Positions 1 through 64,000 of a stretch of DNA of 64,000 bases are shown here, in pieces. The notes beneath the pieces are model-generated. The model was not told the DNA's origin and made no database searches. It was given only the letters and a program-made list of their open reading frames with translations. Both the position numbers and the translations under genes were made by a program. Source of the stretch: a virus (Duplodnaviria > Caudoviricetes); IMG/VR virus record IMGVR_UViG_3300030090_003629, positions 1,666 to 65,665 of that record. One strand, 5' to 3'. Each line of letters starts with the position of its first letter. Within the stretch, counting starts at the first letter, position 1.

Positions 1-9136: not shown

Positions 9137-9292
9137 TTACCAGTTTTTAGGGTTAAAATAATAAAATATATTTTTTTTCTTTCCCTTAACTTTTTCGTAT
9201 AATGTGTTTTGTTTTACTATATAGTTTGGTTGTTCTATATCTTTTTTTACTCTTTTAGTATTGCGGCTTGCTAGTTTTTGTATAAACCCCAT
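9137..9292 (-). CDS. 51-aa basic hypothetical protein (not in ORF track)
   Basis: MGFIQKLASRNTKRVKK...FNPKNW*; fills the gap with 1-nt spacing on each side. Confidence 0.55.
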   Translation of the reverse strand: MGFIQKLASRNTKRVKKDIEQPNYIVKQNTLYEKVKGKKKNIFYYFNPKNW

Positions 9293-9293
9293 A

Positions 9294-9665
9294 TTAATAT
9301 CCTCTTGGAGCTAAGTAACAAATACAACTTCCTGCGTGCAACTCTACATTATCCCACTTACCATATAACCATGTCCCTGCAGGCCACTCTACACTACCAG
9401 CTCCTGTACCTAAATCTGTGCTTTCTGTAGCAGCTCCAAATTGTGTAGTTCTAACATTCTCTGCGGTTATTGTGCTTATGTTTCTTACATCTCCGTTTGT
9501 ATTTGCTAATACTTGAAATTTAACTGCAGTCACAACATATATAGCACAAACATATGCAGTTGCTGATCCTCCATCTAAGTCTACCTTTTGTCCATCTCCT
9601 GTTATGTAACAAGAACCAAAATCACCTAAACCAGGTATTGTTTTTAAATCATTTACGTTTGCCAT
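9294..9665 (-). CDS. small structural protein, tandem paralog A
   Basis: Shares FGS.Y.TGDG..DLDG and YGKWD.VEL..GSCICYLAP.GY with 9687-10061. Confidence 0.65.
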   Translation of the reverse strand: MANVNDLKTIPGLGDFGSCYITGDGQKVDLDGGSATAYVCAIYVVTAVKFQVLANTNGDVRNISTITAENVRTTQFGAATESTDLGTGAGSVEWPAGTWLYGKWDNVELHAGSCICYLAPRGY

Positions 9666-9686
9666 TTTATTTTGTTTTAATTATTG

Positions 9687-10061
9687 TTAATATCCTACTG
9701 GCGCTAAATAACATATACACGAACCACCATTTAATTCAACATGATCCCATTTTCCATATATAGTAACACCTTTAGGAAACTCATGTGAAGTTGTTATTGT
9801 GTCCATATTAGTATTTGTAGTCTCATTTGTCAATGCTCCAAACTCACCTCCTGCATCATCTTCATCTGTAGAAGTTGTTATAGAACTAACTAATCCATCT
9901 AAAGTTTGTAACTTTGCAAAAGTTACTACATCTAACATTGTTATAGCAATTACAAATCTATTAGCTGTTGCGCCATCTAAATCTAATAAAGCTCCATCAC
10001 CTGTTAAATAAACAGATCCAAACTGACCAAAAGACGCTTTAAATAAATCGTTTACGTTCAT
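9687..10061 (-). CDS. small structural protein, tandem paralog B
   Basis: Clear paralog of 9294-9665; first gene after a TAnnTTTG promoter. Confidence 0.65.
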   Translation of the reverse strand: MNVNDLFKASFGQFGSVYLTGDGALLDLDGATANRFVIAITMLDVVTFAKLQTLDGLVSSITTSTDEDDAGGEFGALTNETTNTNMDTITTSHEFPKGVTIYGKWDHVELNGGSCICYLAPVGY

Positions 10062-10075
10062 ATATTAAATTTTTA

Positions 10076-10083
10076 CAAATATA
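10076..10083 (-). promoter_or_regulatory. Bacteroidetes-type -7 promoter element (TATATTTG)
   Basis: Intergenic TAnnTTTG about 15 nt upstream of the ATG at 10061. Confidence 0.65.
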
Positions 10084-10093
10084 ATGAATTTAA

Positions 10094-13000
10094 TTATCTA
10101 ATTAAAGAACTAGTTTCTTTTTTATCTCCCTCCATGTTATACACATCTCTAGCTATACTTCTTCTTACTGATGAATATGGAGCTAAATCATATAACAATG
10201 TTTTTGCAGCTTTAGAATCTCCCTTTTCTCCATAAGGTCCAGACCTTTTTATTTTATCTCCTCTTACAGATTGCCCTATCATTTCTGTAGCATTTTTTAT
10301 TGTGCTATAAGAAGCAGGAACTAAAGTGTAATTAAAGAATCTGTCGTAATCTGTAGTTACAAAAACATCATTAGAAAACTTTTTTAATGTTCTTATCATA
10401 TTAGGATCTGAGTCTTCATCATCTTCCATTATAGCTATTAAACTTAATAGCGTTATACCTATACCCATACCTCTAAGGTGTGCTGCTATTTCAGCTTTTC
10501 TAGCTTCATTAGAATTATCCCATATTGCTTTTAATTCTTTTTTACTTGTATTACCAGCTATATAACTTCTAAATAAATCTCTTACAAATTCACCTGTTGC
10601 CCTGTAGCTACCTATGTTAACTTTACCAAATCTGTCTATATCTTCTGCACTAAACCTGTCTTTTAATAATGTTACAAACCATTTTTTAAATTGTAACAAT
10701 GCTCTACCATAAGAATACATAGAAAGTAAACTAGCGTCTAAAGCTGTATAACCCTCACCGTGCAGTGTAGATATTTTATGATTAATTTGCATTACACGTT
10801 CTTCAGTTATTAAATCTGGATTATTAAACTCTTCTTCCGTAAGCTCTCCTAAAAATGCAGCCCCTTGTATATAGTTTTCTGTAGCGTCCATAAATATATA
10901 AGACCATTTTTCTAGTTTACCAAAAGCTCCTTTAGATTCTGACAAATGTATAAATTCATCAAAACTATATTCTACTATTCTAAATCTTTTTAGTATATCT
11001 CTAGATTCATATAGATTTTTAAAATAACGAGTTTCTCCTTTAATAAATTGTGCTCCACCTTTTTTTCTTAACTCTTGATATTTACCTGCTAATACGTTAC
11101 CTATACCTACAGTCATGTTAAATCCTAACAATCTTAAAGATGTAAGCCTTACAAAACTATCTATAACTTTGTCTCCTGTTTTACCTAAAAAGCTTTCTTG
11201 TTGTCTGCCTTCTATAAATCCTTCTTTCCACCATCTTGTTAAATAATTAGCCGCATTTTTATTGTCTAAACCTTTGTTAAATGCTATAACAGAATCTATT
11301 AAAATAGACACTTTAGACATACCAGTAAAAGGATTTTCTATACCTTTAGACTTTTGTAAATCTACGTTTTCTCCATTCATAAATAATGAACCTCTTATAA
11401 ATTCTAACAACGAACTGTTAATATCATAAGATATATTTTTAGCTTTTATTCCTCTTCTTCTTTCATATTCTTCTATTAACTCTCTATCTACATCTGTAAT
11501 GTTATTATCACCCATTAATTTTTTAATCATAGCACCATTGTTTATTAATGCATCATACTCCATATCACTTAATAATATTTTAGAGCCATCCTCATTAATA
11601 CCTTTAGCTTTTAATTCTTTAGCTTTTCTTCTTAGTTTATCTAACTCATATATCTGTCTACCAGATTCTAAAGTTAATTTACCTGTCCTGCCTTTATATA
11701 CATCGTACTTCCATTCGTATAAAGTTTTTAAAACTCTATTGCCGCTTTTATCTAAACCGTATACTTTTACACGCTCTATATCATAAGTGTCAATAGTATT
11801 ATCATATAAACCAAATAAACTGTTTCTTGACATTTTTTCTAATGTACCCATTTGCATGCCTGGTATTATATATGTGTCTGTGTTTAGTAATTCCTGTGCA
11901 ACATTTTTATATTCTGTATAATATGCTCTTTCTTCTTTTGTTAAATTTTTATCAGCTAACTCTTCTTCAGTTAATAATCTAATATTACCATTTTCAAATG
12001 TAGCTATATTTCCATATATATACTTGTATCTAGCATTAGTGTCAAAACCTTGTCTTACTCTTTCTAAAACGCTTAATCCTTTATTTTTAGATCTAACTAA
12101 ACTCCTGTTTGCTTTTTCTAGTCTATCTTTATATCTTTTAAATGCTCTTAAATAGTTTCTATATTCAAATTGTATTTCATTTATTAATAACTGTAACTCT
12201 GGTCTTTTAGAAGATATATTATTAGATGTTAACCAGCTTTCTAATCCAGACATATCTTCTTGTTCCACACCATCTAATCCAGGAACTTTATATTTATATC
12301 CTTGTCGCTTTCCATCTGCTTTTAATTTTTTTGTTTGTATTTCAAATAATCTTTTTCCTATTTCTTTTTCTACTATATAAGAAATATTTTTAGTTGCAGA
12401 ATTATCCATAGATCTTAACTTAAAAGCTCTTTTTCTTAAATCTTCTAGATTGTATTTAGACAATGGTTTCTTTTCTAAACTAGACTCAAACTCTTGCACT
12501 GTTTTATAGTGTTCTCTATATTTAATATATTTATTATATAATTGTTCAGCTATTTTAGACTCTTTAATTTTTTGTATATCTATGCCTTTGTCAGCTAAAT
12601 ATTCTGAAAAAGATAAAATATTATTATCACCAGATATATAATCATTATTGTATGTTGTAGAAGAAGAAATAACTTTTTTTGCTTTTTTTGTAGGATCTAT
12701 AAAAGTATTATTTTGTTTACTTGCCTTGTCTATTTTTTTATCAGTAGTTAAGTTTTTATTTAATTCGTCAATTATTGCATCATCTAATTCTATGCTATCT
12801 AAATTATCAAGATTACTCATATCATTAACATCATCGTATTTAAATTCTGGTTCTTTAGTTTGATTATTTGTTATAATTGTATTTATTTCATCATTAATTT
12901 TATTAATATACTCATTGTCAAAAAAAGGAATAAATGATGCTGCCCCTCCTGCTCCTCCTGTAAATCCAAAGCCATTAAACTCTGCTTCTAGTTCAAATAT

Positions 13001-16000
13001 TAAATTCTTTTCTTCTGGCAATAAATTAGAAAAAGATTCTTTTATTTGATCAATAGATTTATAAGATATAAAATCTGTTACTTCAACTCTATTTATTACA
13101 ACCTTGTCTCCTTTTTCTGTTACTTCTATTATTTTGTCTGTAAAGATATTATCTTTACCGTACTTTTCTTTCAGTGATATAAAATTATCTATTAAAGTTT
13201 CTCTATTTTCTATTTTAGATAAAAAACTTATATTATTTTTTAAATCATTTATTATAACTCTATTTATTATAGCGCTGTATTTATCTGGATATAACATTTT
13301 TAACTCAGCATAAGATTCATTATTAATTATGCCTTGCATATATGGTGTAAACCTTATATCTGTAACAAAAGCTCTTTCTAATACAGTACTGAATAACTTT
13401 ACAGCATGCTCTACAATACTGTTAAATCTACTTTCTCCTAGTTGGTAAGGTAATGATAGACCTCCACTTTTTCTATCATTTATAGTAATAAAATTTGTTT
13501 GTAGTTTCTTAATTTTTTGTGTTATTTGTCTTAACTCAAATGGATTTTTTTCTATCTTTTGATGTACAGTAAAAGCTTTTCCAAAAGGATTTACAACATC
13601 CTCATTAAATTTGTCTAATGCATATAACATTATTATAGCATCAAATTCAGCATTTCTGTTTTTTCCTTTAGTTAATAAGTCATTTATATTTATATTAATA
13701 CCTTCTCCCTTTAGTCTAGAAACTATTGTTTCCCACCTTTTTTGATCTATTCCTTTTCTTTTTTTACCAGTAATTTTTTGTTTATAAAAGTAAGTTAATT
13801 TTTTAACACCTTGACTTTCAAAAAATTCAGCCAACTCATTTACATTATTAACTTGATCTTCTAAAAACATTTCTTGTATGTCGCTATCTTTAGAAATATA
13901 GTTTTTACTTCTCTTGCTTTTAAAATCAATATACTCTTGTACTATTGGGCTGTTAAATAGTAATGTTAAGTCATTTAAAGAATAACCTAACCTTCTTAAC
14001 ATAATATAAGAAAATATCGTTTGTTTATTTAATCCTAGTTTACTTGCATATTGATGTTTTGCATTATCTAAAACTATATTTAATAGTTGTGCAACCCCAT
14101 ACCAATTACCCACTCCGTTTTCTAATTCAGGATCATCAAAAAACTTATCGTGTGTAACTGCTTCAGACTCTCCTTTTAACGTTATTTTAAAAGGTAATTT
14201 TTCTTCATTATTAGAAAATATATTAAATGTTCTTTGTAATGCAGCAACTATACCTACCAATGATTTTGCAGGAACATTATCGTTAAACATTTCACTATCT
14301 CCTAAGGGGTGCAATTGTGATTCTTCTTTTTGTTTTTTATTTTTATAAAGGCCTTTAGATTTAGCCTGTTCTATTGCATTATCCGAATCAGATACAAAGT
14401 CAATATTAGCTGTAATTTCATTTGTTCTTTTTTTATTACTAACTAATTTTACATACAAATCAAAAAACCTGTTAGATTTTTTTCTCCAAGATTTACCCCT
14501 TTCATTTACCTCCTTTTCTGTATACTTAAAATTCATATGAACAGAATCTCCATCTAAATCTGCCCCCCAAAACTTACTTACTTTTGCTGGTATAGTTATA
14601 TTAGAAGTTGGTGTATCATCTATTTGAGCATGAAAATCTTTTACTACAAACACAGAACTAGTAACCTTTCCGTGTGAAGGTACTCTTGTACCAATAAATA
14701 AATCTCCTACCTCTACACCTTGATCTTTTAAATATCCAGGAACTATAGCTTCAGAAGCAACTATACTTTCATCTTCTGCAAACAATCCTTTTTCGTATGA
14801 TTTTAAATTCATGCCTAAACTTGATGACTGATATGCTATAGATCCTTTTGTATACATTTTAGTTCCTCTATGTGTTATCCTACCTCTAGCTATAGAGTTA
14901 TAAGAAGCATTTGCAAATGGGTATCTAGGATCTAATGTTTCAAAAACAGAATCAAATAATACCCCATATATATCTGCACTAACAGAACTAGCAAAAGAAT
15001 CTCTTTCTTTGTATACTGTTTCTCTAGTAGCGGTATTATTCATAATTAAACCAGCTTTTCTATTTCTGCTTTCGTTATTAGCTTCCATAACATCTTTTCT
15101 TAAACCATACATTTCTTTAAGTATAAGTTTTTCTTCTTCTGTTATTATGTTTGTAGCTAAATTGTAAAATAATTGTGATGGAAAAAATCTTTCATCTGTT
15201 TGCTTATCTAACTCTAATTGTATACCAAAACCTTCTCCTGACAAGCCTCTATATCCAGTATCGTCTTTATACAACAGGTCTTGTCTTTTCATAATATTAT
15301 CTATATTGTCTAAATTTTTAATATCATGTATATCTTCTTTTGTTCTTATGCCATCTAAAAATAATTTAGCAGCAGACTCTGACGCAGCTATTACTAGATT
15401 ACCTGGTGTTTTAGAAATATCTTCTACTTGTTCTTGACGTTTTCTTAATACCTCTCCTATATTTTTTAAGTATTCACTTTTAGCTTCTAACTCTCGTGTT
15501 AATGTATGTACAGCAAATTTTAAATATGTTGTCTTCCCTTTTAACTTACCTTCTGTTTCTGTATAATGATAAACAAACTTAAATACATTACCTACTTTTT
15601 GTGACTCTCCATATTTTTCTCTAATAATTTTTGCTTGCTCAGGCAATACATAACCCATAGCATCATTTTCTATATAGTTATTATCAGTTTCTTCTGTAGT
15701 AATCTTATTATTATCATCAATAAAATAATCTTTTATTATAATAGGCTCTATCATAGTGTTTCTATCAAACACAACATGACTTGCTATTGCACCTGCAGCT
15801 CTTTTTATATAATCTATTTCATCTTTAGATTGCCTGTGATCATGTACAAATAGTTGTTGCGCCATAAACTTATTAGCAATATGTGATGTTAAATATGCTT
15901 CTATAGCTTTATCTATATCTTTTGTTTCTAATATGTCTTCATTGTTTATGTATAAATCCTTATTAATTCTCATGTGTTGTTTAAAATCAACAACTAATTT

Positions 16001-19000
16001 CTTAATGTTTTTTATTCTATTGTTTTCAATTACATAAGGAAATATATCTGATCCTTTTTGATACTTTTTGCCATATGCTGGATTTCTTTCAATTCTTGAC
16101 AATAATTCTTTTCTTGTTTTACTATTGTGAGCCATCATACTTTCTATATAATATCTTCTGCTTTTGTCAGAAAATACAGCTATAGGCTGATCGTATATTA
16201 TTGTTTCTTCTTTATTTTTTATTCCTTGATTGTATTGCGATAAAAATTGTAAAAAATCACCTGCAACTAATTCTTTAGGAGTTACATAGTTTAGCTTAGA
16301 AGCTCTACCTTCATATTTTACAGCTTCAGCTTTAGCAATTAACTCACGCATCATACCAGAGTGTATAGTAAACCTAAATGGGTTTTGACTAACTTTACCA
16401 TTGCTTCCAGTTAGCACCCCTCTTGCTTTTTTACTATACAATAAATAAGAATATATATTATTATCTGGATGCATTATATCATCTTTAGATATATCTATTT
16501 CTTCATTAATTATATTAGCTATATTTTTTGCTCTATTATGTAAGCCGTTTTCTTTATTAAATATACTGACACCGTCACCCATAACATTATCTACCATAGA
16601 CAAATAATTAATAGCTCTAGATGCCACAAGACCTTCTGTTAATATTACTTTTAACTCGCCTTGTTTTCCAAACATTAATCCATAAGCTTTGTATTTTCCT
16701 GTTTGTACAGTAAATTTACCTTCTTTATCAATACCCATTAAAGATTGATATTTTAAATTAGGTTTGCCATTTTTAAATCTTTTGTGTTCAAATAATAAAT
16801 TCCATAAATACTGTCTTTTACCATCAAATAATATTTCAGTATTTAATAAAGCTCTTTTGTCTATTAGCTTACCTTTTGCATTATCATCTAAAATTATATC
16901 TAAATATTTTGTTGCTGCTATATATTTTTGCTTAGAAGTAGGTTTTTCATTTTTAAATAAATTATCATATACTTCAGCTAACTTTTTCCCTTTTTCAGTG
17001 TTGTTATTTAAATCTTTAAGTATGCTACGTATAACGCCTTGCTCTAATGTTTTACTAATAGTTCTGTATTTTTTAAAAGACTTAACAGCTCTACGTCTTG
17101 ATTTGTCATATTTTATTTCTAATGCCTGATGTGATAAAACCTCTATTGTAATACCTTCAATGGGTCCTTTAATTTCCATTAACTTAGCGTTAGTTAAAAT
17201 TTTATCATTATTATATAAATTATCTAACAAACCTAACATAGCTTCTATTTCTCTACTTCCAGACTTTCTTACATTTGGTATAAAATCATATGGATCATAC
17301 ATAGTATTTTTAGACATGCTATATAAATCGTATAATAATTTTTTTCTATCTATTACTTTATCAGGATTTTGATTGTTATAAACCTCTACTATTTTTTTTA
17401 TAAAATTAGAAGTTGTTGTAGGTAAGGCTATTTGTTTTACATCATCATCAAAATTTCTTTCTGCACCAGGCTGACTTTCATTACCATCTTGACTTACATC
17501 TTCTTCTTTACCAATACTTTTTCCTATATTAGACAATATACGATCTAGTTTATCGTCTGCTAATTTTAAATCATTTGGTCTTGTTTTTTGTCTAACTACA
17601 GCTTCAACTTGCGATTTTATAAAATCTACATCTTTTATTGTTAATTCACTATCCTTTGCTATTTGTTCAACTACTCTATCTGCAATTTGTTCTGATGTTA
17701 ATCCACGCCCCATAAAATCACCTATAGTTTTAGATAAAGCAGAATACGTAGATCTTTTTCTAATTGCTTTTTTCTTAGCTTTATTTATCGGTCCATATGC
17801 AGAATTTTGCATTACAGGTACTGTTCTGTTTCCTGAATTAAAGTCTAAAAGTATATGTTTTATTGCAGCTTCTAAATCTAAACTTTGTATATTGTCAACT
17901 GATAAATCTAATAATCTTTTTGCGTCTTCATTAGATGTTAGCTTTTTTACTTTCTTATAAAACTCTATTAAATCTTTTTCTAATCTTTTTTGTGTTGCGG
18001 TTCCTTTTATAACAGCATCAACATTATCATAAGAATAAAATTCTAAAGTTCTTGAAAATGTTTCTTCTAACAAATGCCTTTGTCTGTCTACTCTAACTTC
18101 TTTAATTCCTTGTGCTTTTAATTGTAGTCTAAGCTCATTAAACAATTCCATTGTTCTTGTGCCGTCATTGTTTCTTTCTGCTATAGCAATGTTTTCTGAA
18201 ATACTTACAATATCACCAGTATAATCTGCTTTATTATTTAATGCGTTTCTATATATAGCTCCAATAGTAATATTTTGCCCATTAACTCTCATTAATGTTA
18301 ACTCAGGATATTCTTCTTGTGTCTTTTTGTATAATAAAGATTTAGGTAAAAGCTTTTTTATTCTTTTCATTAATGGAGTTTTTTCCATTAACGAATAATA
18401 TATATGTCCTGCTTCGTGTATAATATCAGATTGCCTAACTTCGTTTTCGTTTATCATAAGCGTAGCGCCTATTGCTAATGATGTAGCTTCTTGTCCATAA
18501 TCATCATACAATGCTTTTTGTACTACGTAACCCTTAGCTCCAGGAAAGTTTTTGTTTATAATAGACCTAGTTAATGCGGAAGCAGCTAAACCTGAATCTG
18601 TATATACTTCTAAATTACGATTTAATAATATTGGATCATTTTCTTTTATAGTAGAAAATGTGCTTTTTATGAATTTATTAAAATTATCTTTTGTTTGCTT
18701 TACTGCGCCTACTACCTTATCTATACTTCTAGTTTCTTTTTTCTTTGCTTTTTTTGTTGTGGTTTCTTCTATTGTAAAATCTTGATATTGTAATTGTCCA
18801 ATAACCTTATTATCTACTATTACTTCAATTTTACTTTCATATAATGGTGCTCCTTTTTTATATTGAAAATATAATTTACCATTAACTTCTACCACATCAG
18901 CTTGCCCTGCTACTGGTTCTACTAAATTTAATTTAACATTTTGTGGTGTTTTAGTTAAAGCTTCTGCTCCAAAAGGTTTAGATGTAAAAAATTTGATAAC

Positions 19001-21937
19001 TTTACCTGTAGCTGTTTTTAATATGTAACTAGTAGTGCTAGCTCTACCTTCTTTATCTATTACCTTAGATATACTTGCAGCCTGTAATTTTATTCCTTTA
19101 TCTTTTAAAGATTTTTCTGTTTCTTTATACTCCTTAGTTTTAGGAGCTACGACTGATTGGTCTTTTTTTTTTACGTCTGCTTTTGCTCTTTTAGGGTCTA
19201 CTCTTTGTTTTTGATCAGAAGTTAGTCTATCAAACATTTTAGGATTCATAACTGTTTTGTAGTCTCCAACTTTTCCTACAGTATATGTCATACCAGAAGG
19301 TATAACCTTATCTGTTTTAGCGTCTCTTACTGTTGCTTGCGTGTACCCTTTAATAGCTTCTTCATTAGATATATTATCTCTCTTTTGTATCTTCTCATCT
19401 ATTACTGTTGCTGGGGTCCATCTATCTGCTGCTTCTGACCACTGTGTCCACTCTACTGTTCCGTCTAATCTTGTTACAGCTCTAAATCTAGCGTGCACTG
19501 ACCCGTCTTCCTCATAAACAGTAAATTCTTCTGTTTTAACAGGAACTTGCTTGTCTTTATATCTAGGTTTTTCTTTTTCTTTTGTTTCAGTCCTCTCTTC
19601 TTTTTTTACTGCCTTATCTACATCTCCTCTATTAATAACTTTATTAATTCCTGTACCTATTATTTTACCAGCCGCAGCAGCAGTTATTTTTCCAGCCTCT
19701 AATGCTTTTAATAAATAATCTTTTGCTGTAGATGTAATTTTAGTTTTATCGTAATTTTTTATTTTTTTAATTGCCTCCTTAACTTCAACTGACTGTATCT
19801 TTTTTTTTCCTTTACCAAACAACCCCTTAACCCCTTGTACAACTTTAGATATAACTGACGGTTCTTGCTTTTTAGCATCGTCAGCTTTTTTTGCCTCTTT
19901 TTGCGAAAACTCTGTAACCTCATCTTTTGTTAGTCCTTGTACTTTAAACCTAGCATCTCTTTTTCCTGTTGACTTAGCTATTGGCGCTTTGTCTACTCTT
20001 AATGTATATATATCTTCTATTTCTCTTTCTAATACATTCATATCATCTTGCAATGTTTCCATAATAGATAGATGATTTTGTTCTGCTTTTTCTAATGCTT
20101 TCTTTTGTTTTTCTGGATTTTTTATATTTTCTTTTATATTAGCCCGATCTATTTCATAAGATTTCTTTTGTAACTCTTGTTGTTGTAAATTTCTAGATTT
20201 TCTAGTTTCTCTAAAAAATGCTTGCCTTGCTCCTTCTTCTGTTAATATACTATTTACAGTATGTTTTTCATAATTCTTTTCTGCTTGTTCTACAGCGGCT
20301 ATATATTCATCTGCTGTTTGTTGTGACATTTTTTTGTCCTTTACCATGTTGTTTATGTACTCTATGACAACAGAACCATCACCTCTATAGTTCCAAACGT
20401 TTAATGCTATTATGTTGTCTTGTACTTGTGCTTCTGCTGCATAGTACTGGTCAGGATCTTTTGCAGACTCAATTATTCTAGCATTTTCATTTATGGCTTC
20501 TTGATGCTCATTTAATGCAGAGATTCTTTCTGCTGCTGCATCAAAATATCCTCTTGCGCCTCCCATCGCTCCACCTAAACCTACAGAAGACCAAAATATA
20601 TCTCTTATTTCAGGACGTATATTTCCATAACTATCTTTTACCCAATCAGTCATTCCTAAATATTCTTCTCCTTTTGCTTGTTGTATATTTTTGTATTTAT
20701 TCCACTCTTGGTGAGTTTCTTGTATACCTTCTGTCAAACCTTCTACTGTAGCATATGCTCCTGCAGCAGGTAAAAGAGGTAATCTTTTTCGTACAGCATA
20801 GGACACTAAACCTCTTACCGAATCTTTATAATTTATTTTTTGTAATGGATTTAATAATAGTCTTTTAGCCATAGATTTACCTACACCTCCAAATAATAAA
20901 CCATATGATATTGCATCTGCACCAACCCACCATGCATTTGTTTTCATTACATCTGTAGCATGTGACGCTGCTTCATCTGGTGTAAATAATAAATTACCAT
21001 CTTCATCAGTATCTCTTAGCATTTCATTATACGCTTCTCCAGCTAAATATGCTCCTTCAGCCATGTTTGCTCCCAAACCACCACCTGCAAATGAGCCTAT
21101 ATTACGCATAAATTTTGTTTGTGCTAAACCTTTCTTGCCAGCATCAAAAGCTAACTTACCTAATATACCAGATCCCTGTATACCTTTGTTACCCATACCT
21201 ATACCTTTACCCATAGTACCAATAGGGACTCCCATAATTTTTTTAGCCTTATCTGCTTTTGATAAAGCTTTTGCTGACATCATTCCAAATCTTCCTAATA
21301 AAGCACCTCCTATTCTTGCTCCTGCAGTATATGGTATAGCAAATGACAATGCATAAGGAACTAATCTAGCAATTTTAGAGTTCCAAAATTCTGCACGGAA
21401 CATATCACCAAAAGTTACGTCTTTCATTTCATCAGACAATACTAACAAATTTTCATTTTGTTTTTGTGCTCCAATTTTTTTAAAATAATCACCTAGACGT
21501 GTAGTAGGTTCTGGATCTCCTGGTCTAGCCCACGCATTTATAAAATCTAAAGTTTCTCCAGTACCATACAATAAATCTCCAAAACCAGCTTTTATACTTC
21601 TTTCTAATTTTTCTCCTCCAGAACCAATCATAGATAATGGATCTAGTATTTCTTGATTTGGTGCAGAACCATATCGTAATCTATCTAGACCACTATATTC
21701 ATCTGCCGATATATCACTAGCAGCCATTGCTCTAGAATATTTGTTTAGCAAAGGATCATCTATATTTGCCTGTGCTACATTTTGAAACATTGCATCCATA
21801 GACATGGGCGTGTCCATTTCACTGTCATATGATTGTTGTATATCTTGTTGAGGTGTATTTATATTTACACTTTCGCTTTCAGCTAAATTGCCTAATATTT
21901 GATTTAACCCTGATGTGTAATCATTACTTTCTGCCAT
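10094..21937 (-). CDS. giant virion-packaged DNA-dependent RNA polymerase polyprotein (crAss-like)
   Basis: 3947 aa; RVPSHG followed by the catalytic GADLDGD (about 14546-14569); HEAGH zincin-like motif (18404-18418); lies after the cargo genes as in Crassvirales. Confidence 0.85.
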   Translation of the reverse strand: MAESNDYTSGLNQILGNLAESESVNINTPQQDIQQSYDSEMDTPMSMDAMFQNVAQANIDDPLLNKYSRAMAASDISADEYSGLDRLRYGSAPNQEILDPLSMIGSGGEKLERSIKAGFGDLLYGTGETLDFINAWARPGDPEPTTRLGDYFKKIGAQKQNENLLVLSDEMKDVTFGDMFRAEFWNSKIARLVPYALSFAIPYTAGARIGGALLGRFGMMSAKALSKADKAKKIMGVPIGTMGKGIGMGNKGIQGSGILGKLAFDAGKKGLAQTKFMRNIGSFAGGGLGANMAEGAYLAGEAYNEMLRDTDEDGNLLFTPDEAASHATDVMKTNAWWVGADAISYGLLFGGVGKSMAKRLLLNPLQKINYKDSVRGLVSYAVRKRLPLLPAAGAYATVEGLTEGIQETHQEWNKYKNIQQAKGEEYLGMTDWVKDSYGNIRPEIRDIFWSSVGLGGAMGGARGYFDAAAERISALNEHQEAINENARIIESAKDPDQYYAAEAQVQDNIIALNVWNYRGDGSVVIEYINNMVKDKKMSQQTADEYIAAVEQAEKNYEKHTVNSILTEEGARQAFFRETRKSRNLQQQELQKKSYEIDRANIKENIKNPEKQKKALEKAEQNHLSIMETLQDDMNVLEREIEDIYTLRVDKAPIAKSTGKRDARFKVQGLTKDEVTEFSQKEAKKADDAKKQEPSVISKVVQGVKGLFGKGKKKIQSVEVKEAIKKIKNYDKTKITSTAKDYLLKALEAGKITAAAAGKIIGTGINKVINRGDVDKAVKKEERTETKEKEKPRYKDKQVPVKTEEFTVYEEDGSVHARFRAVTRLDGTVEWTQWSEAADRWTPATVIDEKIQKRDNISNEEAIKGYTQATVRDAKTDKVIPSGMTYTVGKVGDYKTVMNPKMFDRLTSDQKQRVDPKRAKADVKKKDQSVVAPKTKEYKETEKSLKDKGIKLQAASISKVIDKEGRASTTSYILKTATGKVIKFFTSKPFGAEALTKTPQNVKLNLVEPVAGQADVVEVNGKLYFQYKKGAPLYESKIEVIVDNKVIGQLQYQDFTIEETTTKKAKKKETRSIDKVVGAVKQTKDNFNKFIKSTFSTIKENDPILLNRNLEVYTDSGLAASALTRSIINKNFPGAKGYVVQKALYDDYGQEATSLAIGATLMINENEVRQSDIIHEAGHIYYSLMEKTPLMKRIKKLLPKSLLYKKTQEEYPELTLMRVNGQNITIGAIYRNALNNKADYTGDIVSISENIAIAERNNDGTRTMELFNELRLQLKAQGIKEVRVDRQRHLLEETFSRTLEFYSYDNVDAVIKGTATQKRLEKDLIEFYKKVKKLTSNEDAKRLLDLSVDNIQSLDLEAAIKHILLDFNSGNRTVPVMQNSAYGPINKAKKKAIRKRSTYSALSKTIGDFMGRGLTSEQIADRVVEQIAKDSELTIKDVDFIKSQVEAVVRQKTRPNDLKLADDKLDRILSNIGKSIGKEEDVSQDGNESQPGAERNFDDDVKQIALPTTTSNFIKKIVEVYNNQNPDKVIDRKKLLYDLYSMSKNTMYDPYDFIPNVRKSGSREIEAMLGLLDNLYNNDKILTNAKLMEIKGPIEGITIEVLSHQALEIKYDKSRRRAVKSFKKYRTISKTLEQGVIRSILKDLNNNTEKGKKLAEVYDNLFKNEKPTSKQKYIAATKYLDIILDDNAKGKLIDKRALLNTEILFDGKRQYLWNLLFEHKRFKNGKPNLKYQSLMGIDKEGKFTVQTGKYKAYGLMFGKQGELKVILTEGLVASRAINYLSMVDNVMGDGVSIFNKENGLHNRAKNIANIINEEIDISKDDIMHPDNNIYSYLLYSKKARGVLTGSNGKVSQNPFRFTIHSGMMRELIAKAEAVKYEGRASKLNYVTPKELVAGDFLQFLSQYNQGIKNKEETIIYDQPIAVFSDKSRRYYIESMMAHNSKTRKELLSRIERNPAYGKKYQKGSDIFPYVIENNRIKNIKKLVVDFKQHMRINKDLYINNEDILETKDIDKAIEAYLTSHIANKFMAQQLFVHDHRQSKDEIDYIKRAAGAIASHVVFDRNTMIEPIIIKDYFIDDNNKITTEETDNNYIENDAMGYVLPEQAKIIREKYGESQKVGNVFKFVYHYTETEGKLKGKTTYLKFAVHTLTRELEAKSEYLKNIGEVLRKRQEQVEDISKTPGNLVIAASESAAKLFLDGIRTKEDIHDIKNLDNIDNIMKRQDLLYKDDTGYRGLSGEGFGIQLELDKQTDERFFPSQLFYNLATNIITEEEKLILKEMYGLRKDVMEANNESRNRKAGLIMNNTATRETVYKERDSFASSVSADIYGVLFDSVFETLDPRYPFANASYNSIARGRITHRGTKMYTKGSIAYQSSSLGMNLKSYEKGLFAEDESIVASEAIVPGYLKDQGVEVGDLFIGTRVPSHGKVTSSVFVVKDFHAQIDDTPTSNITIPAKVSKFWGADLDGDSVHMNFKYTEKEVNERGKSWRKKSNRFFDLYVKLVSNKKRTNEITANIDFVSDSDNAIEQAKSKGLYKNKKQKEESQLHPLGDSEMFNDNVPAKSLVGIVAALQRTFNIFSNNEEKLPFKITLKGESEAVTHDKFFDDPELENGVGNWYGVAQLLNIVLDNAKHQYASKLGLNKQTIFSYIMLRRLGYSLNDLTLLFNSPIVQEYIDFKSKRSKNYISKDSDIQEMFLEDQVNNVNELAEFFESQGVKKLTYFYKQKITGKKRKGIDQKRWETIVSRLKGEGINININDLLTKGKNRNAEFDAIIMLYALDKFNEDVVNPFGKAFTVHQKIEKNPFELRQITQKIKKLQTNFITINDRKSGGLSLPYQLGESRFNSIVEHAVKLFSTVLERAFVTDIRFTPYMQGIINNESYAELKMLYPDKYSAIINRVIINDLKNNISFLSKIENRETLIDNFISLKEKYGKDNIFTDKIIEVTEKGDKVVINRVEVTDFISYKSIDQIKESFSNLLPEEKNLIFELEAEFNGFGFTGGAGGAASFIPFFDNEYINKINDEINTIITNNQTKEPEFKYDDVNDMSNLDNLDSIELDDAIIDELNKNLTTDKKIDKASKQNNTFIDPTKKAKKVISSSTTYNNDYISGDNNILSFSEYLADKGIDIQKIKESKIAEQLYNKYIKYREHYKTVQEFESSLEKKPLSKYNLEDLRKRAFKLRSMDNSATKNISYIVEKEIGKRLFEIQTKKLKADGKRQGYKYKVPGLDGVEQEDMSGLESWLTSNNISSKRPELQLLINEIQFEYRNYLRAFKRYKDRLEKANRSLVRSKNKGLSVLERVRQGFDTNARYKYIYGNIATFENGNIRLLTEEELADKNLTKEERAYYTEYKNVAQELLNTDTYIIPGMQMGTLEKMSRNSLFGLYDNTIDTYDIERVKVYGLDKSGNRVLKTLYEWKYDVYKGRTGKLTLESGRQIYELDKLRRKAKELKAKGINEDGSKILLSDMEYDALINNGAMIKKLMGDNNITDVDRELIEEYERRRGIKAKNISYDINSSLLEFIRGSLFMNGENVDLQKSKGIENPFTGMSKVSILIDSVIAFNKGLDNKNAANYLTRWWKEGFIEGRQQESFLGKTGDKVIDSFVRLTSLRLLGFNMTVGIGNVLAGKYQELRKKGGAQFIKGETRYFKNLYESRDILKRFRIVEYSFDEFIHLSESKGAFGKLEKWSYIFMDATENYIQGAAFLGELTEEEFNNPDLITEERVMQINHKISTLHGEGYTALDASLLSMYSYGRALLQFKKWFVTLLKDRFSAEDIDRFGKVNIGSYRATGEFVRDLFRSYIAGNTSKKELKAIWDNSNEARKAEIAAHLRGMGIGITLLSLIAIMEDDEDSDPNMIRTLKKFSNDVFVTTDYDRFFNYTLVPASYSTIKNATEMIGQSVRGDKIKRSGPYGEKGDSKAAKTLLYDLAPYSSVRRSIARDVYNMEGDKKETSSLIR

Positions 21938-23988
21938 TATTGTTGATATTTATATATGGTTTTACTTAACTTTCTGCTTTGTTTATATTGTGATGCTGGA
22001 TATATTGTTTGACTATATTGATCATAGTTACCTTTATTTATAGCTTCCAGCATAGATACAAAGTTAGGATTTTGCGTTGCAAGACCTTCTTTTAATAGTT
22101 TAGTTGATAAAGCCATATATTGTCCTGGACTATTAGCTATTAATTTTTTAGAAGGATCAGTTTCGTTAGGAGTAAAATCAAATGGATAATTTCTTTCCTG
22201 TTTTGACTGCACATACAAATCTGCCATTATCATTGGTATTGCTTTTCTTGCGTTAAATGAACTTACTCCTGACATACTTAATCCTATGTTTAATGTTTTG
22301 TCGTATCCATTAACAAACTGCTGTGTCAAACCTTCATTTGGCATTTCTAATTGTTTTGTTAATTTATTAGTAGATGCTATTTTTCTTTGATTTGCATAGT
22401 TCTGTTGTGCTATTTGTTGCTCATAATTACCCATGTCTGTTTTAACTTTATTAAGATCATCTGTAGGTACCGCTTCATTTATTGCAGCTTGTATTGTAGC
22501 GTCTTCTAAATTAATCTTTTTATAATATGCATCATCTGGGCCTAAATCATCGTCTATAAGTTCTGCTACTATTACATAGTCAAACTCTGTATTTTTATAT
22601 TGCTCACGCATTTTATTTAAATCTGATTCTTTTGAAACATCAGTTAGTAAAAAAGAGTCTCCATTTGCATTTTTTCCTTCAAGAGCTACATGATAACCTC
22701 TAAGTCTTAAATCATCTCTTTCAGATTCTTGCCATAAATCCTTACCTGTGATATTCATTGAAGCTATATCTGAATCTGAAATTTGATGTCCATATCTATC
22801 ATACAAACCAGCCATTCTTACATTATCTACTTGTCTATTTCTTGTATTGTATCTTGATTCTTCTGAATTGCTATATTTTCCTGCCCATGATCTTGTTATT
22901 GCAGTTTCTAACTTAGGATTAAAAGCAAAAATTCTAGGACTTGCTACAAGTTGCGTTCCTTTAGAAAATGGAGCGCTTATACCTTTATAATTTTCTGGAC
23001 CATGATTTTTATCAACACCACCTATTCTATCCCAATTAGTAAAAGCATCTGTTGAATTAAACATATCTTGGAAATTAATACCTTGATCTTTAAATTTAAA
23101 AAAGTCTTTACCTGTTGCTATTTGCGTTAAACCAACAGAATCTAAATTTCTTACTAACTCTCTAGAAAACGTTGTATCTATTTCTTTATCTCCAAATATA
23201 GCTTGACCATTAAAATATGTAACACCATCAACTTCTTGATAACCCAATTCTTTTTTAACAAATAATTTCATATCATCATACGTTATAGCAGATTGATATT
23301 CTTGTACATTTTCTGGGTTAGCATCATTTATCATGTCTATAATTATAGATTGATGATTTGATCCAATTAGATCGTCTATATCTAAATTTTGTGCTTTTGT
23401 TAAACTCAAAGCTTCTTTAGCTTGCTCTATATAATCTCTTCTAGGAGCATTAAATATAAAATTATCACTTTCTCCATTAACAAAATCTGTGTATCTTTTT
23501 TTTGCATTTGTTGTTATTAAATGCGAGTACTTATTATTTAAAGCATGCGAGTGATATAACTCTAAAGCAGCTTGATTTTTTTTAGTTCTTTGTGATATTG
23601 GATTATTTTTTAATCTAGCTTGATATTCTGCTATTAAATAATCTAAATTTCCGTACAATCTAGCATTATCTATAGAACCATGTTCTCTAAGCACACCCTG
23701 TATATCATTCCATCCTGATAATTGTTGATGCCAAGCCTTAAAATCATCTACATCTTTTTGTCTTGCAAATTTATTATTAGTATATAAATCATTAAACGCA
23801 GTTTGTTGAGCTTGTACTAATTGATTGTTTTGTTCATTTTTTCTATTTAATTGAGCAAGCTCTTGCATTTGTAATTGCATTTGCTGCTGTTTTAAAGCAT
23901 TTTGCTTTTGTAAACGTGCGTTTTGTAAATCGCCTGCCCCTAGCATTGGACCTGTTAATGCACTAAAAAACCCTGAGTCTATTGTCAT
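21937..23988 (-). CDS. putative internal virion (ejection/cargo) protein
   Basis: 683 aa, helical and Gln-rich N-terminus; directly upstream of the vRNAP. Confidence 0.6.
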   Translation of the reverse strand: MTIDSGFFSALTGPMLGAGDLQNARLQKQNALKQQQMQLQMQELAQLNRKNEQNNQLVQAQQTAFNDLYTNNKFARQKDVDDFKAWHQQLSGWNDIQGVLREHGSIDNARLYGNLDYLIAEYQARLKNNPISQRTKKNQAALELYHSHALNNKYSHLITTNAKKRYTDFVNGESDNFIFNAPRRDYIEQAKEALSLTKAQNLDIDDLIGSNHQSIIIDMINDANPENVQEYQSAITYDDMKLFVKKELGYQEVDGVTYFNGQAIFGDKEIDTTFSRELVRNLDSVGLTQIATGKDFFKFKDQGINFQDMFNSTDAFTNWDRIGGVDKNHGPENYKGISAPFSKGTQLVASPRIFAFNPKLETAITRSWAGKYSNSEESRYNTRNRQVDNVRMAGLYDRYGHQISDSDIASMNITGKDLWQESERDDLRLRGYHVALEGKNANGDSFLLTDVSKESDLNKMREQYKNTEFDYVIVAELIDDDLGPDDAYYKKINLEDATIQAAINEAVPTDDLNKVKTDMGNYEQQIAQQNYANQRKIASTNKLTKQLEMPNEGLTQQFVNGYDKTLNIGLSMSGVSSFNARKAIPMIMADLYVQSKQERNYPFDFTPNETDPSKKLIANSPGQYMALSTKLLKEGLATQNPNFVSMLEAINKGNYDQYSQTIYPASQYKQSRKLSKTIYKYQQ

Positions 23989-26048
23989 TCTCCTTTTTCT
24001 TTATTAATTAATTCTTGTAAATCTTTTAAGCTTACAGATTGATTTCCTACATTATCTATATAATTATAAAATGGACTACCGCTTGCAGGAGTTGTGTTTG
24101 ACAAAGAGCTTCCTCCCAAACCAGATAAAACATTTGCAAAAGCAGCTCCTGTAAATTTAACAGCAGCATCTTTATTTGCTTGTTGTCTTTTCATATCTTC
24201 TGTTCTTTCTTTCTCTGTTTGTTGTATGTCAAAATTTTCTTTAAACATCATTAACTTTTCATACTTATCTGCATTTTTTCTTTGCAGCTCATCGTCTTTT
24301 GCAGCAAAATCTAATAACGCAGAAGATCTTTGAGCATCTAAAACTCCGCTTTGTGCTAAGAATCTAGCTCTATTACCATTTGTACCTCTAACAGCATTTT
24401 CTAAACCTAATTGATATGCATAGTCTATTTCATTTCTAAATTTATTTGCCTCGTCAGGATGAAAACCTTTTTTAGCCAACTCTCTACTTTGTCTTAAATG
24501 TTGCATAAACATAGGAGATAACTTAGCACTAGCTTGTGGCTTTACTTCTTTCATAGCTTCTGCTAGGCCTTTTTTACCTAGCACGTATGATATAATACCT
24601 CCTGGGCCACCAACATAATCTAAAACTTTACCTGCTCCCTTTATTAAACTAGATCCCAAGCCAGCTAAACCTTCTAATGGAGTGCTAGGAACATTAGTAA
24701 CGTTTTTATCTGTTTGTTCTGTTGTATCTACACTTTCTGGTGTTACTAAAGATTCATCTGTACCTGTACCCCCATCAATATCTATTGTATCAGGAATACC
24801 ATCACCATCTTGGTCAATCATCATTTCTTTTGCCCTTTCTTCTTTTATTTTTTCTTGTCTTTTTTTTGCTTCTTTTTGAAATGTATTTGGTACAAAATTT
24901 GGATTTATTTGACCTTCTTTTCCTAATTTAAAAGTACCATCATCGTTAATTACACGAAATTCATTTTTATCTTTGTCCCACTTGTATCTGTTTTCTTGTA
25001 TCTTTATAGGCCTTGACTTGTCTATATTATCAATATTTTTATATACCTCATCAAAATTTGTATATTCTATTTCTCCTGTTTCTTGTAATTTAAAAGATCT
25101 TTTTATATCTTCTTGTGTTACATTTTCTCCAATAGGTATTGTAATTATTTGATCATTTGGACCCATTACTTGTACGTATTGTGTTTCTCCTGGAACAGAC
25201 CCTTTAATTGCTGCTTTTGCTACAGTATTATTTCCCTCTTGTTCAACAATATATAGTTGCCCTTCTTTATCAACTGATAAATTTTCTGGAGGCAAACTTT
25301 TTATTACATCAGCATCTTTTTTATCTTCTATTTTTATTTCTGGTAATTTACCAGCATCATAGGTTTTTCCTTCTTCTTCTACTGTAACTTCTGGCAATTC
25401 TCCAGCGTCTACAGTAGTACCCTGTTCCTCTACTGTAACTTCAGGTAATTCACCTCCATCTACTATAACATCATCATCTGTAGCTTCTTCATCTTTAACT
25501 TCTTCAGGACTATCAATATTTTTTATAACCGTTGGTATATTTTCTAATCTTGTTCTTGCAGTATCAATTGCATTTTGTGGTCTTTCCCAGTTAACAGTAA
25601 ACCATGTAGAAGCTTCTTGTTCATTAGGAAAATTTTGTGCTAAATATTTTTTAGTGTCGTTTTCTTTTAAAGCATAATCTATTTGCCCTTTCCAATCAGT
25701 TTTCCAATCACTACCAGCAGATTTTTTCATAGCCTCAAATCTAGAGCCATAATGCTGAAATAACCCTCCCGACTTAGCTTTTATCCCGTCCCATAGATCA
25801 GATGGAACTTTTTTTCTTGCTTTTGTAGGGTGATACTTAGTATAATACCAAGACTTGTCTTTTCCTTGAAAAACTAATTTTTCTGCATTTGATAGTTTTT
25901 TCGTTGGGTCTGCTATCATATAATCTCCTAACACTCCAACATTAAAACTACTTTCTGATTTTATATTGTTAATCATACCTATAGCATGATTACGAGATAG
26001 GCCTTTTTTTATTAAGTAGTTATATAATTCTTTTTCTGTTACTTTCAT
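23985..26048 (-). CDS. internal virion/ejection protein with N-terminal phage tail lysozyme domain
   Basis: YNYL..KGLS...AIGMINNIKSESSFN, GLFQH..SR, QIDYALKE and WERP motifs of the Phage_lysozyme2 family; Gly-rich hydrophobic segment and coiled coil at the C-terminus. Confidence 0.75.
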   Translation of the reverse strand: MKVTEKELYNYLIKKGLSRNHAIGMINNIKSESSFNVGVLGDYMIADPTKKLSNAEKLVFQGKDKSWYYTKYHPTKARKKVPSDLWDGIKAKSGGLFQHYGSRFEAMKKSAGSDWKTDWKGQIDYALKENDTKKYLAQNFPNEQEASTWFTVNWERPQNAIDTARTRLENIPTVIKNIDSPEEVKDEEATDDDVIVDGGELPEVTVEEQGTTVDAGELPEVTVEEEGKTYDAGKLPEIKIEDKKDADVIKSLPPENLSVDKEGQLYIVEQEGNNTVAKAAIKGSVPGETQYVQVMGPNDQIITIPIGENVTQEDIKRSFKLQETGEIEYTNFDEVYKNIDNIDKSRPIKIQENRYKWDKDKNEFRVINDDGTFKLGKEGQINPNFVPNTFQKEAKKRQEKIKEERAKEMMIDQDGDGIPDTIDIDGGTGTDESLVTPESVDTTEQTDKNVTNVPSTPLEGLAGLGSSLIKGAGKVLDYVGGPGGIISYVLGKKGLAEAMKEVKPQASAKLSPMFMQHLRQSRELAKKGFHPDEANKFRNEIDYAYQLGLENAVRGTNGNRARFLAQSGVLDAQRSSALLDFAAKDDELQRKNADKYEKLMMFKENFDIQQTEKERTEDMKRQQANKDAAVKFTGAAFANVLSGLGGSSLSNTTPASGSPFYNYIDNVGNQSVSLKDLQELINKEKGE
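25326..25465 (-). repeat. three 51-nt (17-aa) tandem repeats, D(A/G)GELPEVTVEE
   Basis: actgtaactt recurs at 25381 and 25432; the third copy reads DAGKLPEIKIED. Confidence 0.85.
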
Positions 26049-28171
26049 TACGCCATACCGTTAGATTTCCATTTTTTAATATTTTTACTAGCAACTTTTG
26101 CTATTTCTTTATCAGTCATTGTAGTCTTAAACTGATCTGTAGCGTGGTCATAAACACCAGCACCTTTATTAACTTTAAAGTTTAATTTACCTCCTTTTGT
26201 ATATATATTACCTTCGTTGTCTACAGGCATAGGATTACTTTTATGAGTTTCTTTTCCAGGTGTAATATAACCACCTTTCATTGCTTTTCTTATAGGAGCT
26301 GCTGCCATTGCATAATTACCAGATCTTAAACCTTCTTCTACTTTATTTTGATCATTTACAATAAGTTCGTTTCCTGTAAATTCTGCTACTATTTCTTTGG
26401 TTTTTCCACCGTATTCAAACTTCATTCCTTTTTTAGCATAATCTAATTCTTCTTCTACATTAGGAGTAACAAAAGGATTTTCTTTTGAGCTAATCCAATC
26501 TCCTTCTGGTTGCATATTTTTACGCTCTTGTTGTAATTGCGATAATTTAGCCATTGGTGTAAGCTGTATACCCGATTGTACAGGTTGTCCCATATCTCTA
26601 ACTTGTTCAGGCCTTTTCAATATGTCTGTTCTACCTTGATCTAATGAGTACATATCCATTTGACCTGGACTTAATAAATCCATTAACCCTTGTATATAGT
26701 CTCCAACAAATTCAAAACCTGGTCTTGCTAGTTCCATAGCTCCATGACCTACATCGTCTATTGCATCAAATCCCATATCAAGAGTATTTTGTGCAAAATT
26801 CATTGTTGGCCTTAATACAGAGTCTAATGCTCCTGTTGCTAAATCTGCTGGCTTATCTAAAGCGTCTGATACTGTATCCATAACTGGTTTAATTATAGGC
26901 TCTACAAGATTTTGTCCAACTGTTTGCAGTGTTTTACCAGTAGCATCTGGAACAGTTTTTACAAGGTTAGTTGCAACCTTAACTCCAGTATTTACTCCTT
27001 CACTTACCAAATCACCAGCCCCCTTTATAATTGGACTTACTGTATCTTGTATTGGATCTACAACACTTCCTGCTGCATCAAAAAATGGGTCTGCAATAGG
27101 TTGTAATACATTTCCTACTCCACTTAATATATTTGATACTGGATCAAAAATAGAGCTAAGAACACTTCCATATCCATACTCAGGCAACCCAGTATAAGGA
27201 TTTTTAGTACCACTACCCCCTAAAGCTTTTAATAAAGCTGCTTCAGGCGGGTTCACGTGCGCGAGCATAGTATCTCCATTTCTTCCTGCTTTAGCTATTT
27301 TATTTAATTCTTTTGGTGTAAACTTCATACCTTCTTTACCATAACCCTGAAATCTATCTGTTAGGTTTCCACCATACTGATTATCATACCTTGAAGATCT
27401 TTCTGTATACATGTCAGCCATTGCCCTAGCATTTATATCATCTCTTATATCTTGCATTTCTTGTGATCTTTCTCTGTACCCTTCGTCTTGTTGTCTTTCT
27501 ATATCTTGTACCACTTTTTGATTAGCAGCGTCTACATTCTTTTGTCGTTTTTTATTAAAGATATTTCCTAATAATAAAGCGCCTATCATTACTAAAGGAT
27601 TTATTCCTCCTGCTCCTATTTTTAATGCTGTACCTCCAGCCAAAGGAGCTAGTTTACTTGTAGCAGGTATTAGTTTAGATAATTGATGTGCAGCCATCAT
27701 AGTTGACCCTATTGTACCTAATTTTTCTTGTCTAGTTAAAGTATATGGATTATTGTCAGTACCGAATGCACCATACACAGCAGCAGCAGGACCAAAATTT
27801 ACACTTCCTAAAGCTCCTGGTGCCTCCATTCCTAAACCACTATAGATTGATTGAGCTCCAGATCTTATAAATGGACTTACCTTACTTCCTAAGTTATATC
27901 CAGTCATACCTGATCCAAACTTCATTAAGTTTTTATCAAATTTACTTATACCGCTTAATTGATCTTTATATACACTTCTAGGATCTTGAACTTCTGAATA
28001 TTGAGCATACATATCTCTGATATTTTTAGGAAAATATGCTTCTGAAGAATATGGATTTACTCCTTGTTGCTGTAATATTACATCTAGATTATTACCTTTA
28101 TTAGCATAGTCTGATACGACATTTGCATCTTTTAATGTATTAATAGCATTTATAACATTTGAATAACTCAT
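26048..28171 (-). CDS. internal virion/ejection protein, probably membrane-spanning
   Basis: Hydrophobic Gly/Ala segment, GRNGDTMLAHVNPPEAALLKALGGSGTKNPYTGLPEY motif, amphipathic repeats, and a C-terminal EFTGNE..H...P motif. Confidence 0.65.
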   Translation of the reverse strand: MSYSNVINAINTLKDANVVSDYANKGNNLDVILQQQGVNPYSSEAYFPKNIRDMYAQYSEVQDPRSVYKDQLSGISKFDKNLMKFGSGMTGYNLGSKVSPFIRSGAQSIYSGLGMEAPGALGSVNFGPAAAVYGAFGTDNNPYTLTRQEKLGTIGSTMMAAHQLSKLIPATSKLAPLAGGTALKIGAGGINPLVMIGALLLGNIFNKKRQKNVDAANQKVVQDIERQQDEGYRERSQEMQDIRDDINARAMADMYTERSSRYDNQYGGNLTDRFQGYGKEGMKFTPKELNKIAKAGRNGDTMLAHVNPPEAALLKALGGSGTKNPYTGLPEYGYGSVLSSIFDPVSNILSGVGNVLQPIADPFFDAAGSVVDPIQDTVSPIIKGAGDLVSEGVNTGVKVATNLVKTVPDATGKTLQTVGQNLVEPIIKPVMDTVSDALDKPADLATGALDSVLRPTMNFAQNTLDMGFDAIDDVGHGAMELARPGFEFVGDYIQGLMDLLSPGQMDMYSLDQGRTDILKRPEQVRDMGQPVQSGIQLTPMAKLSQLQQERKNMQPEGDWISSKENPFVTPNVEEELDYAKKGMKFEYGGKTKEIVAEFTGNELIVNDQNKVEEGLRSGNYAMAAAPIRKAMKGGYITPGKETHKSNPMPVDNEGNIYTKGGKLNFKVNKGAGVYDHATDQFKTTMTDKEIAKVASKNIKKWKSNGMA

Positions 28172-28173
28172 AA

Positions 28174-31100
28174 TTAAATTGTTTTTCTATACTTTGCAAG
28201 TATTGCAAAGATATTAAATTTATCTGGAGTTTTTGCCTTATACTTTATTTTTGACCAAGTACCCCTAGATCTTTGTTTACTTTCATGCGTTCTCAATGGT
28301 GCTTTTAAAACCCCATCACTATATCTGTGCGCATTTAATCCTGCTATCTCTACATAATCAACTTCATAAGCAGGACCACTACCATTATCAAAATCTAACC
28401 TTATTTGCAATATATAAGAATCATTATATTGATCTACATCTGACATATTAAACTCGCAAATAACCCAACCATTATCTATTCCTTCTGGCTCAGGTATATC
28501 AACTCTTCTGCCTGGATCTTCGTCTAAATACTGACGATTACCTTCATTAAATTCTTTTATAGGCATACCTCTAAAATAACAAGAACCCTGCCATGTAGAG
28601 TTTGTATTGTCTATTCTTCTTATTCTTGCTCTTATTATATTATTGTATTTACCTATAAAATCTTTTGTTGTATCTGGACTATAATCGGTTAATGCATTTT
28701 CGTGCTTAAATGATGACCGTAATTTACCGTCTCCTTTGAAATCTAATCTAGCAGAACTTTTATCTGTTGAGGTGTATAATATGTCTCCAACTTGAAAATC
28801 ACCTGCTGCGTTACCCGAGTTTTTTCTAAAATGCATATTTCCTGTTCCGCTTGAAGGTGTAGAGTTTGCATTCGTATCATCCCAAGCTTTTATAAAACCT
28901 TCATACACTACAGAGCCACTTCTTTCTACATACATATAAACTATTGTTTCGCCTTGTATGTCGTAACCTATTAAATTATTAAACAAAGATATATCAGCAT
29001 AACCATATTGGCCATCAGTTCCTGTTACTGGATGATCAATACTTGTTATTTCAACAGTTTGACCAGTATTTAATTGCATAGCTTTTGTTCCCTCTACCCC
29101 ATCAGTCCATTGCCAAGAATGACTAGTTTCTCCAAAACTCCATCTTTTATTTATAATTAACTCTTCAGTATTATCTAAAATATTTTTTTCATCATGTATA
29201 ACATCGTAATATTTTATTGTGTCTATTGTCGTGTCCGTATTATATTCTATAGAACTAAAGTTTATATAATTAGGCCTCATTACAATCTCTGCATTATCAA
29301 ATATTTTACTATCTGATGCTTCTGAATTTATTACTTTTTCAATATAACTTTCTTCTATTACATATCCCTCATCTCCTATTATTTTTTTTGCATTAGTTTT
29401 AAATTTTGTATTATCTACACCTCCAGTGTAGTTTGAATTTATAGGGGTTGTAGCGGCATATTGAGAAGCGGCTGTTACTATAATATCAGTATTATTTCTT
29501 TTTCCAAAAAAATTACCTTTTATTCTTTTTTTATGTTTTCCCCATCTCCATAGCTTTAATGGATTTACTCTATACTGTTTGTATAAATTACTATCATAAG
29601 ACCCATAAATATTATATGGCATTTTTAAATAACTAGTGCTAATATCTGTTGATCTATTTAATATAGATTCTACACATATTTCATTTTCTGGACATAAAAT
29701 AAAAGACCCCTGCCCTCCAGATAACCATTGTGGTGGAGCTACAGTGTATTTAGATGTAAACGCATTTATACCTTCGTTATACACTAAAGTTTCTGATTTT
29801 TTAATTGGCTGACCATTAGTTGTTGATCCCATCTGGTGTAAAGTAGTTGGATTTGCAAACGTATGTCTTACTCTGTAATTTCCATAAGAATCATATATAT
29901 CGTAATTACTATTATGAAAAGTTACCATTAACTCTTTATTGTCAAAATCATATATGCTTGTAATTCCTAAAAATTTTAAAGGATTGTCTGCATGATAATT
30001 TCTACCATACTTTTCTACAACATTTAAATGACCCTTGTAAACACCATGATACAGTCCTGCACCTTGATGTGTTGTTGTTATTGTTCCAAATGGAGCCCCG
30101 CCTCCTGAAGTTGCACTACAAAATTCTACGCTCTTCCATTGTACATCATGCATAATATATTTTAAATAATTTCTTTGACCCAGTGCATCTCCTAATGAAA
30201 TTAATTTTTCTGTATCATACTTAAATAATCTAGCAAAATTTACATCTACAAAATACAAAGATTTTTCACTTTGCGCCACACTAAATTTATGTCTTGATCC
30301 ATATTTAGTTGATATATAAATATGATTTTCTACAGTTTCTCCTGTTCCTGTAAACAATGATGTTCCAGAATCATCACTTAACATAGATAAAGGATTTACA
30401 AGTAGTTTTGCAAAAGCAGTATCTTGCAATACATATATTTCATTTTTAAAATTAACAATAGCATTAATTTCTCCATACAACCCTTCCATATCATGAAATT
30501 GATTTATAGGAAATTGCCTAAATGAATCTGTTTTTTGTCCTAATATTTTTGTATTAGAATAAGCTATTTCATAAGGTAGTTCTAAATTTTCACAAGACTC
30601 ATCTTCATCTATCATTAATCCAGACTTTATAGTATTTTCTTGTGAGTACACACTATTATATAACCAATCATTACTAAATGGAGCTTCATTCATTTCTTTA
30701 CCAATAATAACATCGCCAGAGTTTAATGTTAAACCACTTCTCATATCTGTATTAACATAAGACTCTACAGGAAATACTTGCCATCTTGCAGCAGAATTTT
30801 TCATATATGGCGTTGATGTTTTTTGATGTGAATAAAAATTAACAAATGTATCTCCTCCAAATACTTGTGATACGTGCCCTTGTTTACCCCCACCTGTTTG
30901 TCCTGATGTATCGCTTTCTGATTGTACAGGATGAAAGTTTCCTGCTGGTATATATCTTGTTTTTTCTATGGCTCCTTTTGTGTGTCCTGAATAAGGCGTA
31001 ACAGTTCTATGTATAGAACATAAATATTTATGTGGATGTAAAGACTTTGCTTTTGTATTAGTCTTTATTTTTATATCTGTTACTGTATTTGCATCTCTTG

Positions 31101-34100
31101 TGTCTGGATAATGATTATATTCATCCGAGACACTGCCATTACCATGATGCGAAATATAAGTAGGGCTAACAGGAAAATTAACATATCCATTAACACCATT
31201 ATTTGAAGTACCTATAGTATTTTGATCCATAACCCCGTAAAAACCTTTTCCATGTTCATATATAGCTGAAACATTATGACAATGAAACCAGCTTGCATAA
31301 TTTACATATTCACGATTAGAAAAACCACTATCTTGACTTTCAGCTGTTCTCCAATATGTATTTAGAGGATCTGGACCAAACTTTCTTGCTTCAGTTAACT
31401 TGTCATTAACCTCTATTAATATACTTCTCAATCCCATTTGTAAAGTAGAAACAGTGTCATAAGTATAGTCCTCTGCTTTTACAGATGAATGTTGATTATC
31501 ATGAGATTTTATATAAGCAATACTTCTGTTTACAGCTCCAAAAGTAAAAAACCTATTAAAATCTTCCCATCTAAAATCAGCATCACTATATGATTGACCT
31601 GACCCTCCATCCATAGGAAAAGATGAAGAATTTCTCATAAACCCTAATGTATTATTAGAAAATCCATTAGACACACCATTTTTAATATCTTGACAATATT
31701 TAAAAAACCCACTTGGAACTATTTCTCCGTCTGATAATTCTTTTGCATTACCTATAGGTAGCCATTCACCATGAGACTCTCTAAATCTTAAACTAGAATT
31801 TAATCTATTAAAACCATCACCTATAGTTCTTTCTCCCCCCGATATTTCTAGATCGCACGCCCATTGTGTTTCATAACAATAATATTTTCCTATTAAAACC
31901 GAATAGTGTTCATTTATTTCTCTTCTTTTGCAAAATGATAATGCTGCGCTAATAGTAGAATATGTATTTACTGGCAACCAGTCGTCCCAAGAAGAACTTG
32001 AATTAGTAGATAAATCATTAGCCTCTGTTAATATTGTTGCCCATCTACTACCTAAATGTACATTTCCATCTTCACCAATAGCTGTTCTGCAGTGAGTATA
32101 ATGAGCAATCGGAAAGCTGCTAGACCAGCCTGAACCGCTACCATTTTTATATCTCATTTGATCGCTTAACTTTAAAACTGTATTAATTACTAATCTATCT
32201 CCTTCTCTATATGAATAAGGCCTAATTCCAAAAGCACTATCAGGACTATCAAGAGTAAAAACATTATGCACTATAGGTAGCATTGCATAATAACTGTTAG
32301 CTTTACTCATAGCCCCAAAAGCTTGCAACCTAGCAGCAGGATCTGCAGCATCGTGAAAATTGTTACGATACCCCATCTTATCGTATGTACCAAAATAAGC
32401 ACAATGTTTATAGTTTTCTCCATGTGTACCAGGGCCTCCATAATGAGTTCCATTCCAGCCCCTAACTCTTTCTGCTCCAGATGCAGGGAATTTTTTAGTA
32501 TCTTCAGTTTCTGGCCATGCAAATACTTTACCCTCTGAATTTCCTCCAGTTGTTAATTTTCCATCACTAACATTAGCATCATATCTCGCTAAATTTGAAT
32601 TTTCTGCAAGTCCTATATAGCCGTTTAAATAAGTGTCGTATTCTGGCTGCTCTACATATGTTGGGTCGGCATTTGTACCAGATGCACCAGATTGATCATT
32701 CCATTGATTTACAAAAACTGGATCATCATCAAACCCTTTGTTGTCTTTGGTGCTAAATTTTGTACCATCATAACCATAATTCCTACCTAAACTTGCGTCT
32801 CCATATTTTGCGGTTTGATTTAATAATCCTTGTTGTACAATAGACCTATCTTCTTCATTTCTTTTTGCTCTTACAACTCTATAACCTGATATTTTTTTAC
32901 ATACTTCTTCAGGAATTAAAAATTCAAAATTTACATACAGGTCAAAACAATAGTGCGTATCAGTGTGTGATCCGCTATCCCAACCATGCGCATTAGTATT
33001 AAAAACGTTTTGAAATAAAGGTAAGCCCTTAACCCTTCCGTCAGAGTGGGCAAATTCTCCACTTGTAGCATCAATAGGTCTTGCTTCAGCACCAACTAAA
33101 TCGCCATTTGGTTTTATATATGCGTCAAGATTACGATATGTTGATGCGTTTTGCGCTGTAAACCATTCTACGTCTGGTGGTGGTACTGCGTGTCCATATA
33201 TAGCTGATAATTTATGATCTCTACAAAATGGATGTGTGGTAAATGCCTTTCTGTCTAATAAACTATCTTCGGAAAAGTACGAACTAAAACTAGCATCAAC
33301 ATCTATTGTTGGTCTAAATGGCGAGTAATCATTATTTGTAGTCTCCCCTTCTAAATCTATCATTCTAAGAATATCAAATTGCCATGGCATTTGTATATCT
33401 CCTATCCATAAAACATTTCCAGGCGCACCGTTTAAATCATACACTTGAACACCAAACCTATACACTTCACCTCTTTGATAACCTCTTTTGTCTCCTGCCG
33501 CATGTGGATCTTTTGTTCCACCTAAAGACATACTGGTGCTAACTTTTGTGTTACCTGATTCACTAACAGGCTGAACTGCACTTGCATCATGTATTGTTTC
33601 AAATTCTGTACTAAACTCTTCTTGCGTTGCTGTTGCGCTTATGTACGGACTTGAAGCAGTATTTTGCGATTGATCTACTTCTCTTTGTTTAACACCAAAA
33701 GTTACACGGCATCCTCCTAATTCATTTACCCTGTAGTTATAGCTCTCTCCACCTAAAGTCATTCTATCTGGTAAAAATCTATATTCTAGTTGCGCCCAAA
33801 TTGCATGTGAATCTTGTCCATGAACTCCTACTCTTCGGCTTATACACGTTCTCCATGTTGGATTACCATAGTTACCATCATATTCTATATATGGGCGATT
33901 TGATACAGTAAAAACACTATGTGGAAAACCTAACAATTCTCCATGACCTACACGATGATCATGATAGTCTTTCTCTGCTACATTACTTGGACGATTTAAA
34001 ATTTCTACAGCTTCATCATTAGTAGTATTATCTTTATTATAATGTTTTACTTCTTCATCATGTGTAGTTAAACATGCGTCTAATACATTACCAGAATTAC

Positions 34101-35373
34101 TAGGAGCTATTCTCCATCTCATTATTTTTACATTCCATTCTTTTTCTGAAATCCAATTTTTCTTTTGTTTTAAATTTGCTGCAAAAAGAATGTTATCCTT
34201 AATAGCAATGTCTTTGCATATATCCCACGTATTAGATTCAATTAAAACTTCTTCTAAACCATTTTCTACTTGATTACTCCATGACACATGCTGAAAAGTA
34301 CTTTCACTACTTGATATACGATTTTGACCTACAACTGCTACTTTTGGTGGTTGACCCGACTCCTCATAAAATAAAGAATATAATTCTACATATTCAAAGT
34401 TTTGATCTATATCTTTTATAACTACATTAAAACCTTGCGACCCTATATTGCCTCTTGGCCCTCCTCCGTATGTAGTGCTAGAGCTAAAACTTTGATCTGA
34501 AACATGATAAATATTACTTAATGGTCCAAATGTAGTTTCTCCACCATTTTCAGATATGTATTTATAGGTGTATTGATAAACTCCTACAGGCAAAGATCCG
34601 CTTAATGTTTTAGAAACTGTAGCTTGTGTTGCATTCATCAAAGGAGTTATATCTAATGATGTTTTAACAATATTTATTTTATCATCTTGATTTAAATTTA
34701 ATGTTCTTAGTGGATTTATATTGTCTGTCCAATAAACTCTTGACAAACAATTATTTTCTACTATAGCCTCAACTGTTACTGGTTGATCTATTTTCATTCC
34801 TAAGTCAGGGTAGTTCCAGCCCTCTACATTATAACAATACCTATAGTCTAATACTCTTTGTACTTCTAATTTTTCATTGAAATCTACCATTAAAAAGATA
34901 GTACGTTCTGCAGGCTCTAAAACAGCCGCGTTTTGTCCAGTATCTTGTTTATACTCAAATCTAGCAACTATTATCAAAAATAATTGATTTGCATAAGAAT
35001 AATGGCCAACTATAGACGCTCTGTTATCTATTTTTAAATTAGATACACTATATGACTCATTTACTGGAGATGCAGCATATGGTCCATTTGGACCTCTATC
35101 ATAAAATGTTGGATAGTTGGTATTGTTTGATTCTGCCTCTATAGTTATCGGATATTCTGATAAATCAACAAATAAACTATTACCTTCTATATTTTCAACT
35201 GTAAATGTGTCTCCTTCTGAATTTGTGAGACGTATATTTTGTGCATCCGAATAACTTCCTTTTAATTGAAAGTGTGGATCTAAGTCACTTATCATTCCGT
35301 GAGTAAAACCTTGCGGTTGCGATACTCCAGGCCTTTCTTGTTTATTTGCTTTCTTTTGTCCTTTTTTTGCCAT
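28174..35373 (-). CDS. tail stabilization / muzzle protein (P22 gp10-like, crAss type)
   Basis: 2399 aa; N-terminal F..GM.SD.DP..YSDAQNIR, VYWTDNINPLR, RGYQRGEVYRFGV, FGGDTF; position after the ring genes. Confidence 0.8.
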   Translation of the reverse strand: MAKKGQKKANKQERPGVSQPQGFTHGMISDLDPHFQLKGSYSDAQNIRLTNSEGDTFTVENIEGNSLFVDLSEYPITIEAESNNTNYPTFYDRGPNGPYAASPVNESYSVSNLKIDNRASIVGHYSYANQLFLIIVARFEYKQDTGQNAAVLEPAERTIFLMVDFNEKLEVQRVLDYRYCYNVEGWNYPDLGMKIDQPVTVEAIVENNCLSRVYWTDNINPLRTLNLNQDDKINIVKTSLDITPLMNATQATVSKTLSGSLPVGVYQYTYKYISENGGETTFGPLSNIYHVSDQSFSSSTTYGGGPRGNIGSQGFNVVIKDIDQNFEYVELYSLFYEESGQPPKVAVVGQNRISSSESTFQHVSWSNQVENGLEEVLIESNTWDICKDIAIKDNILFAANLKQKKNWISEKEWNVKIMRWRIAPSNSGNVLDACLTTHDEEVKHYNKDNTTNDEAVEILNRPSNVAEKDYHDHRVGHGELLGFPHSVFTVSNRPYIEYDGNYGNPTWRTCISRRVGVHGQDSHAIWAQLEYRFLPDRMTLGGESYNYRVNELGGCRVTFGVKQREVDQSQNTASSPYISATATQEEFSTEFETIHDASAVQPVSESGNTKVSTSMSLGGTKDPHAAGDKRGYQRGEVYRFGVQVYDLNGAPGNVLWIGDIQMPWQFDILRMIDLEGETTNNDYSPFRPTIDVDASFSSYFSEDSLLDRKAFTTHPFCRDHKLSAIYGHAVPPPDVEWFTAQNASTYRNLDAYIKPNGDLVGAEARPIDATSGEFAHSDGRVKGLPLFQNVFNTNAHGWDSGSHTDTHYCFDLYVNFEFLIPEEVCKKISGYRVVRAKRNEEDRSIVQQGLLNQTAKYGDASLGRNYGYDGTKFSTKDNKGFDDDPVFVNQWNDQSGASGTNADPTYVEQPEYDTYLNGYIGLAENSNLARYDANVSDGKLTTGGNSEGKVFAWPETEDTKKFPASGAERVRGWNGTHYGGPGTHGENYKHCAYFGTYDKMGYRNNFHDAADPAARLQAFGAMSKANSYYAMLPIVHNVFTLDSPDSAFGIRPYSYREGDRLVINTVLKLSDQMRYKNGSGSGWSSSFPIAHYTHCRTAIGEDGNVHLGSRWATILTEANDLSTNSSSSWDDWLPVNTYSTISAALSFCKRREINEHYSVLIGKYYCYETQWACDLEISGGERTIGDGFNRLNSSLRFRESHGEWLPIGNAKELSDGEIVPSGFFKYCQDIKNGVSNGFSNNTLGFMRNSSSFPMDGGSGQSYSDADFRWEDFNRFFTFGAVNRSIAYIKSHDNQHSSVKAEDYTYDTVSTLQMGLRSILIEVNDKLTEARKFGPDPLNTYWRTAESQDSGFSNREYVNYASWFHCHNVSAIYEHGKGFYGVMDQNTIGTSNNGVNGYVNFPVSPTYISHHGNGSVSDEYNHYPDTRDANTVTDIKIKTNTKAKSLHPHKYLCSIHRTVTPYSGHTKGAIEKTRYIPAGNFHPVQSESDTSGQTGGGKQGHVSQVFGGDTFVNFYSHQKTSTPYMKNSAARWQVFPVESYVNTDMRSGLTLNSGDVIIGKEMNEAPFSNDWLYNSVYSQENTIKSGLMIDEDESCENLELPYEIAYSNTKILGQKTDSFRQFPINQFHDMEGLYGEINAIVNFKNEIYVLQDTAFAKLLVNPLSMLSDDSGTSLFTGTGETVENHIYISTKYGSRHKFSVAQSEKSLYFVDVNFARLFKYDTEKLISLGDALGQRNYLKYIMHDVQWKSVEFCSATSGGGAPFGTITTTHQGAGLYHGVYKGHLNVVEKYGRNYHADNPLKFLGITSIYDFDNKELMVTFHNSNYDIYDSYGNYRVRHTFANPTTLHQMGSTTNGQPIKKSETLVYNEGINAFTSKYTVAPPQWLSGGQGSFILCPENEICVESILNRSTDISTSYLKMPYNIYGSYDSNLYKQYRVNPLKLWRWGKHKKRIKGNFFGKRNNTDIIVTAASQYAATTPINSNYTGGVDNTKFKTNAKKIIGDEGYVIEESYIEKVINSEASDSKIFDNAEIVMRPNYINFSSIEYNTDTTIDTIKYYDVIHDEKNILDNTEELIINKRWSFGETSHSWQWTDGVEGTKAMQLNTGQTVEITSIDHPVTGTDGQYGYADISLFNNLIGYDIQGETIVYMYVERSGSVVYEGFIKAWDDTNANSTPSSGTGNMHFRKNSGNAAGDFQVGDILYTSTDKSSARLDFKGDGKLRSSFKHENALTDYSPDTTKDFIGKYNNIIRARIRRIDNTNSTWQGSCYFRGMPIKEFNEGNRQYLDEDPGRRVDIPEPEGIDNGWVICEFNMSDVDQYNDSYILQIRLDFDNGSGPAYEVDYVEIAGLNAHRYSDGVLKAPLRTHESKQRSRGTWSKIKYKAKTPDKFNIFAILAKYRKTI

Positions 35374-35374
35374 T

Positions 35375-36511
35375 CTAGAAATTAATTAAACCTGAACTGC
35401 TTTTAACTGGTATTAAAGTATTCCACATATTTCCTATTTGTTTTAATTCTTCAGAAGTTGGCATTCCATCATCACCTCTTGCTTTACCACATAAAAAATA
35501 CCACCTTTTTTCTAATTCTTTAGTTATGTATTGCGGTAACTTACCATTATAAAACTCTATTAATTTCATTTGCCACATTATATATTGAGCTACAGCTGAT
35601 TCATGTCCTTCTTTAACCATAGGATAACCCCTCATGTCTGTTGGATACGCCAAATATACAATAGTTATTTCATCTAAATTATCATGTTGTACATTTAATC
35701 TGTTACCATCTACATAATATCTAAACGCTCTTTGCTGTGTATCAGCAAAAGATTTTCCCACTCTTTGCCTATGTGTTGCAGCTGATTTTCTTAACTCTGT
35801 ATGTTTGCTTCCGCTAGCTTCCGCTCCTACCCTTACCCCTAATAATTTTACTATATTTTTTGGTAAAACTAATTGTTGATTTCTATATATACCCTTACCT
35901 CCTGTTAAAGATCCTCCGCTAATTTTAGCATTTGTATTATTAGATTCTAATGTATAGTCATTTCCTTCTATTCCTATATCTTTAGCCGTTATAGTTAATA
36001 TTCCAGGAGTAGAAGCACCAGAAGGAGTTACTGTATAATCTACATTTCCTAATAATTCTGGATATGTATTTATTGCTGAAGCCGTATATACTCCAGTACC
36101 TGTTTGTGAATTTCCAGATAAATTTTCAAACAAACCTCTTTCATTACCACTACCCGCTGAACCTGAAGCTAAGGTTGCATCTAAGGTAGAACCTATAGTA
36201 ATTTCATTTGGGGATTGTGAAGCTCCAATTGAAGTTGAGGTTGTGCTTCCTCCAACTCTAAAAATAAGTTCTACACCATTTAAAGTTATGGTATCTCCGC
36301 TTGTTGGGTTATCTGTAAATTCTATTGTACCTGATGCAGCTGCACCGCTTGATGTATATGTAGATTCTTTTTGAACAAAAGTATCTTTACTTCCAATTAA
36401 TTTTTCAGCCTCATATGTCCATTCAATCCAACTAGAAACCATATCTGTATAATCTGTTATACCTAGATTTCTTGCTACTGTACTAAATACTCTTTCAATG
36501 TATACGTGCAT
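35375..36511 (-). CDS. tail tubular/ring protein with inserted beta domain
   Basis: WIEWTYEAEKLIG N-terminus and ITIVYLAYPTD..GYPMV..YIMW C-terminus flank a Gly/Thr-rich insert. Confidence 0.7.
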   Translation of the reverse strand: MHVYIERVFSTVARNLGITDYTDMVSSWIEWTYEAEKLIGSKDTFVQKESTYTSSGAAASGTIEFTDNPTSGDTITLNGVELIFRVGGSTTSTSIGASQSPNEITIGSTLDATLASGSAGSGNERGLFENLSGNSQTGTGVYTASAINTYPELLGNVDYTVTPSGASTPGILTITAKDIGIEGNDYTLESNNTNAKISGGSLTGGKGIYRNQQLVLPKNIVKLLGVRVGAEASGSKHTELRKSAATHRQRVGKSFADTQQRAFRYYVDGNRLNVQHDNLDEITIVYLAYPTDMRGYPMVKEGHESAVAQYIMWQMKLIEFYNGKLPQYITKELEKRWYFLCGKARGDDGMPTSEELKQIGNMWNTLIPVKSSSGLINF

Positions 36512-36521
36512 ATTATTTTTT

Positions 36522-36989
36522 TTATGTAGTTGCTACAAACACTTCTAATTGTTGTTGTGCTGCTCCTATTACTTTTATAGAGTCTGCATTAGCAAACGAA
36601 CTAAATGTTGCCCCTACTTCTATTTCTGTTCCTGTAAACATTATAGATGTATTTGCTGCAACAGAAACAAAACTTCCACTACTATCACCTATCAAGCCTA
36701 CTTTTAATACTGCAGAGTCATCTAAATTTGTAATTCTAATATATTTTACATCAGCTCTTTTAAATTGTCCTCCAGCATTCAAGCTATTGTCAAATGTTAC
36801 CACTGTTGTTAAGGCTGTAGATTCTAACTCTACAATCCTTTTAGATGCATTTAGTATACTACTAGAAATTACATGTGTATTTACTTGTGCAAAATCTATA
36901 TTGTCAGTTGATCCTGAAGCATCTGTACCCACAGACAAAGATTCTGTTATAGTTACTGTTAATGTTGAAGCGTTTACTGTTGTTGCCAT
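36522..36989 (-). CDS. putative structural protein
   Basis: Thr/Ser-rich, beta-type; KYIRITNLDD motif; lies in the tail module. Confidence 0.6.
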   Translation of the reverse strand: MATTVNASTLTVTITESLSVGTDASGSTDNIDFAQVNTHVISSSILNASKRIVELESTALTTVVTFDNSLNAGGQFKRADVKYIRITNLDDSAVLKVGLIGDSSGSFVSVAANTSIMFTGTEIEVGATFSSFANADSIKVIGAAQQQLEVFVATT

Positions 36990-36991
36990 TT

Positions 36992-37384
36992 TTAATCTTT
37001 ATTTATTATTTTTTTTGAATAACCTAACGGTAAAACCTTACAGTTTCTAAATGTTACAGGCCTTACCCATATTAACTTTTTATAAAAGTCATCTAATATA
37101 GGTACTTTTATTGTCACTGTTTTACCTTCTCTTTTTGTCGCTTCATTATCCACCCTGTAATGAAAAGCTCTTTTATGTGGTCTTTCGTCTAAATATATAT
37201 GACCCATTTGGTTTGGCAAATATACTTTACGATTTCTAAAGACTACATCTCTAATTAATATTTCAAAAAATCTTTTAATTATATTGTAAAACAATGAATA
37301 TGATATTTTTTTATACATTATATCGTTAATATTATTATATATATCTCTTACAGATATGTATTTATCTTTGTACTTGTGACCCAC
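36992..37384 (-). CDS. IHF/HU-like basic protein of the crAss structural module
   Basis: Basic; LPNQMGHIY and KLIW motifs; conserved position between ring genes. Confidence 0.6.
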   Translation of the reverse strand: MGHKYKDKYISVRDIYNNINDIMYKKISYSLFYNIIKRFFEILIRDVVFRNRKVYLPNQMGHIYLDERPHKRAFHYRVDNEATKREGKTVTIKVPILDDFYKKLIWVRPVTFRNCKVLPLGYSKKIINKD

Positions 37385-38441
37385 GGCTTAATTGCATTTT
37401 ATGTGTATCGTCCATTCCGTCATTTATAACTTCAGGGACTGTTTTTAATGTTGTATTAATTTCTATCTGTAAAATTCTTTGAATTAAATCTCCAATATAA
37501 TCTGTTCCAATAGGATAATCGTGACCATCATCACTCCATTCTTTTGGACCTAACGACCATTGAAAACCTCGCATTTCAACAATTCTTGTAGGATCTTTTA
37601 ATAAAAAATTTCCTTGTGATTCATACTGCCAATACACTTTATCATTAGTAAATTCCATATCCCCTCCTAAATAGTTTGGAGATACATCTAAATTATTAAA
37701 TTGTAGATGATCATAATTAGCTGGATCAATATTTTTTTCATGTAAATAAGTTGGACTACTATGATTAAAAAATTTATTATGTTGACTTTGCTGTAACAAA
37801 CTTCTTGTTGTTTTGTGTAATTTTATAGGAAAATTAGTGTACCCTGTAGATGCCTCATCATCTTGTGTGACTGGATCATCAACATGATATGCAATCCTTT
37901 TTACAGTAATATTTTTTACTTGTATATCGTTTTTTAAATTTAATAAAACTGGAACTCTAAATGTATATCTTCCTTTATTTCTTAATTGTCTTGTATCTAT
38001 CCCTTGTTTTTGTATACCGTACGTACTACGAGAAAACGCGTCTGCATAGCTTTGCTTAAAAACATCAGTATCTAAACCTACAATTAAACTAGAATACGGT
38101 ATAAACCTACCTGTTAGTTCTCCAGTAGATGTTTTTTTTGGAGTGTAAGTCAAAATCCCATCTGTTATAGCAGGTTTGGCTGTGTTATTGTCTACTGCAT
38201 TATTGTAATTACTTATATACGACTGCACGTCACCATAAGAACTACTATATGTTGTTAAATATGATCTTTGATAAAAATCATCTATATTTTGATTTTTTTG
38301 TACAAGCTCGTTTATTATTTTTGCTCTGTGATAATGTATCCAAAATTTTATTTGACTGTCTGACATTGTGCTTTCTACACCTGTCTTACCTCCATAAGCT
38401 AAATTTTTAATATTGTAAACTAGTTCATTTAAAGTAACCAT
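37362..38441 (-). CDS. putative tail ring/adaptor protein
   Basis: TLNELVYNI..QIKFWIHYHRAKII and a D...YPI terminus; synteny with the crAss ring proteins. Confidence 0.65.
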   Translation of the reverse strand: MVTLNELVYNIKNLAYGGKTGVESTMSDSQIKFWIHYHRAKIINELVQKNQNIDDFYQRSYLTTYSSSYGDVQSYISNYNNAVDNNTAKPAITDGILTYTPKKTSTGELTGRFIPYSSLIVGLDTDVFKQSYADAFSRSTYGIQKQGIDTRQLRNKGRYTFRVPVLLNLKNDIQVKNITVKRIAYHVDDPVTQDDEASTGYTNFPIKLHKTTRSLLQQSQHNKFFNHSSPTYLHEKNIDPANYDHLQFNNLDVSPNYLGGDMEFTNDKVYWQYESQGNFLLKDPTRIVEMRGFQWSLGPKEWSDDGHDYPIGTDYIGDLIQRILQIEINTTLKTVPEVINDGMDDTHKMQLSRGSQVQR

Positions 38442-38463
38442 AAGGTAAAATTTTAGATTATTA

Positions 38464-38471
38464 CAAAATTA
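38464..38471 (-). promoter_or_regulatory. Bacteroidetes-type -7 promoter element (TAATTTTG)
   Basis: Intergenic TAnnTTTG upstream of the ATG at 38441. Confidence 0.55.
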
Positions 38472-38494
38472 ATTAATTTTTATTTATTAAACAA

Positions 38495-38530
38495 AAATAG
38501 GCATTGACTATTTCTAGTCGCAACCTATTC
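38495..38530 (-). terminator. hairpin followed by U-tract (probable intrinsic terminator)
   Basis: AATAGG..GACTA-TTTC-TAGTC..CCTATT; GAAA loop on the minus strand, then TTTTTG. Confidence 0.55.
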
Positions 38531-38563
38531 TTGCAGCCAGGGAGCAAAAGACCTTTATATTCT

Positions 38564-39430
38564 TTACATCTGTGACTCAATTTGTTTTGTCTGATATTTT
38601 GGATCTTCAACATTTGCAGACATTTTTCTTACGGCTAATTGTACCAATTTTTTTCTATAATGATTATTAAATGCAGCCCTCGTTAAAGTTTGTGCATTTC
38701 CAGAAGTAAAAAATGGTTCATCTGAAAATACATCTTCAACATCAGGTAATGATAAATATTGTACAAGTACAGATTTTATATTTATATTTGTATACTCATC
38801 AAACATTATTCTATTTCCTATATAATAATAACCAGCATCTTGCTGTGTATCTTTTTTTACAAATGGATCATTGCTGTTTATTAAGTCATATCCTTCTTTT
38901 ATGTCTAGCGCTTTTGCGTTTACTTTATCTGTTTTTATATCATCTATAGTTAATCCGCCCCTTACTAAACCTGTTGTTGGATCTATTAACTCTCTAAAAT
39001 TATATTTTACAATTTGTATTGATAGAAGATACAAAAACTTTTTGGGTAAAACTAATTCATTTCCATAAGCAAAATGCGGCATGTTATCAACATTAGGGCC
39101 GTCAGGATCAGTAAGTTGTGAATTAGGTATAACAACACCTGCAGAATCGTAAATACCATCAGACTTGTATTTATTAGATAATCTATTATAACCTTGAAAA
39201 TAACCACCACTAGCTATATCTGCATTTGTTAACTCAAATCTTCTATACACAGTTAAACCACTTAAAGCTTTTCTAGCATCTTCATTAATACTCATTTTTG
39301 CATAATTTGTATTTATAAATTCAGATATAGCTAAAGATAAAAACTTATGTTTTTCTTCATTAGTAAAATATGGCTTGTCTGCTCTGTCAAGCAACATATC
39401 CATATATTCAAAAGCTTCTTGTAGATTCAT
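38564..39430 (-). CDS. putative head-tail ring protein
   Basis: LLDRADKPYFTNEEKHKFLSLAI and LVQLAVRKM; synteny downstream of the MCP. Confidence 0.65.
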   Translation of the reverse strand: MNLQEAFEYMDMLLDRADKPYFTNEEKHKFLSLAISEFINTNYAKMSINEDARKALSGLTVYRRFELTNADIASGGYFQGYNRLSNKYKSDGIYDSAGVVIPNSQLTDPDGPNVDNMPHFAYGNELVLPKKFLYLLSIQIVKYNFRELIDPTTGLVRGGLTIDDIKTDKVNAKALDIKEGYDLINSNDPFVKKDTQQDAGYYYIGNRIMFDEYTNINIKSVLVQYLSLPDVEDVFSDEPFFTSGNAQTLTRAAFNNHYRKKLVQLAVRKMSANVEDPKYQTKQIESQM

Positions 39431-39437
39431 ATATTAT

Positions 39438-40211
39438 TTAACTTTTAGACGGTTTTTTAGTAAACCAACCTCCTCGGTTTTTAGCTTCTATTTCTTTTTC
39501 TATTGCGCTCACACCTTCGCTAACAACCATGTCTGAAGTATCAATTTTTTTATTTTGCTCTTTTTTTGGAGCAACCCCATTACGTAATTGATTTTTCATA
39601 ACAGCATATACTTCTGGATTATCTTTAAGCCAAGCTATAGCATGCTCATCAGATATTCCTAACGTATAATTATTATGTTTCCATACGTCATTTACTTTTT
39701 GTATAACTTTACCCTCTAATGCTTTCTTTAAAAATACACGATAAGATTTATCTGCATCATTATATATTTCTAAAAATTTATCAGGAGTTGATCCTGCCAT
39801 TTGTATTAATTTTGCTTTTATAATTCCATTGTCAAAACCTTCGCCTATACCAAATAATTTTACTAAATCTTTTAGTTCGTTATCTTTTATTGCAGTTGCA
39901 ACTTGTATAGCCTCAGCAGCTTTTAACATTCCTTCTGCCTTTTTTTCTATGTTAGCTTTAGTATCAACTAACTCATAGTGTTTGTTTTGTAATATAAACG
40001 GATGTTCTAATAAAAATTCATATACCCTTCTATCAAACTCATCGTCTATATCTAGTGTGGTAAATGCGTCATACATTTCCCATCCATCAATAGGTAAATC
40101 ATCTGGATTTAACAATACTGATCTTTTACCGTTTGGTCTTGTGTAAGATCCAAACTTTACATAAGAAAACCTTTTTGTGTCTTTTGCTTTTACATAAATT
40201 AAATGTGCCAT
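39438..40211 (-). CDS. conserved crAss-like morphogenesis protein downstream of the MCP
   Basis: P.KFL......FLKKALEGKVI...LG.....AIAWLKD pattern; synteny. Confidence 0.6.
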   Translation of the reverse strand: MAHLIYVKAKDTKRFSYVKFGSYTRPNGKRSVLLNPDDLPIDGWEMYDAFTTLDIDDEFDRRVYEFLLEHPFILQNKHYELVDTKANIEKKAEGMLKAAEAIQVATAIKDNELKDLVKLFGIGEGFDNGIIKAKLIQMAGSTPDKFLEIYNDADKSYRVFLKKALEGKVIQKVNDVWKHNNYTLGISDEHAIAWLKDNPEVYAVMKNQLRNGVAPKKEQNKKIDTSDMVVSEGVSAIEKEIEAKNRGGWFTKKPSKS

Positions 40212-40239
40212 TTTTTTTGTTTTTAATTAATATTCCCTG

Positions 40240-40455
40240 TTACTTAATATAATATTTAGACTTTTTTGGAGTCTCTTTAAATATTCTTCTTTGTCCTTTT
40301 TCATTTGTAGATATTCTAGTTTCTGGATAACCTCTGTGTCCCCATTTTAAACCACTAGCTTTACCTATACCAAATGTATGTACTTTTTCTTCACGTAGAT
40401 CTTCTTCTTTTAACTCTACGACTTTACCTTCTCTAATTACTAATCTTGTCTTCAT
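40240..40455 (-). CDS. small basic hypothetical protein
   Basis: Start reassigned to ATG 40455 (MKTRLVIREG), just downstream of TATATTTG. Confidence 0.6.
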   Translation of the reverse strand: MKTRLVIREGKVVELKEEDLREEKVHTFGIGKASGLKWGHRGYPETRISTNEKGQRRIFKETPKKSKYYIK

Positions 40456-40459
40456 TTTA

Positions 40460-40467
40460 CAAATATA
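40460..40467 (-). promoter_or_regulatory. Bacteroidetes-type -7 promoter element (TATATTTG)
   Basis: 4 nt from the ATG; follows the hairpin GGAGGG-CTTGCA-CCCTCC (40476-40494). Confidence 0.6.
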
Positions 40468-40508
40468 AGGAATTTGGAGGGCTTGCACCCTCCGTCTTCC
40501 ATTAATTA

Positions 40509-40973
40509 TTATCCAGCAGTAGATGTTGCGTCATGAGAGCCTACACGACCGTAAGCATACCAATTTGTTCCATCAGAAACAAAATCTATAATCTCACCAC
40601 CTAAAGCAGCAGCTTCTAATGTTACAGTATCAGAAGCAGTAGTATAATTACCATCTGCACCTGAATCAGGTCCTTCAAAGTAATTTATATCATCACCAGC
40701 TGCAGAAGTAATTACAGCATCACCAGCCCCAGCAGGACTAGCTGTTGCTATAAATCTGAACCAAAGTCCAGCTTGACTTACCGCAGGTAATGTAATAGCT
40801 ACATCAGCACTACCAGAAATTGTTAAGAATACTATAGAACCACTTTCATAGTCATATAATTCTCTTGCACTTGTTGTTACTGTTATTGTTGGATAAATAT
40901 GACCTCTAAACTTAGGAAGTCTACCCTGTCCAGCATTAACAGATTTTGTTGAAATATCTAAATAATTTGCCAT
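40509..40973 (-). CDS. putative auxiliary capsid/decoration protein
   Basis: Start reassigned to ATG 40973 (MANYLDISTK); ITLPA..AGLWFRF and SDGTNWY motifs; directly after the MCP. Confidence 0.65.
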   Translation of the reverse strand: MANYLDISTKSVNAGQGRLPKFRGHIYPTITVTTSARELYDYESGSIVFLTISGSADVAITLPAVSQAGLWFRFIATASPAGAGDAVITSAAGDDINYFEGPDSGADGNYTTASDTVTLEAAALGGEIIDFVSDGTNWYAYGRVGSHDATSTAG

Positions 40974-40989
40974 TTTTATTTTTTTAGGC

Positions 40990-41019
40990 GATATTGGGAG
41001 GCCGAAGCCTCCCGCTATC
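40990..41019 (-). terminator. UUCG hairpin after the major capsid gene
   Basis: GGGAGGC-CGAA-GCCTCCC (C-UUCG-G on the minus strand); no U-tract, so it may be a stabilizer or attenuator. Confidence 0.55.
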
Positions 41020-41035
41020 AAATTATTAACTTAGT

Positions 41036-42538
41036 TTACGAAGCAGATAATATACCGCAAGAAAGTGGATTTCTTACAATAATACCTGATTCAGATAATA
41101 CGTGACATTGGAATCTGTCATCACCATTAGCAGCCATCATTGATTTAGTATCGTAAGGATTTACCATACCTCCAATGTATTTCTTAACTAATGAACGATT
41201 AATTCCTCCTGCACCTTTAGTAATTAACTCTACGTTAGAAACACCAGATGTAGTTCCGAAATCCATAAATACCATCTTCATAGATTCTTTTAATCTGTTA
41301 TCTCCAAATGAGTTTGTACCAGCAGTAGCGCCATGTACATGCGGATCATCAAATACTGGACAATATGCAATAGTAATTTTGTTACCTAATGCATAGTAAG
41401 ATGTAAAGTTACCACCTAATGATATATCAGAACCAGCCTGAATATCTGCCATAGAACCACCTGTCATAGATCCTGCTGGAGCTACAATCATGTCTTTCAT
41501 AGCTTTGTGGAAAGCAATTCTACCTTCAGTTCCTGTAAATACAACCCACTCATTACCTTCAGCACCTTGTGCATTTAAAGATATTTTACCAATAAATTCA
41601 GTAATAATATCCTCAGTTAATGTACCTGCTGAATATGAAGCTTGGTTAGAAGAGCTTATTTGCTCTAATACACCATCACCAATAGTCATTCCACCATTAG
41701 TTGTTGTGTAAGCTGATCTTGTAGAACCATCATCATAAGTACCTGTTACAGATTCACCTAATATATCAGTGTTTGTTTCAGAGTAGTTTGTTGCAGCTGT
41801 TGCTACAGAAGTTTGTCCGTACCATCTTTGCAATTCTTGCTCATACATAAACTGATCCATCATTTGTTGCTCTTTTGTGAAGTACCAAAGTCTTTGACCA
41901 TTATTTTCAATCCATGTTACATCAGTGGCATCCTTACCAGTGATTGTACATTTCTTTCTCATAATTGTCATAAAGTTCTTATAAGTGTCTGGATAAGCAA
42001 AGTTTTCACCTACTTCAGCACCTGTAGAACCATAAGGAAAAGCAGATCCAATTCTACCTACAACATTACCAGCAGTGTTATCAGCTGCTGTAATAGCAGT
42101 GATAGCCTCTAGTTCATATGCGTTTGTAGATGGATCAGATATTACTAATGCAGTACCTCCTGATGGAAATCTAATTACATCAAATTTATTTAAAGTATCT
42201 TCTGCACCACCACCAGACGAAGATTCAAATTTAATACCTGTAACTTTTGATCCTGCAGCAGCAGCACCACCAGCACCGTTTGTTGCATCAGTACCGTGTG
42301 TTTGAATCATTGTTTTTCTGTTTAGACGATTCATTACTTTCCATTCGTATGAACTGTCTCCTAGAACTTTTTCAGCTGCAAATCTTCTAGTTCTTTCTAA
42401 AAGATAAGTCATTGAATATCGTGGGTAAAGCGATATAAGAGTTCTAGCTATTTCTGGATATTGTAACAAGTTTGCGTTTAATGCATTCGCAGCCGTTGTT
42501 CCTCTTCCATACGTACCCGTTTTAGTTATTACCGACAT
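41036..42538 (-). CDS. major capsid protein (crAss-like, HK97 fold)
   Basis: 500 aa; YEWKVM, N.MTIMRK...ITG, GDGVLEQI, TGTEG...F, HVLSESGIIVRNP; order portal-scaffold-MCP. Confidence 0.85.
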   Translation of the reverse strand: MSVITKTGTYGRGTTAANALNANLLQYPEIARTLISLYPRYSMTYLLERTRRFAAEKVLGDSSYEWKVMNRLNRKTMIQTHGTDATNGAGGAAAAGSKVTGIKFESSSGGGAEDTLNKFDVIRFPSGGTALVISDPSTNAYELEAITAITAADNTAGNVVGRIGSAFPYGSTGAEVGENFAYPDTYKNFMTIMRKKCTITGKDATDVTWIENNGQRLWYFTKEQQMMDQFMYEQELQRWYGQTSVATAATNYSETNTDILGESVTGTYDDGSTRSAYTTTNGGMTIGDGVLEQISSSNQASYSAGTLTEDIITEFIGKISLNAQGAEGNEWVVFTGTEGRIAFHKAMKDMIVAPAGSMTGGSMADIQAGSDISLGGNFTSYYALGNKITIAYCPVFDDPHVHGATAGTNSFGDNRLKESMKMVFMDFGTTSGVSNVELITKGAGGINRSLVKKYIGGMVNPYDTKSMMAANGDDRFQCHVLSESGIIVRNPLSCGILSAS

Positions 42539-42622
42539 TTTTTTATTCTTTATTAATTAAACATTATACTATTTGTTCAATTAACTTTCAACCATGAGCA
42601 GACTTTGTCTTACTATATAAGC

Positions 42623-43678
42623 TTACTCGCTTATGAACGCTTTTGGATCAAACTTGCCTGTCTTCACTTTGAAGTTAGACTTGCTTTTTCCTGTGTTAAG
42701 ACTTGGTGAGACTATGCTATCCATGATAGCGGCTTTGCCGTCTTCTAAGCCTTGTGAACGAAGAATTTTTTCTATTTGCTTACGATATAACATAAACATT
42801 GCAACTTCAGCAACATTGGCGTGACTTGCATAAATGTCCTTCATCATATTGTTTGTAGCATAACGATAAACTTCTTCTTTCTGTTTTTTCGTTACTTTTC
42901 CGCCCATAAACTCATTCATGTTTTTTATTTCATTTTTTAAATCTGTTCTTGCTTGCTCTTTTTGTTGTTGTTGCTGTGCCTGCTTTTGCTCTTCTTGTTT
43001 TTTAGACTGACTTACCTGTTGATCTATTGCATTATTTAAAACTCTTCTAATGCTTTTAGCTTTCATCTTCATCATTCCGTTATCTTCTAACTTGTCTAAA
43101 GATTCTTCTATTTCAGACTCTTCAATTCCATCAGCCTTTAGTTCTTCTGCAACTAAATCTCTGTCAGAAAAGCTTAGATAATTTCTTAACTCTGCTACTT
43201 GACTATTTGGTGTAGATTGTTGTGTTTGTAGTTTTTGTAATTCTTGTGAATAAGAATTTAAAACATTTACAAATTCATCTCTTGTATTAATTTCTATTCC
43301 TAACTCTTTACCAACTTTAGCCCAAGTTAAAGCTTCTTCTTTTGTAGGAGCTTCTTCTTTTTTTTCTTCCTTACCTTCCCAGTTGTAATCGTCTTCTTCT
43401 TTTACTTCTTCTTCTTTTTCATTTGCAGCCTCCCAAGACCAACCATCTTCTTCTTCTTTTTGTTCTTCTGTCTCAGTTTTTTCTTCGCCTTGTTTTTCTT
43501 CTTGTGTTTCTTCTTGTGTTTCTTCTTGTGTCTCTGTAGAGCCTTCAGTTTCTTCTTCTTTAGCTATTTCACCATAATTATCTTCTGTAAATGCTAAAGG
43601 ATTAAACCCTTCTTTAATTTCATTTGTTTCTGTAGATTCAACTACTTCATCTACTAATTTACTTTCTTCTTTTGCCAT
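42623..43678 (-). CDS. putative capsid scaffolding protein
   Basis: Very acidic N-terminus with ETQE repeats, coiled coil, located between portal and MCP. Confidence 0.7.
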   Translation of the reverse strand: MAKEESKLVDEVVESTETNEIKEGFNPLAFTEDNYGEIAKEEETEGSTETQEETQEETQEEKQGEEKTETEEQKEEEDGWSWEAANEKEEEVKEEDDYNWEGKEEKKEEAPTKEEALTWAKVGKELGIEINTRDEFVNVLNSYSQELQKLQTQQSTPNSQVAELRNYLSFSDRDLVAEELKADGIEESEIEESLDKLEDNGMMKMKAKSIRRVLNNAIDQQVSQSKKQEEQKQAQQQQQKEQARTDLKNEIKNMNEFMGGKVTKKQKEEVYRYATNNMMKDIYASHANVAEVAMFMLYRKQIEKILRSQGLEDGKAAIMDSIVSPSLNTGKSKSNFKVKTGKFDPKAFISE

Positions 43679-43715
43679 TTTAAATTTTTTTGTTAATTAT
43701 TCCCTAGTTTATTTG

Positions 43716-43723
43716 CAAATATA
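43716..43723 (-). promoter_or_regulatory. Bacteroidetes-type -7 promoter element (TATATTTG) for scaffold-MCP
   Basis: Intergenic TAnnTTTGC. Confidence 0.65.
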
Positions 43724-43734
43724 CAAATATTTTA

Positions 43735-46038
43735 TTATACCTTTTCAGCTGCTCTTTTCAAATCATCACTTGTTGTAGTGATTCCTTGCTCTTTTGCTCT
43801 ATTATTACCTTCTTCTGCTTTTTCCTCTTCTTTGTTTTTTCTATCAATGTAATAATCAGCAGCTTTATTATCTCTAGCATTACGCTCTTTAGTATCATGC
43901 AAATCTCTTTCAACATCTGCTTGCAGTTTAGCAACCTCTAATCTAGACTCTGCGCCTATCTGAGCAACTTGTAGTTTAGCATCATTATCAAGTTTTTTAA
44001 GTTGCGCTTCTGCTTCAAACTTAGCTTGTTCAGCTTGAGCTTGTGCTTGTTGTGCTTGCATTTGCTCTTGCATTGTTTGTTGCTGTTGTTTTTGCATTTC
44101 CGACATAGCTTGTTCTAAAACTTTTTCAGCTTCAGTCATAGTATCTGCTCTTAACACTTTTATAACACCTAAAAGATCAACACTACCTGCTTGTAATGCT
44201 GCTTGTGCTAATTGCTGCACTACTTGTTTCATAGAATCGTCTTTACCGCTATCTCCAACATAAACACCATAATCTTGCAAAGCAATATCAGGCATTACAT
44301 TTAAAAATTTGTATGCGCCATCTCCTAATATCATACCTGCCTTTTTACCACCAGCCCAACACACTTTCATTAAGTTGCATAATCTTTCTAATACTCTTTG
44401 CTTTACTTCTCCGTGAGAATAAAACCAACTTTCTGTTATTGTAGAAGATTGAACAACACTTCTTTGTACATTTCCTACATATTCATACTGTCCTACAGCT
44501 CCCTCTCTTTGTCTTGTAACACCAGATATTTGTCCAGCCATATCTTCTAGCATTACTTTTAAATTTATCAACTGTTGCACTGATTGTGATAAAGTAAAAT
44601 CAATTTGTTGAAACTGATTAAAGCTACTCATTTGATTACCTTCGTCTTTTGAGTTTATTGGTATAATACCATCTGTTTTTAAATGATATAAAACTTGTTG
44701 TATGTCCATACCAACATTTGTAGGTAGTTGTGACACATCATATACTACCGCCTTACCTCCAGAACGAGCCATTGCTAATTCTATTTGATAAACCACAATA
44801 TTGTAAAGCATTTGTATATTATCAAGCAAATCTACCATAGACGCGGGCGCGCCTGCAGTATTACCTTTTATACAGCCTACGTATGATAAAGGAGTTTTTC
44901 CTGGGTCGTCTACACTTCTAACCTGATTGTCTCTACGTCTAGCATTTACTAGTATTTTACCACCAATCATTGTAGCTTCCCATATATCATCCACCCATTT
45001 AGTTTGTATATTCTCTCCTTTTCTTTTCTTATATGTATCTTTAACCATTTTCCTAAATGGCCTGTCTGGATCATATTTATTTTCAGACAATTTAAACTTA
45101 ATAGCTCTTAATGATTTCCATTCTGCTGATACAACTCTAATTCTAGTTTCTCTACCGTAACCTACGTCAATCCAATCAAATCCTGAATTATAATTATCTA
45201 TATCTCCTCCAGCATATGCGCTACGCATTTTATCTAACTCTAACAAATCATCAGTGGTTAGACTATCTTTATATTCGTCATTTATTTCGTTTATAGATAA
45301 CCATCTTTCTTCACCCACCCAACACGCATCATCTAAATAGTCAGAATGTGAACTCTCATCAAATATTATGTTTCTAGGATCTATTCTTCTTACGTATGGA
45401 TCACCATTTTGTATACTAATCTTAAAAAATTCTTTAGAAGTTACAAGTAAATCTCTAAAGCCTTCTTTAAAAACATCTTTAAGATTATATCTATTAGAAA
45501 TATATTCTAAACCATCTTGTGCAGTTTCTTCTATCATTTCACGATAGTTATATTTCATATAAGTTTCTATATCTTCTGGCACAGGCATTCCTTGACCTTC
45601 ATCTAATACGTCTATGTTCATTTGTTCACGTATTTCGTTATGAAAATCGTTTAAAAGCTCTCTCATCATTAAGCCTACCTTATGATCATGTTTTCTAATA
45701 ACAGCATCTTTATTTACCGTTGTAACCTTCATGTCTACAGGCCTTCTAATTTCTTCTCCTATAAGTAAATCAACTTTAGGAGTAATTATTGGGTAGTTTA
45801 CCAATCTAGCAGGATATGTTAGTCCATACTGCTCTGTAATGTATTTGTAATCTGATTGATTTAATACACCATTGTATATTTGATAATTTCTAATGTCTTT
45901 AGTTCTAGAAGATGAATATGCTCCGTCTTCTATACCCATATAACTCACAATAGCGTGCAATACTTGTTCGCACCACTCTTGTGTTTTTTCTTTTTCTGCA
46001 ACTACCATTGAAGGCATTGATGAATACTTTTTCTTCAT
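43735..46038 (-). CDS. portal protein
   Basis: 767 aa; NYPIITPKVDLLIGEE, ISGVTRQREG; Gln-rich coiled-coil C-terminus; follows TerL. Confidence 0.88.
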   Translation of the reverse strand: MKKKYSSMPSMVVAEKEKTQEWCEQVLHAIVSYMGIEDGAYSSSRTKDIRNYQIYNGVLNQSDYKYITEQYGLTYPARLVNYPIITPKVDLLIGEEIRRPVDMKVTTVNKDAVIRKHDHKVGLMMRELLNDFHNEIREQMNIDVLDEGQGMPVPEDIETYMKYNYREMIEETAQDGLEYISNRYNLKDVFKEGFRDLLVTSKEFFKISIQNGDPYVRRIDPRNIIFDESSHSDYLDDACWVGEERWLSINEINDEYKDSLTTDDLLELDKMRSAYAGGDIDNYNSGFDWIDVGYGRETRIRVVSAEWKSLRAIKFKLSENKYDPDRPFRKMVKDTYKKRKGENIQTKWVDDIWEATMIGGKILVNARRRDNQVRSVDDPGKTPLSYVGCIKGNTAGAPASMVDLLDNIQMLYNIVVYQIELAMARSGGKAVVYDVSQLPTNVGMDIQQVLYHLKTDGIIPINSKDEGNQMSSFNQFQQIDFTLSQSVQQLINLKVMLEDMAGQISGVTRQREGAVGQYEYVGNVQRSVVQSSTITESWFYSHGEVKQRVLERLCNLMKVCWAGGKKAGMILGDGAYKFLNVMPDIALQDYGVYVGDSGKDDSMKQVVQQLAQAALQAGSVDLLGVIKVLRADTMTEAEKVLEQAMSEMQKQQQQTMQEQMQAQQAQAQAEQAKFEAEAQLKKLDNDAKLQVAQIGAESRLEVAKLQADVERDLHDTKERNARDNKAADYYIDRKNKEEEKAEEGNNRAKEQGITTTSDDLKRAAEKV

Positions 46039-46040
46039 AA

Positions 46041-47855
46041 TTATTTAATTTCTATAGGTATACCATTATACCCCATTTTATAATATTTAAATCCTATGTC
46101 TTTTACTTTTTCTTTTATTGATGCTTGCATCCTATAATTGTCAATATTGTGTATTAAACATAATCCAAAAGCTATAGCACGGTCTGTATTTTGCAATCCG
46201 TAATTAGCTAGCTCATCTATTAAATCTAAAAACCATATATCTTCTATATTTTCTCTTATATAGTCGTCTATTAAATCTTCTAACAAGGCTTTCACTTGTT
46301 TATTCATATGCACACCATATCTATTTCTAGTTTTTGTACCAGGGTTGTGTGCAGACTCTGGTTTTTCTTTTAAATATTTTAACGCATTCATACGTTTAAA
46401 ATAATCTAATATTCCTATCTTTGTATACTCTACCAGCATCTTAGAGTTGTAGTATACCGCTAGCTTTAAACATCCGTCCCAAAAATCTTCTTTTTTATTA
46501 GGACGATCCGTATATTCTGCAACTACATAATCGCTTGGTATTTCTGTATTTGCAAATCTACGATAAATTATTGCACTACCCAAAGAATCTGACGCTCCAG
46601 CTTCATCTTGATCATAAGAATCAATACCGCCTATGTCTAAATTTTTATATTCTGGCATAGGATGTGATAATATTTTGTATGGTCCTTCTGGGTGAGGCCT
46701 CCACCTTACTACTGGCTCTTCTTCTCCTAGCTCCCAATCTAGATAGCCTCTTTGTATTTGACTTCTATGGTCTTTACTAGACAATATTCTTGATCTTTGT
46801 GCGTTTAATAATGATATATCAAACCTTGCTGAATGAGTGTTTAGAAATGCTTCTTCTATTGTTAGCGGATAGTTTTGTATATGTAGATTATAAGCTTCAT
46901 TATCTCCAGAGCTTTGTATGTCTTCTCTATCTGATATTAATTTTTCTTTAGCCCCTTTCTCATCTTCCACTCCAGTTTTAATATCAAAGAATCCGTAATA
47001 AGCTTTAGAGGCAGGTATAAATATTGGTATTAAATTATATGCGTCTGCACTGTAATACATATCCATAAAATCTTTACTTGCTTTTGATATGTCACCTCCT
47101 GTTCCTCCAACTATTGGTACTCCAAACTGTATGTCACCATCCATAAAACAAGCTTTAGATGACATGTATGCATTTTTTAATTTTTTAAACTCACCAGCCT
47201 CTTCAAATACCATTAAAGACACACGCTCACCTTTAAATACTTCTGGATTGTCCATTGTTCTACAAATAATAGTAGACTGATAACCTCCTATCTCCCACTT
47301 ACCATCTTTGTTTTTTTGTTTATAGCCTGAACGCATTATACCATCTGTATCTTTCAAAACTGAGTGTTTAAAGTTAGGATGTATACCGTTTAAACCTTTT
47401 TTTGTTTTATCAAAGAACGCGTCTGCCGTTGCTTGTAATCCTGCGGCTACACCCACGTCATTGAAAGGAAAAAACGTATATTCATGAGCCACTGCTCCAG
47501 AGTTCATGTATGAAAAACCTTTATCTCTGGCTTTTATAACTATCATACCCTTACCTTCCTTTTTACAGGTCTCTATAGTATCAAAATATTCATGATCCAT
47601 AGCTCTATACCACGGATGTATAAGAGTTTTACGATTTCCAGAAGTTCCATCATTACCTAATATTTTATAATAGTTTAAATAAAAATAATACTTACCAGAT
47701 ATTTTTTTCATGCCTTTTGGCTTGTATCCTTCTATACATCTTCTTGTTTCTTGAGCCCAGTATTCTTCATAAGCAACAGAATCAGGATTTAACTCAGGAT
47801 GTCCGTTGTTAGGTACAGGCCTATATCTTTGTGGATCAAATTTTATCTTACCCAT
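46041..47855 (-). CDS. terL: terminase large subunit
   Basis: Walker A KARDKGFSY, Walker B MVFEEAG, GGTGG coupling motif, nuclease GGIDSYD and TDRAIA. Confidence 0.93.
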   Translation of the reverse strand: MGKIKFDPQRYRPVPNNGHPELNPDSVAYEEYWAQETRRCIEGYKPKGMKKISGKYYFYLNYYKILGNDGTSGNRKTLIHPWYRAMDHEYFDTIETCKKEGKGMIVIKARDKGFSYMNSGAVAHEYTFFPFNDVGVAAGLQATADAFFDKTKKGLNGIHPNFKHSVLKDTDGIMRSGYKQKNKDGKWEIGGYQSTIICRTMDNPEVFKGERVSLMVFEEAGEFKKLKNAYMSSKACFMDGDIQFGVPIVGGTGGDISKASKDFMDMYYSADAYNLIPIFIPASKAYYGFFDIKTGVEDEKGAKEKLISDREDIQSSGDNEAYNLHIQNYPLTIEEAFLNTHSARFDISLLNAQRSRILSSKDHRSQIQRGYLDWELGEEEPVVRWRPHPEGPYKILSHPMPEYKNLDIGGIDSYDQDEAGASDSLGSAIIYRRFANTEIPSDYVVAEYTDRPNKKEDFWDGCLKLAVYYNSKMLVEYTKIGILDYFKRMNALKYLKEKPESAHNPGTKTRNRYGVHMNKQVKALLEDLIDDYIRENIEDIWFLDLIDELANYGLQNTDRAIAFGLCLIHNIDNYRMQASIKEKVKDIGFKYYKMGYNGIPIEIK

Positions 47856-48066
47856 ACTTTATTTTTTTTACCTTACCTAAACCGTACATTCCTAAATTCT
47901 TTTCTTTTGACTGTTCTTTTTTATGAAACCTATCTCTCAAATCAATACGATGTAACTTTAATGACAAATCATTATAATACTCAGCTCTTTCAAAATCTAA
48001 TTTTTTAAAATTTTTTTTATAAGAGTCGTATAAGTATTGTAAATCGTACTTTCTTTTTTTAGCCAT
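47848..48066 (-). CDS. small basic hypothetical protein
   Basis: 72-aa ORF overlapping both neighbours. Confidence 0.6.
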   Translation of the reverse strand: MAKKRKYDLQYLYDSYKKNFKKLDFERAEYYNDLSLKLHRIDLRDRFHKKEQSKEKNLGMYGLGKVKKIKYG

Positions 48067-48368
48067 TAATCATATTGCTGTCTAAAGTAAGTAGTTGTGC
48101 TTGGCATTTTACACCCATCATCACATCTCCATTTACGCAAAGACTTGTTAATTCTAGAATTTGGATCTCTTTTTTTCTTAGCTCCAGTTAGTTTCTTTTT
48201 CATACCTTTCATTCTAGCACAAAAAGACTTTTTTCTAGATTTTCTTTTGCCTGTAGGATTTTTTTCTGTGACAGGAGCTTTAACGCCAGCACTTTTACGT
48301 CCTTTAGCATTTAATCCTCCAGAAGGACTTTTTCCTTCTTTACGTTGCCATACTGGTGTTCTAGCCAT
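48066..48368 (-). CDS. basic protein, DUF6321-like
   Basis: WQRKEGKSPSGGLNAKGR..RKKSFCARM..SRINKSLRKWRC. Confidence 0.7.
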   Translation of the reverse strand: MARTPVWQRKEGKSPSGGLNAKGRKSAGVKAPVTEKNPTGKRKSRKKSFCARMKGMKKKLTGAKKKRDPNSRINKSLRKWRCDDGCKMPSTTTYFRQQYD

Positions 48369-48370
48369 TA

Positions 48371-48742
48371 TTAATCAAATTGAGGTCTGAACTCACCACC
48401 TTTCATATACGAGTATGACTTTTTCATTTTACCACCCATACCATACATCATAGCTTTTTTCATCTTACCACCATGCATCATTTTATTTTTCTTAGCACCA
48501 ACAATTCTGTCAGCAGCTGTAGGGTTTGGATTATTATCATATCCTGCTTTTACACTTAACATACCAAATTCACCGCCTTTTTTGTATTTCTTTTTCATCT
48601 TCATACCATAAGCAGCTTTAGCTGTTTTTGCAGCGTTTTTAAAATCTTGATCAGATGGAGCTCCAGGAGCGCCTTTCTTTCTCATTTTTTCCCCTCTTTT
48701 TCTTTTTGCATGAATGTTTGCATATAAACCACGTTTTGCCAT
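48371..48742 (-). CDS. very basic Lys/Met/Gly-rich protein, possibly DNA-condensing core protein
   Basis: GLYANIHAKRKR..GAPS..FK.AAKTA motif and repeated xxGG motifs. Confidence 0.65.
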   Translation of the reverse strand: MAKRGLYANIHAKRKRGEKMRKKGAPGAPSDQDFKNAAKTAKAAYGMKMKKKYKKGGEFGMLSVKAGYDNNPNPTAADRIVGAKKNKMMHGGKMKKAMMYGMGGKMKKSYSYMKGGEFRPQFD

Positions 48743-48761
48743 TTTTTTAATTTTTAAGTTA

Positions 48762-49292
48762 TTACATTTCTTTTATTTCTTTTCTTCTTTCCAAAAAGGA
48801 TAAACCTTTATCTCCTACAATCTTTTGTCTAGCACCCCTTCTGTCTATAGCATCTAATAATGCTTGTCTTGTTTTTAATATCTTTTCTACACCTATCATA
48901 AGCTTTTGTAGCATCTCTGCGTTCTCTTCGTCTAAGTGCATCTTGTCTATTAGATTTGTAAATTGATTTATTTTATTATTAAAAGCTATCAACTGCTCAT
49001 CTAATGGATCAAATTGTAATTCTGTATACTTATTACACGCAGCCTTTACAGCAGCATCTTTACTTCCTTTCCAATTGTATGTGTCGTACAAATCTTTTGA
49101 TACAGCCTTTACACGTTCATTCTCACTATAATGTCTATATGGGCTTTCGTAGTCGCAGACTAGCGCAACCCATTTGAGGGCCGTAGGCCCGAATTTTTCT
49201 TTCTTAATGAGTGTAAGAAATTCAGGTACAGCAGACACCCCGTCATCGTCTTTAAATATATCTCCCTTTCTATTTAATTTTAAAAGGTACAT
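48762..49292 (-). CDS. conserved helical protein, candidate terminase small subunit
   Basis: DYESPY and AACNKY motifs, coiled coil, located upstream of TerL. Confidence 0.45.
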   Translation of the reverse strand: MYLLKLNRKGDIFKDDDGVSAVPEFLTLIKKEKFGPTALKWVALVCDYESPYRHYSENERVKAVSKDLYDTYNWKGSKDAAVKAACNKYTELQFDPLDEQLIAFNNKINQFTNLIDKMHLDEENAEMLQKLMIGVEKILKTRQALLDAIDRRGARQKIVGDKGLSFLERRKEIKEM

Positions 49293-49558
49293 TACAATTT
49301 TAATTTTAACTTAAAAATATATCTTATGGCTTTTTCAGTTTGCCACAATCCTGTATTCATAACCTTTTCAATTTTATAGTTTGGATTTTCTTGTAGATAC
49401 CAATTAGATCCTATAACAGTAAACCCAGCGTTGCTTGCTCTTCTCTTAATTTGTTTTTCGTCTTCTATTAACTCTAATAGATCGTCATAATTTTTTTCTA
49501 AAAAATAGCAATCGTTTATTGCGTATACTTTTCCTTCTTCTCTGTTAATCTCTTTCAT
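49292..49558 (-). CDS. hypothetical protein
   Basis: 88-aa ORF translationally coupled to neighbours. Confidence 0.55.
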   Translation of the reverse strand: MKEINREEGKVYAINDCYFLEKNYDDLLELIEDEKQIKRRASNAGFTVIGSNWYLQENPNYKIEKVMNTGLWQTEKAIRYIFKLKLKL

Positions 49559-50237
49559 TTATAATTTTTTGTAATATTGATGAGCCTCTAAACAGATTGT
49601 TAAATATATTAATACTATTCTGAAAAGATTTTTCAGTACTATCTGTTGCTAAAAAAGGCATTTTTGTTTGTTTTATTTTTGCGTCTTCTTTTCTTGACTC
49701 TAATACAGCTAAACTATCTTTAGCAGCCATACTTTCTATAAAACTATTAAGTTTTGCTTGTGGTTCGTCTTTACCAGACCAATGGTTTTTTAGCCAAAAA
49801 TCTTGTACAGATTGTTCCCCCGACCACACTTTACTAAAATTAGACGTGGGGTGCATTCTGTGATTACCTAAAAATAACATTTTTTGTTGATCAGCATTTA
49901 GTTTGGTAACGTCATAGCTTTTTGTTTCTTTACTATCTAGACTAGCTTGTCTTAACCATTGTGGTAACGGTATGTTTTTCTTTTTTAAATACTGCACCGT
50001 TCTGTTTATAGCAGAGTTTGCACCCTCTTTATGTCCAACTTCAAACATAAATAGCCCCCTACCTACTCCATCTTTTTTACCAGACTTGGTTATTTGCACT
50101 GCTTTTGGATCCATTCTTTGTTCAGCGCCTGTTTCGTGAAATGCTATATAATCCATCAGGTTGTAATAGTCCTGTGGTTTTCCTCCCTTATCTTGTATTA
50201 CTAACTGTAATAACTCTTGTAAGTTTATTTCGTCCAT
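49545..50237 (-). CDS. lysozyme/transglycosylase-fold protein
   Basis: IAFHETG (catalytic-Glu-like) followed by GRGLFMFE. Confidence 0.5.
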   Translation of the reverse strand: MDEINLQELLQLVIQDKGGKPQDYYNLMDYIAFHETGAEQRMDPKAVQITKSGKKDGVGRGLFMFEVGHKEGANSAINRTVQYLKKKNIPLPQWLRQASLDSKETKSYDVTKLNADQQKMLFLGNHRMHPTSNFSKVWSGEQSVQDFWLKNHWSGKDEPQAKLNSFIESMAAKDSLAVLESRKEDAKIKQTKMPFLATDSTEKSFQNSINIFNNLFRGSSILQKIINERD

Positions 50238-51178
50238 TAGAAACGTCCTCCTTTAGTAAAATTACGTCTTTTTACTGGGCGAGCAAAAGTTTCTAGCCCT
50301 AATATTTTTCTTTGCTCTTCTGTAATGCCTCCTCCCTTTCTTCTTTTATTACCGAAATTTAAATTCATTAAGGTTTTAGTAATTTCTGGGCTTATCATTC
50401 CAGCACCAAGAACACCACCACCTAACATTTTTGGGGGTTCTGGGTTAATAACATTTTTAGCTTGCATGCTAGCGATTAGCATATCAGCTATATTACTATA
50501 CATTCCCCCTACATTTTGATTCATAAGATCAGGAAGACCCAAATTAGATCTCATACTCCTGTTTGCTTCAATAAGCTCTTCTTTGTTACTGTGTGTAACG
50601 GGAACCCTAAAAGAAAGATTTGCATTTTGTTGATCAATTTGTTCTTGAATTGGGTTTGTTCCTGTAGCTTCAGGATAATTTGAATAAAATGGAGACGAAA
50701 ACTGCCTCATATCCATTTCACCCCCCATATTAAACTTCTCACTCATAGAGCCAATCTTCTCTGACTGTTTCTTATGCATTTGTGATGCTTTACTTAACTC
50801 ACCAGCAATTTTTTGTAAACTACTTTTTAATGTACCACCATGCTCAAACGAAGATACGTTCTTAGATATATACGGATTTAAAGCTATTAAAGGGTTAGCA
50901 TCCATGTTGCCCTCTGTTGGTTCTGATCCTCCCCCAGTACCTCCTCCATCTCTTTCACCTGACATTTGATTAATAGCATTTGCAGAAATCGTATTTAATG
51001 TATTGAATAAATTAGCAAGGTTACGATCAGGACTCATACCCATAGGTAAAGGCGCAGGTTTTCTAAAAGCTGACGGATTGGGTATTGACGGATTGTTTAT
51101 TGCTGGATTAATAGCAGGCATATCTGGTTCGTATATAGCTAGATTAGTTGGTCCTGGTGGTAAATTTGTAGCTGCCAT
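50237..51178 (-). CDS. low-complexity hypothetical protein, first gene of the late block
   Basis: Pro/Asn/Met/Gly-rich with FEHGG, FNMGG and FTKGG motifs. Confidence 0.6.
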   Translation of the reverse strand: MAATNLPPGPTNLAIYEPDMPAINPAINNPSIPNPSAFRKPAPLPMGMSPDRNLANLFNTLNTISANAINQMSGERDGGGTGGGSEPTEGNMDANPLIALNPYISKNVSSFEHGGTLKSSLQKIAGELSKASQMHKKQSEKIGSMSEKFNMGGEMDMRQFSSPFYSNYPEATGTNPIQEQIDQQNANLSFRVPVTHSNKEELIEANRSMRSNLGLPDLMNQNVGGMYSNIADMLIASMQAKNVINPEPPKMLGGGVLGAGMISPEITKTLMNLNFGNKRRKGGGITEEQRKILGLETFARPVKRRNFTKGGRF

Positions 51179-51201
51179 AGTATAAATATTTTATTTATTT
51201 A

Positions 51202-51209
51202 CAAAGATA
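51202..51209 (-). promoter_or_regulatory. Bacteroidetes-type -7 promoter element (TATCTTTG) heading the late block
   Basis: Intergenic, about 24 nt upstream of the ATG at 51178. Confidence 0.65.
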
Positions 51210-51304
51210 TATAAAAAATTTTATTTTTTTGTGAGGGAGTGATGCTATATGCTTAAATCCCCCCTGGTTTCTCAAAACTTTGGATACCGTACCCCATTTT
51301 ACCT

Positions 51305-51317
51305 TTTACTATTCTTA
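51305..51317 (+). promoter_or_regulatory. repeated early motif TTTACTATTHTTA (copy 1 of 6; others at 51524, 51989, 52680, 53335, 59196)
   Basis: Same 13-mer 30-41 nt upstream of six plus-strand ATGs. Confidence 0.6.
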
Positions 51318-51345
51318 CTCAGTATTAATCAATATATATATTATC

Positions 51346-51510
51346 ATGACAGATTTATTAGTTTGGTGCTTAATAGTTGCACTATCATTTGCAAAACTAT
51401 TCCTTTATGTTCTACTTATTGTAGCGGTATGGGTATGGATTAAGAAACACAGTCCTAAAACTGCAGAACAAATCAAGAACTATGTTCCATTTAAAAAGAA
51501 GAGTAAGTAA
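51346..51510 (+). CDS. small membrane protein (54 aa)
   Basis: Start reassigned to ATG 51346 (MTDLLVWCLIVAL...); long hydrophobic stretch and basic tail. Confidence 0.65.
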   Translation: MTDLLVWCLIVALSFAKLFLYVLLIVAVWVWIKKHSPKTAEQIKNYVPFKKKSK

Positions 51511-51526
51511 TTACTCTCTTTTTTTT
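51499..51526 (+). terminator. intrinsic terminator
   Basis: AGAGTAA-GTAA-TTACTCT followed by a T-run. Confidence 0.7.
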
Positions 51527-51560
51527 ACTATTATTACTAACAACTAATACATAATATACT

Positions 51561-51671
51561 ATGAAAGATATAATTTTATTTCCAATCTATCTTATTGTTG
51601 GTCTTGGAGTATTTATTTTTGTTAAAGAAATAAGACAAGAGATAATAATGAGAGTTAAAGAAGAGCTATAA
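51561..51671 (+). CDS. 36-aa single-TM micropeptide (not in ORF track)
   Basis: MKDIILFPIYLIVGLGVFIFVKEIRQEIIMRVKEEL*; has its own upstream motif and terminator. Confidence 0.65.
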   Translation: MKDIILFPIYLIVGLGVFIFVKEIRQEIIMRVKEEL

Positions 51672-51684
51672 TGCTCTTTTTTTT
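51661..51684 (+). terminator. intrinsic terminator
   Basis: AAGAGC-TATAAT-GCTCTT followed by a T-run. Confidence 0.7.
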
Positions 51685-51858
51685 AGTTATTTAATAAAAA
51701 AGTATAATTATTGCGTATTGAAGTGTGAGTAGTATACTCTATTAAAACCCTTATAATCATCATATAATAGCAATTATAAGCATTACTATTACTCTAAGTA
51801 GTTGATAATCAATCAGTTATTGTTTATTTATTAGATATTATATAAGTATAATATGTCT

Positions 51859-51984
51859 TTAATATATTTAGCTGATTAACTATCGTTATCTCTAATAGAT
51901 GGCGAAGTTATACAATTTATTTTACATTGTCAAGTCTTTCTAGCATTTTTTTATATAAATTATTATCATTAATATATTTAGCTG
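51859..51984. repeat. 16-bp direct repeat TTAATATATTTAGCTG
   Basis: Copies at 51859-51874 and 51969-51984. Confidence 0.75.
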
Positions 51985-52029
51985 TTTATTTACTATTATT
52001 ATTAAGTATTAACCAAATTTATATAAGAT

Positions 52030-52317
52030 ATGATTTTACATGAAATTAATTGCTCTTGCGGTTGTACAAGAGCTGAAAAACTAGACGAAAAGTGGGGTAA
52101 TTGCGTAAAGTGTGGAGCACCACACGACATACAGTTTAGCGATTACACTACACACGATGTTAAACTTACACCATTAAATGTAATAGAACAACGTGCTAAA
52201 GAACAAGCAGTAATAGATATGTGGAGAAATGATTTAATAAACTGGGATGATAAACCATTTATTAACTGGTCTACCTGCTTTCAAGTAGAAGATGAACAAT
52301 TTGGAGTGCCATTTTAG
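52030..52317 (+). CDS. Zn-ribbon hypothetical protein
   Basis: CSCGC...CVKCG; ends EDEQFGVPF. Confidence 0.65.
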   Translation: MILHEINCSCGCTRAEKLDEKWGNCVKCGAPHDIQFSDYTTHDVKLTPLNVIEQRAKEQAVIDMWRNDLINWDDKPFINWSTCFQVEDEQFGVPF

Positions 52318-52331
52318 GCATTCCATTTTTT
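52303..52331 (+). terminator. intrinsic terminator
   Basis: GGAGTGCC-ATTTTA-GGCATTCC followed by ATTTTTT. Confidence 0.65.
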
Positions 52332-52342
52332 AACCTAAACAT

Positions 52343-52649
52343 AAATAAGAAAGGTCAGAACAAAGTGGTTTCAGTGTAGGTTCTGCAGGACCGATTGTGT
52401 AATACATCAAAGAAGTTCCACACCTTTCTTATTTTTAACCTAAATATTAAAAAAAGGTGTTGAATGGTGTAAATCCAGACGTGGTAATACCAGCTTAATT
52501 GAGAATAAAACACTTGCGTTACCAACTCTCAGCCTTTTTTTTTATATTTGCAAACTTGTAAAATATAGAGGTGCCATCATATCTGTCGTAATACTTGCTT
52601 TTCTAAACTATATTTTATGCATAAGAGGTTTGGCACAGCCTCTTTTTTT
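52343..52649 (+). ncRNA. array of three stem-closed structured elements plus a terminal hairpin (candidate ncRNAs)
   Basis: 13-bp IR AAATAAGAAAGGT/ACCTTTCTTATTT (52343-52434); AAAAAAAGG/CCTTTTTTT (52449-52543); GTAAAATATAG/CTATATTTTAT (52558-52618); each contains GTAATAC. Confidence 0.55.
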
Positions 52650-52653
52650 ACTT

Positions 52654-52677
52654 CTCTCGCTCGCTTACGCTCGCTCG
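52654..52677. other. GCTC-repeat element CTCTCGCTCGCTTACGCTCGCTCG
   Basis: GC-rich CGCTCGCT direct repeat within AT-rich intergenic DNA. Confidence 0.6.
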
Positions 52678-52719
52678 TATTTACTATTTTTATTAATATT
52701 AATCATAAAATTTTATAAA

Positions 52720-53022
52720 ATGACAAAAAAATCAAAAACTACTACGAAAAAAGTTACTAAAAAAACTACAAAACCTGCACTAAACTTTGCTTCAGGTGTA
52801 TTTATTAAAGAAACTGAGTATTCTATTCTTATGGACTTTAATGCTAAAGCATTTTGTCAATGGATGAAAGACAATATAAATGAAAAAGGTTATGTAAGAA
52901 CTATAGTTAGAGCCAACAAAGAAGGTTCTAGATTTTCACATAACATGTCTTTAAATGATTATAGTCCTAAAGCTGTTGCAGAAAAAGCTGTTCAAGAAAC
53001 TGCTGAGGACTTACCATTCTAA
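52720..53022 (+). CDS. small putative ssDNA-binding protein
   Basis: Start reassigned to ATG 52720; N.KGYV motif and acidic EDLPF tail. Confidence 0.55.
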   Translation: MTKKSKTTTKKVTKKTTKPALNFASGVFIKETEYSILMDFNAKAFCQWMKDNINEKGYVRTIVRANKEGSRFSHNMSLNDYSPKAVAEKAVQETAEDLPF

Positions 53023-53261
53023 TGGGTATATTAGGTATATCATTCTTCGCTGCCGTTGGTTATTATATCATTGTATATAAAGCCATCGGTAGACGTAGAC
53101 TAGTTAAAACACAAACATTCTGGGACATACTATTTACTTTGTTGTTACCATTATTGTTTATTGGAACATTCAGCGGTTTGGCTACTGCTGTTATTGCAGG
53201 CGTGTTGTTTTCATGCTTTACAGCTATTACACCATCGCCTACAGAAGACGACTACAAATAA
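53022..53261 (+). CDS. small membrane protein
   Basis: Two to three hydrophobic helices. Confidence 0.65.
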   Translation: MGILGISFFAAVGYYIIVYKAIGRRRLVKTQTFWDILFTLLLPLLFIGTFSGLATAVIAGVLFSCFTAITPSPTEDDYK

Positions 53262-53264
53262 AAT

Positions 53265-53337
53265 AGGTTGAAAGAGTATCTTAACGAATATCCGTGATAA
53301 CACGGTACGGTAAACTAGAGCTCTTTCTTCCTTTTTT
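53265..53337 (+). ncRNA. stem-closed structured element / terminator
   Basis: GAAAGAG/CTCTTTC stem enclosing CCGTG-ATAA-CACGG, followed by a T-run. Confidence 0.5.
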
Positions 53338-53372
53338 ACTATTATTATTAATATAAATCAATACTTTTGCTT

Positions 53373-53771
53373 ATGAAAGAAAATAATTATGAGATAAGCG
53401 CACAATATCTCAAAGACTTAAAAAAATTACTAAAAGATAAAAACAGTAATATCAAACCTTATCACATTGCGCACGCATCATTTAGAAAAAATAATTCAGA
53501 TTTAATTATTAAAAAAGTTAATAAAATAGACTTTATTATTACATATCTAGACGGTACTAAACAAAAATTTCCAACATATAATGAACTTATGAGGATGACA
53601 AAAAATCTAAATGATCTATATCCTAAAAATAGAAGAGATTATATAGATAGGTATTTTAAGGTTATAAATGCTTTTCATAAGCACAGAGCTAAACTTAAAA
53701 AGAAAACAAATGCTATTGCTAACAGATTGTTACCCAATCAAGTAAAAGCATTAGTATCAAAAATATCATGA
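53373..53771 (+). CDS. basic hypothetical protein
   Basis: ATG at 53373, just after TACTTTTG. Confidence 0.6.
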   Translation: MKENNYEISAQYLKDLKKLLKDKNSNIKPYHIAHASFRKNNSDLIIKKVNKIDFIITYLDGTKQKFPTYNELMRMTKNLNDLYPKNRRDYIDRYFKVINAFHKHRAKLKKKTNAIANRLLPNQVKALVSKIS

Positions 53772-54047
53772 TGACGGTAATAACCATGGGCCATCATCAT
53801 AGGGTCAGGTCGGGCAACTATTTGTAGAATTAATAAAATTCATAATTAAAGTGTTCTAATTGCAGATAAACTTTAAGCATAGCAAGTTGACGTAAAGTGT
53901 TCCTGGCTCTATTTATATGTATGCTCCCTTCGTTGAAAAATACCACAGGTGATCATACATTTATAGAAAGGAGGTTAGTAAACATAACAAATAATAATTC
54001 AGCGGTTATACTTTGTGTGTATTTACAATTCCTCCTTTCTTTTTTTT
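53768..54047 (+). ncRNA. second array of four consecutive structured elements (candidate ncRNAs)
   Basis: ATGATGA/TCATCAT; ATAGGGTCAGG/CCTGGCTCTAT with G-U pairs; ATGTATG/CATACAT; AGAAAGGAGG/CCTCCTTTCT plus T-run. Confidence 0.55.
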
Positions 54048-54066
54048 CAATTTAAATTATATATAA

Positions 54067-54603
54067 ATGACAACATTATTAAAAAAATTAAAACATTATT
54101 TTTCAGGAGAACATGAAAAAAATGAAAAAATACTAATAACATTATTTAACTTTAAGAAATCAAACAGTCATTATACACCAAATTACTGGTGTTTAAACAA
54201 TATGTTAGCTCTTAACTTTAAAAAATGCATGACGTGGATTATATTTAATATCTATAATCCATTTGATAAAGATACGTGGAAATTATCATTTGATATAAAA
54301 TTTACTCCTGATAGTTATTTTAGTAGAGTAGAAAATAAAAGAACTAAAGAAGAAAATAAATATCTTGATAATAAAGGTTTAATTGTAAGAGAAACTATGG
54401 TAGTAAGAGAGATTTCATCAAAAATACAATTATTATTTATTGAGTTTAATTTTATGTTCAATTTTGACTATTTATTAAAATATGAATTATCAAATTACAT
54501 GAAAGATGACGATTTTATAATAAAATATTATAGGCCTAGTTCTTTAAATATAAATAACGATGATGATTGGATTAATTATAGACATAAAAACAATATACTT
54601 TAA
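54067..54603 (+). CDS. hypothetical protein
   Basis: 178-aa ORF, very AT-rich. Confidence 0.55.
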   Translation: MTTLLKKLKHYFSGEHEKNEKILITLFNFKKSNSHYTPNYWCLNNMLALNFKKCMTWIIFNIYNPFDKDTWKLSFDIKFTPDSYFSRVENKRTKEENKYLDNKGLIVRETMVVREISSKIQLLFIEFNFMFNFDYLLKYELSNYMKDDDFIIKYYRPSSLNINNDDDWINYRHKNNIL

Positions 54604-54605
54604 CT

Positions 54606-54824
54606 ATGACAAAAACAGAATTAATATTAAAAGTAGCAGAAAGATTAGCTCACAAAGAAAATATAGCTACATCATATAATGAAATAGCAGAAATTGTATT
54701 AACTTATAATAAAGGCTGGAAATATGAGGGAGAAGAAATGATTGAATTAATAGATGAAATATTATCTGTTAAAGAAAATATAATAAAAAGTTTAAATTCA
54801 ATACAAAAAGATTTATCATTTTAA
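54606..54824 (+). CDS. hypothetical protein
   Basis: 72-aa ORF in operon. Confidence 0.55.
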   Translation: MTKTELILKVAERLAHKENIATSYNEIAEIVLTYNKGWKYEGEEMIELIDEILSVKENIIKSLNSIQKDLSF

Positions 54825-54843
54825 TAACTAAAAACAAATAATT

Positions 54844-55401
54844 ATGCCAAATTGGTGCTGGAACCACCTAGAAGTAACAGGTGACAAAAAACAACTACAT
54901 AAATTTGTAGAAAAATCTAAAAGTGCTCATAAAGAAAGAGAGTTTTCATTTGAAGGTACTCTACCGCGTGGTGATCGTAAAGACTGGTGCGACTGGAGTA
55001 TAGAAAATTGGGGAACTAAATGGGATGCATGTGAGCCATATATATGTCATTGTGATATAGATTACTTTGCTGTATCATTTCAATCAGCTTGGTGTCCTCC
55101 TATAAACTGGATAGATAATATATTAAAAGACTTTCCTGACTTACGCTTTACACTAGAATACGAAGAAACAGGTATGTGCTTTGGCGGAAGATTAACAGCA
55201 CAGCATGATAAGATATGGGAAGATGATAATTGGGATCTTGATCAAGCTTCAGAATGCTGTGAAGGAGAGGTAAACTGGGATCACGAAGAGCTTGAGCAAC
55301 AATGTCTAATATGTGGAGATGAGTGTGAAACAATAAGTATTAACGCAAGTCAAGTTAGGCCTGCACAAATTAAAATAAATGAGAATAAAAAAGATAGGTA
55401 A
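54844..55401 (+). CDS. DUF1281/YubB ferredoxin-like domain protein
   Basis: MPNWCWNHLEV, WSIENWGTKWD, FQSAWCPP, YEETGMCFGG. Confidence 0.8.
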   Translation: MPNWCWNHLEVTGDKKQLHKFVEKSKSAHKEREFSFEGTLPRGDRKDWCDWSIENWGTKWDACEPYICHCDIDYFAVSFQSAWCPPINWIDNILKDFPDLRFTLEYEETGMCFGGRLTAQHDKIWEDDNWDLDQASECCEGEVNWDHEELEQQCLICGDECETISINASQVRPAQIKINENKKDR

Positions 55402-55642
55402 AAGAGTTTACAATTCTTACTCGGAGTGGCGTAGTTATATAACAAAACAAAGAGAAATAAATATTATGCAAAAGAAATTAGTACCTGCTGTAAACAAGTT
55501 AATAGAAAAACTATATAGTGTTAATAATGTTTACTTAGGAGAAAAAGGATTATATCATGAAATGGAAAAACTTAGAAACAAAACTAATGATATAAAAAAA
55601 GAAATAATAAGATTTATAAACTTAAAACAATTTAAAAAATGA
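55379..55642 (+). CDS. hypothetical protein
   Basis: 87-aa ORF overlapping neighbours. Confidence 0.55.
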   Translation: MRIKKIGKRVYNSYSEWRSYITKQREINIMQKKLVPAVNKLIEKLYSVNNVYLGEKGLYHEMEKLRNKTNDIKKEIIRFINLKQFKK

Positions 55643-55899
55643 GCAAAATGGAAACAACAACTATATCATTTAATGTTAGCAAAACTGTTAACATAGGTAA
55701 CTTTGAGGCTATTAAAATTAATTACGGTCAAAGTATTACTGTAGATCCTACAAGATCTATTGAAGAGCAAAGAAAAGAGCTTATAAAAGAATGCTACAAA
55801 ACTGTAAAAGAAGAAACAGCATTGTGGACCCTTAAAAGCGTTTCACATGTTGATAGTAAAAAGAATAGAACAACTTATAAAAGCAAAGTAAATGGCTAG
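55639..55899 (+). CDS. hypothetical protein
   Basis: KTVNIGNFEAIKI motif of a kind seen in phage proteins. Confidence 0.6.
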   Translation: MSKMETTTISFNVSKTVNIGNFEAIKINYGQSITVDPTRSIEEQRKELIKECYKTVKEETALWTLKSVSHVDSKKNRTTYKSKVNG

Positions 55900-56041
55900 A
55901 AAACTTATAGATCAAGTAGATGATGCATTTAATTACTTTAACGGATTTAGATTAGAAGAGTTAAAGTCTGACGATGTATACTATATAAATGCGTTAATGA
56001 AATATATAGAAGTTTTGGAATTAAAATTAAAAAACAAATGA
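55892..56041 (+). CDS. 49-aa hypothetical protein (not in ORF track)
   Basis: MARKLIDQVDDAFNYF...LKLKNK*; ATGA overlap with ung. Confidence 0.6.
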   Translation: MARKLIDQVDDAFNYFNGFRLEELKSDDVYYINALMKYIEVLELKLKNK

Positions 56042-56724
56042 AATCAAATCAAATGTATAATATGCTAGGAGACTGGTACAAAATATTAGGTATCATATTT
56101 CAATCAGAAAACTTTACAAAATTAACTGATCAACACAGAAATAACACAACTGAGTATACGGTTTATCCAGAAAAAGGTAGAACATTTAAGGCTTTCAAAA
56201 TGTGTCCTCTAAAATCTTTAAAAGTTGTTATACTTGGACAAGATCCATATCATGATGGTAGCGCAACAGGATTAGCATTTGCAAATAATGGTGGTAGAGT
56301 TAGTCCTAGTTTGCGCAACATAATACAAACAGTTAAAAATGATTTTGGAGATGTATATGTAAATCCAAATCTAGAAAGCTGGGCAAAACAAGGCGTATTA
56401 TTATTAAATACCGCTTTAACTGTAGAGAAAGGTAAGGCTGGATCACACATAGATTTGTGGATGCCATTTACGAGAGATCTTATAACTAGTCTTTCTATAT
56501 ATAAACCAGATCTAATATGGGTCTTATGGGGTAAGAAAGCACAAGACTATGAAAAGCATATTATGTATCCAAATGGACATACTATACTAAGAGCTCCTCA
56601 TCCTGCCGCAGAGGCGTACTCTGGTGGTAAGGCTGGCTTCTTTACATGTGGACATTTTAAGAAAATTAATGAAAAATTAGAAAAGCCTATAGAGTGGGGT
56701 GTAAAACAACAAATAACAATTTAA
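56038..56724 (+). CDS. ung: uracil-DNA glycosylase, family 1
   Basis: KVVILGQDPYH, ATGLAF, WAKQGVLLLNTALTV, LWG, HPAA. Confidence 0.93.
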   Translation: MKSNQMYNMLGDWYKILGIIFQSENFTKLTDQHRNNTTEYTVYPEKGRTFKAFKMCPLKSLKVVILGQDPYHDGSATGLAFANNGGRVSPSLRNIIQTVKNDFGDVYVNPNLESWAKQGVLLLNTALTVEKGKAGSHIDLWMPFTRDLITSLSIYKPDLIWVLWGKKAQDYEKHIMYPNGHTILRAPHPAAEAYSGGKAGFFTCGHFKKINEKLEKPIEWGVKQQITI

Positions 56725-56735
56725 ATTAAATTATA

Positions 56736-56996
56736 ATGAGTGTAAAAAGAAATAAAGCAGATATAGAAAAATACTGGACAGATAAAGTTGCTAAAAATCT
56801 AGTTGGTAGAACAATAACAAAAGTAGAATATATTGGAGATGATGAGATGGAAGATAACATGTGGTATAAAAAACCTATAGCTATACAATTAGATAATAAA
56901 GAATGGTTAGTACCTGTGATGGATGATGAAGGAAATGATGGAGGAGCAATATTTACTTCATTTAAAGAGTTACAAACAATACCAGTAATATTTTGA
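56736..56996 (+). CDS. hypothetical protein
   Basis: LVGRTI..V and DDEGNDGGA motifs. Confidence 0.65.
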   Translation: MSVKRNKADIEKYWTDKVAKNLVGRTITKVEYIGDDEMEDNMWYKKPIAIQLDNKEWLVPVMDDEGNDGGAIFTSFKELQTIPVIF

Positions 56997-57256
56997 AACC
57001 ATATCTTCTTAAAAAAATTATACCAGGCTACAAGCTAAGTCCAAATCACAAGGACAAAAAGCTTGTGGCTCTGCCGTATAAATACAATGGTACAAAAATA
57101 CTTGTTGAACATAGTGACAAGAAAATGATTATAGATCAAGACACTCCACTACTTGGAGAACAAACATTTGCTGATAAATTTGGTAGAGATAAAACATATA
57201 CTCTTTACTATTATCAATGGCAACCTAGTAAAAATCAAATAAAATTAGAACTATGA
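56993..57256 (+). CDS. hypothetical protein
   Basis: TTG start overlapping the upstream TGA; FADKFGR..YTLYYY. Confidence 0.55.
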   Translation: MKPYLLKKIIPGYKLSPNHKDKKLVALPYKYNGTKILVEHSDKKMIIDQDTPLLGEQTFADKFGRDKTYTLYYYQWQPSKNQIKLEL

Positions 57257-57510
57257 CAGCATTAGATGTAGAAAAATACATATGCAAAACATATGGAAAA
57301 GAAGCATTAAAACACGATCCTCATGCATTAGCAGAGGCTATAAATCAAACACAACAGGATATGGATTATTCTGATGAGTGGGATTTATTTCACTTGTTAA
57401 TTGAAAATAAACCAATACCATCTTTGCATACACATAGTTATGGATTTCATACAAGAAATGGTAGAGGTATAATAGAAAGAATTAAAAGTTATTATTATGA
57501 AAACATATGA
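57253..57510 (+). CDS. hypothetical protein
   Basis: Coupled ORF. Confidence 0.55.
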   Translation: MTALDVEKYICKTYGKEALKHDPHALAEAINQTQQDMDYSDEWDLFHLLIENKPIPSLHTHSYGFHTRNGRGIIERIKSYYYENI

Positions 57511-57703
57511 AGTAGCAATTAGCAGAACCTACACAAGTCGTATAACATTAAAATTTCCAGATGATGGTAGAAATCATATGGATATTATTGATGAAAAAAT
57601 ATCAGCAGGAGATCAAGATATATGGGATCTAATAGCTGAAAAAGAATTAGAACAAATGGAGGTAAGTGATGAAAATTGGGAAATTAGTGAATTAAAAAAA
57701 TAA
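57497..57703 (+). CDS. hypothetical acidic protein
   Basis: Coupled ORF. Confidence 0.55.
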   Translation: MKTYEVAISRTYTSRITLKFPDDGRNHMDIIDEKISAGDQDIWDLIAEKELEQMEVSDENWEISELKK

Positions 57704-57715
57704 ATAAATAAAATT

Positions 57716-58234
57716 ATGGGACAATATTTCAAACCAGTATCGGTAGACAAAATGCAATCATTATACTCACATGACTATGGTAATTTATCAAAGTTAATGG
57801 AGCATAGCTATATAGGCAATGATTTTGTAAAAGTAGCAGAATATCTTTTATCTCCAAAAGGTCAATGGCACATGCACAGCTTTGTATGGGCAGGAGACTA
57901 TGCAGATAATGAAATAGATAAAGATAATAATTTGTTTATGTTAACAGAAGATAAAGAGTTAAAAATCAAAAATATACCACAAGAAAATATTGGTAATTTT
58001 ATAGTAAATCATACACAAGAACAATATGTAGACAAATCTATTTGTCCTACAGACGAAGAAGGATGGTGCGTACACCCTCTTCCCTTATTGACTGCAGATG
58101 GTAATGGTAGAGGAGGCGGAGACTATCGTTTGCACAATGCCTGGGTAGGATCATGGGCAAAAGATGTTATATCAGTAGAAAAAGAAGCTCCTAAAGATTA
58201 TACAGAAATAGTACCTAACTTTAAAATGGATTAA
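57716..58234 (+). CDS. conserved phage hypothetical protein
   Basis: MGQYFKPV, KLMEHSY, WAGDYAD, HPLPLLT..GNGRGGGDY, GSWA. Confidence 0.7.
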   Translation: MGQYFKPVSVDKMQSLYSHDYGNLSKLMEHSYIGNDFVKVAEYLLSPKGQWHMHSFVWAGDYADNEIDKDNNLFMLTEDKELKIKNIPQENIGNFIVNHTQEQYVDKSICPTDEEGWCVHPLPLLTADGNGRGGGDYRLHNAWVGSWAKDVISVEKEAPKDYTEIVPNFKMD

Positions 58235-58236
58235 TT

Positions 58237-59118
58237 ATGAACACAGAACAAATTTTAAAACAATACAATTTAGATTGGAACGTAGTTAAAAAACCATTAT
58301 TTTATGATGGACAAGTAGGCAATACATTTGGTGTAATGAATGTAGAACAAAAATCAACACCATATTATGCATTGGTAAGAGAAGATACTGGAGAGGTATT
58401 TAACTCAGTATCAAAAGCTTACGAGCCTACACAAAATTATACTATCATAAATACTTTGCAAGAAATTGCAGGACAAAATGATTTAGTTATAGTAAAAGCT
58501 ATGGCTATAAATGGTGGTAGAAAAATTATTGTGCAAATGAGAAAACCAGAGGGTCATAAAATATCTATAGGAGACGAACAAACAGAACAATATGTATATG
58601 CTGTAAATGGTCATGATGGTTCTTCATCGTTAAAATTTGGATTTATAAATAAAGTCATATCTTGTCAAAATCAATTTGCATGGTTATCTGGCAACTCCTT
58701 TTCTGGTTATAGACATACAAAATCTATACAAGATAAAGTCAAAGATTTGCCAAAAATAATTAACTTTACAGATCAAGAAGATAAAATTATAGATCTACAA
58801 TATATGAGCAAAACTACCGCAAGTGCTAGTTTAATCAATGATTTAGTAGATTATCTTGCTAAAACAGATAAAGAGTTACCAATATCTTCTAGAAAAGCAA
58901 ATATAGTTAGAGATTTGTCTGCTTGTATTTATACAGAAACAAATAGAATATCTAATACTTTATGGGGTGTGTTAAACGGTGTTACATTATATACAACACA
59001 TTATAAATCTACACCTAATAGAGATTTTGGTAAAGAAGAATCTATATATACAGGATCATCTTCTAAAATGAATAATAAAGCTTTTGATTATCTTAAAAGT
59101 TATGTTATAAATAATTAA
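58237..59118 (+). CDS. DUF932/DUF945-family protein
   Basis: LDWNV.K.PL, Y.P.QN, NGHDGSSS, CQNQF, RHT, TLWGVLNGVT.Y..H. Confidence 0.85.
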   Translation: MNTEQILKQYNLDWNVVKKPLFYDGQVGNTFGVMNVEQKSTPYYALVREDTGEVFNSVSKAYEPTQNYTIINTLQEIAGQNDLVIVKAMAINGGRKIIVQMRKPEGHKISIGDEQTEQYVYAVNGHDGSSSLKFGFINKVISCQNQFAWLSGNSFSGYRHTKSIQDKVKDLPKIINFTDQEDKIIDLQYMSKTTASASLINDLVDYLAKTDKELPISSRKANIVRDLSACIYTETNRISNTLWGVLNGVTLYTTHYKSTPNRDFGKEESIYTGSSSKMNNKAFDYLKSYVINN

Positions 59119-59125
59119 AACAAAT

Positions 59126-59198
59126 AAAGATGGGGGTAGGTGCGTGTGGCCATGGAATGATAACTAACGCGTAGCGGTTATTACTACCCCCTTCTTTT
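59126..59198 (+). ncRNA. stem-closed structured element / terminator
   Basis: GGGGGTAG/CTACCCCC stem enclosing ATAAC..CGC-GTA-GCG-GTTAT. Confidence 0.5.
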
Positions 59199-59225
59199 AC
59201 TATTATTAATAAAAAAAATAAATAT

Positions 59226-59414
59226 ATGAAATTAATAGTGTTAGATTTTTTTAAAGACATTACTTATTTGTATACTCTTGACGAAAGAATAGATGATACA
59301 GATGTAGATGCTAAATTGGTAGAGATGGGACACAACCCTAAAAATTGTCAATGGATGCTAACTAAAAATGAAATTATAATTAAAGAAAATTGGAAAAAAC
59401 CTATACAATCATGA
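59226..59414 (+). CDS. hypothetical protein
   Basis: 62-aa ORF after the early motif. Confidence 0.6.
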   Translation: MKLIVLDFFKDITYLYTLDERIDDTDVDAKLVEMGHNPKNCQWMLTKNEIIIKENWKKPIQS

Positions 59415-59626
59415 ATTATGATAAATGGAAGCTTAGTAACCCAGTAGATGATGGTTATGGGTACAACATGGTAAGTAATTGCTGTGGAAAAAGAGTAGAC
59501 GAATCAGAATGTATATGTACATATTGTGGTGAAGGGTGTGAAGCTATAGAAGATTACGAATATGAAGCCATACAAAAAGAAAATTATTTAGAAGATAGAG
59601 CAGACGAAGAAAGATATAGTAAATAA
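59411..59626 (+). CDS. small Zn-finger protein
   Basis: ATG 59411 (MNYDKWKL); SNCCG..CTYCGEGC. Confidence 0.6.
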   Translation: MNYDKWKLSNPVDDGYGYNMVSNCCGKRVDESECICTYCGEGCEAIEDYEYEAIQKENYLEDRADEERYSK

Positions 59627-59629
59627 TTA

Positions 59630-59637
59630 TATATTTG
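59630..59637 (+). promoter_or_regulatory. Bacteroidetes-type -7 promoter element upstream of dnaB (similar sites at 52543, 53362, 61100, 62714, 63841)
   Basis: TATATTTG, intergenic. Confidence 0.6.
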
Positions 59638-59656
59638 TTAGTTAAAACAAAAAATT

Positions 59657-60940
59657 ATGGAATTACACGAAATTGAAGAATGTCTATTAGGTAAAATTAT
59701 AGTAGAACCTAAACTATTAGACAAATATGCAATATTACTACACAAAAATTTATTTTATGATGATTTTAACAAATCAGTTTATCATGCTATAGATGATTTG
59801 CATAGTAAAAATAGAACGATAGATATTCTTACAGTTTCTAAGCTAGTTAAAGGAGAAAATGTTGCTTATCATCTATCAAAAATGACTGATAGGGCTTTTA
59901 ATGTAATAGAAACATTTACATGTATAGGTATATTATCAGAAGAATATCAAAAAAGAACTTTAGTTACTGCTGTACATGATGTAAGTAATAAACTTTCTAA
60001 TCATGAAGAACTAGAGCTTATTGTAAATGATTTAAATACAGCTATAAACAAAGTACAAATAGGTACACCTGAAAAGCTAAGTGATCTAAAAACACAAGTA
60101 ACACATTTCTTAAAAGATGTAGAAACAAGAATGAACACAGAAGGTTTGTTAGGTATAGCATCTGGATTTAAAGATATAGACAGATTTACAGGTGGCTGGC
60201 AAGAAACAGACTTAATTATTGTAGGTGGTGCATCATCTATGGGTAAAACTAGCTTTGCTTTAGCGCTAGCATACAATGCGGCTAAATATACCAATACAGC
60301 TTCTGTTATATTTTCTTACGAAATGTCTGCTTTACAATTATTAAGAAGAATAGCTTCTATGGAATCTGGTATAAGTAATAGATATATAACTAATGGTACT
60401 TTGAACATGGACGAACTAAAAAAATTACATAGTTCTGTAACAGAAATACAAAATTTACCATTATTTATAGATGAAGCTAGTATTACATCTTTAGCTTATT
60501 TAACACATAGAATAAAAGAATATGCTAAAAATAAAAATGCTAAACTTGTAATGATAGATTATTTACAGCTAGTTAGCTCTAAAAACAAATCTGGTAGCAG
60601 AGAACAAGAAGTTAGTAAAGTGGCTAGAACCTTAAAAAATCTAGCTAAAGAATTAAACATAACTATTATTGCCCTAAGCCAACTAAATAGAGGCGTAGGT
60701 ATGCGTAATAATAGTAAACCAACATTATCTGATTTAAGAGAATCAGGCGAAATAGAACAAGCTGCAGATGTAGTTATGCTTATATATCGTCCTGAATATT
60801 ATGGTATAGAATACAACGACAATGGTAATGAAAGTAAAGGTACAGCTAACATTATATTTGCTAAAGGCAGAAATATAGGTGTTGGCGAAGTTACCTTAAA
60901 ATTTATAAGTGAAATAACTAAATTTATTGATTATGATTAA
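59657..60940 (+). CDS. dnaB: replicative DNA helicase DnaB
   Basis: GGASSMGKT, FSYEMS, IDYLQL, LSQLNR, DLRESGEIEQAADVV. Confidence 0.95.
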   Translation: MELHEIEECLLGKIIVEPKLLDKYAILLHKNLFYDDFNKSVYHAIDDLHSKNRTIDILTVSKLVKGENVAYHLSKMTDRAFNVIETFTCIGILSEEYQKRTLVTAVHDVSNKLSNHEELELIVNDLNTAINKVQIGTPEKLSDLKTQVTHFLKDVETRMNTEGLLGIASGFKDIDRFTGGWQETDLIIVGGASSMGKTSFALALAYNAAKYTNTASVIFSYEMSALQLLRRIASMESGISNRYITNGTLNMDELKKLHSSVTEIQNLPLFIDEASITSLAYLTHRIKEYAKNKNAKLVMIDYLQLVSSKNKSGSREQEVSKVARTLKNLAKELNITIIALSQLNRGVGMRNNSKPTLSDLRESGEIEQAADVVMLIYRPEYYGIEYNDNGNESKGTANIIFAKGRNIGVGEVTLKFISEITKFIDYD

Positions 60941-61094
60941 AATAAGTAAAATAGGTAAGTACCCTATAATATCACTAATAATACTAGCGTCTATTATTTT
61001 TATACTAGGCCCTGTATTATTTTCTGTTATATTGGCTGGTATTATTGTATTGCCAATATATTTAGCTGTTCAATTATTGGGAGATAAAGATTAA
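60933..61094 (+). CDS. 53-aa membrane protein (not in ORF track)
   Basis: MIKISKIGKYPIISLIILASIIFILGPVLFSVILAGIIVLPIYLAVQLLGDKD*. Confidence 0.6.
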   Translation: MIKISKIGKYPIISLIILASIIFILGPVLFSVILAGIIVLPIYLAVQLLGDKD

Positions 61095-61113
61095 TTTTAT
61101 ATCTTTGTCTTAC

Positions 61114-61353
61114 ATGGAACAAAAGAAAATAGAAAAATCTAAACTTAAATCTATTGTTGCAGAAATTGCACACGATTTAGGAATTGACAAAAAACTTGTA
61201 AGACAAGTATTACTTCTAACATTTAAAGAAATAGCTATAACATTATTACTAAAAGGTAAGCCTGTAATGATTAGAAGATTTGCAAAATTTGTAGTTGCAG
61301 CAGCATCTATAAGAAAAATTAGAAAAACAAAACAAAAAGAAAAACAAAAATGA
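61114..61353 (+). CDS. HU/IHF-like DNA-binding protein (short arm)
   Basis: IVAEIAHDLGI.KK.V..V...I...LL.GKPVMIRRFAKF. Confidence 0.65.
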   Translation: MEQKKIEKSKLKSIVAEIAHDLGIDKKLVRQVLLLTFKEIAITLLLKGKPVMIRRFAKFVVAAASIRKIRKTKQKEKQK

Positions 61354-61832
61354 ATTTAAACGATCTAAAAAAAGAAATACCATACAAGTGGCGTGTACAG
61401 TCCACTAAGTTTGGAAAAACTACCTGTGTAGCGTATATTGACGCTAGAGACTGCATGGACATATTAGATGAAGTGTGTGGTCCAGAAAACTGGCAAAGTA
61501 TATTTTACGAAGCAAGCGGATTATTGTTTTGTAAAGTAGGTATATATTGTCCAGAAACTGGGGCTGAAGAATATGGTAAATGGGTATGGAAATCAGACAC
61601 AGGATCAGAATCTAATGTAGAAAAAGATAAAGGTCACGTATCAGATGCATTTAAACGTGCATGTGTAGAGTGGGGTATAGGTAGATTTTTGTATAGATTA
61701 CCAATACAAACTTTAACTACAAAACAATGGAAGGGTAAAGACTATCCATATGCACCTGAAAAAGATAAAATTATATTTGATGGAGATACACTAACAAAGT
61801 ATATTAACTGGAAAATTAAAAACAATAAATAA
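61350..61832 (+). CDS. Sak/Rad52-family single-strand annealing protein
   Basis: WRVQ, AYIDAR..LDEVCGPENW, KG..SDAFKRA...WGIGRFLY. Confidence 0.88.
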   Translation: MNLNDLKKEIPYKWRVQSTKFGKTTCVAYIDARDCMDILDEVCGPENWQSIFYEASGLLFCKVGIYCPETGAEEYGKWVWKSDTGSESNVEKDKGHVSDAFKRACVEWGIGRFLYRLPIQTLTTKQWKGKDYPYAPEKDKIIFDGDTLTKYINWKIKNNK

Positions 61833-62068
61833 TGGCAAATGATCCTATAAACGAAAAGTATGCTTCTGCATTACCTAAAAACAGTATAAACACACCTATA
61901 GTAAAAACTGTAGAAGAATTGACTGTAGAATTAAAAATTGCTAATACTGATAAACATAGGTTGCAAGCATATAATGAGTCCTTAAAACACCATATTATGG
62001 ACTTACAAGAGCAAATAAATAATATAAAACAAATATTAAATAGAAAGAAAGATGATACTACCATTTAA
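61832..62068 (+). CDS. coiled-coil hypothetical protein
   Basis: Heptad pattern; coupled ORF. Confidence 0.55.
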   Translation: MANDPINEKYASALPKNSINTPIVKTVEELTVELKIANTDKHRLQAYNESLKHHIMDLQEQINNIKQILNRKKDDTTI

Positions 62069-62627
62069 TTTAAACACTACAACACAAACTAAAGCAAAAG
62101 GAGAAAAGTTTGAATACATACAGCCTGGATCACATGAATGTGAAATTACAGGTATAAGCACATCAGAACAATTAGAAGACTATAAAGGCTCACCATTTAT
62201 AGATTTTAAAGTAAAAAGTAATCAAAGAATTGGTAAATGTAGATTTTGGGCGGTAAAAGAATCTGACAAACCATCTACAAAAGAATGGAAAACGAAAACT
62301 TTAAAAGACTTTTTAATAAATGCAGGAGTTAGAGATTTTAGCGATGATAGCAATGCTATGAATGACGCTATTGGTAAATCTTTAATGATAGCATTTATAT
62401 CTGAAGAGTATATAGGTGTTAATAGAGAAACACAAGAGCCTGTAATTAGAACAGCTATAAAATATAGATGGTCTGCTAAAAAAGGAGGTAAGTGTACATA
62501 CAACCAAAACATGAATCAAACATTATCTGATGTAGATATGGCTGATTTTAGTACACGACACAGTGAATGGAGTAAAGCAAATTCTGCGGTTAATAATACA
62601 GAAGAAGATGAAGATATGCCATTCTAA
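62052..62627 (+). CDS. putative phage ssDNA-binding protein (DUF669-like)
   Basis: YIQPGSHECEITGI start, EEDEDMPF tail, near Sak. Confidence 0.65.
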   Translation: MILPFNLNTTTQTKAKGEKFEYIQPGSHECEITGISTSEQLEDYKGSPFIDFKVKSNQRIGKCRFWAVKESDKPSTKEWKTKTLKDFLINAGVRDFSDDSNAMNDAIGKSLMIAFISEEYIGVNRETQEPVIRTAIKYRWSAKKGGKCTYNQNMNQTLSDVDMADFSTRHSEWSKANSAVNNTEEDEDMPF

Positions 62628-62646
62628 ATAATAAGAGATAACAAAT

Positions 62647-62706
62647 CCCTAGGGTAAATGTAAGTGCGACAAGTCGTGGTAATTACCCAAGGGTGCAACT
62701 CTTACA
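62647..62706 (+). ncRNA. candidate pseudoknotted RNA element
   Basis: CCCTAGGGTAA/TTACCCAAGGG stem; loop TGTAAG complementary to downstream CTTACA. Confidence 0.45.
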
Positions 62707-62725
62707 ATTTTACTATATTTGCAAT

Positions 62726-63091
62726 ATGGACGAAATTTTTATAGCAGGAAATGTCCCATCTAGCAAAAATGGTAAAAGATGGACAGGTAAGTATTTAATA
62801 CATTCAAAAACAGTAATGAACTATATAAAAAATACAAAACAAGATTGGCTAGACAATAAAGATAAATTTTTACAATTATTAGAAAATAAACAAGCCCCAT
62901 ATAAAATTAAATTTACATTTGTTAGAAATAGTAGAAGAAAATTTGATTATATAAATCCTTGTCAAACTGTTCAAGATCTTATGGTTAAATATGATTATAT
63001 ACAAGACGATAATTGTGATTATATTTTACCTTGTTTTGGTAAATATAAACATGATAAAAATAATTCTGGAGTTATAATAGAAGTACTATGA
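62726..63091 (+). CDS. RusA-like Holliday junction resolvase
   Basis: GNVPSSKN, RRKFDYIN...QDLM...IQDDN. Confidence 0.75.
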   Translation: MDEIFIAGNVPSSKNGKRWTGKYLIHSKTVMNYIKNTKQDWLDNKDKFLQLLENKQAPYKIKFTFVRNSRRKFDYINPCQTVQDLMVKYDYIQDDNCDYILPCFGKYKHDKNNSGVIIEVL

Positions 63092-63528
63092 TAAGAGATA
63101 AATATATAAATAATTTTATATTAGATTACTGTAATTTAGTAAACACTACTAAAGAAGCAATTTGTTCTAAATGCAGAAAAAGAGATACTGTAGAAAAACG
63201 TATGGTAATAGCACATTTTTTAAGAAAAAAAATTAAAATGTCTTATCAACATATAGGTAATATATTAAATAAACATCATGCAACAATAATACATTATAAA
63301 GGATTAACAAGTGATATGCTAGAAATATATCCACATATTAAAACTTTATATAATTTAGCTAATCAAGCTTACGAGATGAATAAAGAAACTTTATATATAT
63401 CTTATGGAGAGCCTAGTGTATTACAGAAAAAAGAAAGAGAGCTAATAGATATTCTCTTAGATAAAAACAAACAACTACAAGATAAAATAATTAATTTAGA
63501 AAAAGAATTAGATGGCAACAAAAACTAA
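63088..63528 (+). CDS. DnaA C-terminal-like HTH DNA-binding protein
   Basis: RKRDTVEKR......LR....SYQHIG..LNKHHATIIH. Confidence 0.75.
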   Translation: MIRDKYINNFILDYCNLVNTTKEAICSKCRKRDTVEKRMVIAHFLRKKIKMSYQHIGNILNKHHATIIHYKGLTSDMLEIYPHIKTLYNLANQAYEMNKETLYISYGEPSVLQKKERELIDILLDKNKQLQDKIINLEKELDGNKN

Positions 63529-63835
63529 AAAAGAAAAAATTAAAATAATGGGTAAAGAGTATAAGGTAGACTCTATTGTAAATGAAACCTTAAAAAATAT
63601 GTCTAGCGCATTACATTCACATGAAGTAGCTTTGCTAAGCTGGGTTCATAAAGACTATAAAGGTGCAGACACAAAACAAGAAAAAGAATTATTTAGAAAA
63701 AGTTTACATGATTATTGTATGCAAATACCTGACGCAGTAAACATACTTGTAAGAATGCAAGAATTAGACGAACAAACCGAAAAAGAAAAAGAAAATCAAA
63801 ACAAAGAAGAGAAAGATAAGGGAGCAAAAGAATAA
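63512..63835 (+). CDS. hypothetical protein
   Basis: 107-aa ORF overlapping the upstream gene. Confidence 0.6.
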   Translation: MATKTKKEKIKIMGKEYKVDSIVNETLKNMSSALHSHEVALLSWVHKDYKGADTKQEKELFRKSLHDYCMQIPDAVNILVRMQELDEQTEKEKENQNKEEKDKGAKE

Positions 63836-63885
63836 TTTACTACTTTTGTAGAACTTTTCTCGTCCATAGTTTATATGGTTTTTTG

Positions 63886-63936
63886 TTTTGTGTGTGTTAG
63901 AGCCTTCCTTCGGGAGGGCTTTAATACAAATACAAA
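63886..63936 (+). other. long UUCG hairpin in a 5' leader
   Basis: TGTGTTAGAGCCTTCC-TTCG-GGAGGGCTTTAATACA with several G-U pairs, between the promoter at 63841 and the ATG at 63945. Confidence 0.65.
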
Positions 63937-63944
63937 CAATAAAT

Positions 63945-64000
63945 ATGCAATTAATAGAAAATCACAACTTAACTCACGACACATACTATACTGATAATGA
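63945..64000 (+). CDS. 5' fragment of the next gene (runs off window end)
   Basis: ATG at 63945, MQLIENHNLTHDTYYTDN... Confidence 0.5.
   Translation, partial: MQLIENHNLTHDTYYTDN

Follow-up and report, generated by a model that had tools for sequence, protein, structure and literature searches.

A 330-nt stretch of a marine crAss-like phage read as a composite of a candidate small-RNA gene, a mobile structured element and a strain-specific cassette

Our analysis suggests, with a probability that we put at roughly 60%, that a 330-nt stretch in the putative early region of a crAss-like phage is a composite of three unrelated pieces, namely a small-RNA gene (unit 3), a mobile structured element (unit 2) and a strain-specific cassette (unit 1). 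Units 2 and 3 are candidates for new RNA families of a known general kind that lie outside Rfam 15. The window, by which we mean the whole 64,000-nt stretch of DNA that was analysed, comprises bases 1666-65665 of a 65,665-bp virus record. In the original prediction this region was an ORF-free array of three stem-closed, RNA-like modules with a common GTAATAC loop. Much of that description is accurate: the closing inverted repeats of units 1, 2 and 3 were all located, the linker TTTTAACCTAAA is duplicated, with TTAACCTAAA occurring exactly twice in the 64 kb (at 52330 and 52435), and GTAATAC is found in all three units, at 52399, 52484 and 52588. The stretch is also ORF-free apart from two short frames, one of 56 aa that starts with TTG (minus strand) and one of 33 aa (plus strand).

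Genomic context of the stretch

The source phage is a 65.7-kb marine crAss-like phage. The window encodes a Crassvirus muzzle protein (PF25731, E 4e-135) and proteins of the portal and large-terminase PHROG families, and its terminase shares ~30% identity with the counterparts in crAss-like, Flavobacterium and Cellulophaga phages. No DFDxD motif is present in the two giant ORFs, which we do not take as evidence on a virion polymerase. Structural genes occupy the minus strand up to a divergence point at ~51.2 kb, and from there to the end a plus-strand block carries small ORFs and replication genes (a DnaB-like helicase and DUF932). The 330-nt stretch lies between ORF A and ORF B near the head of this block, whose genes share their strand with units 2 and 3; the timing implied by the word early is deduced solely from that position. 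The features that frame the stretch are as follows.

52030..52317, plus strand: ORF A (ORF list), the upstream neighbour, a 95-aa hypothetical protein with the C-terminal end FGVPF
52302..52331, plus strand: intrinsic-terminator-like hairpin and T-run at the end of ORF A, nine pairs followed by TTTTTT (terminator scan)
52651..52677, plus strand: CTCG/CGCT tract, rich in G+C, that separates the terminator of unit 3 from the promoter-like motif downstream
52680..52692, plus strand: TTTACTATTTTTA, a copy of a motif that recurs ~40 nt upstream of early ORFs (seven exact copies)
52720..53022, plus strand: ORF B, the downstream neighbour, 100 aa with a Lys-rich N-terminus and the C-terminal end EDLPF

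ORF A has relatives at 47-71% identity, no Pfam or PHROG family matched ORF A or ORF B, and a blastn search of 52000-53000 of the window against the phage collection gave no match. Relatives of the locus were gathered through the neighbouring proteins ORF A (6 loci), ORF B (6 loci) and ORF C (34 loci), the last a conserved 79-aa protein used as an anchor. Two of these loci, L001 and L002, are close relatives in which ORF B is 95% identical, and both share the CTCG/CGCT tract.

Covariance-model searches matched no Rfam 15 family at permissive thresholds. Across 51000-54000 of the window the top match in the stretch reached 23.3 bits against a threshold of 55, and across 52326-52660 scores were at most 17.5 bits; 11 relatives gave no match within the modules, and the variant of unit 2 in L403 scored 11.4 bits. 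The prediction that the region would fold better than shuffled sequence failed for the whole 403-nt stretch (z -0.22), for unit 3 as it occurs in the window (z -1.29) and for the interior of unit 2 (z -0.30), the value for unit 2 with its arms being z -1.74. Perfect inverted repeats of at least 12 nt with loops of 20-150 nt number two in the window vs a mean of 1.6 in Markov nulls.

Unit 3 is a candidate small-RNA gene

52543..52550, plus strand: TATATTTG, matching in sequence the Bacteroidota sigma-A -7 box TAnnTTTG
52555..52650, plus strand: unit 3, candidate small RNA of ~95 nt (homologs, RNAalifold, covariance model and terminator scan)
52560-52568 with 52608-52616, plus strand: P1 helix, AAAATATAG / CTATATTTT
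52571-52576, plus strand: 5' segment GTGCCA
52584-52589, plus strand: invariant TGTCGT
52623-52628 with 52639-52644, plus strand: terminator stem, followed by a T-run to 52649
52629-52638, plus strand: terminator loop, with TGGCAC at 52631-52636

Homologs of unit 3 were found with nhmmer and a seed alignment in 11 protein-anchored contigs, and a pattern scan of metagenome contigs yielded at least 26 real copies among the 119 matches listed, giving a family of at least 31 distinct sequences. A loose first pattern scan of IMG/VR had returned 116 stretches, two of them real and both on known contigs, and none of the 79 pattern matches in bacterial genomes was real; in the databases searched, unit 3 is thus found on viral or metagenome contigs only. 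Both L001 and L002 carry it with few substitutions, and relatives that lack the unit-3 core retain a terminator with other loops.

The covariation among relatives that was called for in the original prediction is present in this family. RNAalifold, run on a MAFFT alignment, predicts P1 and the terminator unaided, and with the loop pairing described below added by hand, 95.9% of paired cells are complementary in the model-fitted alignment and 94.8% in the MAFFT alignment, vs 29-47% for controls with slid partners, although the sequences are related and the cell counts are therefore not independent events. Seven pairs have changed on both sides, a number reached by 2-3 of 500 shuffles, and the covariation score (0.206 vs 0.124) was reached by none of the 500. 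Compensatory changes fall in four of the eight P1 pairs and two of the five terminator pairs, and the terminator stem is 100% paired over the 31 sequences. The P1 variants include AGAATGC/GCATTCT, AGAATGT/ACATTCT, AAAGTGT/ACACTTT and AGAGT/ACTCT, in addition to AAAATATAG/CTATATTTT of the window. Helices kept through compensatory changes mark unit 3 as a putative structured RNA, and the use of G-U pairs in them fits the plus strand as the RNA strand. TGTCGT is present in 31/31 sequences, and together with the loop GCACAG it is invariant also in the ten sequences found via neighbouring proteins; the invariance of the TTGTCGTA and AGCACAG columns is in part ascertainment, because 20 of the 31 sequences came from a pattern that demanded TTGTCGTA and AGCACAGYCCC.

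Candidate signals for the two ends of a transcript are also apparent. In Flavobacterium the sigma-A box lies at -12 to -5 (PMC9723704), and this spacing together with the box at 52543-52550 gives a predicted start near 52555 and an RNA of ~95 nt. TAnnTTTG combined with CAAA occurs in nine of the 31 family members, the window included, a TAnnTTTA-like box lies inside a small hairpin in another 14, and six copies directly follow the stop codon of ORF A with no promoter of their own. We saw no TTTG at -33 upstream of unit 3, an element that is optional. The T-run-tailed hairpins at 52302-52325 and 52623-52644 both have the form of intrinsic (Rho-independent) terminators. We therefore propose, from these sequence features, that host RNA polymerase would start ~5 nt past the TAnnTTTG box, near 52555, that P1 would present the invariant UGUCGU in single-stranded form as a likely contact site for a target RNA or protein, and that the RNA would end at the intrinsic terminator near 52649.

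The terminator loop adds a further element to this model. Its sequence UAGCACA (UGGCACA in the window) is complementary to the 5' segment GUGCUA (GUGCCA in the window); four of the pairs never vary, and the single compensatory change is that of the window. The contiguous pairing is at least 9 bp in 18 of the 31 sequences and 12 bp in eight, and 5-7 bp in the remaining 13; in the 18 it extends 9-12 bp into the terminator's 3' arm and so could be an alternative fold. The conserved loop may thus pair with the 5' segment either as a pseudoknot or as an alternative to the terminator. Within the phage genome, sequences complementary to the loop form runs of 12-14 when G-U pairs are allowed, counted without a null, and no target stood out.

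This pairing also underlies the main rival to the small-RNA gene, in which unit 3 is no free small RNA but a cis-acting attenuator, riboswitch-like or protein-dependent. By invading the terminator loop and 3' arm, the 5' segment would block the terminator and allow read-through into the early genes, with the invariant UGUCGU region binding an effector. We regard this as a minority possibility. It draws on the extent of the pairing in the 18 sequences, among them the eight with 12 bp, on the minimum-energy fold that RNAfold gives for the window, which has the long-range alternative helix in place of P1 and the terminator, and on the six promoterless copies after the ORF A stop codon. Against it, the pairing in 13/31 sequences is short and confined to the loop, and the content downstream varies between ORF B and an ORF-less module (L061, L068). 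The same leader motif moreover follows plain terminators where there is no unit 3, so the downstream genes seem to have a start signal of their own. On balance we favor unit 3 as a conserved small-RNA gene, at the level of a candidate, and the other alternatives considered below (cassette debris, a role as DNA and a family with a common loop) fit less well than the attenuator does.

Unit 2 is a mobile element of about 80 nt

52456..52534, plus strand: unit 2 core, 79 nt, GGTGTTGAAT...CTCAGCC (conservation, alignment and consensus fold)

In the window an A-run (52449-52455) precedes unit 2 and a T-run (52535-52543) follows it, so that the closure of the unit has the form A7GG...CCT9. The block that is conserved elsewhere is exactly GGTGTTGAAT...CTCAGCC, 79-80 nt in length, and the flanks do not align. 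Four IMG/VR contigs contain a 20-mer taken from the interior of the unit, and in three of these the surrounding sequence is unrelated; a two-anchor pattern returned 22 stretches, of which 13 are the element and represent 13 further IMG/VR loci. It recurs at ~95% identity in unrelated phage contexts, at least three in number. On large phage contigs it lies 12-25 nt upstream of a DnaG-like primase gene, on a further contig its neighbours are a PolB-like gene on one side and a DUF932 gene on the other, and its orientation is that of the flanking genes in all three contexts. In the primase context the unit is 86-95% identical vs 59-66% for 280-300 nt of flanking coding DNA.

The consensus fold of unit 2 comprises a P1 helix and two hairpins, and both a 5-nt insertion and a replaced segment fall in loops. 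Two or three pairs have changed on both sides, including an A-U pair of the window that is G-C elsewhere, in a comparison that covers six sequences and ~3 pairs only. Among the close relatives, L001 has unit 2 (98% identity over the aligned stretch), while in L002 nothing is left of it but the first 10 and the last 5 bases, an internal deletion which indicates that the unit is dispensable there. In contigs from the window's own sample, the 5' part of unit 2 reaches summed depths of 94 and 321 vs ~4 beside it and is joined to several different adjoining sequences; high depth and varied flanks fit an element that is common to many co-occurring phages. Unit 2 of the window would then be a single representative of a structured 80-nt element that unrelated marine phages have exchanged, and its position elsewhere, directly upstream of replication genes, makes a role as RNA probable.

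The earlier idea that the region encodes small structured RNAs is thus upheld for unit 3 and, more weakly, for unit 2. Both are best described as units that would be transcribed and act as RNA, with UGUCGU as a putative contact site in unit 3. They could instead work at the DNA level, be it by binding a protein or as a replication origin close to the replication genes, a reading that is consistent with the primase, PolB-like and DUF932 genes that adjoin unit 2 elsewhere and with its very high sequence conservation, which needs no RNA fold. We consider a role as DNA very improbable: the G-U pairs of the unit-3 helices are A-C mismatches on the other strand, the helices are maintained by compensatory changes, the orientation is always that of the flanking genes, and the T-run of the unit-3 terminator is on one strand only.

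Unit 1 reads as a strain-specific cassette at a hotspot of shuffling

52327..52348, plus strand: copy 1 of the linker/leader, TTTTTAACCTAAACATAAATAA, direct repeat
52432..52453, plus strand: copy 2 of the linker/leader, TTTTTAACCTAAATATTAAAAA, direct repeat
52343..52434, plus strand: unit 1, a 13-bp closing stem around a 66-nt interior that has no homolog

The duplicated TTAACCTAAA lies inside a 22-nt direct repeat whose copies are 86% identical, and in L001, L002 and L004 the copy-1 leader motif precedes the ATG of small early ORFs. Related motifs are widespread in this part of the genome. With at most one mismatch, TTTACTATTNTTA has 17 copies in the window vs 4.5 expected (0/100 shuffles reach that number), and nearly every small ORF in the wider set of loci has a T-run and a leader (TTTTTCAACTTAA, TTTTTAACCTAAA or TTTTTACTATT) ~40 nt before its ATG. 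As a descriptive count, 15 ORF-less, stem-closed, T-tailed candidates occur in the ORF A-ORF C intervals of 19 loci, the window included, and their interiors are unrelated. The repeated terminator and leader around small early genes, with insertions and deletions bounded by the motif, have the organization of the PeSL cassettes discussed below. The stretch thus appears to sit in a hypervariable early block, where a terminator hairpin, a T-run and a repeated leader stand between one small gene and the next.

Unit 1 belongs to this variable material. Its arms, 52343-52355 and 52422-52434, form a perfect 13-nt inverted repeat, and its fold scores z -2.83, identically on both strands; the value stems from the closing stem, since the interior alone gives z +0.43. 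A scan of IMG/VR with a 20-mer of unit 1 gave no matches, and two unit-1 20-mers gave, in bacterial genomes, one chance match inside a G+C-rich gene and none, respectively. The arm pattern had 34 matches in IMG/VR, two of which are related loci, both of the L004 lineage, the remainder being consistent with chance. In L004 and L059 the arms and the leader that follows them recur around an unrelated interior: when the interiors of unit 1 and L059 were aligned, shuffles scored equal or higher in 700 of 1000 trials. A decayed ORF was considered and rejected, the best tblastx hit of 52318-52560 against all loci having an E-value of 0.048. In relatives the site holds a small ORF of 82 aa or 73 aa (L001, L002) preceded by the leader TTTTTAACCTAAAC.

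The sample itself points to loss or gain of the unit. One contig, from a relative 96.7% identical to the window, joins 52345 to 52451 and skips 52346-52450; these 105 nt correspond exactly to the distance from one leader repeat to the other, and their absence removes unit 1 with one linker copy (a single contig, at depth 4.6, aligned at 85% likeness). Unit 1 is a strain-level insertion or deletion and a strain-specific filler, for which we found no sign of function, and for this unit, with no homolog, the idea of a small structured RNA is not supported. Recombination between the two leader repeats would account for the gain or loss of an ORF-less cassette of this kind. A transposable element of the MITE type was rejected for both units 1 and 2. 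Unit 2 is present in one copy per record (in three records and in the window) and shows no clear terminal inverted repeat, and the matches to the arm pattern of unit 1 are related only within the L004 lineage.

Viewed from unit 1, the whole stretch could be the non-functional debris of cassette shuffling, made of leaders, terminators and filler as in the PeSLs of T4, with no RNA function beyond termination. Presence and absence of unit 1 and of the unit-2 interior among close relatives, the indels bounded by the repeated leader, the 15 comparable candidates with unrelated interiors and interior folds no better than shuffles all accord with this. We nevertheless judge it improbable for the stretch as a whole, as compensatory changes have preserved unit 3 in 31 sequences, the conservation of unit 2 greatly exceeds that of its flanking genes, and an invariant core with an invariant loop would not persist in debris.

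The shared GTAATAC is coincidental

The remaining reading is that of the original prediction, in which the three units are related early small RNAs with a common, T-loop-like UAAUA loop within GTAATAC, serving as decoys or processed sRNAs. In its favor, each of the three units is closed by a stem and has GTAATAC in the same orientation, their G+C content is 0.33-0.40 vs 0.14-0.25 in nearby promoter spacers, and the crAss-like phage phi14:2 is reported to have abundant early intergenic non-coding RNAs (10.1101/2020.03.07.982082). The motif itself points the other way. GTAATAC occurs 17 times in the window vs 12.0 +/- 3.7 expected, and some 7-mer is common to three units of such geometry in 220 of 2516 placements (8.7%), or in 106 (4.2%) when low-complexity words are removed, so that a shared word is expected by chance in 4-9% of cases. 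Nor is GTAATAC conserved as a loop in either family: it is present in 12/31 unit-3 sequences, others having GTATTAC, GTAATTAC, GTAACCTAC and further variants, and in 9 of the 13 other unit-2 loci it is replaced by GTCATAC (GGTAATACC becoming GGTCATACC), which turns UAAUA into UCAUA. The consensus folds of units 2 and 3 place it outside hairpin loops, and the proposed TGG-TAATA-CCA hairpin dissolves in the unit-2 consensus fold, where UGG and CCA pair with other partners. A tRNA or other T-loop-bearing RNA was ruled out by these folds, by the variable pentaloop and by ARAGORN, which found no tRNA genes in the window. A 7-mer in common with 16S rRNA was likewise dropped, being presumably expected by chance.

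The units do not form one RNA family. The covariance model of unit 3 matches unit 3 alone in the window (79.7 bits), and units 1 and 2 were rejected as diverged copies of it, since the model scores neither and a weight matrix of the core gives no positive score. Their evolutionary histories are separate. The related array is already contradicted as regards the shared motif, which is coincidental, and as an account of all three units we find it hard to credit.

Comparison with known systems

The closest functional precedent is the set of early intergenic RNAs of phi14:2, a crAss-like Cellulophaga phage in which highly expressed non-coding RNAs are reported at the g004-g005 and g005-g006 junctions (10.1101/2020.03.07.982082). 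The two phages are alike in being crAss-like with a marine Bacteroidota host and in having, amid their early genes, ORF-free stretches that share the strand of these genes. They differ in that the phi14:2 region measures ~1.7 kb vs 80-95 nt for the modules here, and in that expression was demonstrated there, whereas our modules are known from their sequence. There is no homology to this precedent: positions 1-9000 of phi14:2 scored at most 15.8 bits (E 0.22) with the unit-3 model, and a homolog of its early RNAs (region 2904-4602) was rejected, there being no similarity of sequence or model.

Unit 1 reads as comparable to a cassette in a shuffling hotspot of the type formed by the PeSL (promoter-early stem-loop) cassettes of T4-type phages (PMC2839356). 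In both, small non-essential early genes are split by a repeated terminator stem-loop and a promoter-like motif, and close relatives differ by motif-bounded insertions, deletions and replacements. The motif here (TTTTAACCTAAA, TTTTTCAACTTAA or TTTACTATT) differs from that described there in not being sigma-70-like and, by eye, has no Bacteroidota -7 box; mini-circles are a feature of PeSLs, whereas the cassettes here are known from sequence data; and some of the latter are stem-closed modules without an ORF.

Unit 3 resembles small RNAs of phages or hosts that come with a promoter and an intrinsic terminator, such as the Rfp sRNAs of Flavobacterium psychrophilum (PMC9723704), in its match to the TAnnTTTG box, its predicted length of ~95 nt, its structured body, its conserved unpaired stretch and its Rho-independent terminator, and differs in its absence from bacterial genomes (0/79 pattern matches) and in having no Rfam 15 homolog. 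With riboswitch and attenuator leaders it shares a conserved domain closed by P1 and followed by a terminator that pairs with an upstream segment; unlike them, its competing helix reaches the terminator stem in 18/31 sequences only, it suggests no ligand class and its downstream gene is inconstant. A keyword search, which cannot show absence from print, found no published description of unit 2 or unit 3.

Significance

The apparent array with a common loop is corrected here to a chance juxtaposition in a cassette-shuffling hotspot. A stronger reading, to which we give rather low odds, would make units 2 and 3 the first members of two new classes of regulatory RNA in phages. If this were true, unit 3 would be a switch, whose 5' segment invades the terminator loop and controls read-through into an early operon conserved in a crAss-like lineage, or alternatively a small RNA of the early phase whose invariant UGUCGU loop titrates a host factor, and unit 2 would be a self-contained 80-nt RNA that spreads horizontally among unrelated marine phages and settles upstream of replication genes, a mobile module whose fold binds a ligand, binds a protein or is catalytic.

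CrAss-like phages are abundant and their early program is poorly understood, and the phi14:2 transcriptome is reported to contain early intergenic RNAs at high expression. The locus described here offers two compact candidates, of ~95 nt and ~80 nt, with defined boundaries and testable folds. Unit 3 may provide a simple model for the use of host polymerase and of a terminator-embedded structure at the start of infection in an uncultured crAss-like lineage, and unit 2 represents a short non-coding element that is better conserved than the genes around it and is common to unrelated phages.

Early promoter-like motif and neighboring repeats

The TTTACTATTNTTA motif recurs 3' of terminator T-runs, approximately 40 nt 5' of early ORFs, over the span 51305-59208 of the window:

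51305, plus strand, TTTACTATTNTTA
51524, plus strand, TTTACTATTNTTA
51989, plus strand, TTTACTATTNTTA
52680, plus strand, TTTACTATTNTTA
53335, plus strand, TTTACTATTNTTA
59196, plus strand, TTTACTATTNTTA

Seven exact copies occur in the window, and allowing at most one mismatch raises the number to 17 versus 4.5 expected. In relatives the same site is occupied by TTTTTCAACTTAA or TTTTTAACCTAAA instead, and TTTACTATTNTTA could serve as a phage-specific promoter or leader of the early genes. For the crAss-like Cellulophaga phage phi14:2, the preprint reports that the early genes share no motif (10.1101/2020.03.07.982082).

A further word is repeated upstream of ORF A, the small-protein gene preceding the ORF-free stretch, with three occurrences in the window versus 0.56 expected:

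51862, plus strand, ATATATTTAGCTG
51972, plus strand, ATATATTTAGCTG
61056, plus strand, ATATATTTAGCTG

Two of these three copies lie within the divergent region 5' of ORF A, and a similar word precedes the ORF A homolog in one related locus (L010). Between the terminator of unit 3, the last of the stem-closed modules, and the next promoter-like motif lies a tract that is conserved in both close relatives (L001 and L002):

52651-52677, G+C-rich CTCGCTCGCTTACGCTCGCTCG tract

Its richness in G+C is atypical for this A+T-rich genome.

Alternative pairing and a second module family

Unit 1's 3' arm (TTCCACACCTTTCTT) shows 87% complementarity with the sequence flanking unit 2 on its 5' side (AAAAAAGGTGTTGAA; 52416-52464), and these segments span the second copy of the linker, the leader repeat found on either side of unit 1. 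Their predicted pairing would form an alternative hairpin that is required by neither reading of the modules.

Relatives also hold a second ORF-less module family with the pattern AGAATAGTG...CTCTCCTCT...AGAGAGGGGTATACTATTCT, in which an outer helix encloses an inner CUCUCC/GGAGAG helix; it is absent from the window. Its members are:

L075, 354-470
L281, 5' of its unit 3
L061, approximately 1905-2100

Proteins of the window

ORF A (52030-52317) and ORF B (52720-53022), the latter being the small-protein gene following the ORF-free stretch, both end in (V/L)PF, and a search of Pfam and PHROG families with either returned no match. The ORF B protein combines a Lys-rich N-terminus with an acidic tail (...EDLPF), which resembles the C-terminal tip of bacterial SSB. 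Elsewhere the window holds a giant ORF:

10094-21937, minus strand, 3947-aa ORF

It has no Pfam match at E ≤0.01 and lacks a DFDxD motif; the adjoining 2399-aa ORF encodes the crAss muzzle protein.

A stretch of phi14:2 lacking annotated CDSs

In phi14:2, 1.7 kb (2904-4602) carries no annotated CDS, short ORF calls within it having been withdrawn from the record in 2020. We provisionally identify this stretch with the region of early non-coding RNAs described in the preprint, although the gene numbering of that record skips g005.

Follow-up and report, generated by a model that had tools for sequence, protein, structure and literature searches.

Two candidate folded-RNA modules between early genes of a marine crAss-like phage recur in unrelated phages

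Overall, our comparative analysis revealed two previously undescribed folded-RNA modules, E2 and E4, in a gap between two early genes of a marine crAss-like phage; neither has a match in Rfam, in the GenBank phage records or in the bacterial genomes that we searched. We tentatively read them as autonomous functional RNA modules, with E4 doubling as a terminator, and would place this reading a little short of an even chance.

The window, by which we mean the whole 64,000-nt stretch of DNA that was analyzed, covers bases 1666-65665 of a 65.7-kb virus record with a completeness rating of 97%. The source phage is classified from its genes as a marine crAss-like phage. Its 2399-aa ORF matches the Crassvirus muzzle protein family PF25731 (4e-135, Pfam search), its portal, large terminase and major capsid fall into PHROGs 6547, 6681 and 11589, and it also carries a 3947-aa ORF without any Pfam match. 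Gene orientation switches from minus, which holds up to 51178, to plus from about 51250, and small genes open the plus arm. Among the 47 ORFs with 100 aa or more, SD-like motifs were found upstream of only 3, and the background rate is 4.3%; this scarcity and the phage type would fit an SD-less Bacteroidota host. The stretch was matched in only two public sequencing runs, both from one study and both as contigs, with no RNA run listed. The gene-free gap between the 132-aa and 178-aa genes measures 295 nt, and the features of the region are as follows:

53335..53351, plus strand: cassette motif TTTACTATTATTATTAA, 17 nt, a promoter-like box 38 nt upstream of the upstream-gene ATG
53373..53771, plus strand: upstream gene, 132 aa from ATG (listed as 53367-53771 from TTG), without a Pfam family
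53768..53800, plus strand: E1, a small hairpin whose 5′ arm overlaps the TGA stop of the upstream gene (53769-53771)
53800..53911, plus strand: E2, a 112-nt multibranch RNA with a closing helix (53800-53809/53902-53911), a 5-bp CAACT/AGTTG helix and three inner hairpins
about 53912..53964, plus strand: E3, a hairpin formed by a 48-nt insertion
53965..54047, plus strand: E4, a 76-nt irregular hairpin with a closing helix (53965-53974/54031-54040), followed by a T-run; its interior includes AGCGGTTATACTTTGTGTG
54067..54603, plus strand: downstream gene, 178 aa, with a second ATG at 54114 and without a Pfam family

A preliminary description had proposed that the 280 nt at 53768-54047 hold no credible ORF and are tiled on the plus strand by four closed stems, and both proposals held. 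The minimum free energy is -67.1 kcal/mol (z -2.85, equaled by 1 of 200 shuffles), and the only ORFs are of 38, 52 and 33 aa, all with GTG starts; none is kept in relatives, where a 48-nt indel, the loss of a start codon, and both indels and stops within E4 disrupt them. The last stem was likewise confirmed as a long irregular hairpin followed by T8, with a z of -5.17 on its own (0 of 200 shuffles). Folded alone, E3 gave a moderate signal (z -2.44, 2 of 200 shuffles), and E1 was not significant (z -1.87, 11 of 200 shuffles). However, the minus strand of the same 280 nt folds equally well (z -3.28, 2 of 200 shuffles); therefore, thermodynamics alone cannot choose the strand, and it is the comparative G-U evidence alone that picks the plus strand.

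The idea that the four stems are like units laid back to back gave way to a different picture, in which two conserved RNA families (E2 and E4) stand beside a lineage-restricted E1 and a window-only E3. The first stem had also been tied to another array in the window through a shared loop, and this tie dissolved: GGTAATAACC has a single exact occurrence in the window, and array 1 has only the 9-mer GGTAATACC. With at most one mismatch, GGTAATAACC gave 7 matches in the window against 3.71 ± 2.07 expected, and 10 of 100 shuffles reached 7, so that the link to array 1 is not above chance.

A search with the flanking proteins returned only two near-identical IMG/VR contigs. A terminase search returned 224 candidates, of which the best 80 (83-100% identity) were used; among these best 80 of 224, about 13 loci extend at least 6.2 kb upstream of the terminase and cover the E1-E4 site, and BLAST matched portions of the 280 nt to 4 of these roughly 13 (L017, L023, L031 and L036). 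Three exact sub-patterns of E2 led to 7 IMG/VR and 5 metagenome contigs that were confirmed by model R1, and the exact 19-nt E4 core AGCGGTTATACTTTGTGTG was found in 19 IMG/VR contigs. Two viral contigs with an exact E2 19-mer (L111 and L112) were rejected as carriers; the 19-mer is there by chance, because R1 does not match them. The upstream gene is 99% identical in loci L004 and L005 and 57% identical in amino acids (73/127) in L088, and the downstream gene is 92-94% identical in L002 and L003. When the window was compared with L088, nucleotide identity was 95% for E2 (106/112) and 91% for E4 (69/76), against 76% for the flanking upstream gene (277/363). E2 and E4 are far better conserved than the neighboring gene.

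Covariance modeling confirmed that the E2 and E4 stems are conserved in relatives and covary. The E2 models, R1 and R3, gave 11 aligned copies, 8 of them distinct, from few lineages. Pairing is kept in 98.9% of 280 cells compared with 92.4% after shuffling, and it falls to at most 46.8% when the 3′ partners are slid. Compensatory changes occur in 11 of 35 pairs against 4.8 ± 1.4 in shuffles that ignore relatedness, and none of 500 shuffles reached this count. E2 is nearly unchanged in L002, L017 and L036, and its closing helix is wholly different in L113 and L114; the inner helices covary too. Of the helices first assigned to E2, the closing helix (10+2 bp, with G-U pairs) and CAACT/AGTTG stood, whereas the inner helix TATTTGTA/TGCAGATA proved weaker. 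It is 96.4% paired, with no compensatory changes and two broken cells, whereas a rival 3-bp inner helix has compensatory changes in two of its three pairs. Judged from the alignment, the TATTTGTA/TGCAGATA helix is compatible with the E2 consensus fold, yet less well supported.

The E4 model, R2, aligned 18 copies, 14 of them distinct and again from few lineages. Pairing is kept in 96.0% of 324 cells (89.7% after shuffling; at most 61.6% when the partners are slid by 1-3 columns), and compensatory changes occur in 7 of 24 pairs against 3.3 ± 0.8 in shuffles that likewise ignore relatedness, a count reached by 0 of 500. At least four versions of the closing helix exist, whereas no variation is seen in the apical hairpin or along the 3′ side of the large internal loop. 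In two further copies, those of L102 and L104, GGAGG/CCTCC is changed on both sides to GAAGG/CCTTC with the apical domain unchanged, and insertions of about 20 and about 100 nt lie on the 3′ side of E4. From these alignments we conclude that selection has acted on the interior sequence of E2 and E4 as well as on their pairing. The minimum-free-energy folds of E4 predicted for the window and its closest kin pair a portion of the conserved 3′ strand with the variable 5′ strand, which may leave that portion unexposed. A self-target search with the conserved single-stranded stretch of E4 found its complement nowhere else in the phage genome. A small peptide encoded in E4 was rejected, because other copies contain frame-shifting indels and have stop codons in every reading frame. 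GGAGG/CCTCC as a mimic of an SD/anti-SD pair was also rejected, since covariation turns it into GAAGG/CCTTC and SD sites are not used by the phage.

The strand was decided by G-U pairs. In E2, one pair is G-U in 4 of the 8 distinct copies and another is U-G in 6 of 8; in E4, one pair is U-G in 12 of the 14 distinct copies, and another alternates between C-G and U-G, with U-G in 3 of 14. Such pairs would be A-C mismatches on the other strand, yet they are conserved; therefore, E2 and E4 fold on the plus strand, and we take the comparison to show that they fold as RNA on the gene strand. The plus-strand RNA structure first proposed from G-U pairs is upheld by covariation and by conserved G-U pairs in relatives, while folding energy leaves the strand undecided.

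The same U-G and G-U pairs, being mismatches on the template strand, argue against a signal at the DNA level, whether a promoter in the invariant 3′ half of E4 or a single-stranded DNA hairpin (an N4-type promoter for an injected polymerase, an origin or a recombination site). We regard such a signal as very unlikely. The spacer to the next ATG is short, as a promoter would have it, and the E4 core contains a sequence one base off the Bacteroidota -7 box, the consensus of which is TAnnTTTG. However, the -7-like box is wrongly spaced in every copy, and no -33 element stands at a fixed distance because indels of 0-12 nt lie between. The part of the report on the Cellulophaga crAss-like phage phi14:2 that we draw on here (bioRxiv 10.1101/2020.03.07.982082) describes a virion polymerase assayed on denatured DNA, which would suit a hairpin promoter. 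Nonetheless, a promoter cannot account for the 90 conserved nucleotides inside E2, and both modules are also carried by 29-36-kb phages without the crAss-type terminase of the window and with few of its genes.

Both modules, read as RNA, occur beside changing neighbors. E4 is nearly unchanged in all aligned relatives of the lineage, including L031 and L023; it lies directly 3′ of a different gene in L023, another hairpin intervenes in L031, and neither locus has E2. E4 also occurs without E2 in L099, L100, G004 and G013, and no E4 adjoins the E2 of the non-crAss phages G011 and G012, where the E2 clamp is longer. At least four different genes lie upstream of E4 and at least five different genes downstream, and the borders of gene replacements coincide with E2 and E4, so placed that the flanking genes differ on both sides among relatives. 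The E2-bearing L113 and L114 belong to complete or nearly complete genomes of 36.2 kb (with direct terminal repeats) and 29.8 kb, and their portal, protease and terminase PHROG families differ from those of the window. E4 is present in an 83.7-kb distant crAss-like phage whose terminase is 31% identical to that of the window, and in a 28.7-kb phage without a window-type terminase that is kin to the 29.8-kb phage (portal 60%, terminase 80%). The 29.8-kb phage itself (G012) has E2 and, elsewhere, a diverged E4 (35.9 bits) in which the core is kept and four bases of the GT-run are missing. One copy of E2 is present in each of G011, G012 and the window. At a blastp threshold of 1e-5, not one protein is found in every carrier. 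A DUF5675 protein common to the three E2 carriers was considered as a partner and set aside as apparently unrelated; in the window, it is encoded among the late genes on the minus strand, with a weak holin-like ORF about 1.1 kb away. On this distribution, we conclude that E2 and E4 are independent of their neighbor genes and have been transferred between phage types. Since they occur in unrelated phages, they probably do something of their own.

The suggestion that the last stem is a terminator stands as far as sequence features go. E4 has all the sequence features of an intrinsic terminator, with a 10-bp closing helix, a U-tract (T8 at 54040-54047) and a T-rich tail in 18 of 18 aligned copies; a simple terminator scan missed it because its loop is longer than 8 nt. 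Its position fits as well: E4 lies on the same strand as its neighbors in all contexts, and the preceding stop codon is 0-4 nt away in at least 6 of 17 and more distant where other modules intervene. The element is single-copy in 5 of 5 carrier records, four of them at least 97% complete. In five other TerL-related records, of which a single one is at least 90% complete, the search for E4 came up empty each time, and from this absence E4 appears to be dispensable. T7 R1.1-type RNase III sites are recognized by shape, and their loop sequence is not known to be conserved across unrelated phages. Compared by shape only (two helices and an internal loop), E4 would resemble these sites, as was first suggested for the last stem, which are irregular internal-loop hairpins between early genes that end as stable 3′ structures. 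Unlike the loops of T7 sites, however, the E4 loop sequence is conserved across phages.

A terminator with a conserved interior could also be regulated in cis, with the interior binding a metabolite or protein that stabilizes or melts the closing helix and so controls read-through into the downstream gene, in the manner of an antitermination site or of an aptamer built into a terminator. An ORF starts 9-31 nt 3′ of E4 in 13 of the 17 contexts measured, past the T-run, which leaves little room for a separate promoter. Additionally, in the part of the work on the HMP-PP (thiS) riboswitch considered here (PMC6478431), conserved and functionally important nucleotides are placed inside an intrinsic terminator hairpin, which E4 would parallel. 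However, that riboswitch is small and located in the 5′ leader of one gene class, whereas E2 and E4 follow stop codons, have unrelated neighbors and lack any Rfam match, riboswitch models included. At least five unrelated genes lie downstream of E4, so that no gene class is associated with it, as would be the case for a riboswitch. Moreover, there is one copy per genome at varying positions, and E2 of the crAss-like lineage has no T-run of its own, although one lies 3′ of E2 in L114. We therefore consider cis regulation quite unlikely, and we return to modules that act on their own.

The gap belongs to a larger pattern. Six plus-strand copies of TTTACTATTATTATTAA, with 0-3 mismatches, lie at 51305, 51524, 51989, 52680, 53335 and 59196, and each is preceded by a hairpin and a T-run and followed by an ATG 30-42 nt further on. 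In all, 11 matches to TTTACTATTATTATTAA were counted where 5.18 ± 2.12 would be expected, and none of 100 shuffles gave as many. These six units make the early arm a chain of terminator-motif-gene cassettes, and E1-E4 are the tail of the cassette that begins at 53335. The copy at 53335, a putative promoter, probably starts the transcript that carries E1-E4. Other early-arm terminators, such as those at 53265-53334 and 59126-59196, are likewise long "clamped" hairpins with sizeable interiors, and in relatives different clamped modules occupy the E1-E4 site.

This pattern could mean that the modules are cassette punctuation only. E4, and E2 where it bears a T-run, would then be terminators or processing or stabilizing hairpins, and their conservation would come from a homology-patch role in cassette swaps, like that of PeSL or "linker" sequences. 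The six terminator-plus-motif cassettes of the window, the gene swaps that fall exactly at the borders of E2 and E4, and the other clamped modules at the same site in relatives all favor it. The PeSLs (promoter-early stem-loops) of T4-type phages are described as composite terminator/promoter points of genetic exchange (PMC4122927). In these cassettes, a stem-loop terminator and a promoter-like box lie between small variable early genes at gene-replacement borders between relatives, a position that E2 and E4 also hold. In contrast, PeSLs are simple stem-loops in many near-identical copies per genome, whereas E2 and E4 are single-copy, E4 so in 5 of 5 records, cross phage families and contain extensive conserved interiors whose own helices covary. 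The copy number expected of a PeSL is found instead in the TTTACTATTATTA motif (6 copies), and by analogy we regard this six-copy TTTACTATTATTA motif with its hairpins as the true PeSL-like element of the window. Moreover, recent exchange would have brought the closing helix along, whereas that helix compensates while the interior stays unchanged, and the inner helices of E2 and E4 also covary. A plain terminator is not known to retain some 45-90 nt of loop sequence in phages with terminases that are about 30% identical or unrelated. Accordingly, punctuation alone seems to us unlikely, and autonomous modules remain our preferred reading.

E1 and E3 behave differently from the two conserved families, so that structural conservation of the remaining stems extends to E1 in close relatives and, for E3, to none of those aligned. 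The E1 stem is kept through two-sided changes in L002 (C.A to G-C) and L036 (G-C to A-T), and its loop has a 9-nt indel. A different hairpin occupies the site in L017, L116 and L118, and E1 is kept only in close relatives. The E3 insertion was not found in any aligned relative, and a BLAST search of all collected loci returned only its own genome; at the E3 junction, L116 has a different insert. The notion that E3 is a mobile mini-element was dropped, as no collected sequence holds a second copy.

Searches against known RNAs and genomes found no counterpart of either module. Rfam 15 gave no match at gathering score in the whole 64-kb window, ribozyme models included, and at E <= 10 it gave six weak matches in 51000-54300, none at half the gathering score; the two that overlap the region are eukaryotic or archaeal snoRNA models on the minus strand. 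Across five loci with E2 or E4 variants, Rfam gave four weak matches, none on the modules. ARAGORN found no tRNA or tmRNA gene in the window, and blastn of 53300-54700 against 50,697 GenBank phage records returned no match. Within 185,579 species genomes, the E2 20-mer had no match, and the 19-mer E4 core had five against an estimated four or so by chance, none with the E4 fold. A 23-nt E2 pattern had four matches in the same set, all in one conserved protein-coding gene from Clostridia and Parvimonas; by our own frame reading, the gene carries a DNA polymerase I motif there, and the matches would be a single coincidence copied by homology. An E4 27-mer, with up to three mismatches allowed, was not found in 401 genomes from the class of a Flavobacterium MAG. 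A resemblance of the 5′ strand of E2 in the window to SRP RNA was dismissed as coincidence because it falls in the covarying clamp. A 12-nt stretch of E2 is also identical to what we take to be the anti-repeat of a well-known tracrRNA; this candidate was discarded too, as some of these bases pair within E2 and the Rfam models of tracrRNAs and CRISPR repeats gave no match.

The distribution of the modules, which are intergenic, on the gene strand, independent of particular genes and spread across unrelated phages, is typical of phage ribozymes, and their covarying stems surround invariant junction nucleotides. E2, or E4, might accordingly act on the early transcript as a self-cleaving ribozyme, either of a new class or much changed from a known one. 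However, no hammerhead, twister, pistol, hatchet or HDV-like model matched at E <= 10 in the window region or at E <= 5 in the five variant loci, and inspection of the alignment by eye brought out no known catalytic core motif. We give self-cleavage a slim chance at best.

Returning to autonomous modules, we provide a putative mechanism. The gap would be the 3′ untranslated end of one early cassette, carrying structured-RNA modules that evolve separately. Transcription would run from the motif at 53335 through the 132-aa gene and E1-E3 and stop at the E4 hairpin and U-tract, a predicted stop that would make E4 an intrinsic terminator. The transcript, or a stable 3′ fragment of 80-280 nt left after decay or processing, would display the conserved interiors of E2 and E4, and a factor common to the hosts of these phages would recognize them sequence-specifically. 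E2 and E4 would thus be phage small RNAs (decoy, sponge or regulator) mounted on terminator-type "clamps" and moving by recombination. We further speculate that they are two new classes of host-directed RNA, for example decoys for a conserved host protein or a defense system, or new catalytic RNAs, traded as self-contained, terminator-clamped units among unrelated marine phages of the same host group; this stronger claim is possible, though rather doubtful. If the interiors bind a host factor, they would represent a new type of phage tool for takeover or counter-defense in Bacteroidota; if they bind none, E2 and E4 would still define how early cassettes are punctuated and shuffled. Should the stronger claim be true, they would play, as RNA, the part of the small accessory protein genes exchanged between phages. 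The early regions of phages are mostly interpreted as rows of small proteins without known function, whereas the best-conserved pieces here are RNA structures. R2 and R1/R3 provide two model-ready RNA families for mapping in marine viromes and metatranscriptomes.

The nearest experimental precedent, by analogy, is the early non-coding RNA of phi14:2. As described in the part of that report used here (bioRxiv 10.1101/2020.03.07.982082), early intergenic RNAs at its g004-g005 and g005-g006 junctions are expressed above most genes and persist. The two settings appear alike in their gene-free stretch, their early arm of small genes, the early-gene strand and a marine Bacteroidota-type host. In contrast, the gap of phi14:2 is about 1.7 kb against 295 nt here. 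R1, R2 and R3 match nothing in bases 1-9000 of NC_021806 (L087), and the blastn search of GenBank phages with the window region gave no match; the analogy is therefore one of position and kind only. Even so, E2 and E4 would open an experimental way into the highly expressed early non-coding RNAs reported for this cultured crAss-like phage.

In L064, the homologue of the downstream gene is preceded by different clamped modules, and two clamped modules lie directly 3′ of the cassette motif without any ORF. Such modules behind the motif suggest that clamped RNA modules can form free-standing genes.

Six copies of a promoter-like box, the cassette motif, recur in the plus-strand early arm of the window.

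51305, 51524, 51989, 52680, 53335 and 59196, plus strand: cassette motif, TTTACTATTATTA(T/C)TAA

Each copy lies immediately 3′ of a hairpin with a T-run and is followed by an ATG 30-42 nt further on. The six sites are predicted PeSL-like terminator/promoter cassettes, and the motif itself is a candidate early promoter of the phage. In L064, a relative that retains the 178-aa gene found downstream of E4 (the last, terminator-like hairpin of the stems E1-E4), the E1-E4 site (about 2050-1640, minus strand) is occupied by other clamped modules, that is, interiors closed by an outer helix. Because two of these stand directly 3′ of the cassette motif and contain no ORF, they look like free-standing RNA genes.

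Clamped modules were also found elsewhere in the window and in a second relative, L038.

59126-59196 (L038, about 3243-3175, minus strand): third conserved clamped module

The clamp of this third module carries a compensatory change between the window and L038. Since its apical hairpin contains ATAACT...AGCGGTTAT, as E4 does, the module may be a distant E4 paralogue; R2, the E4 model, returned no match to it. A clamped terminator also lies 3′ of the 79-aa gene, at 53265-53334 (fold z -3.43, with 0 of 200 shuffles as good), and its interior, CTTAACGAATA...CGGTACGGTAAACTAG, is found again in L038 within another clamp.

The stretch at 51674-52030 (approximately 350 nt) has no ORF of at least 40 aa. 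Even so long a gene-free segment is preserved, with nucleotide identities of 68-79%, across no fewer than 15 terminase-related loci. It includes two copies of a repeated box.

51861 and 51971, both inside the stretch, with a further copy at 61055: repeated AATATATTTAGCTG box

This stretch could represent a conserved long non-coding RNA or, alternatively, an origin. Array 1 (52326-52720) holds a series of long hairpins that all terminate in a T-run, together with a repeated TTTTTAACCTAAA box. From 52443 on, which is most of the array, it could be aligned only to two near-identical relatives.

Among the window's proteins, one very large minus-strand product had no Pfam match; its size and position make it a candidate for the giant RNA-polymerase-type virion protein that crAss-like phages carry.

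10094-21937, minus strand: 3947-aa ORF

Finally, four proteins (encoded at 3303-3689, 4052-6574, 7298-8398 and 56038-56724) are 56-78% identical to counterparts in G004, the distant 84-kb crAss-like phage that carries E4, whereas terminase, portal and capsid reach just 25-28%. This disparity points to gene exchange or a common host. One of the four is a uracil-DNA glycosylase, one is weakly holin-like (below the Pfam cut-off), and two belong to no family.
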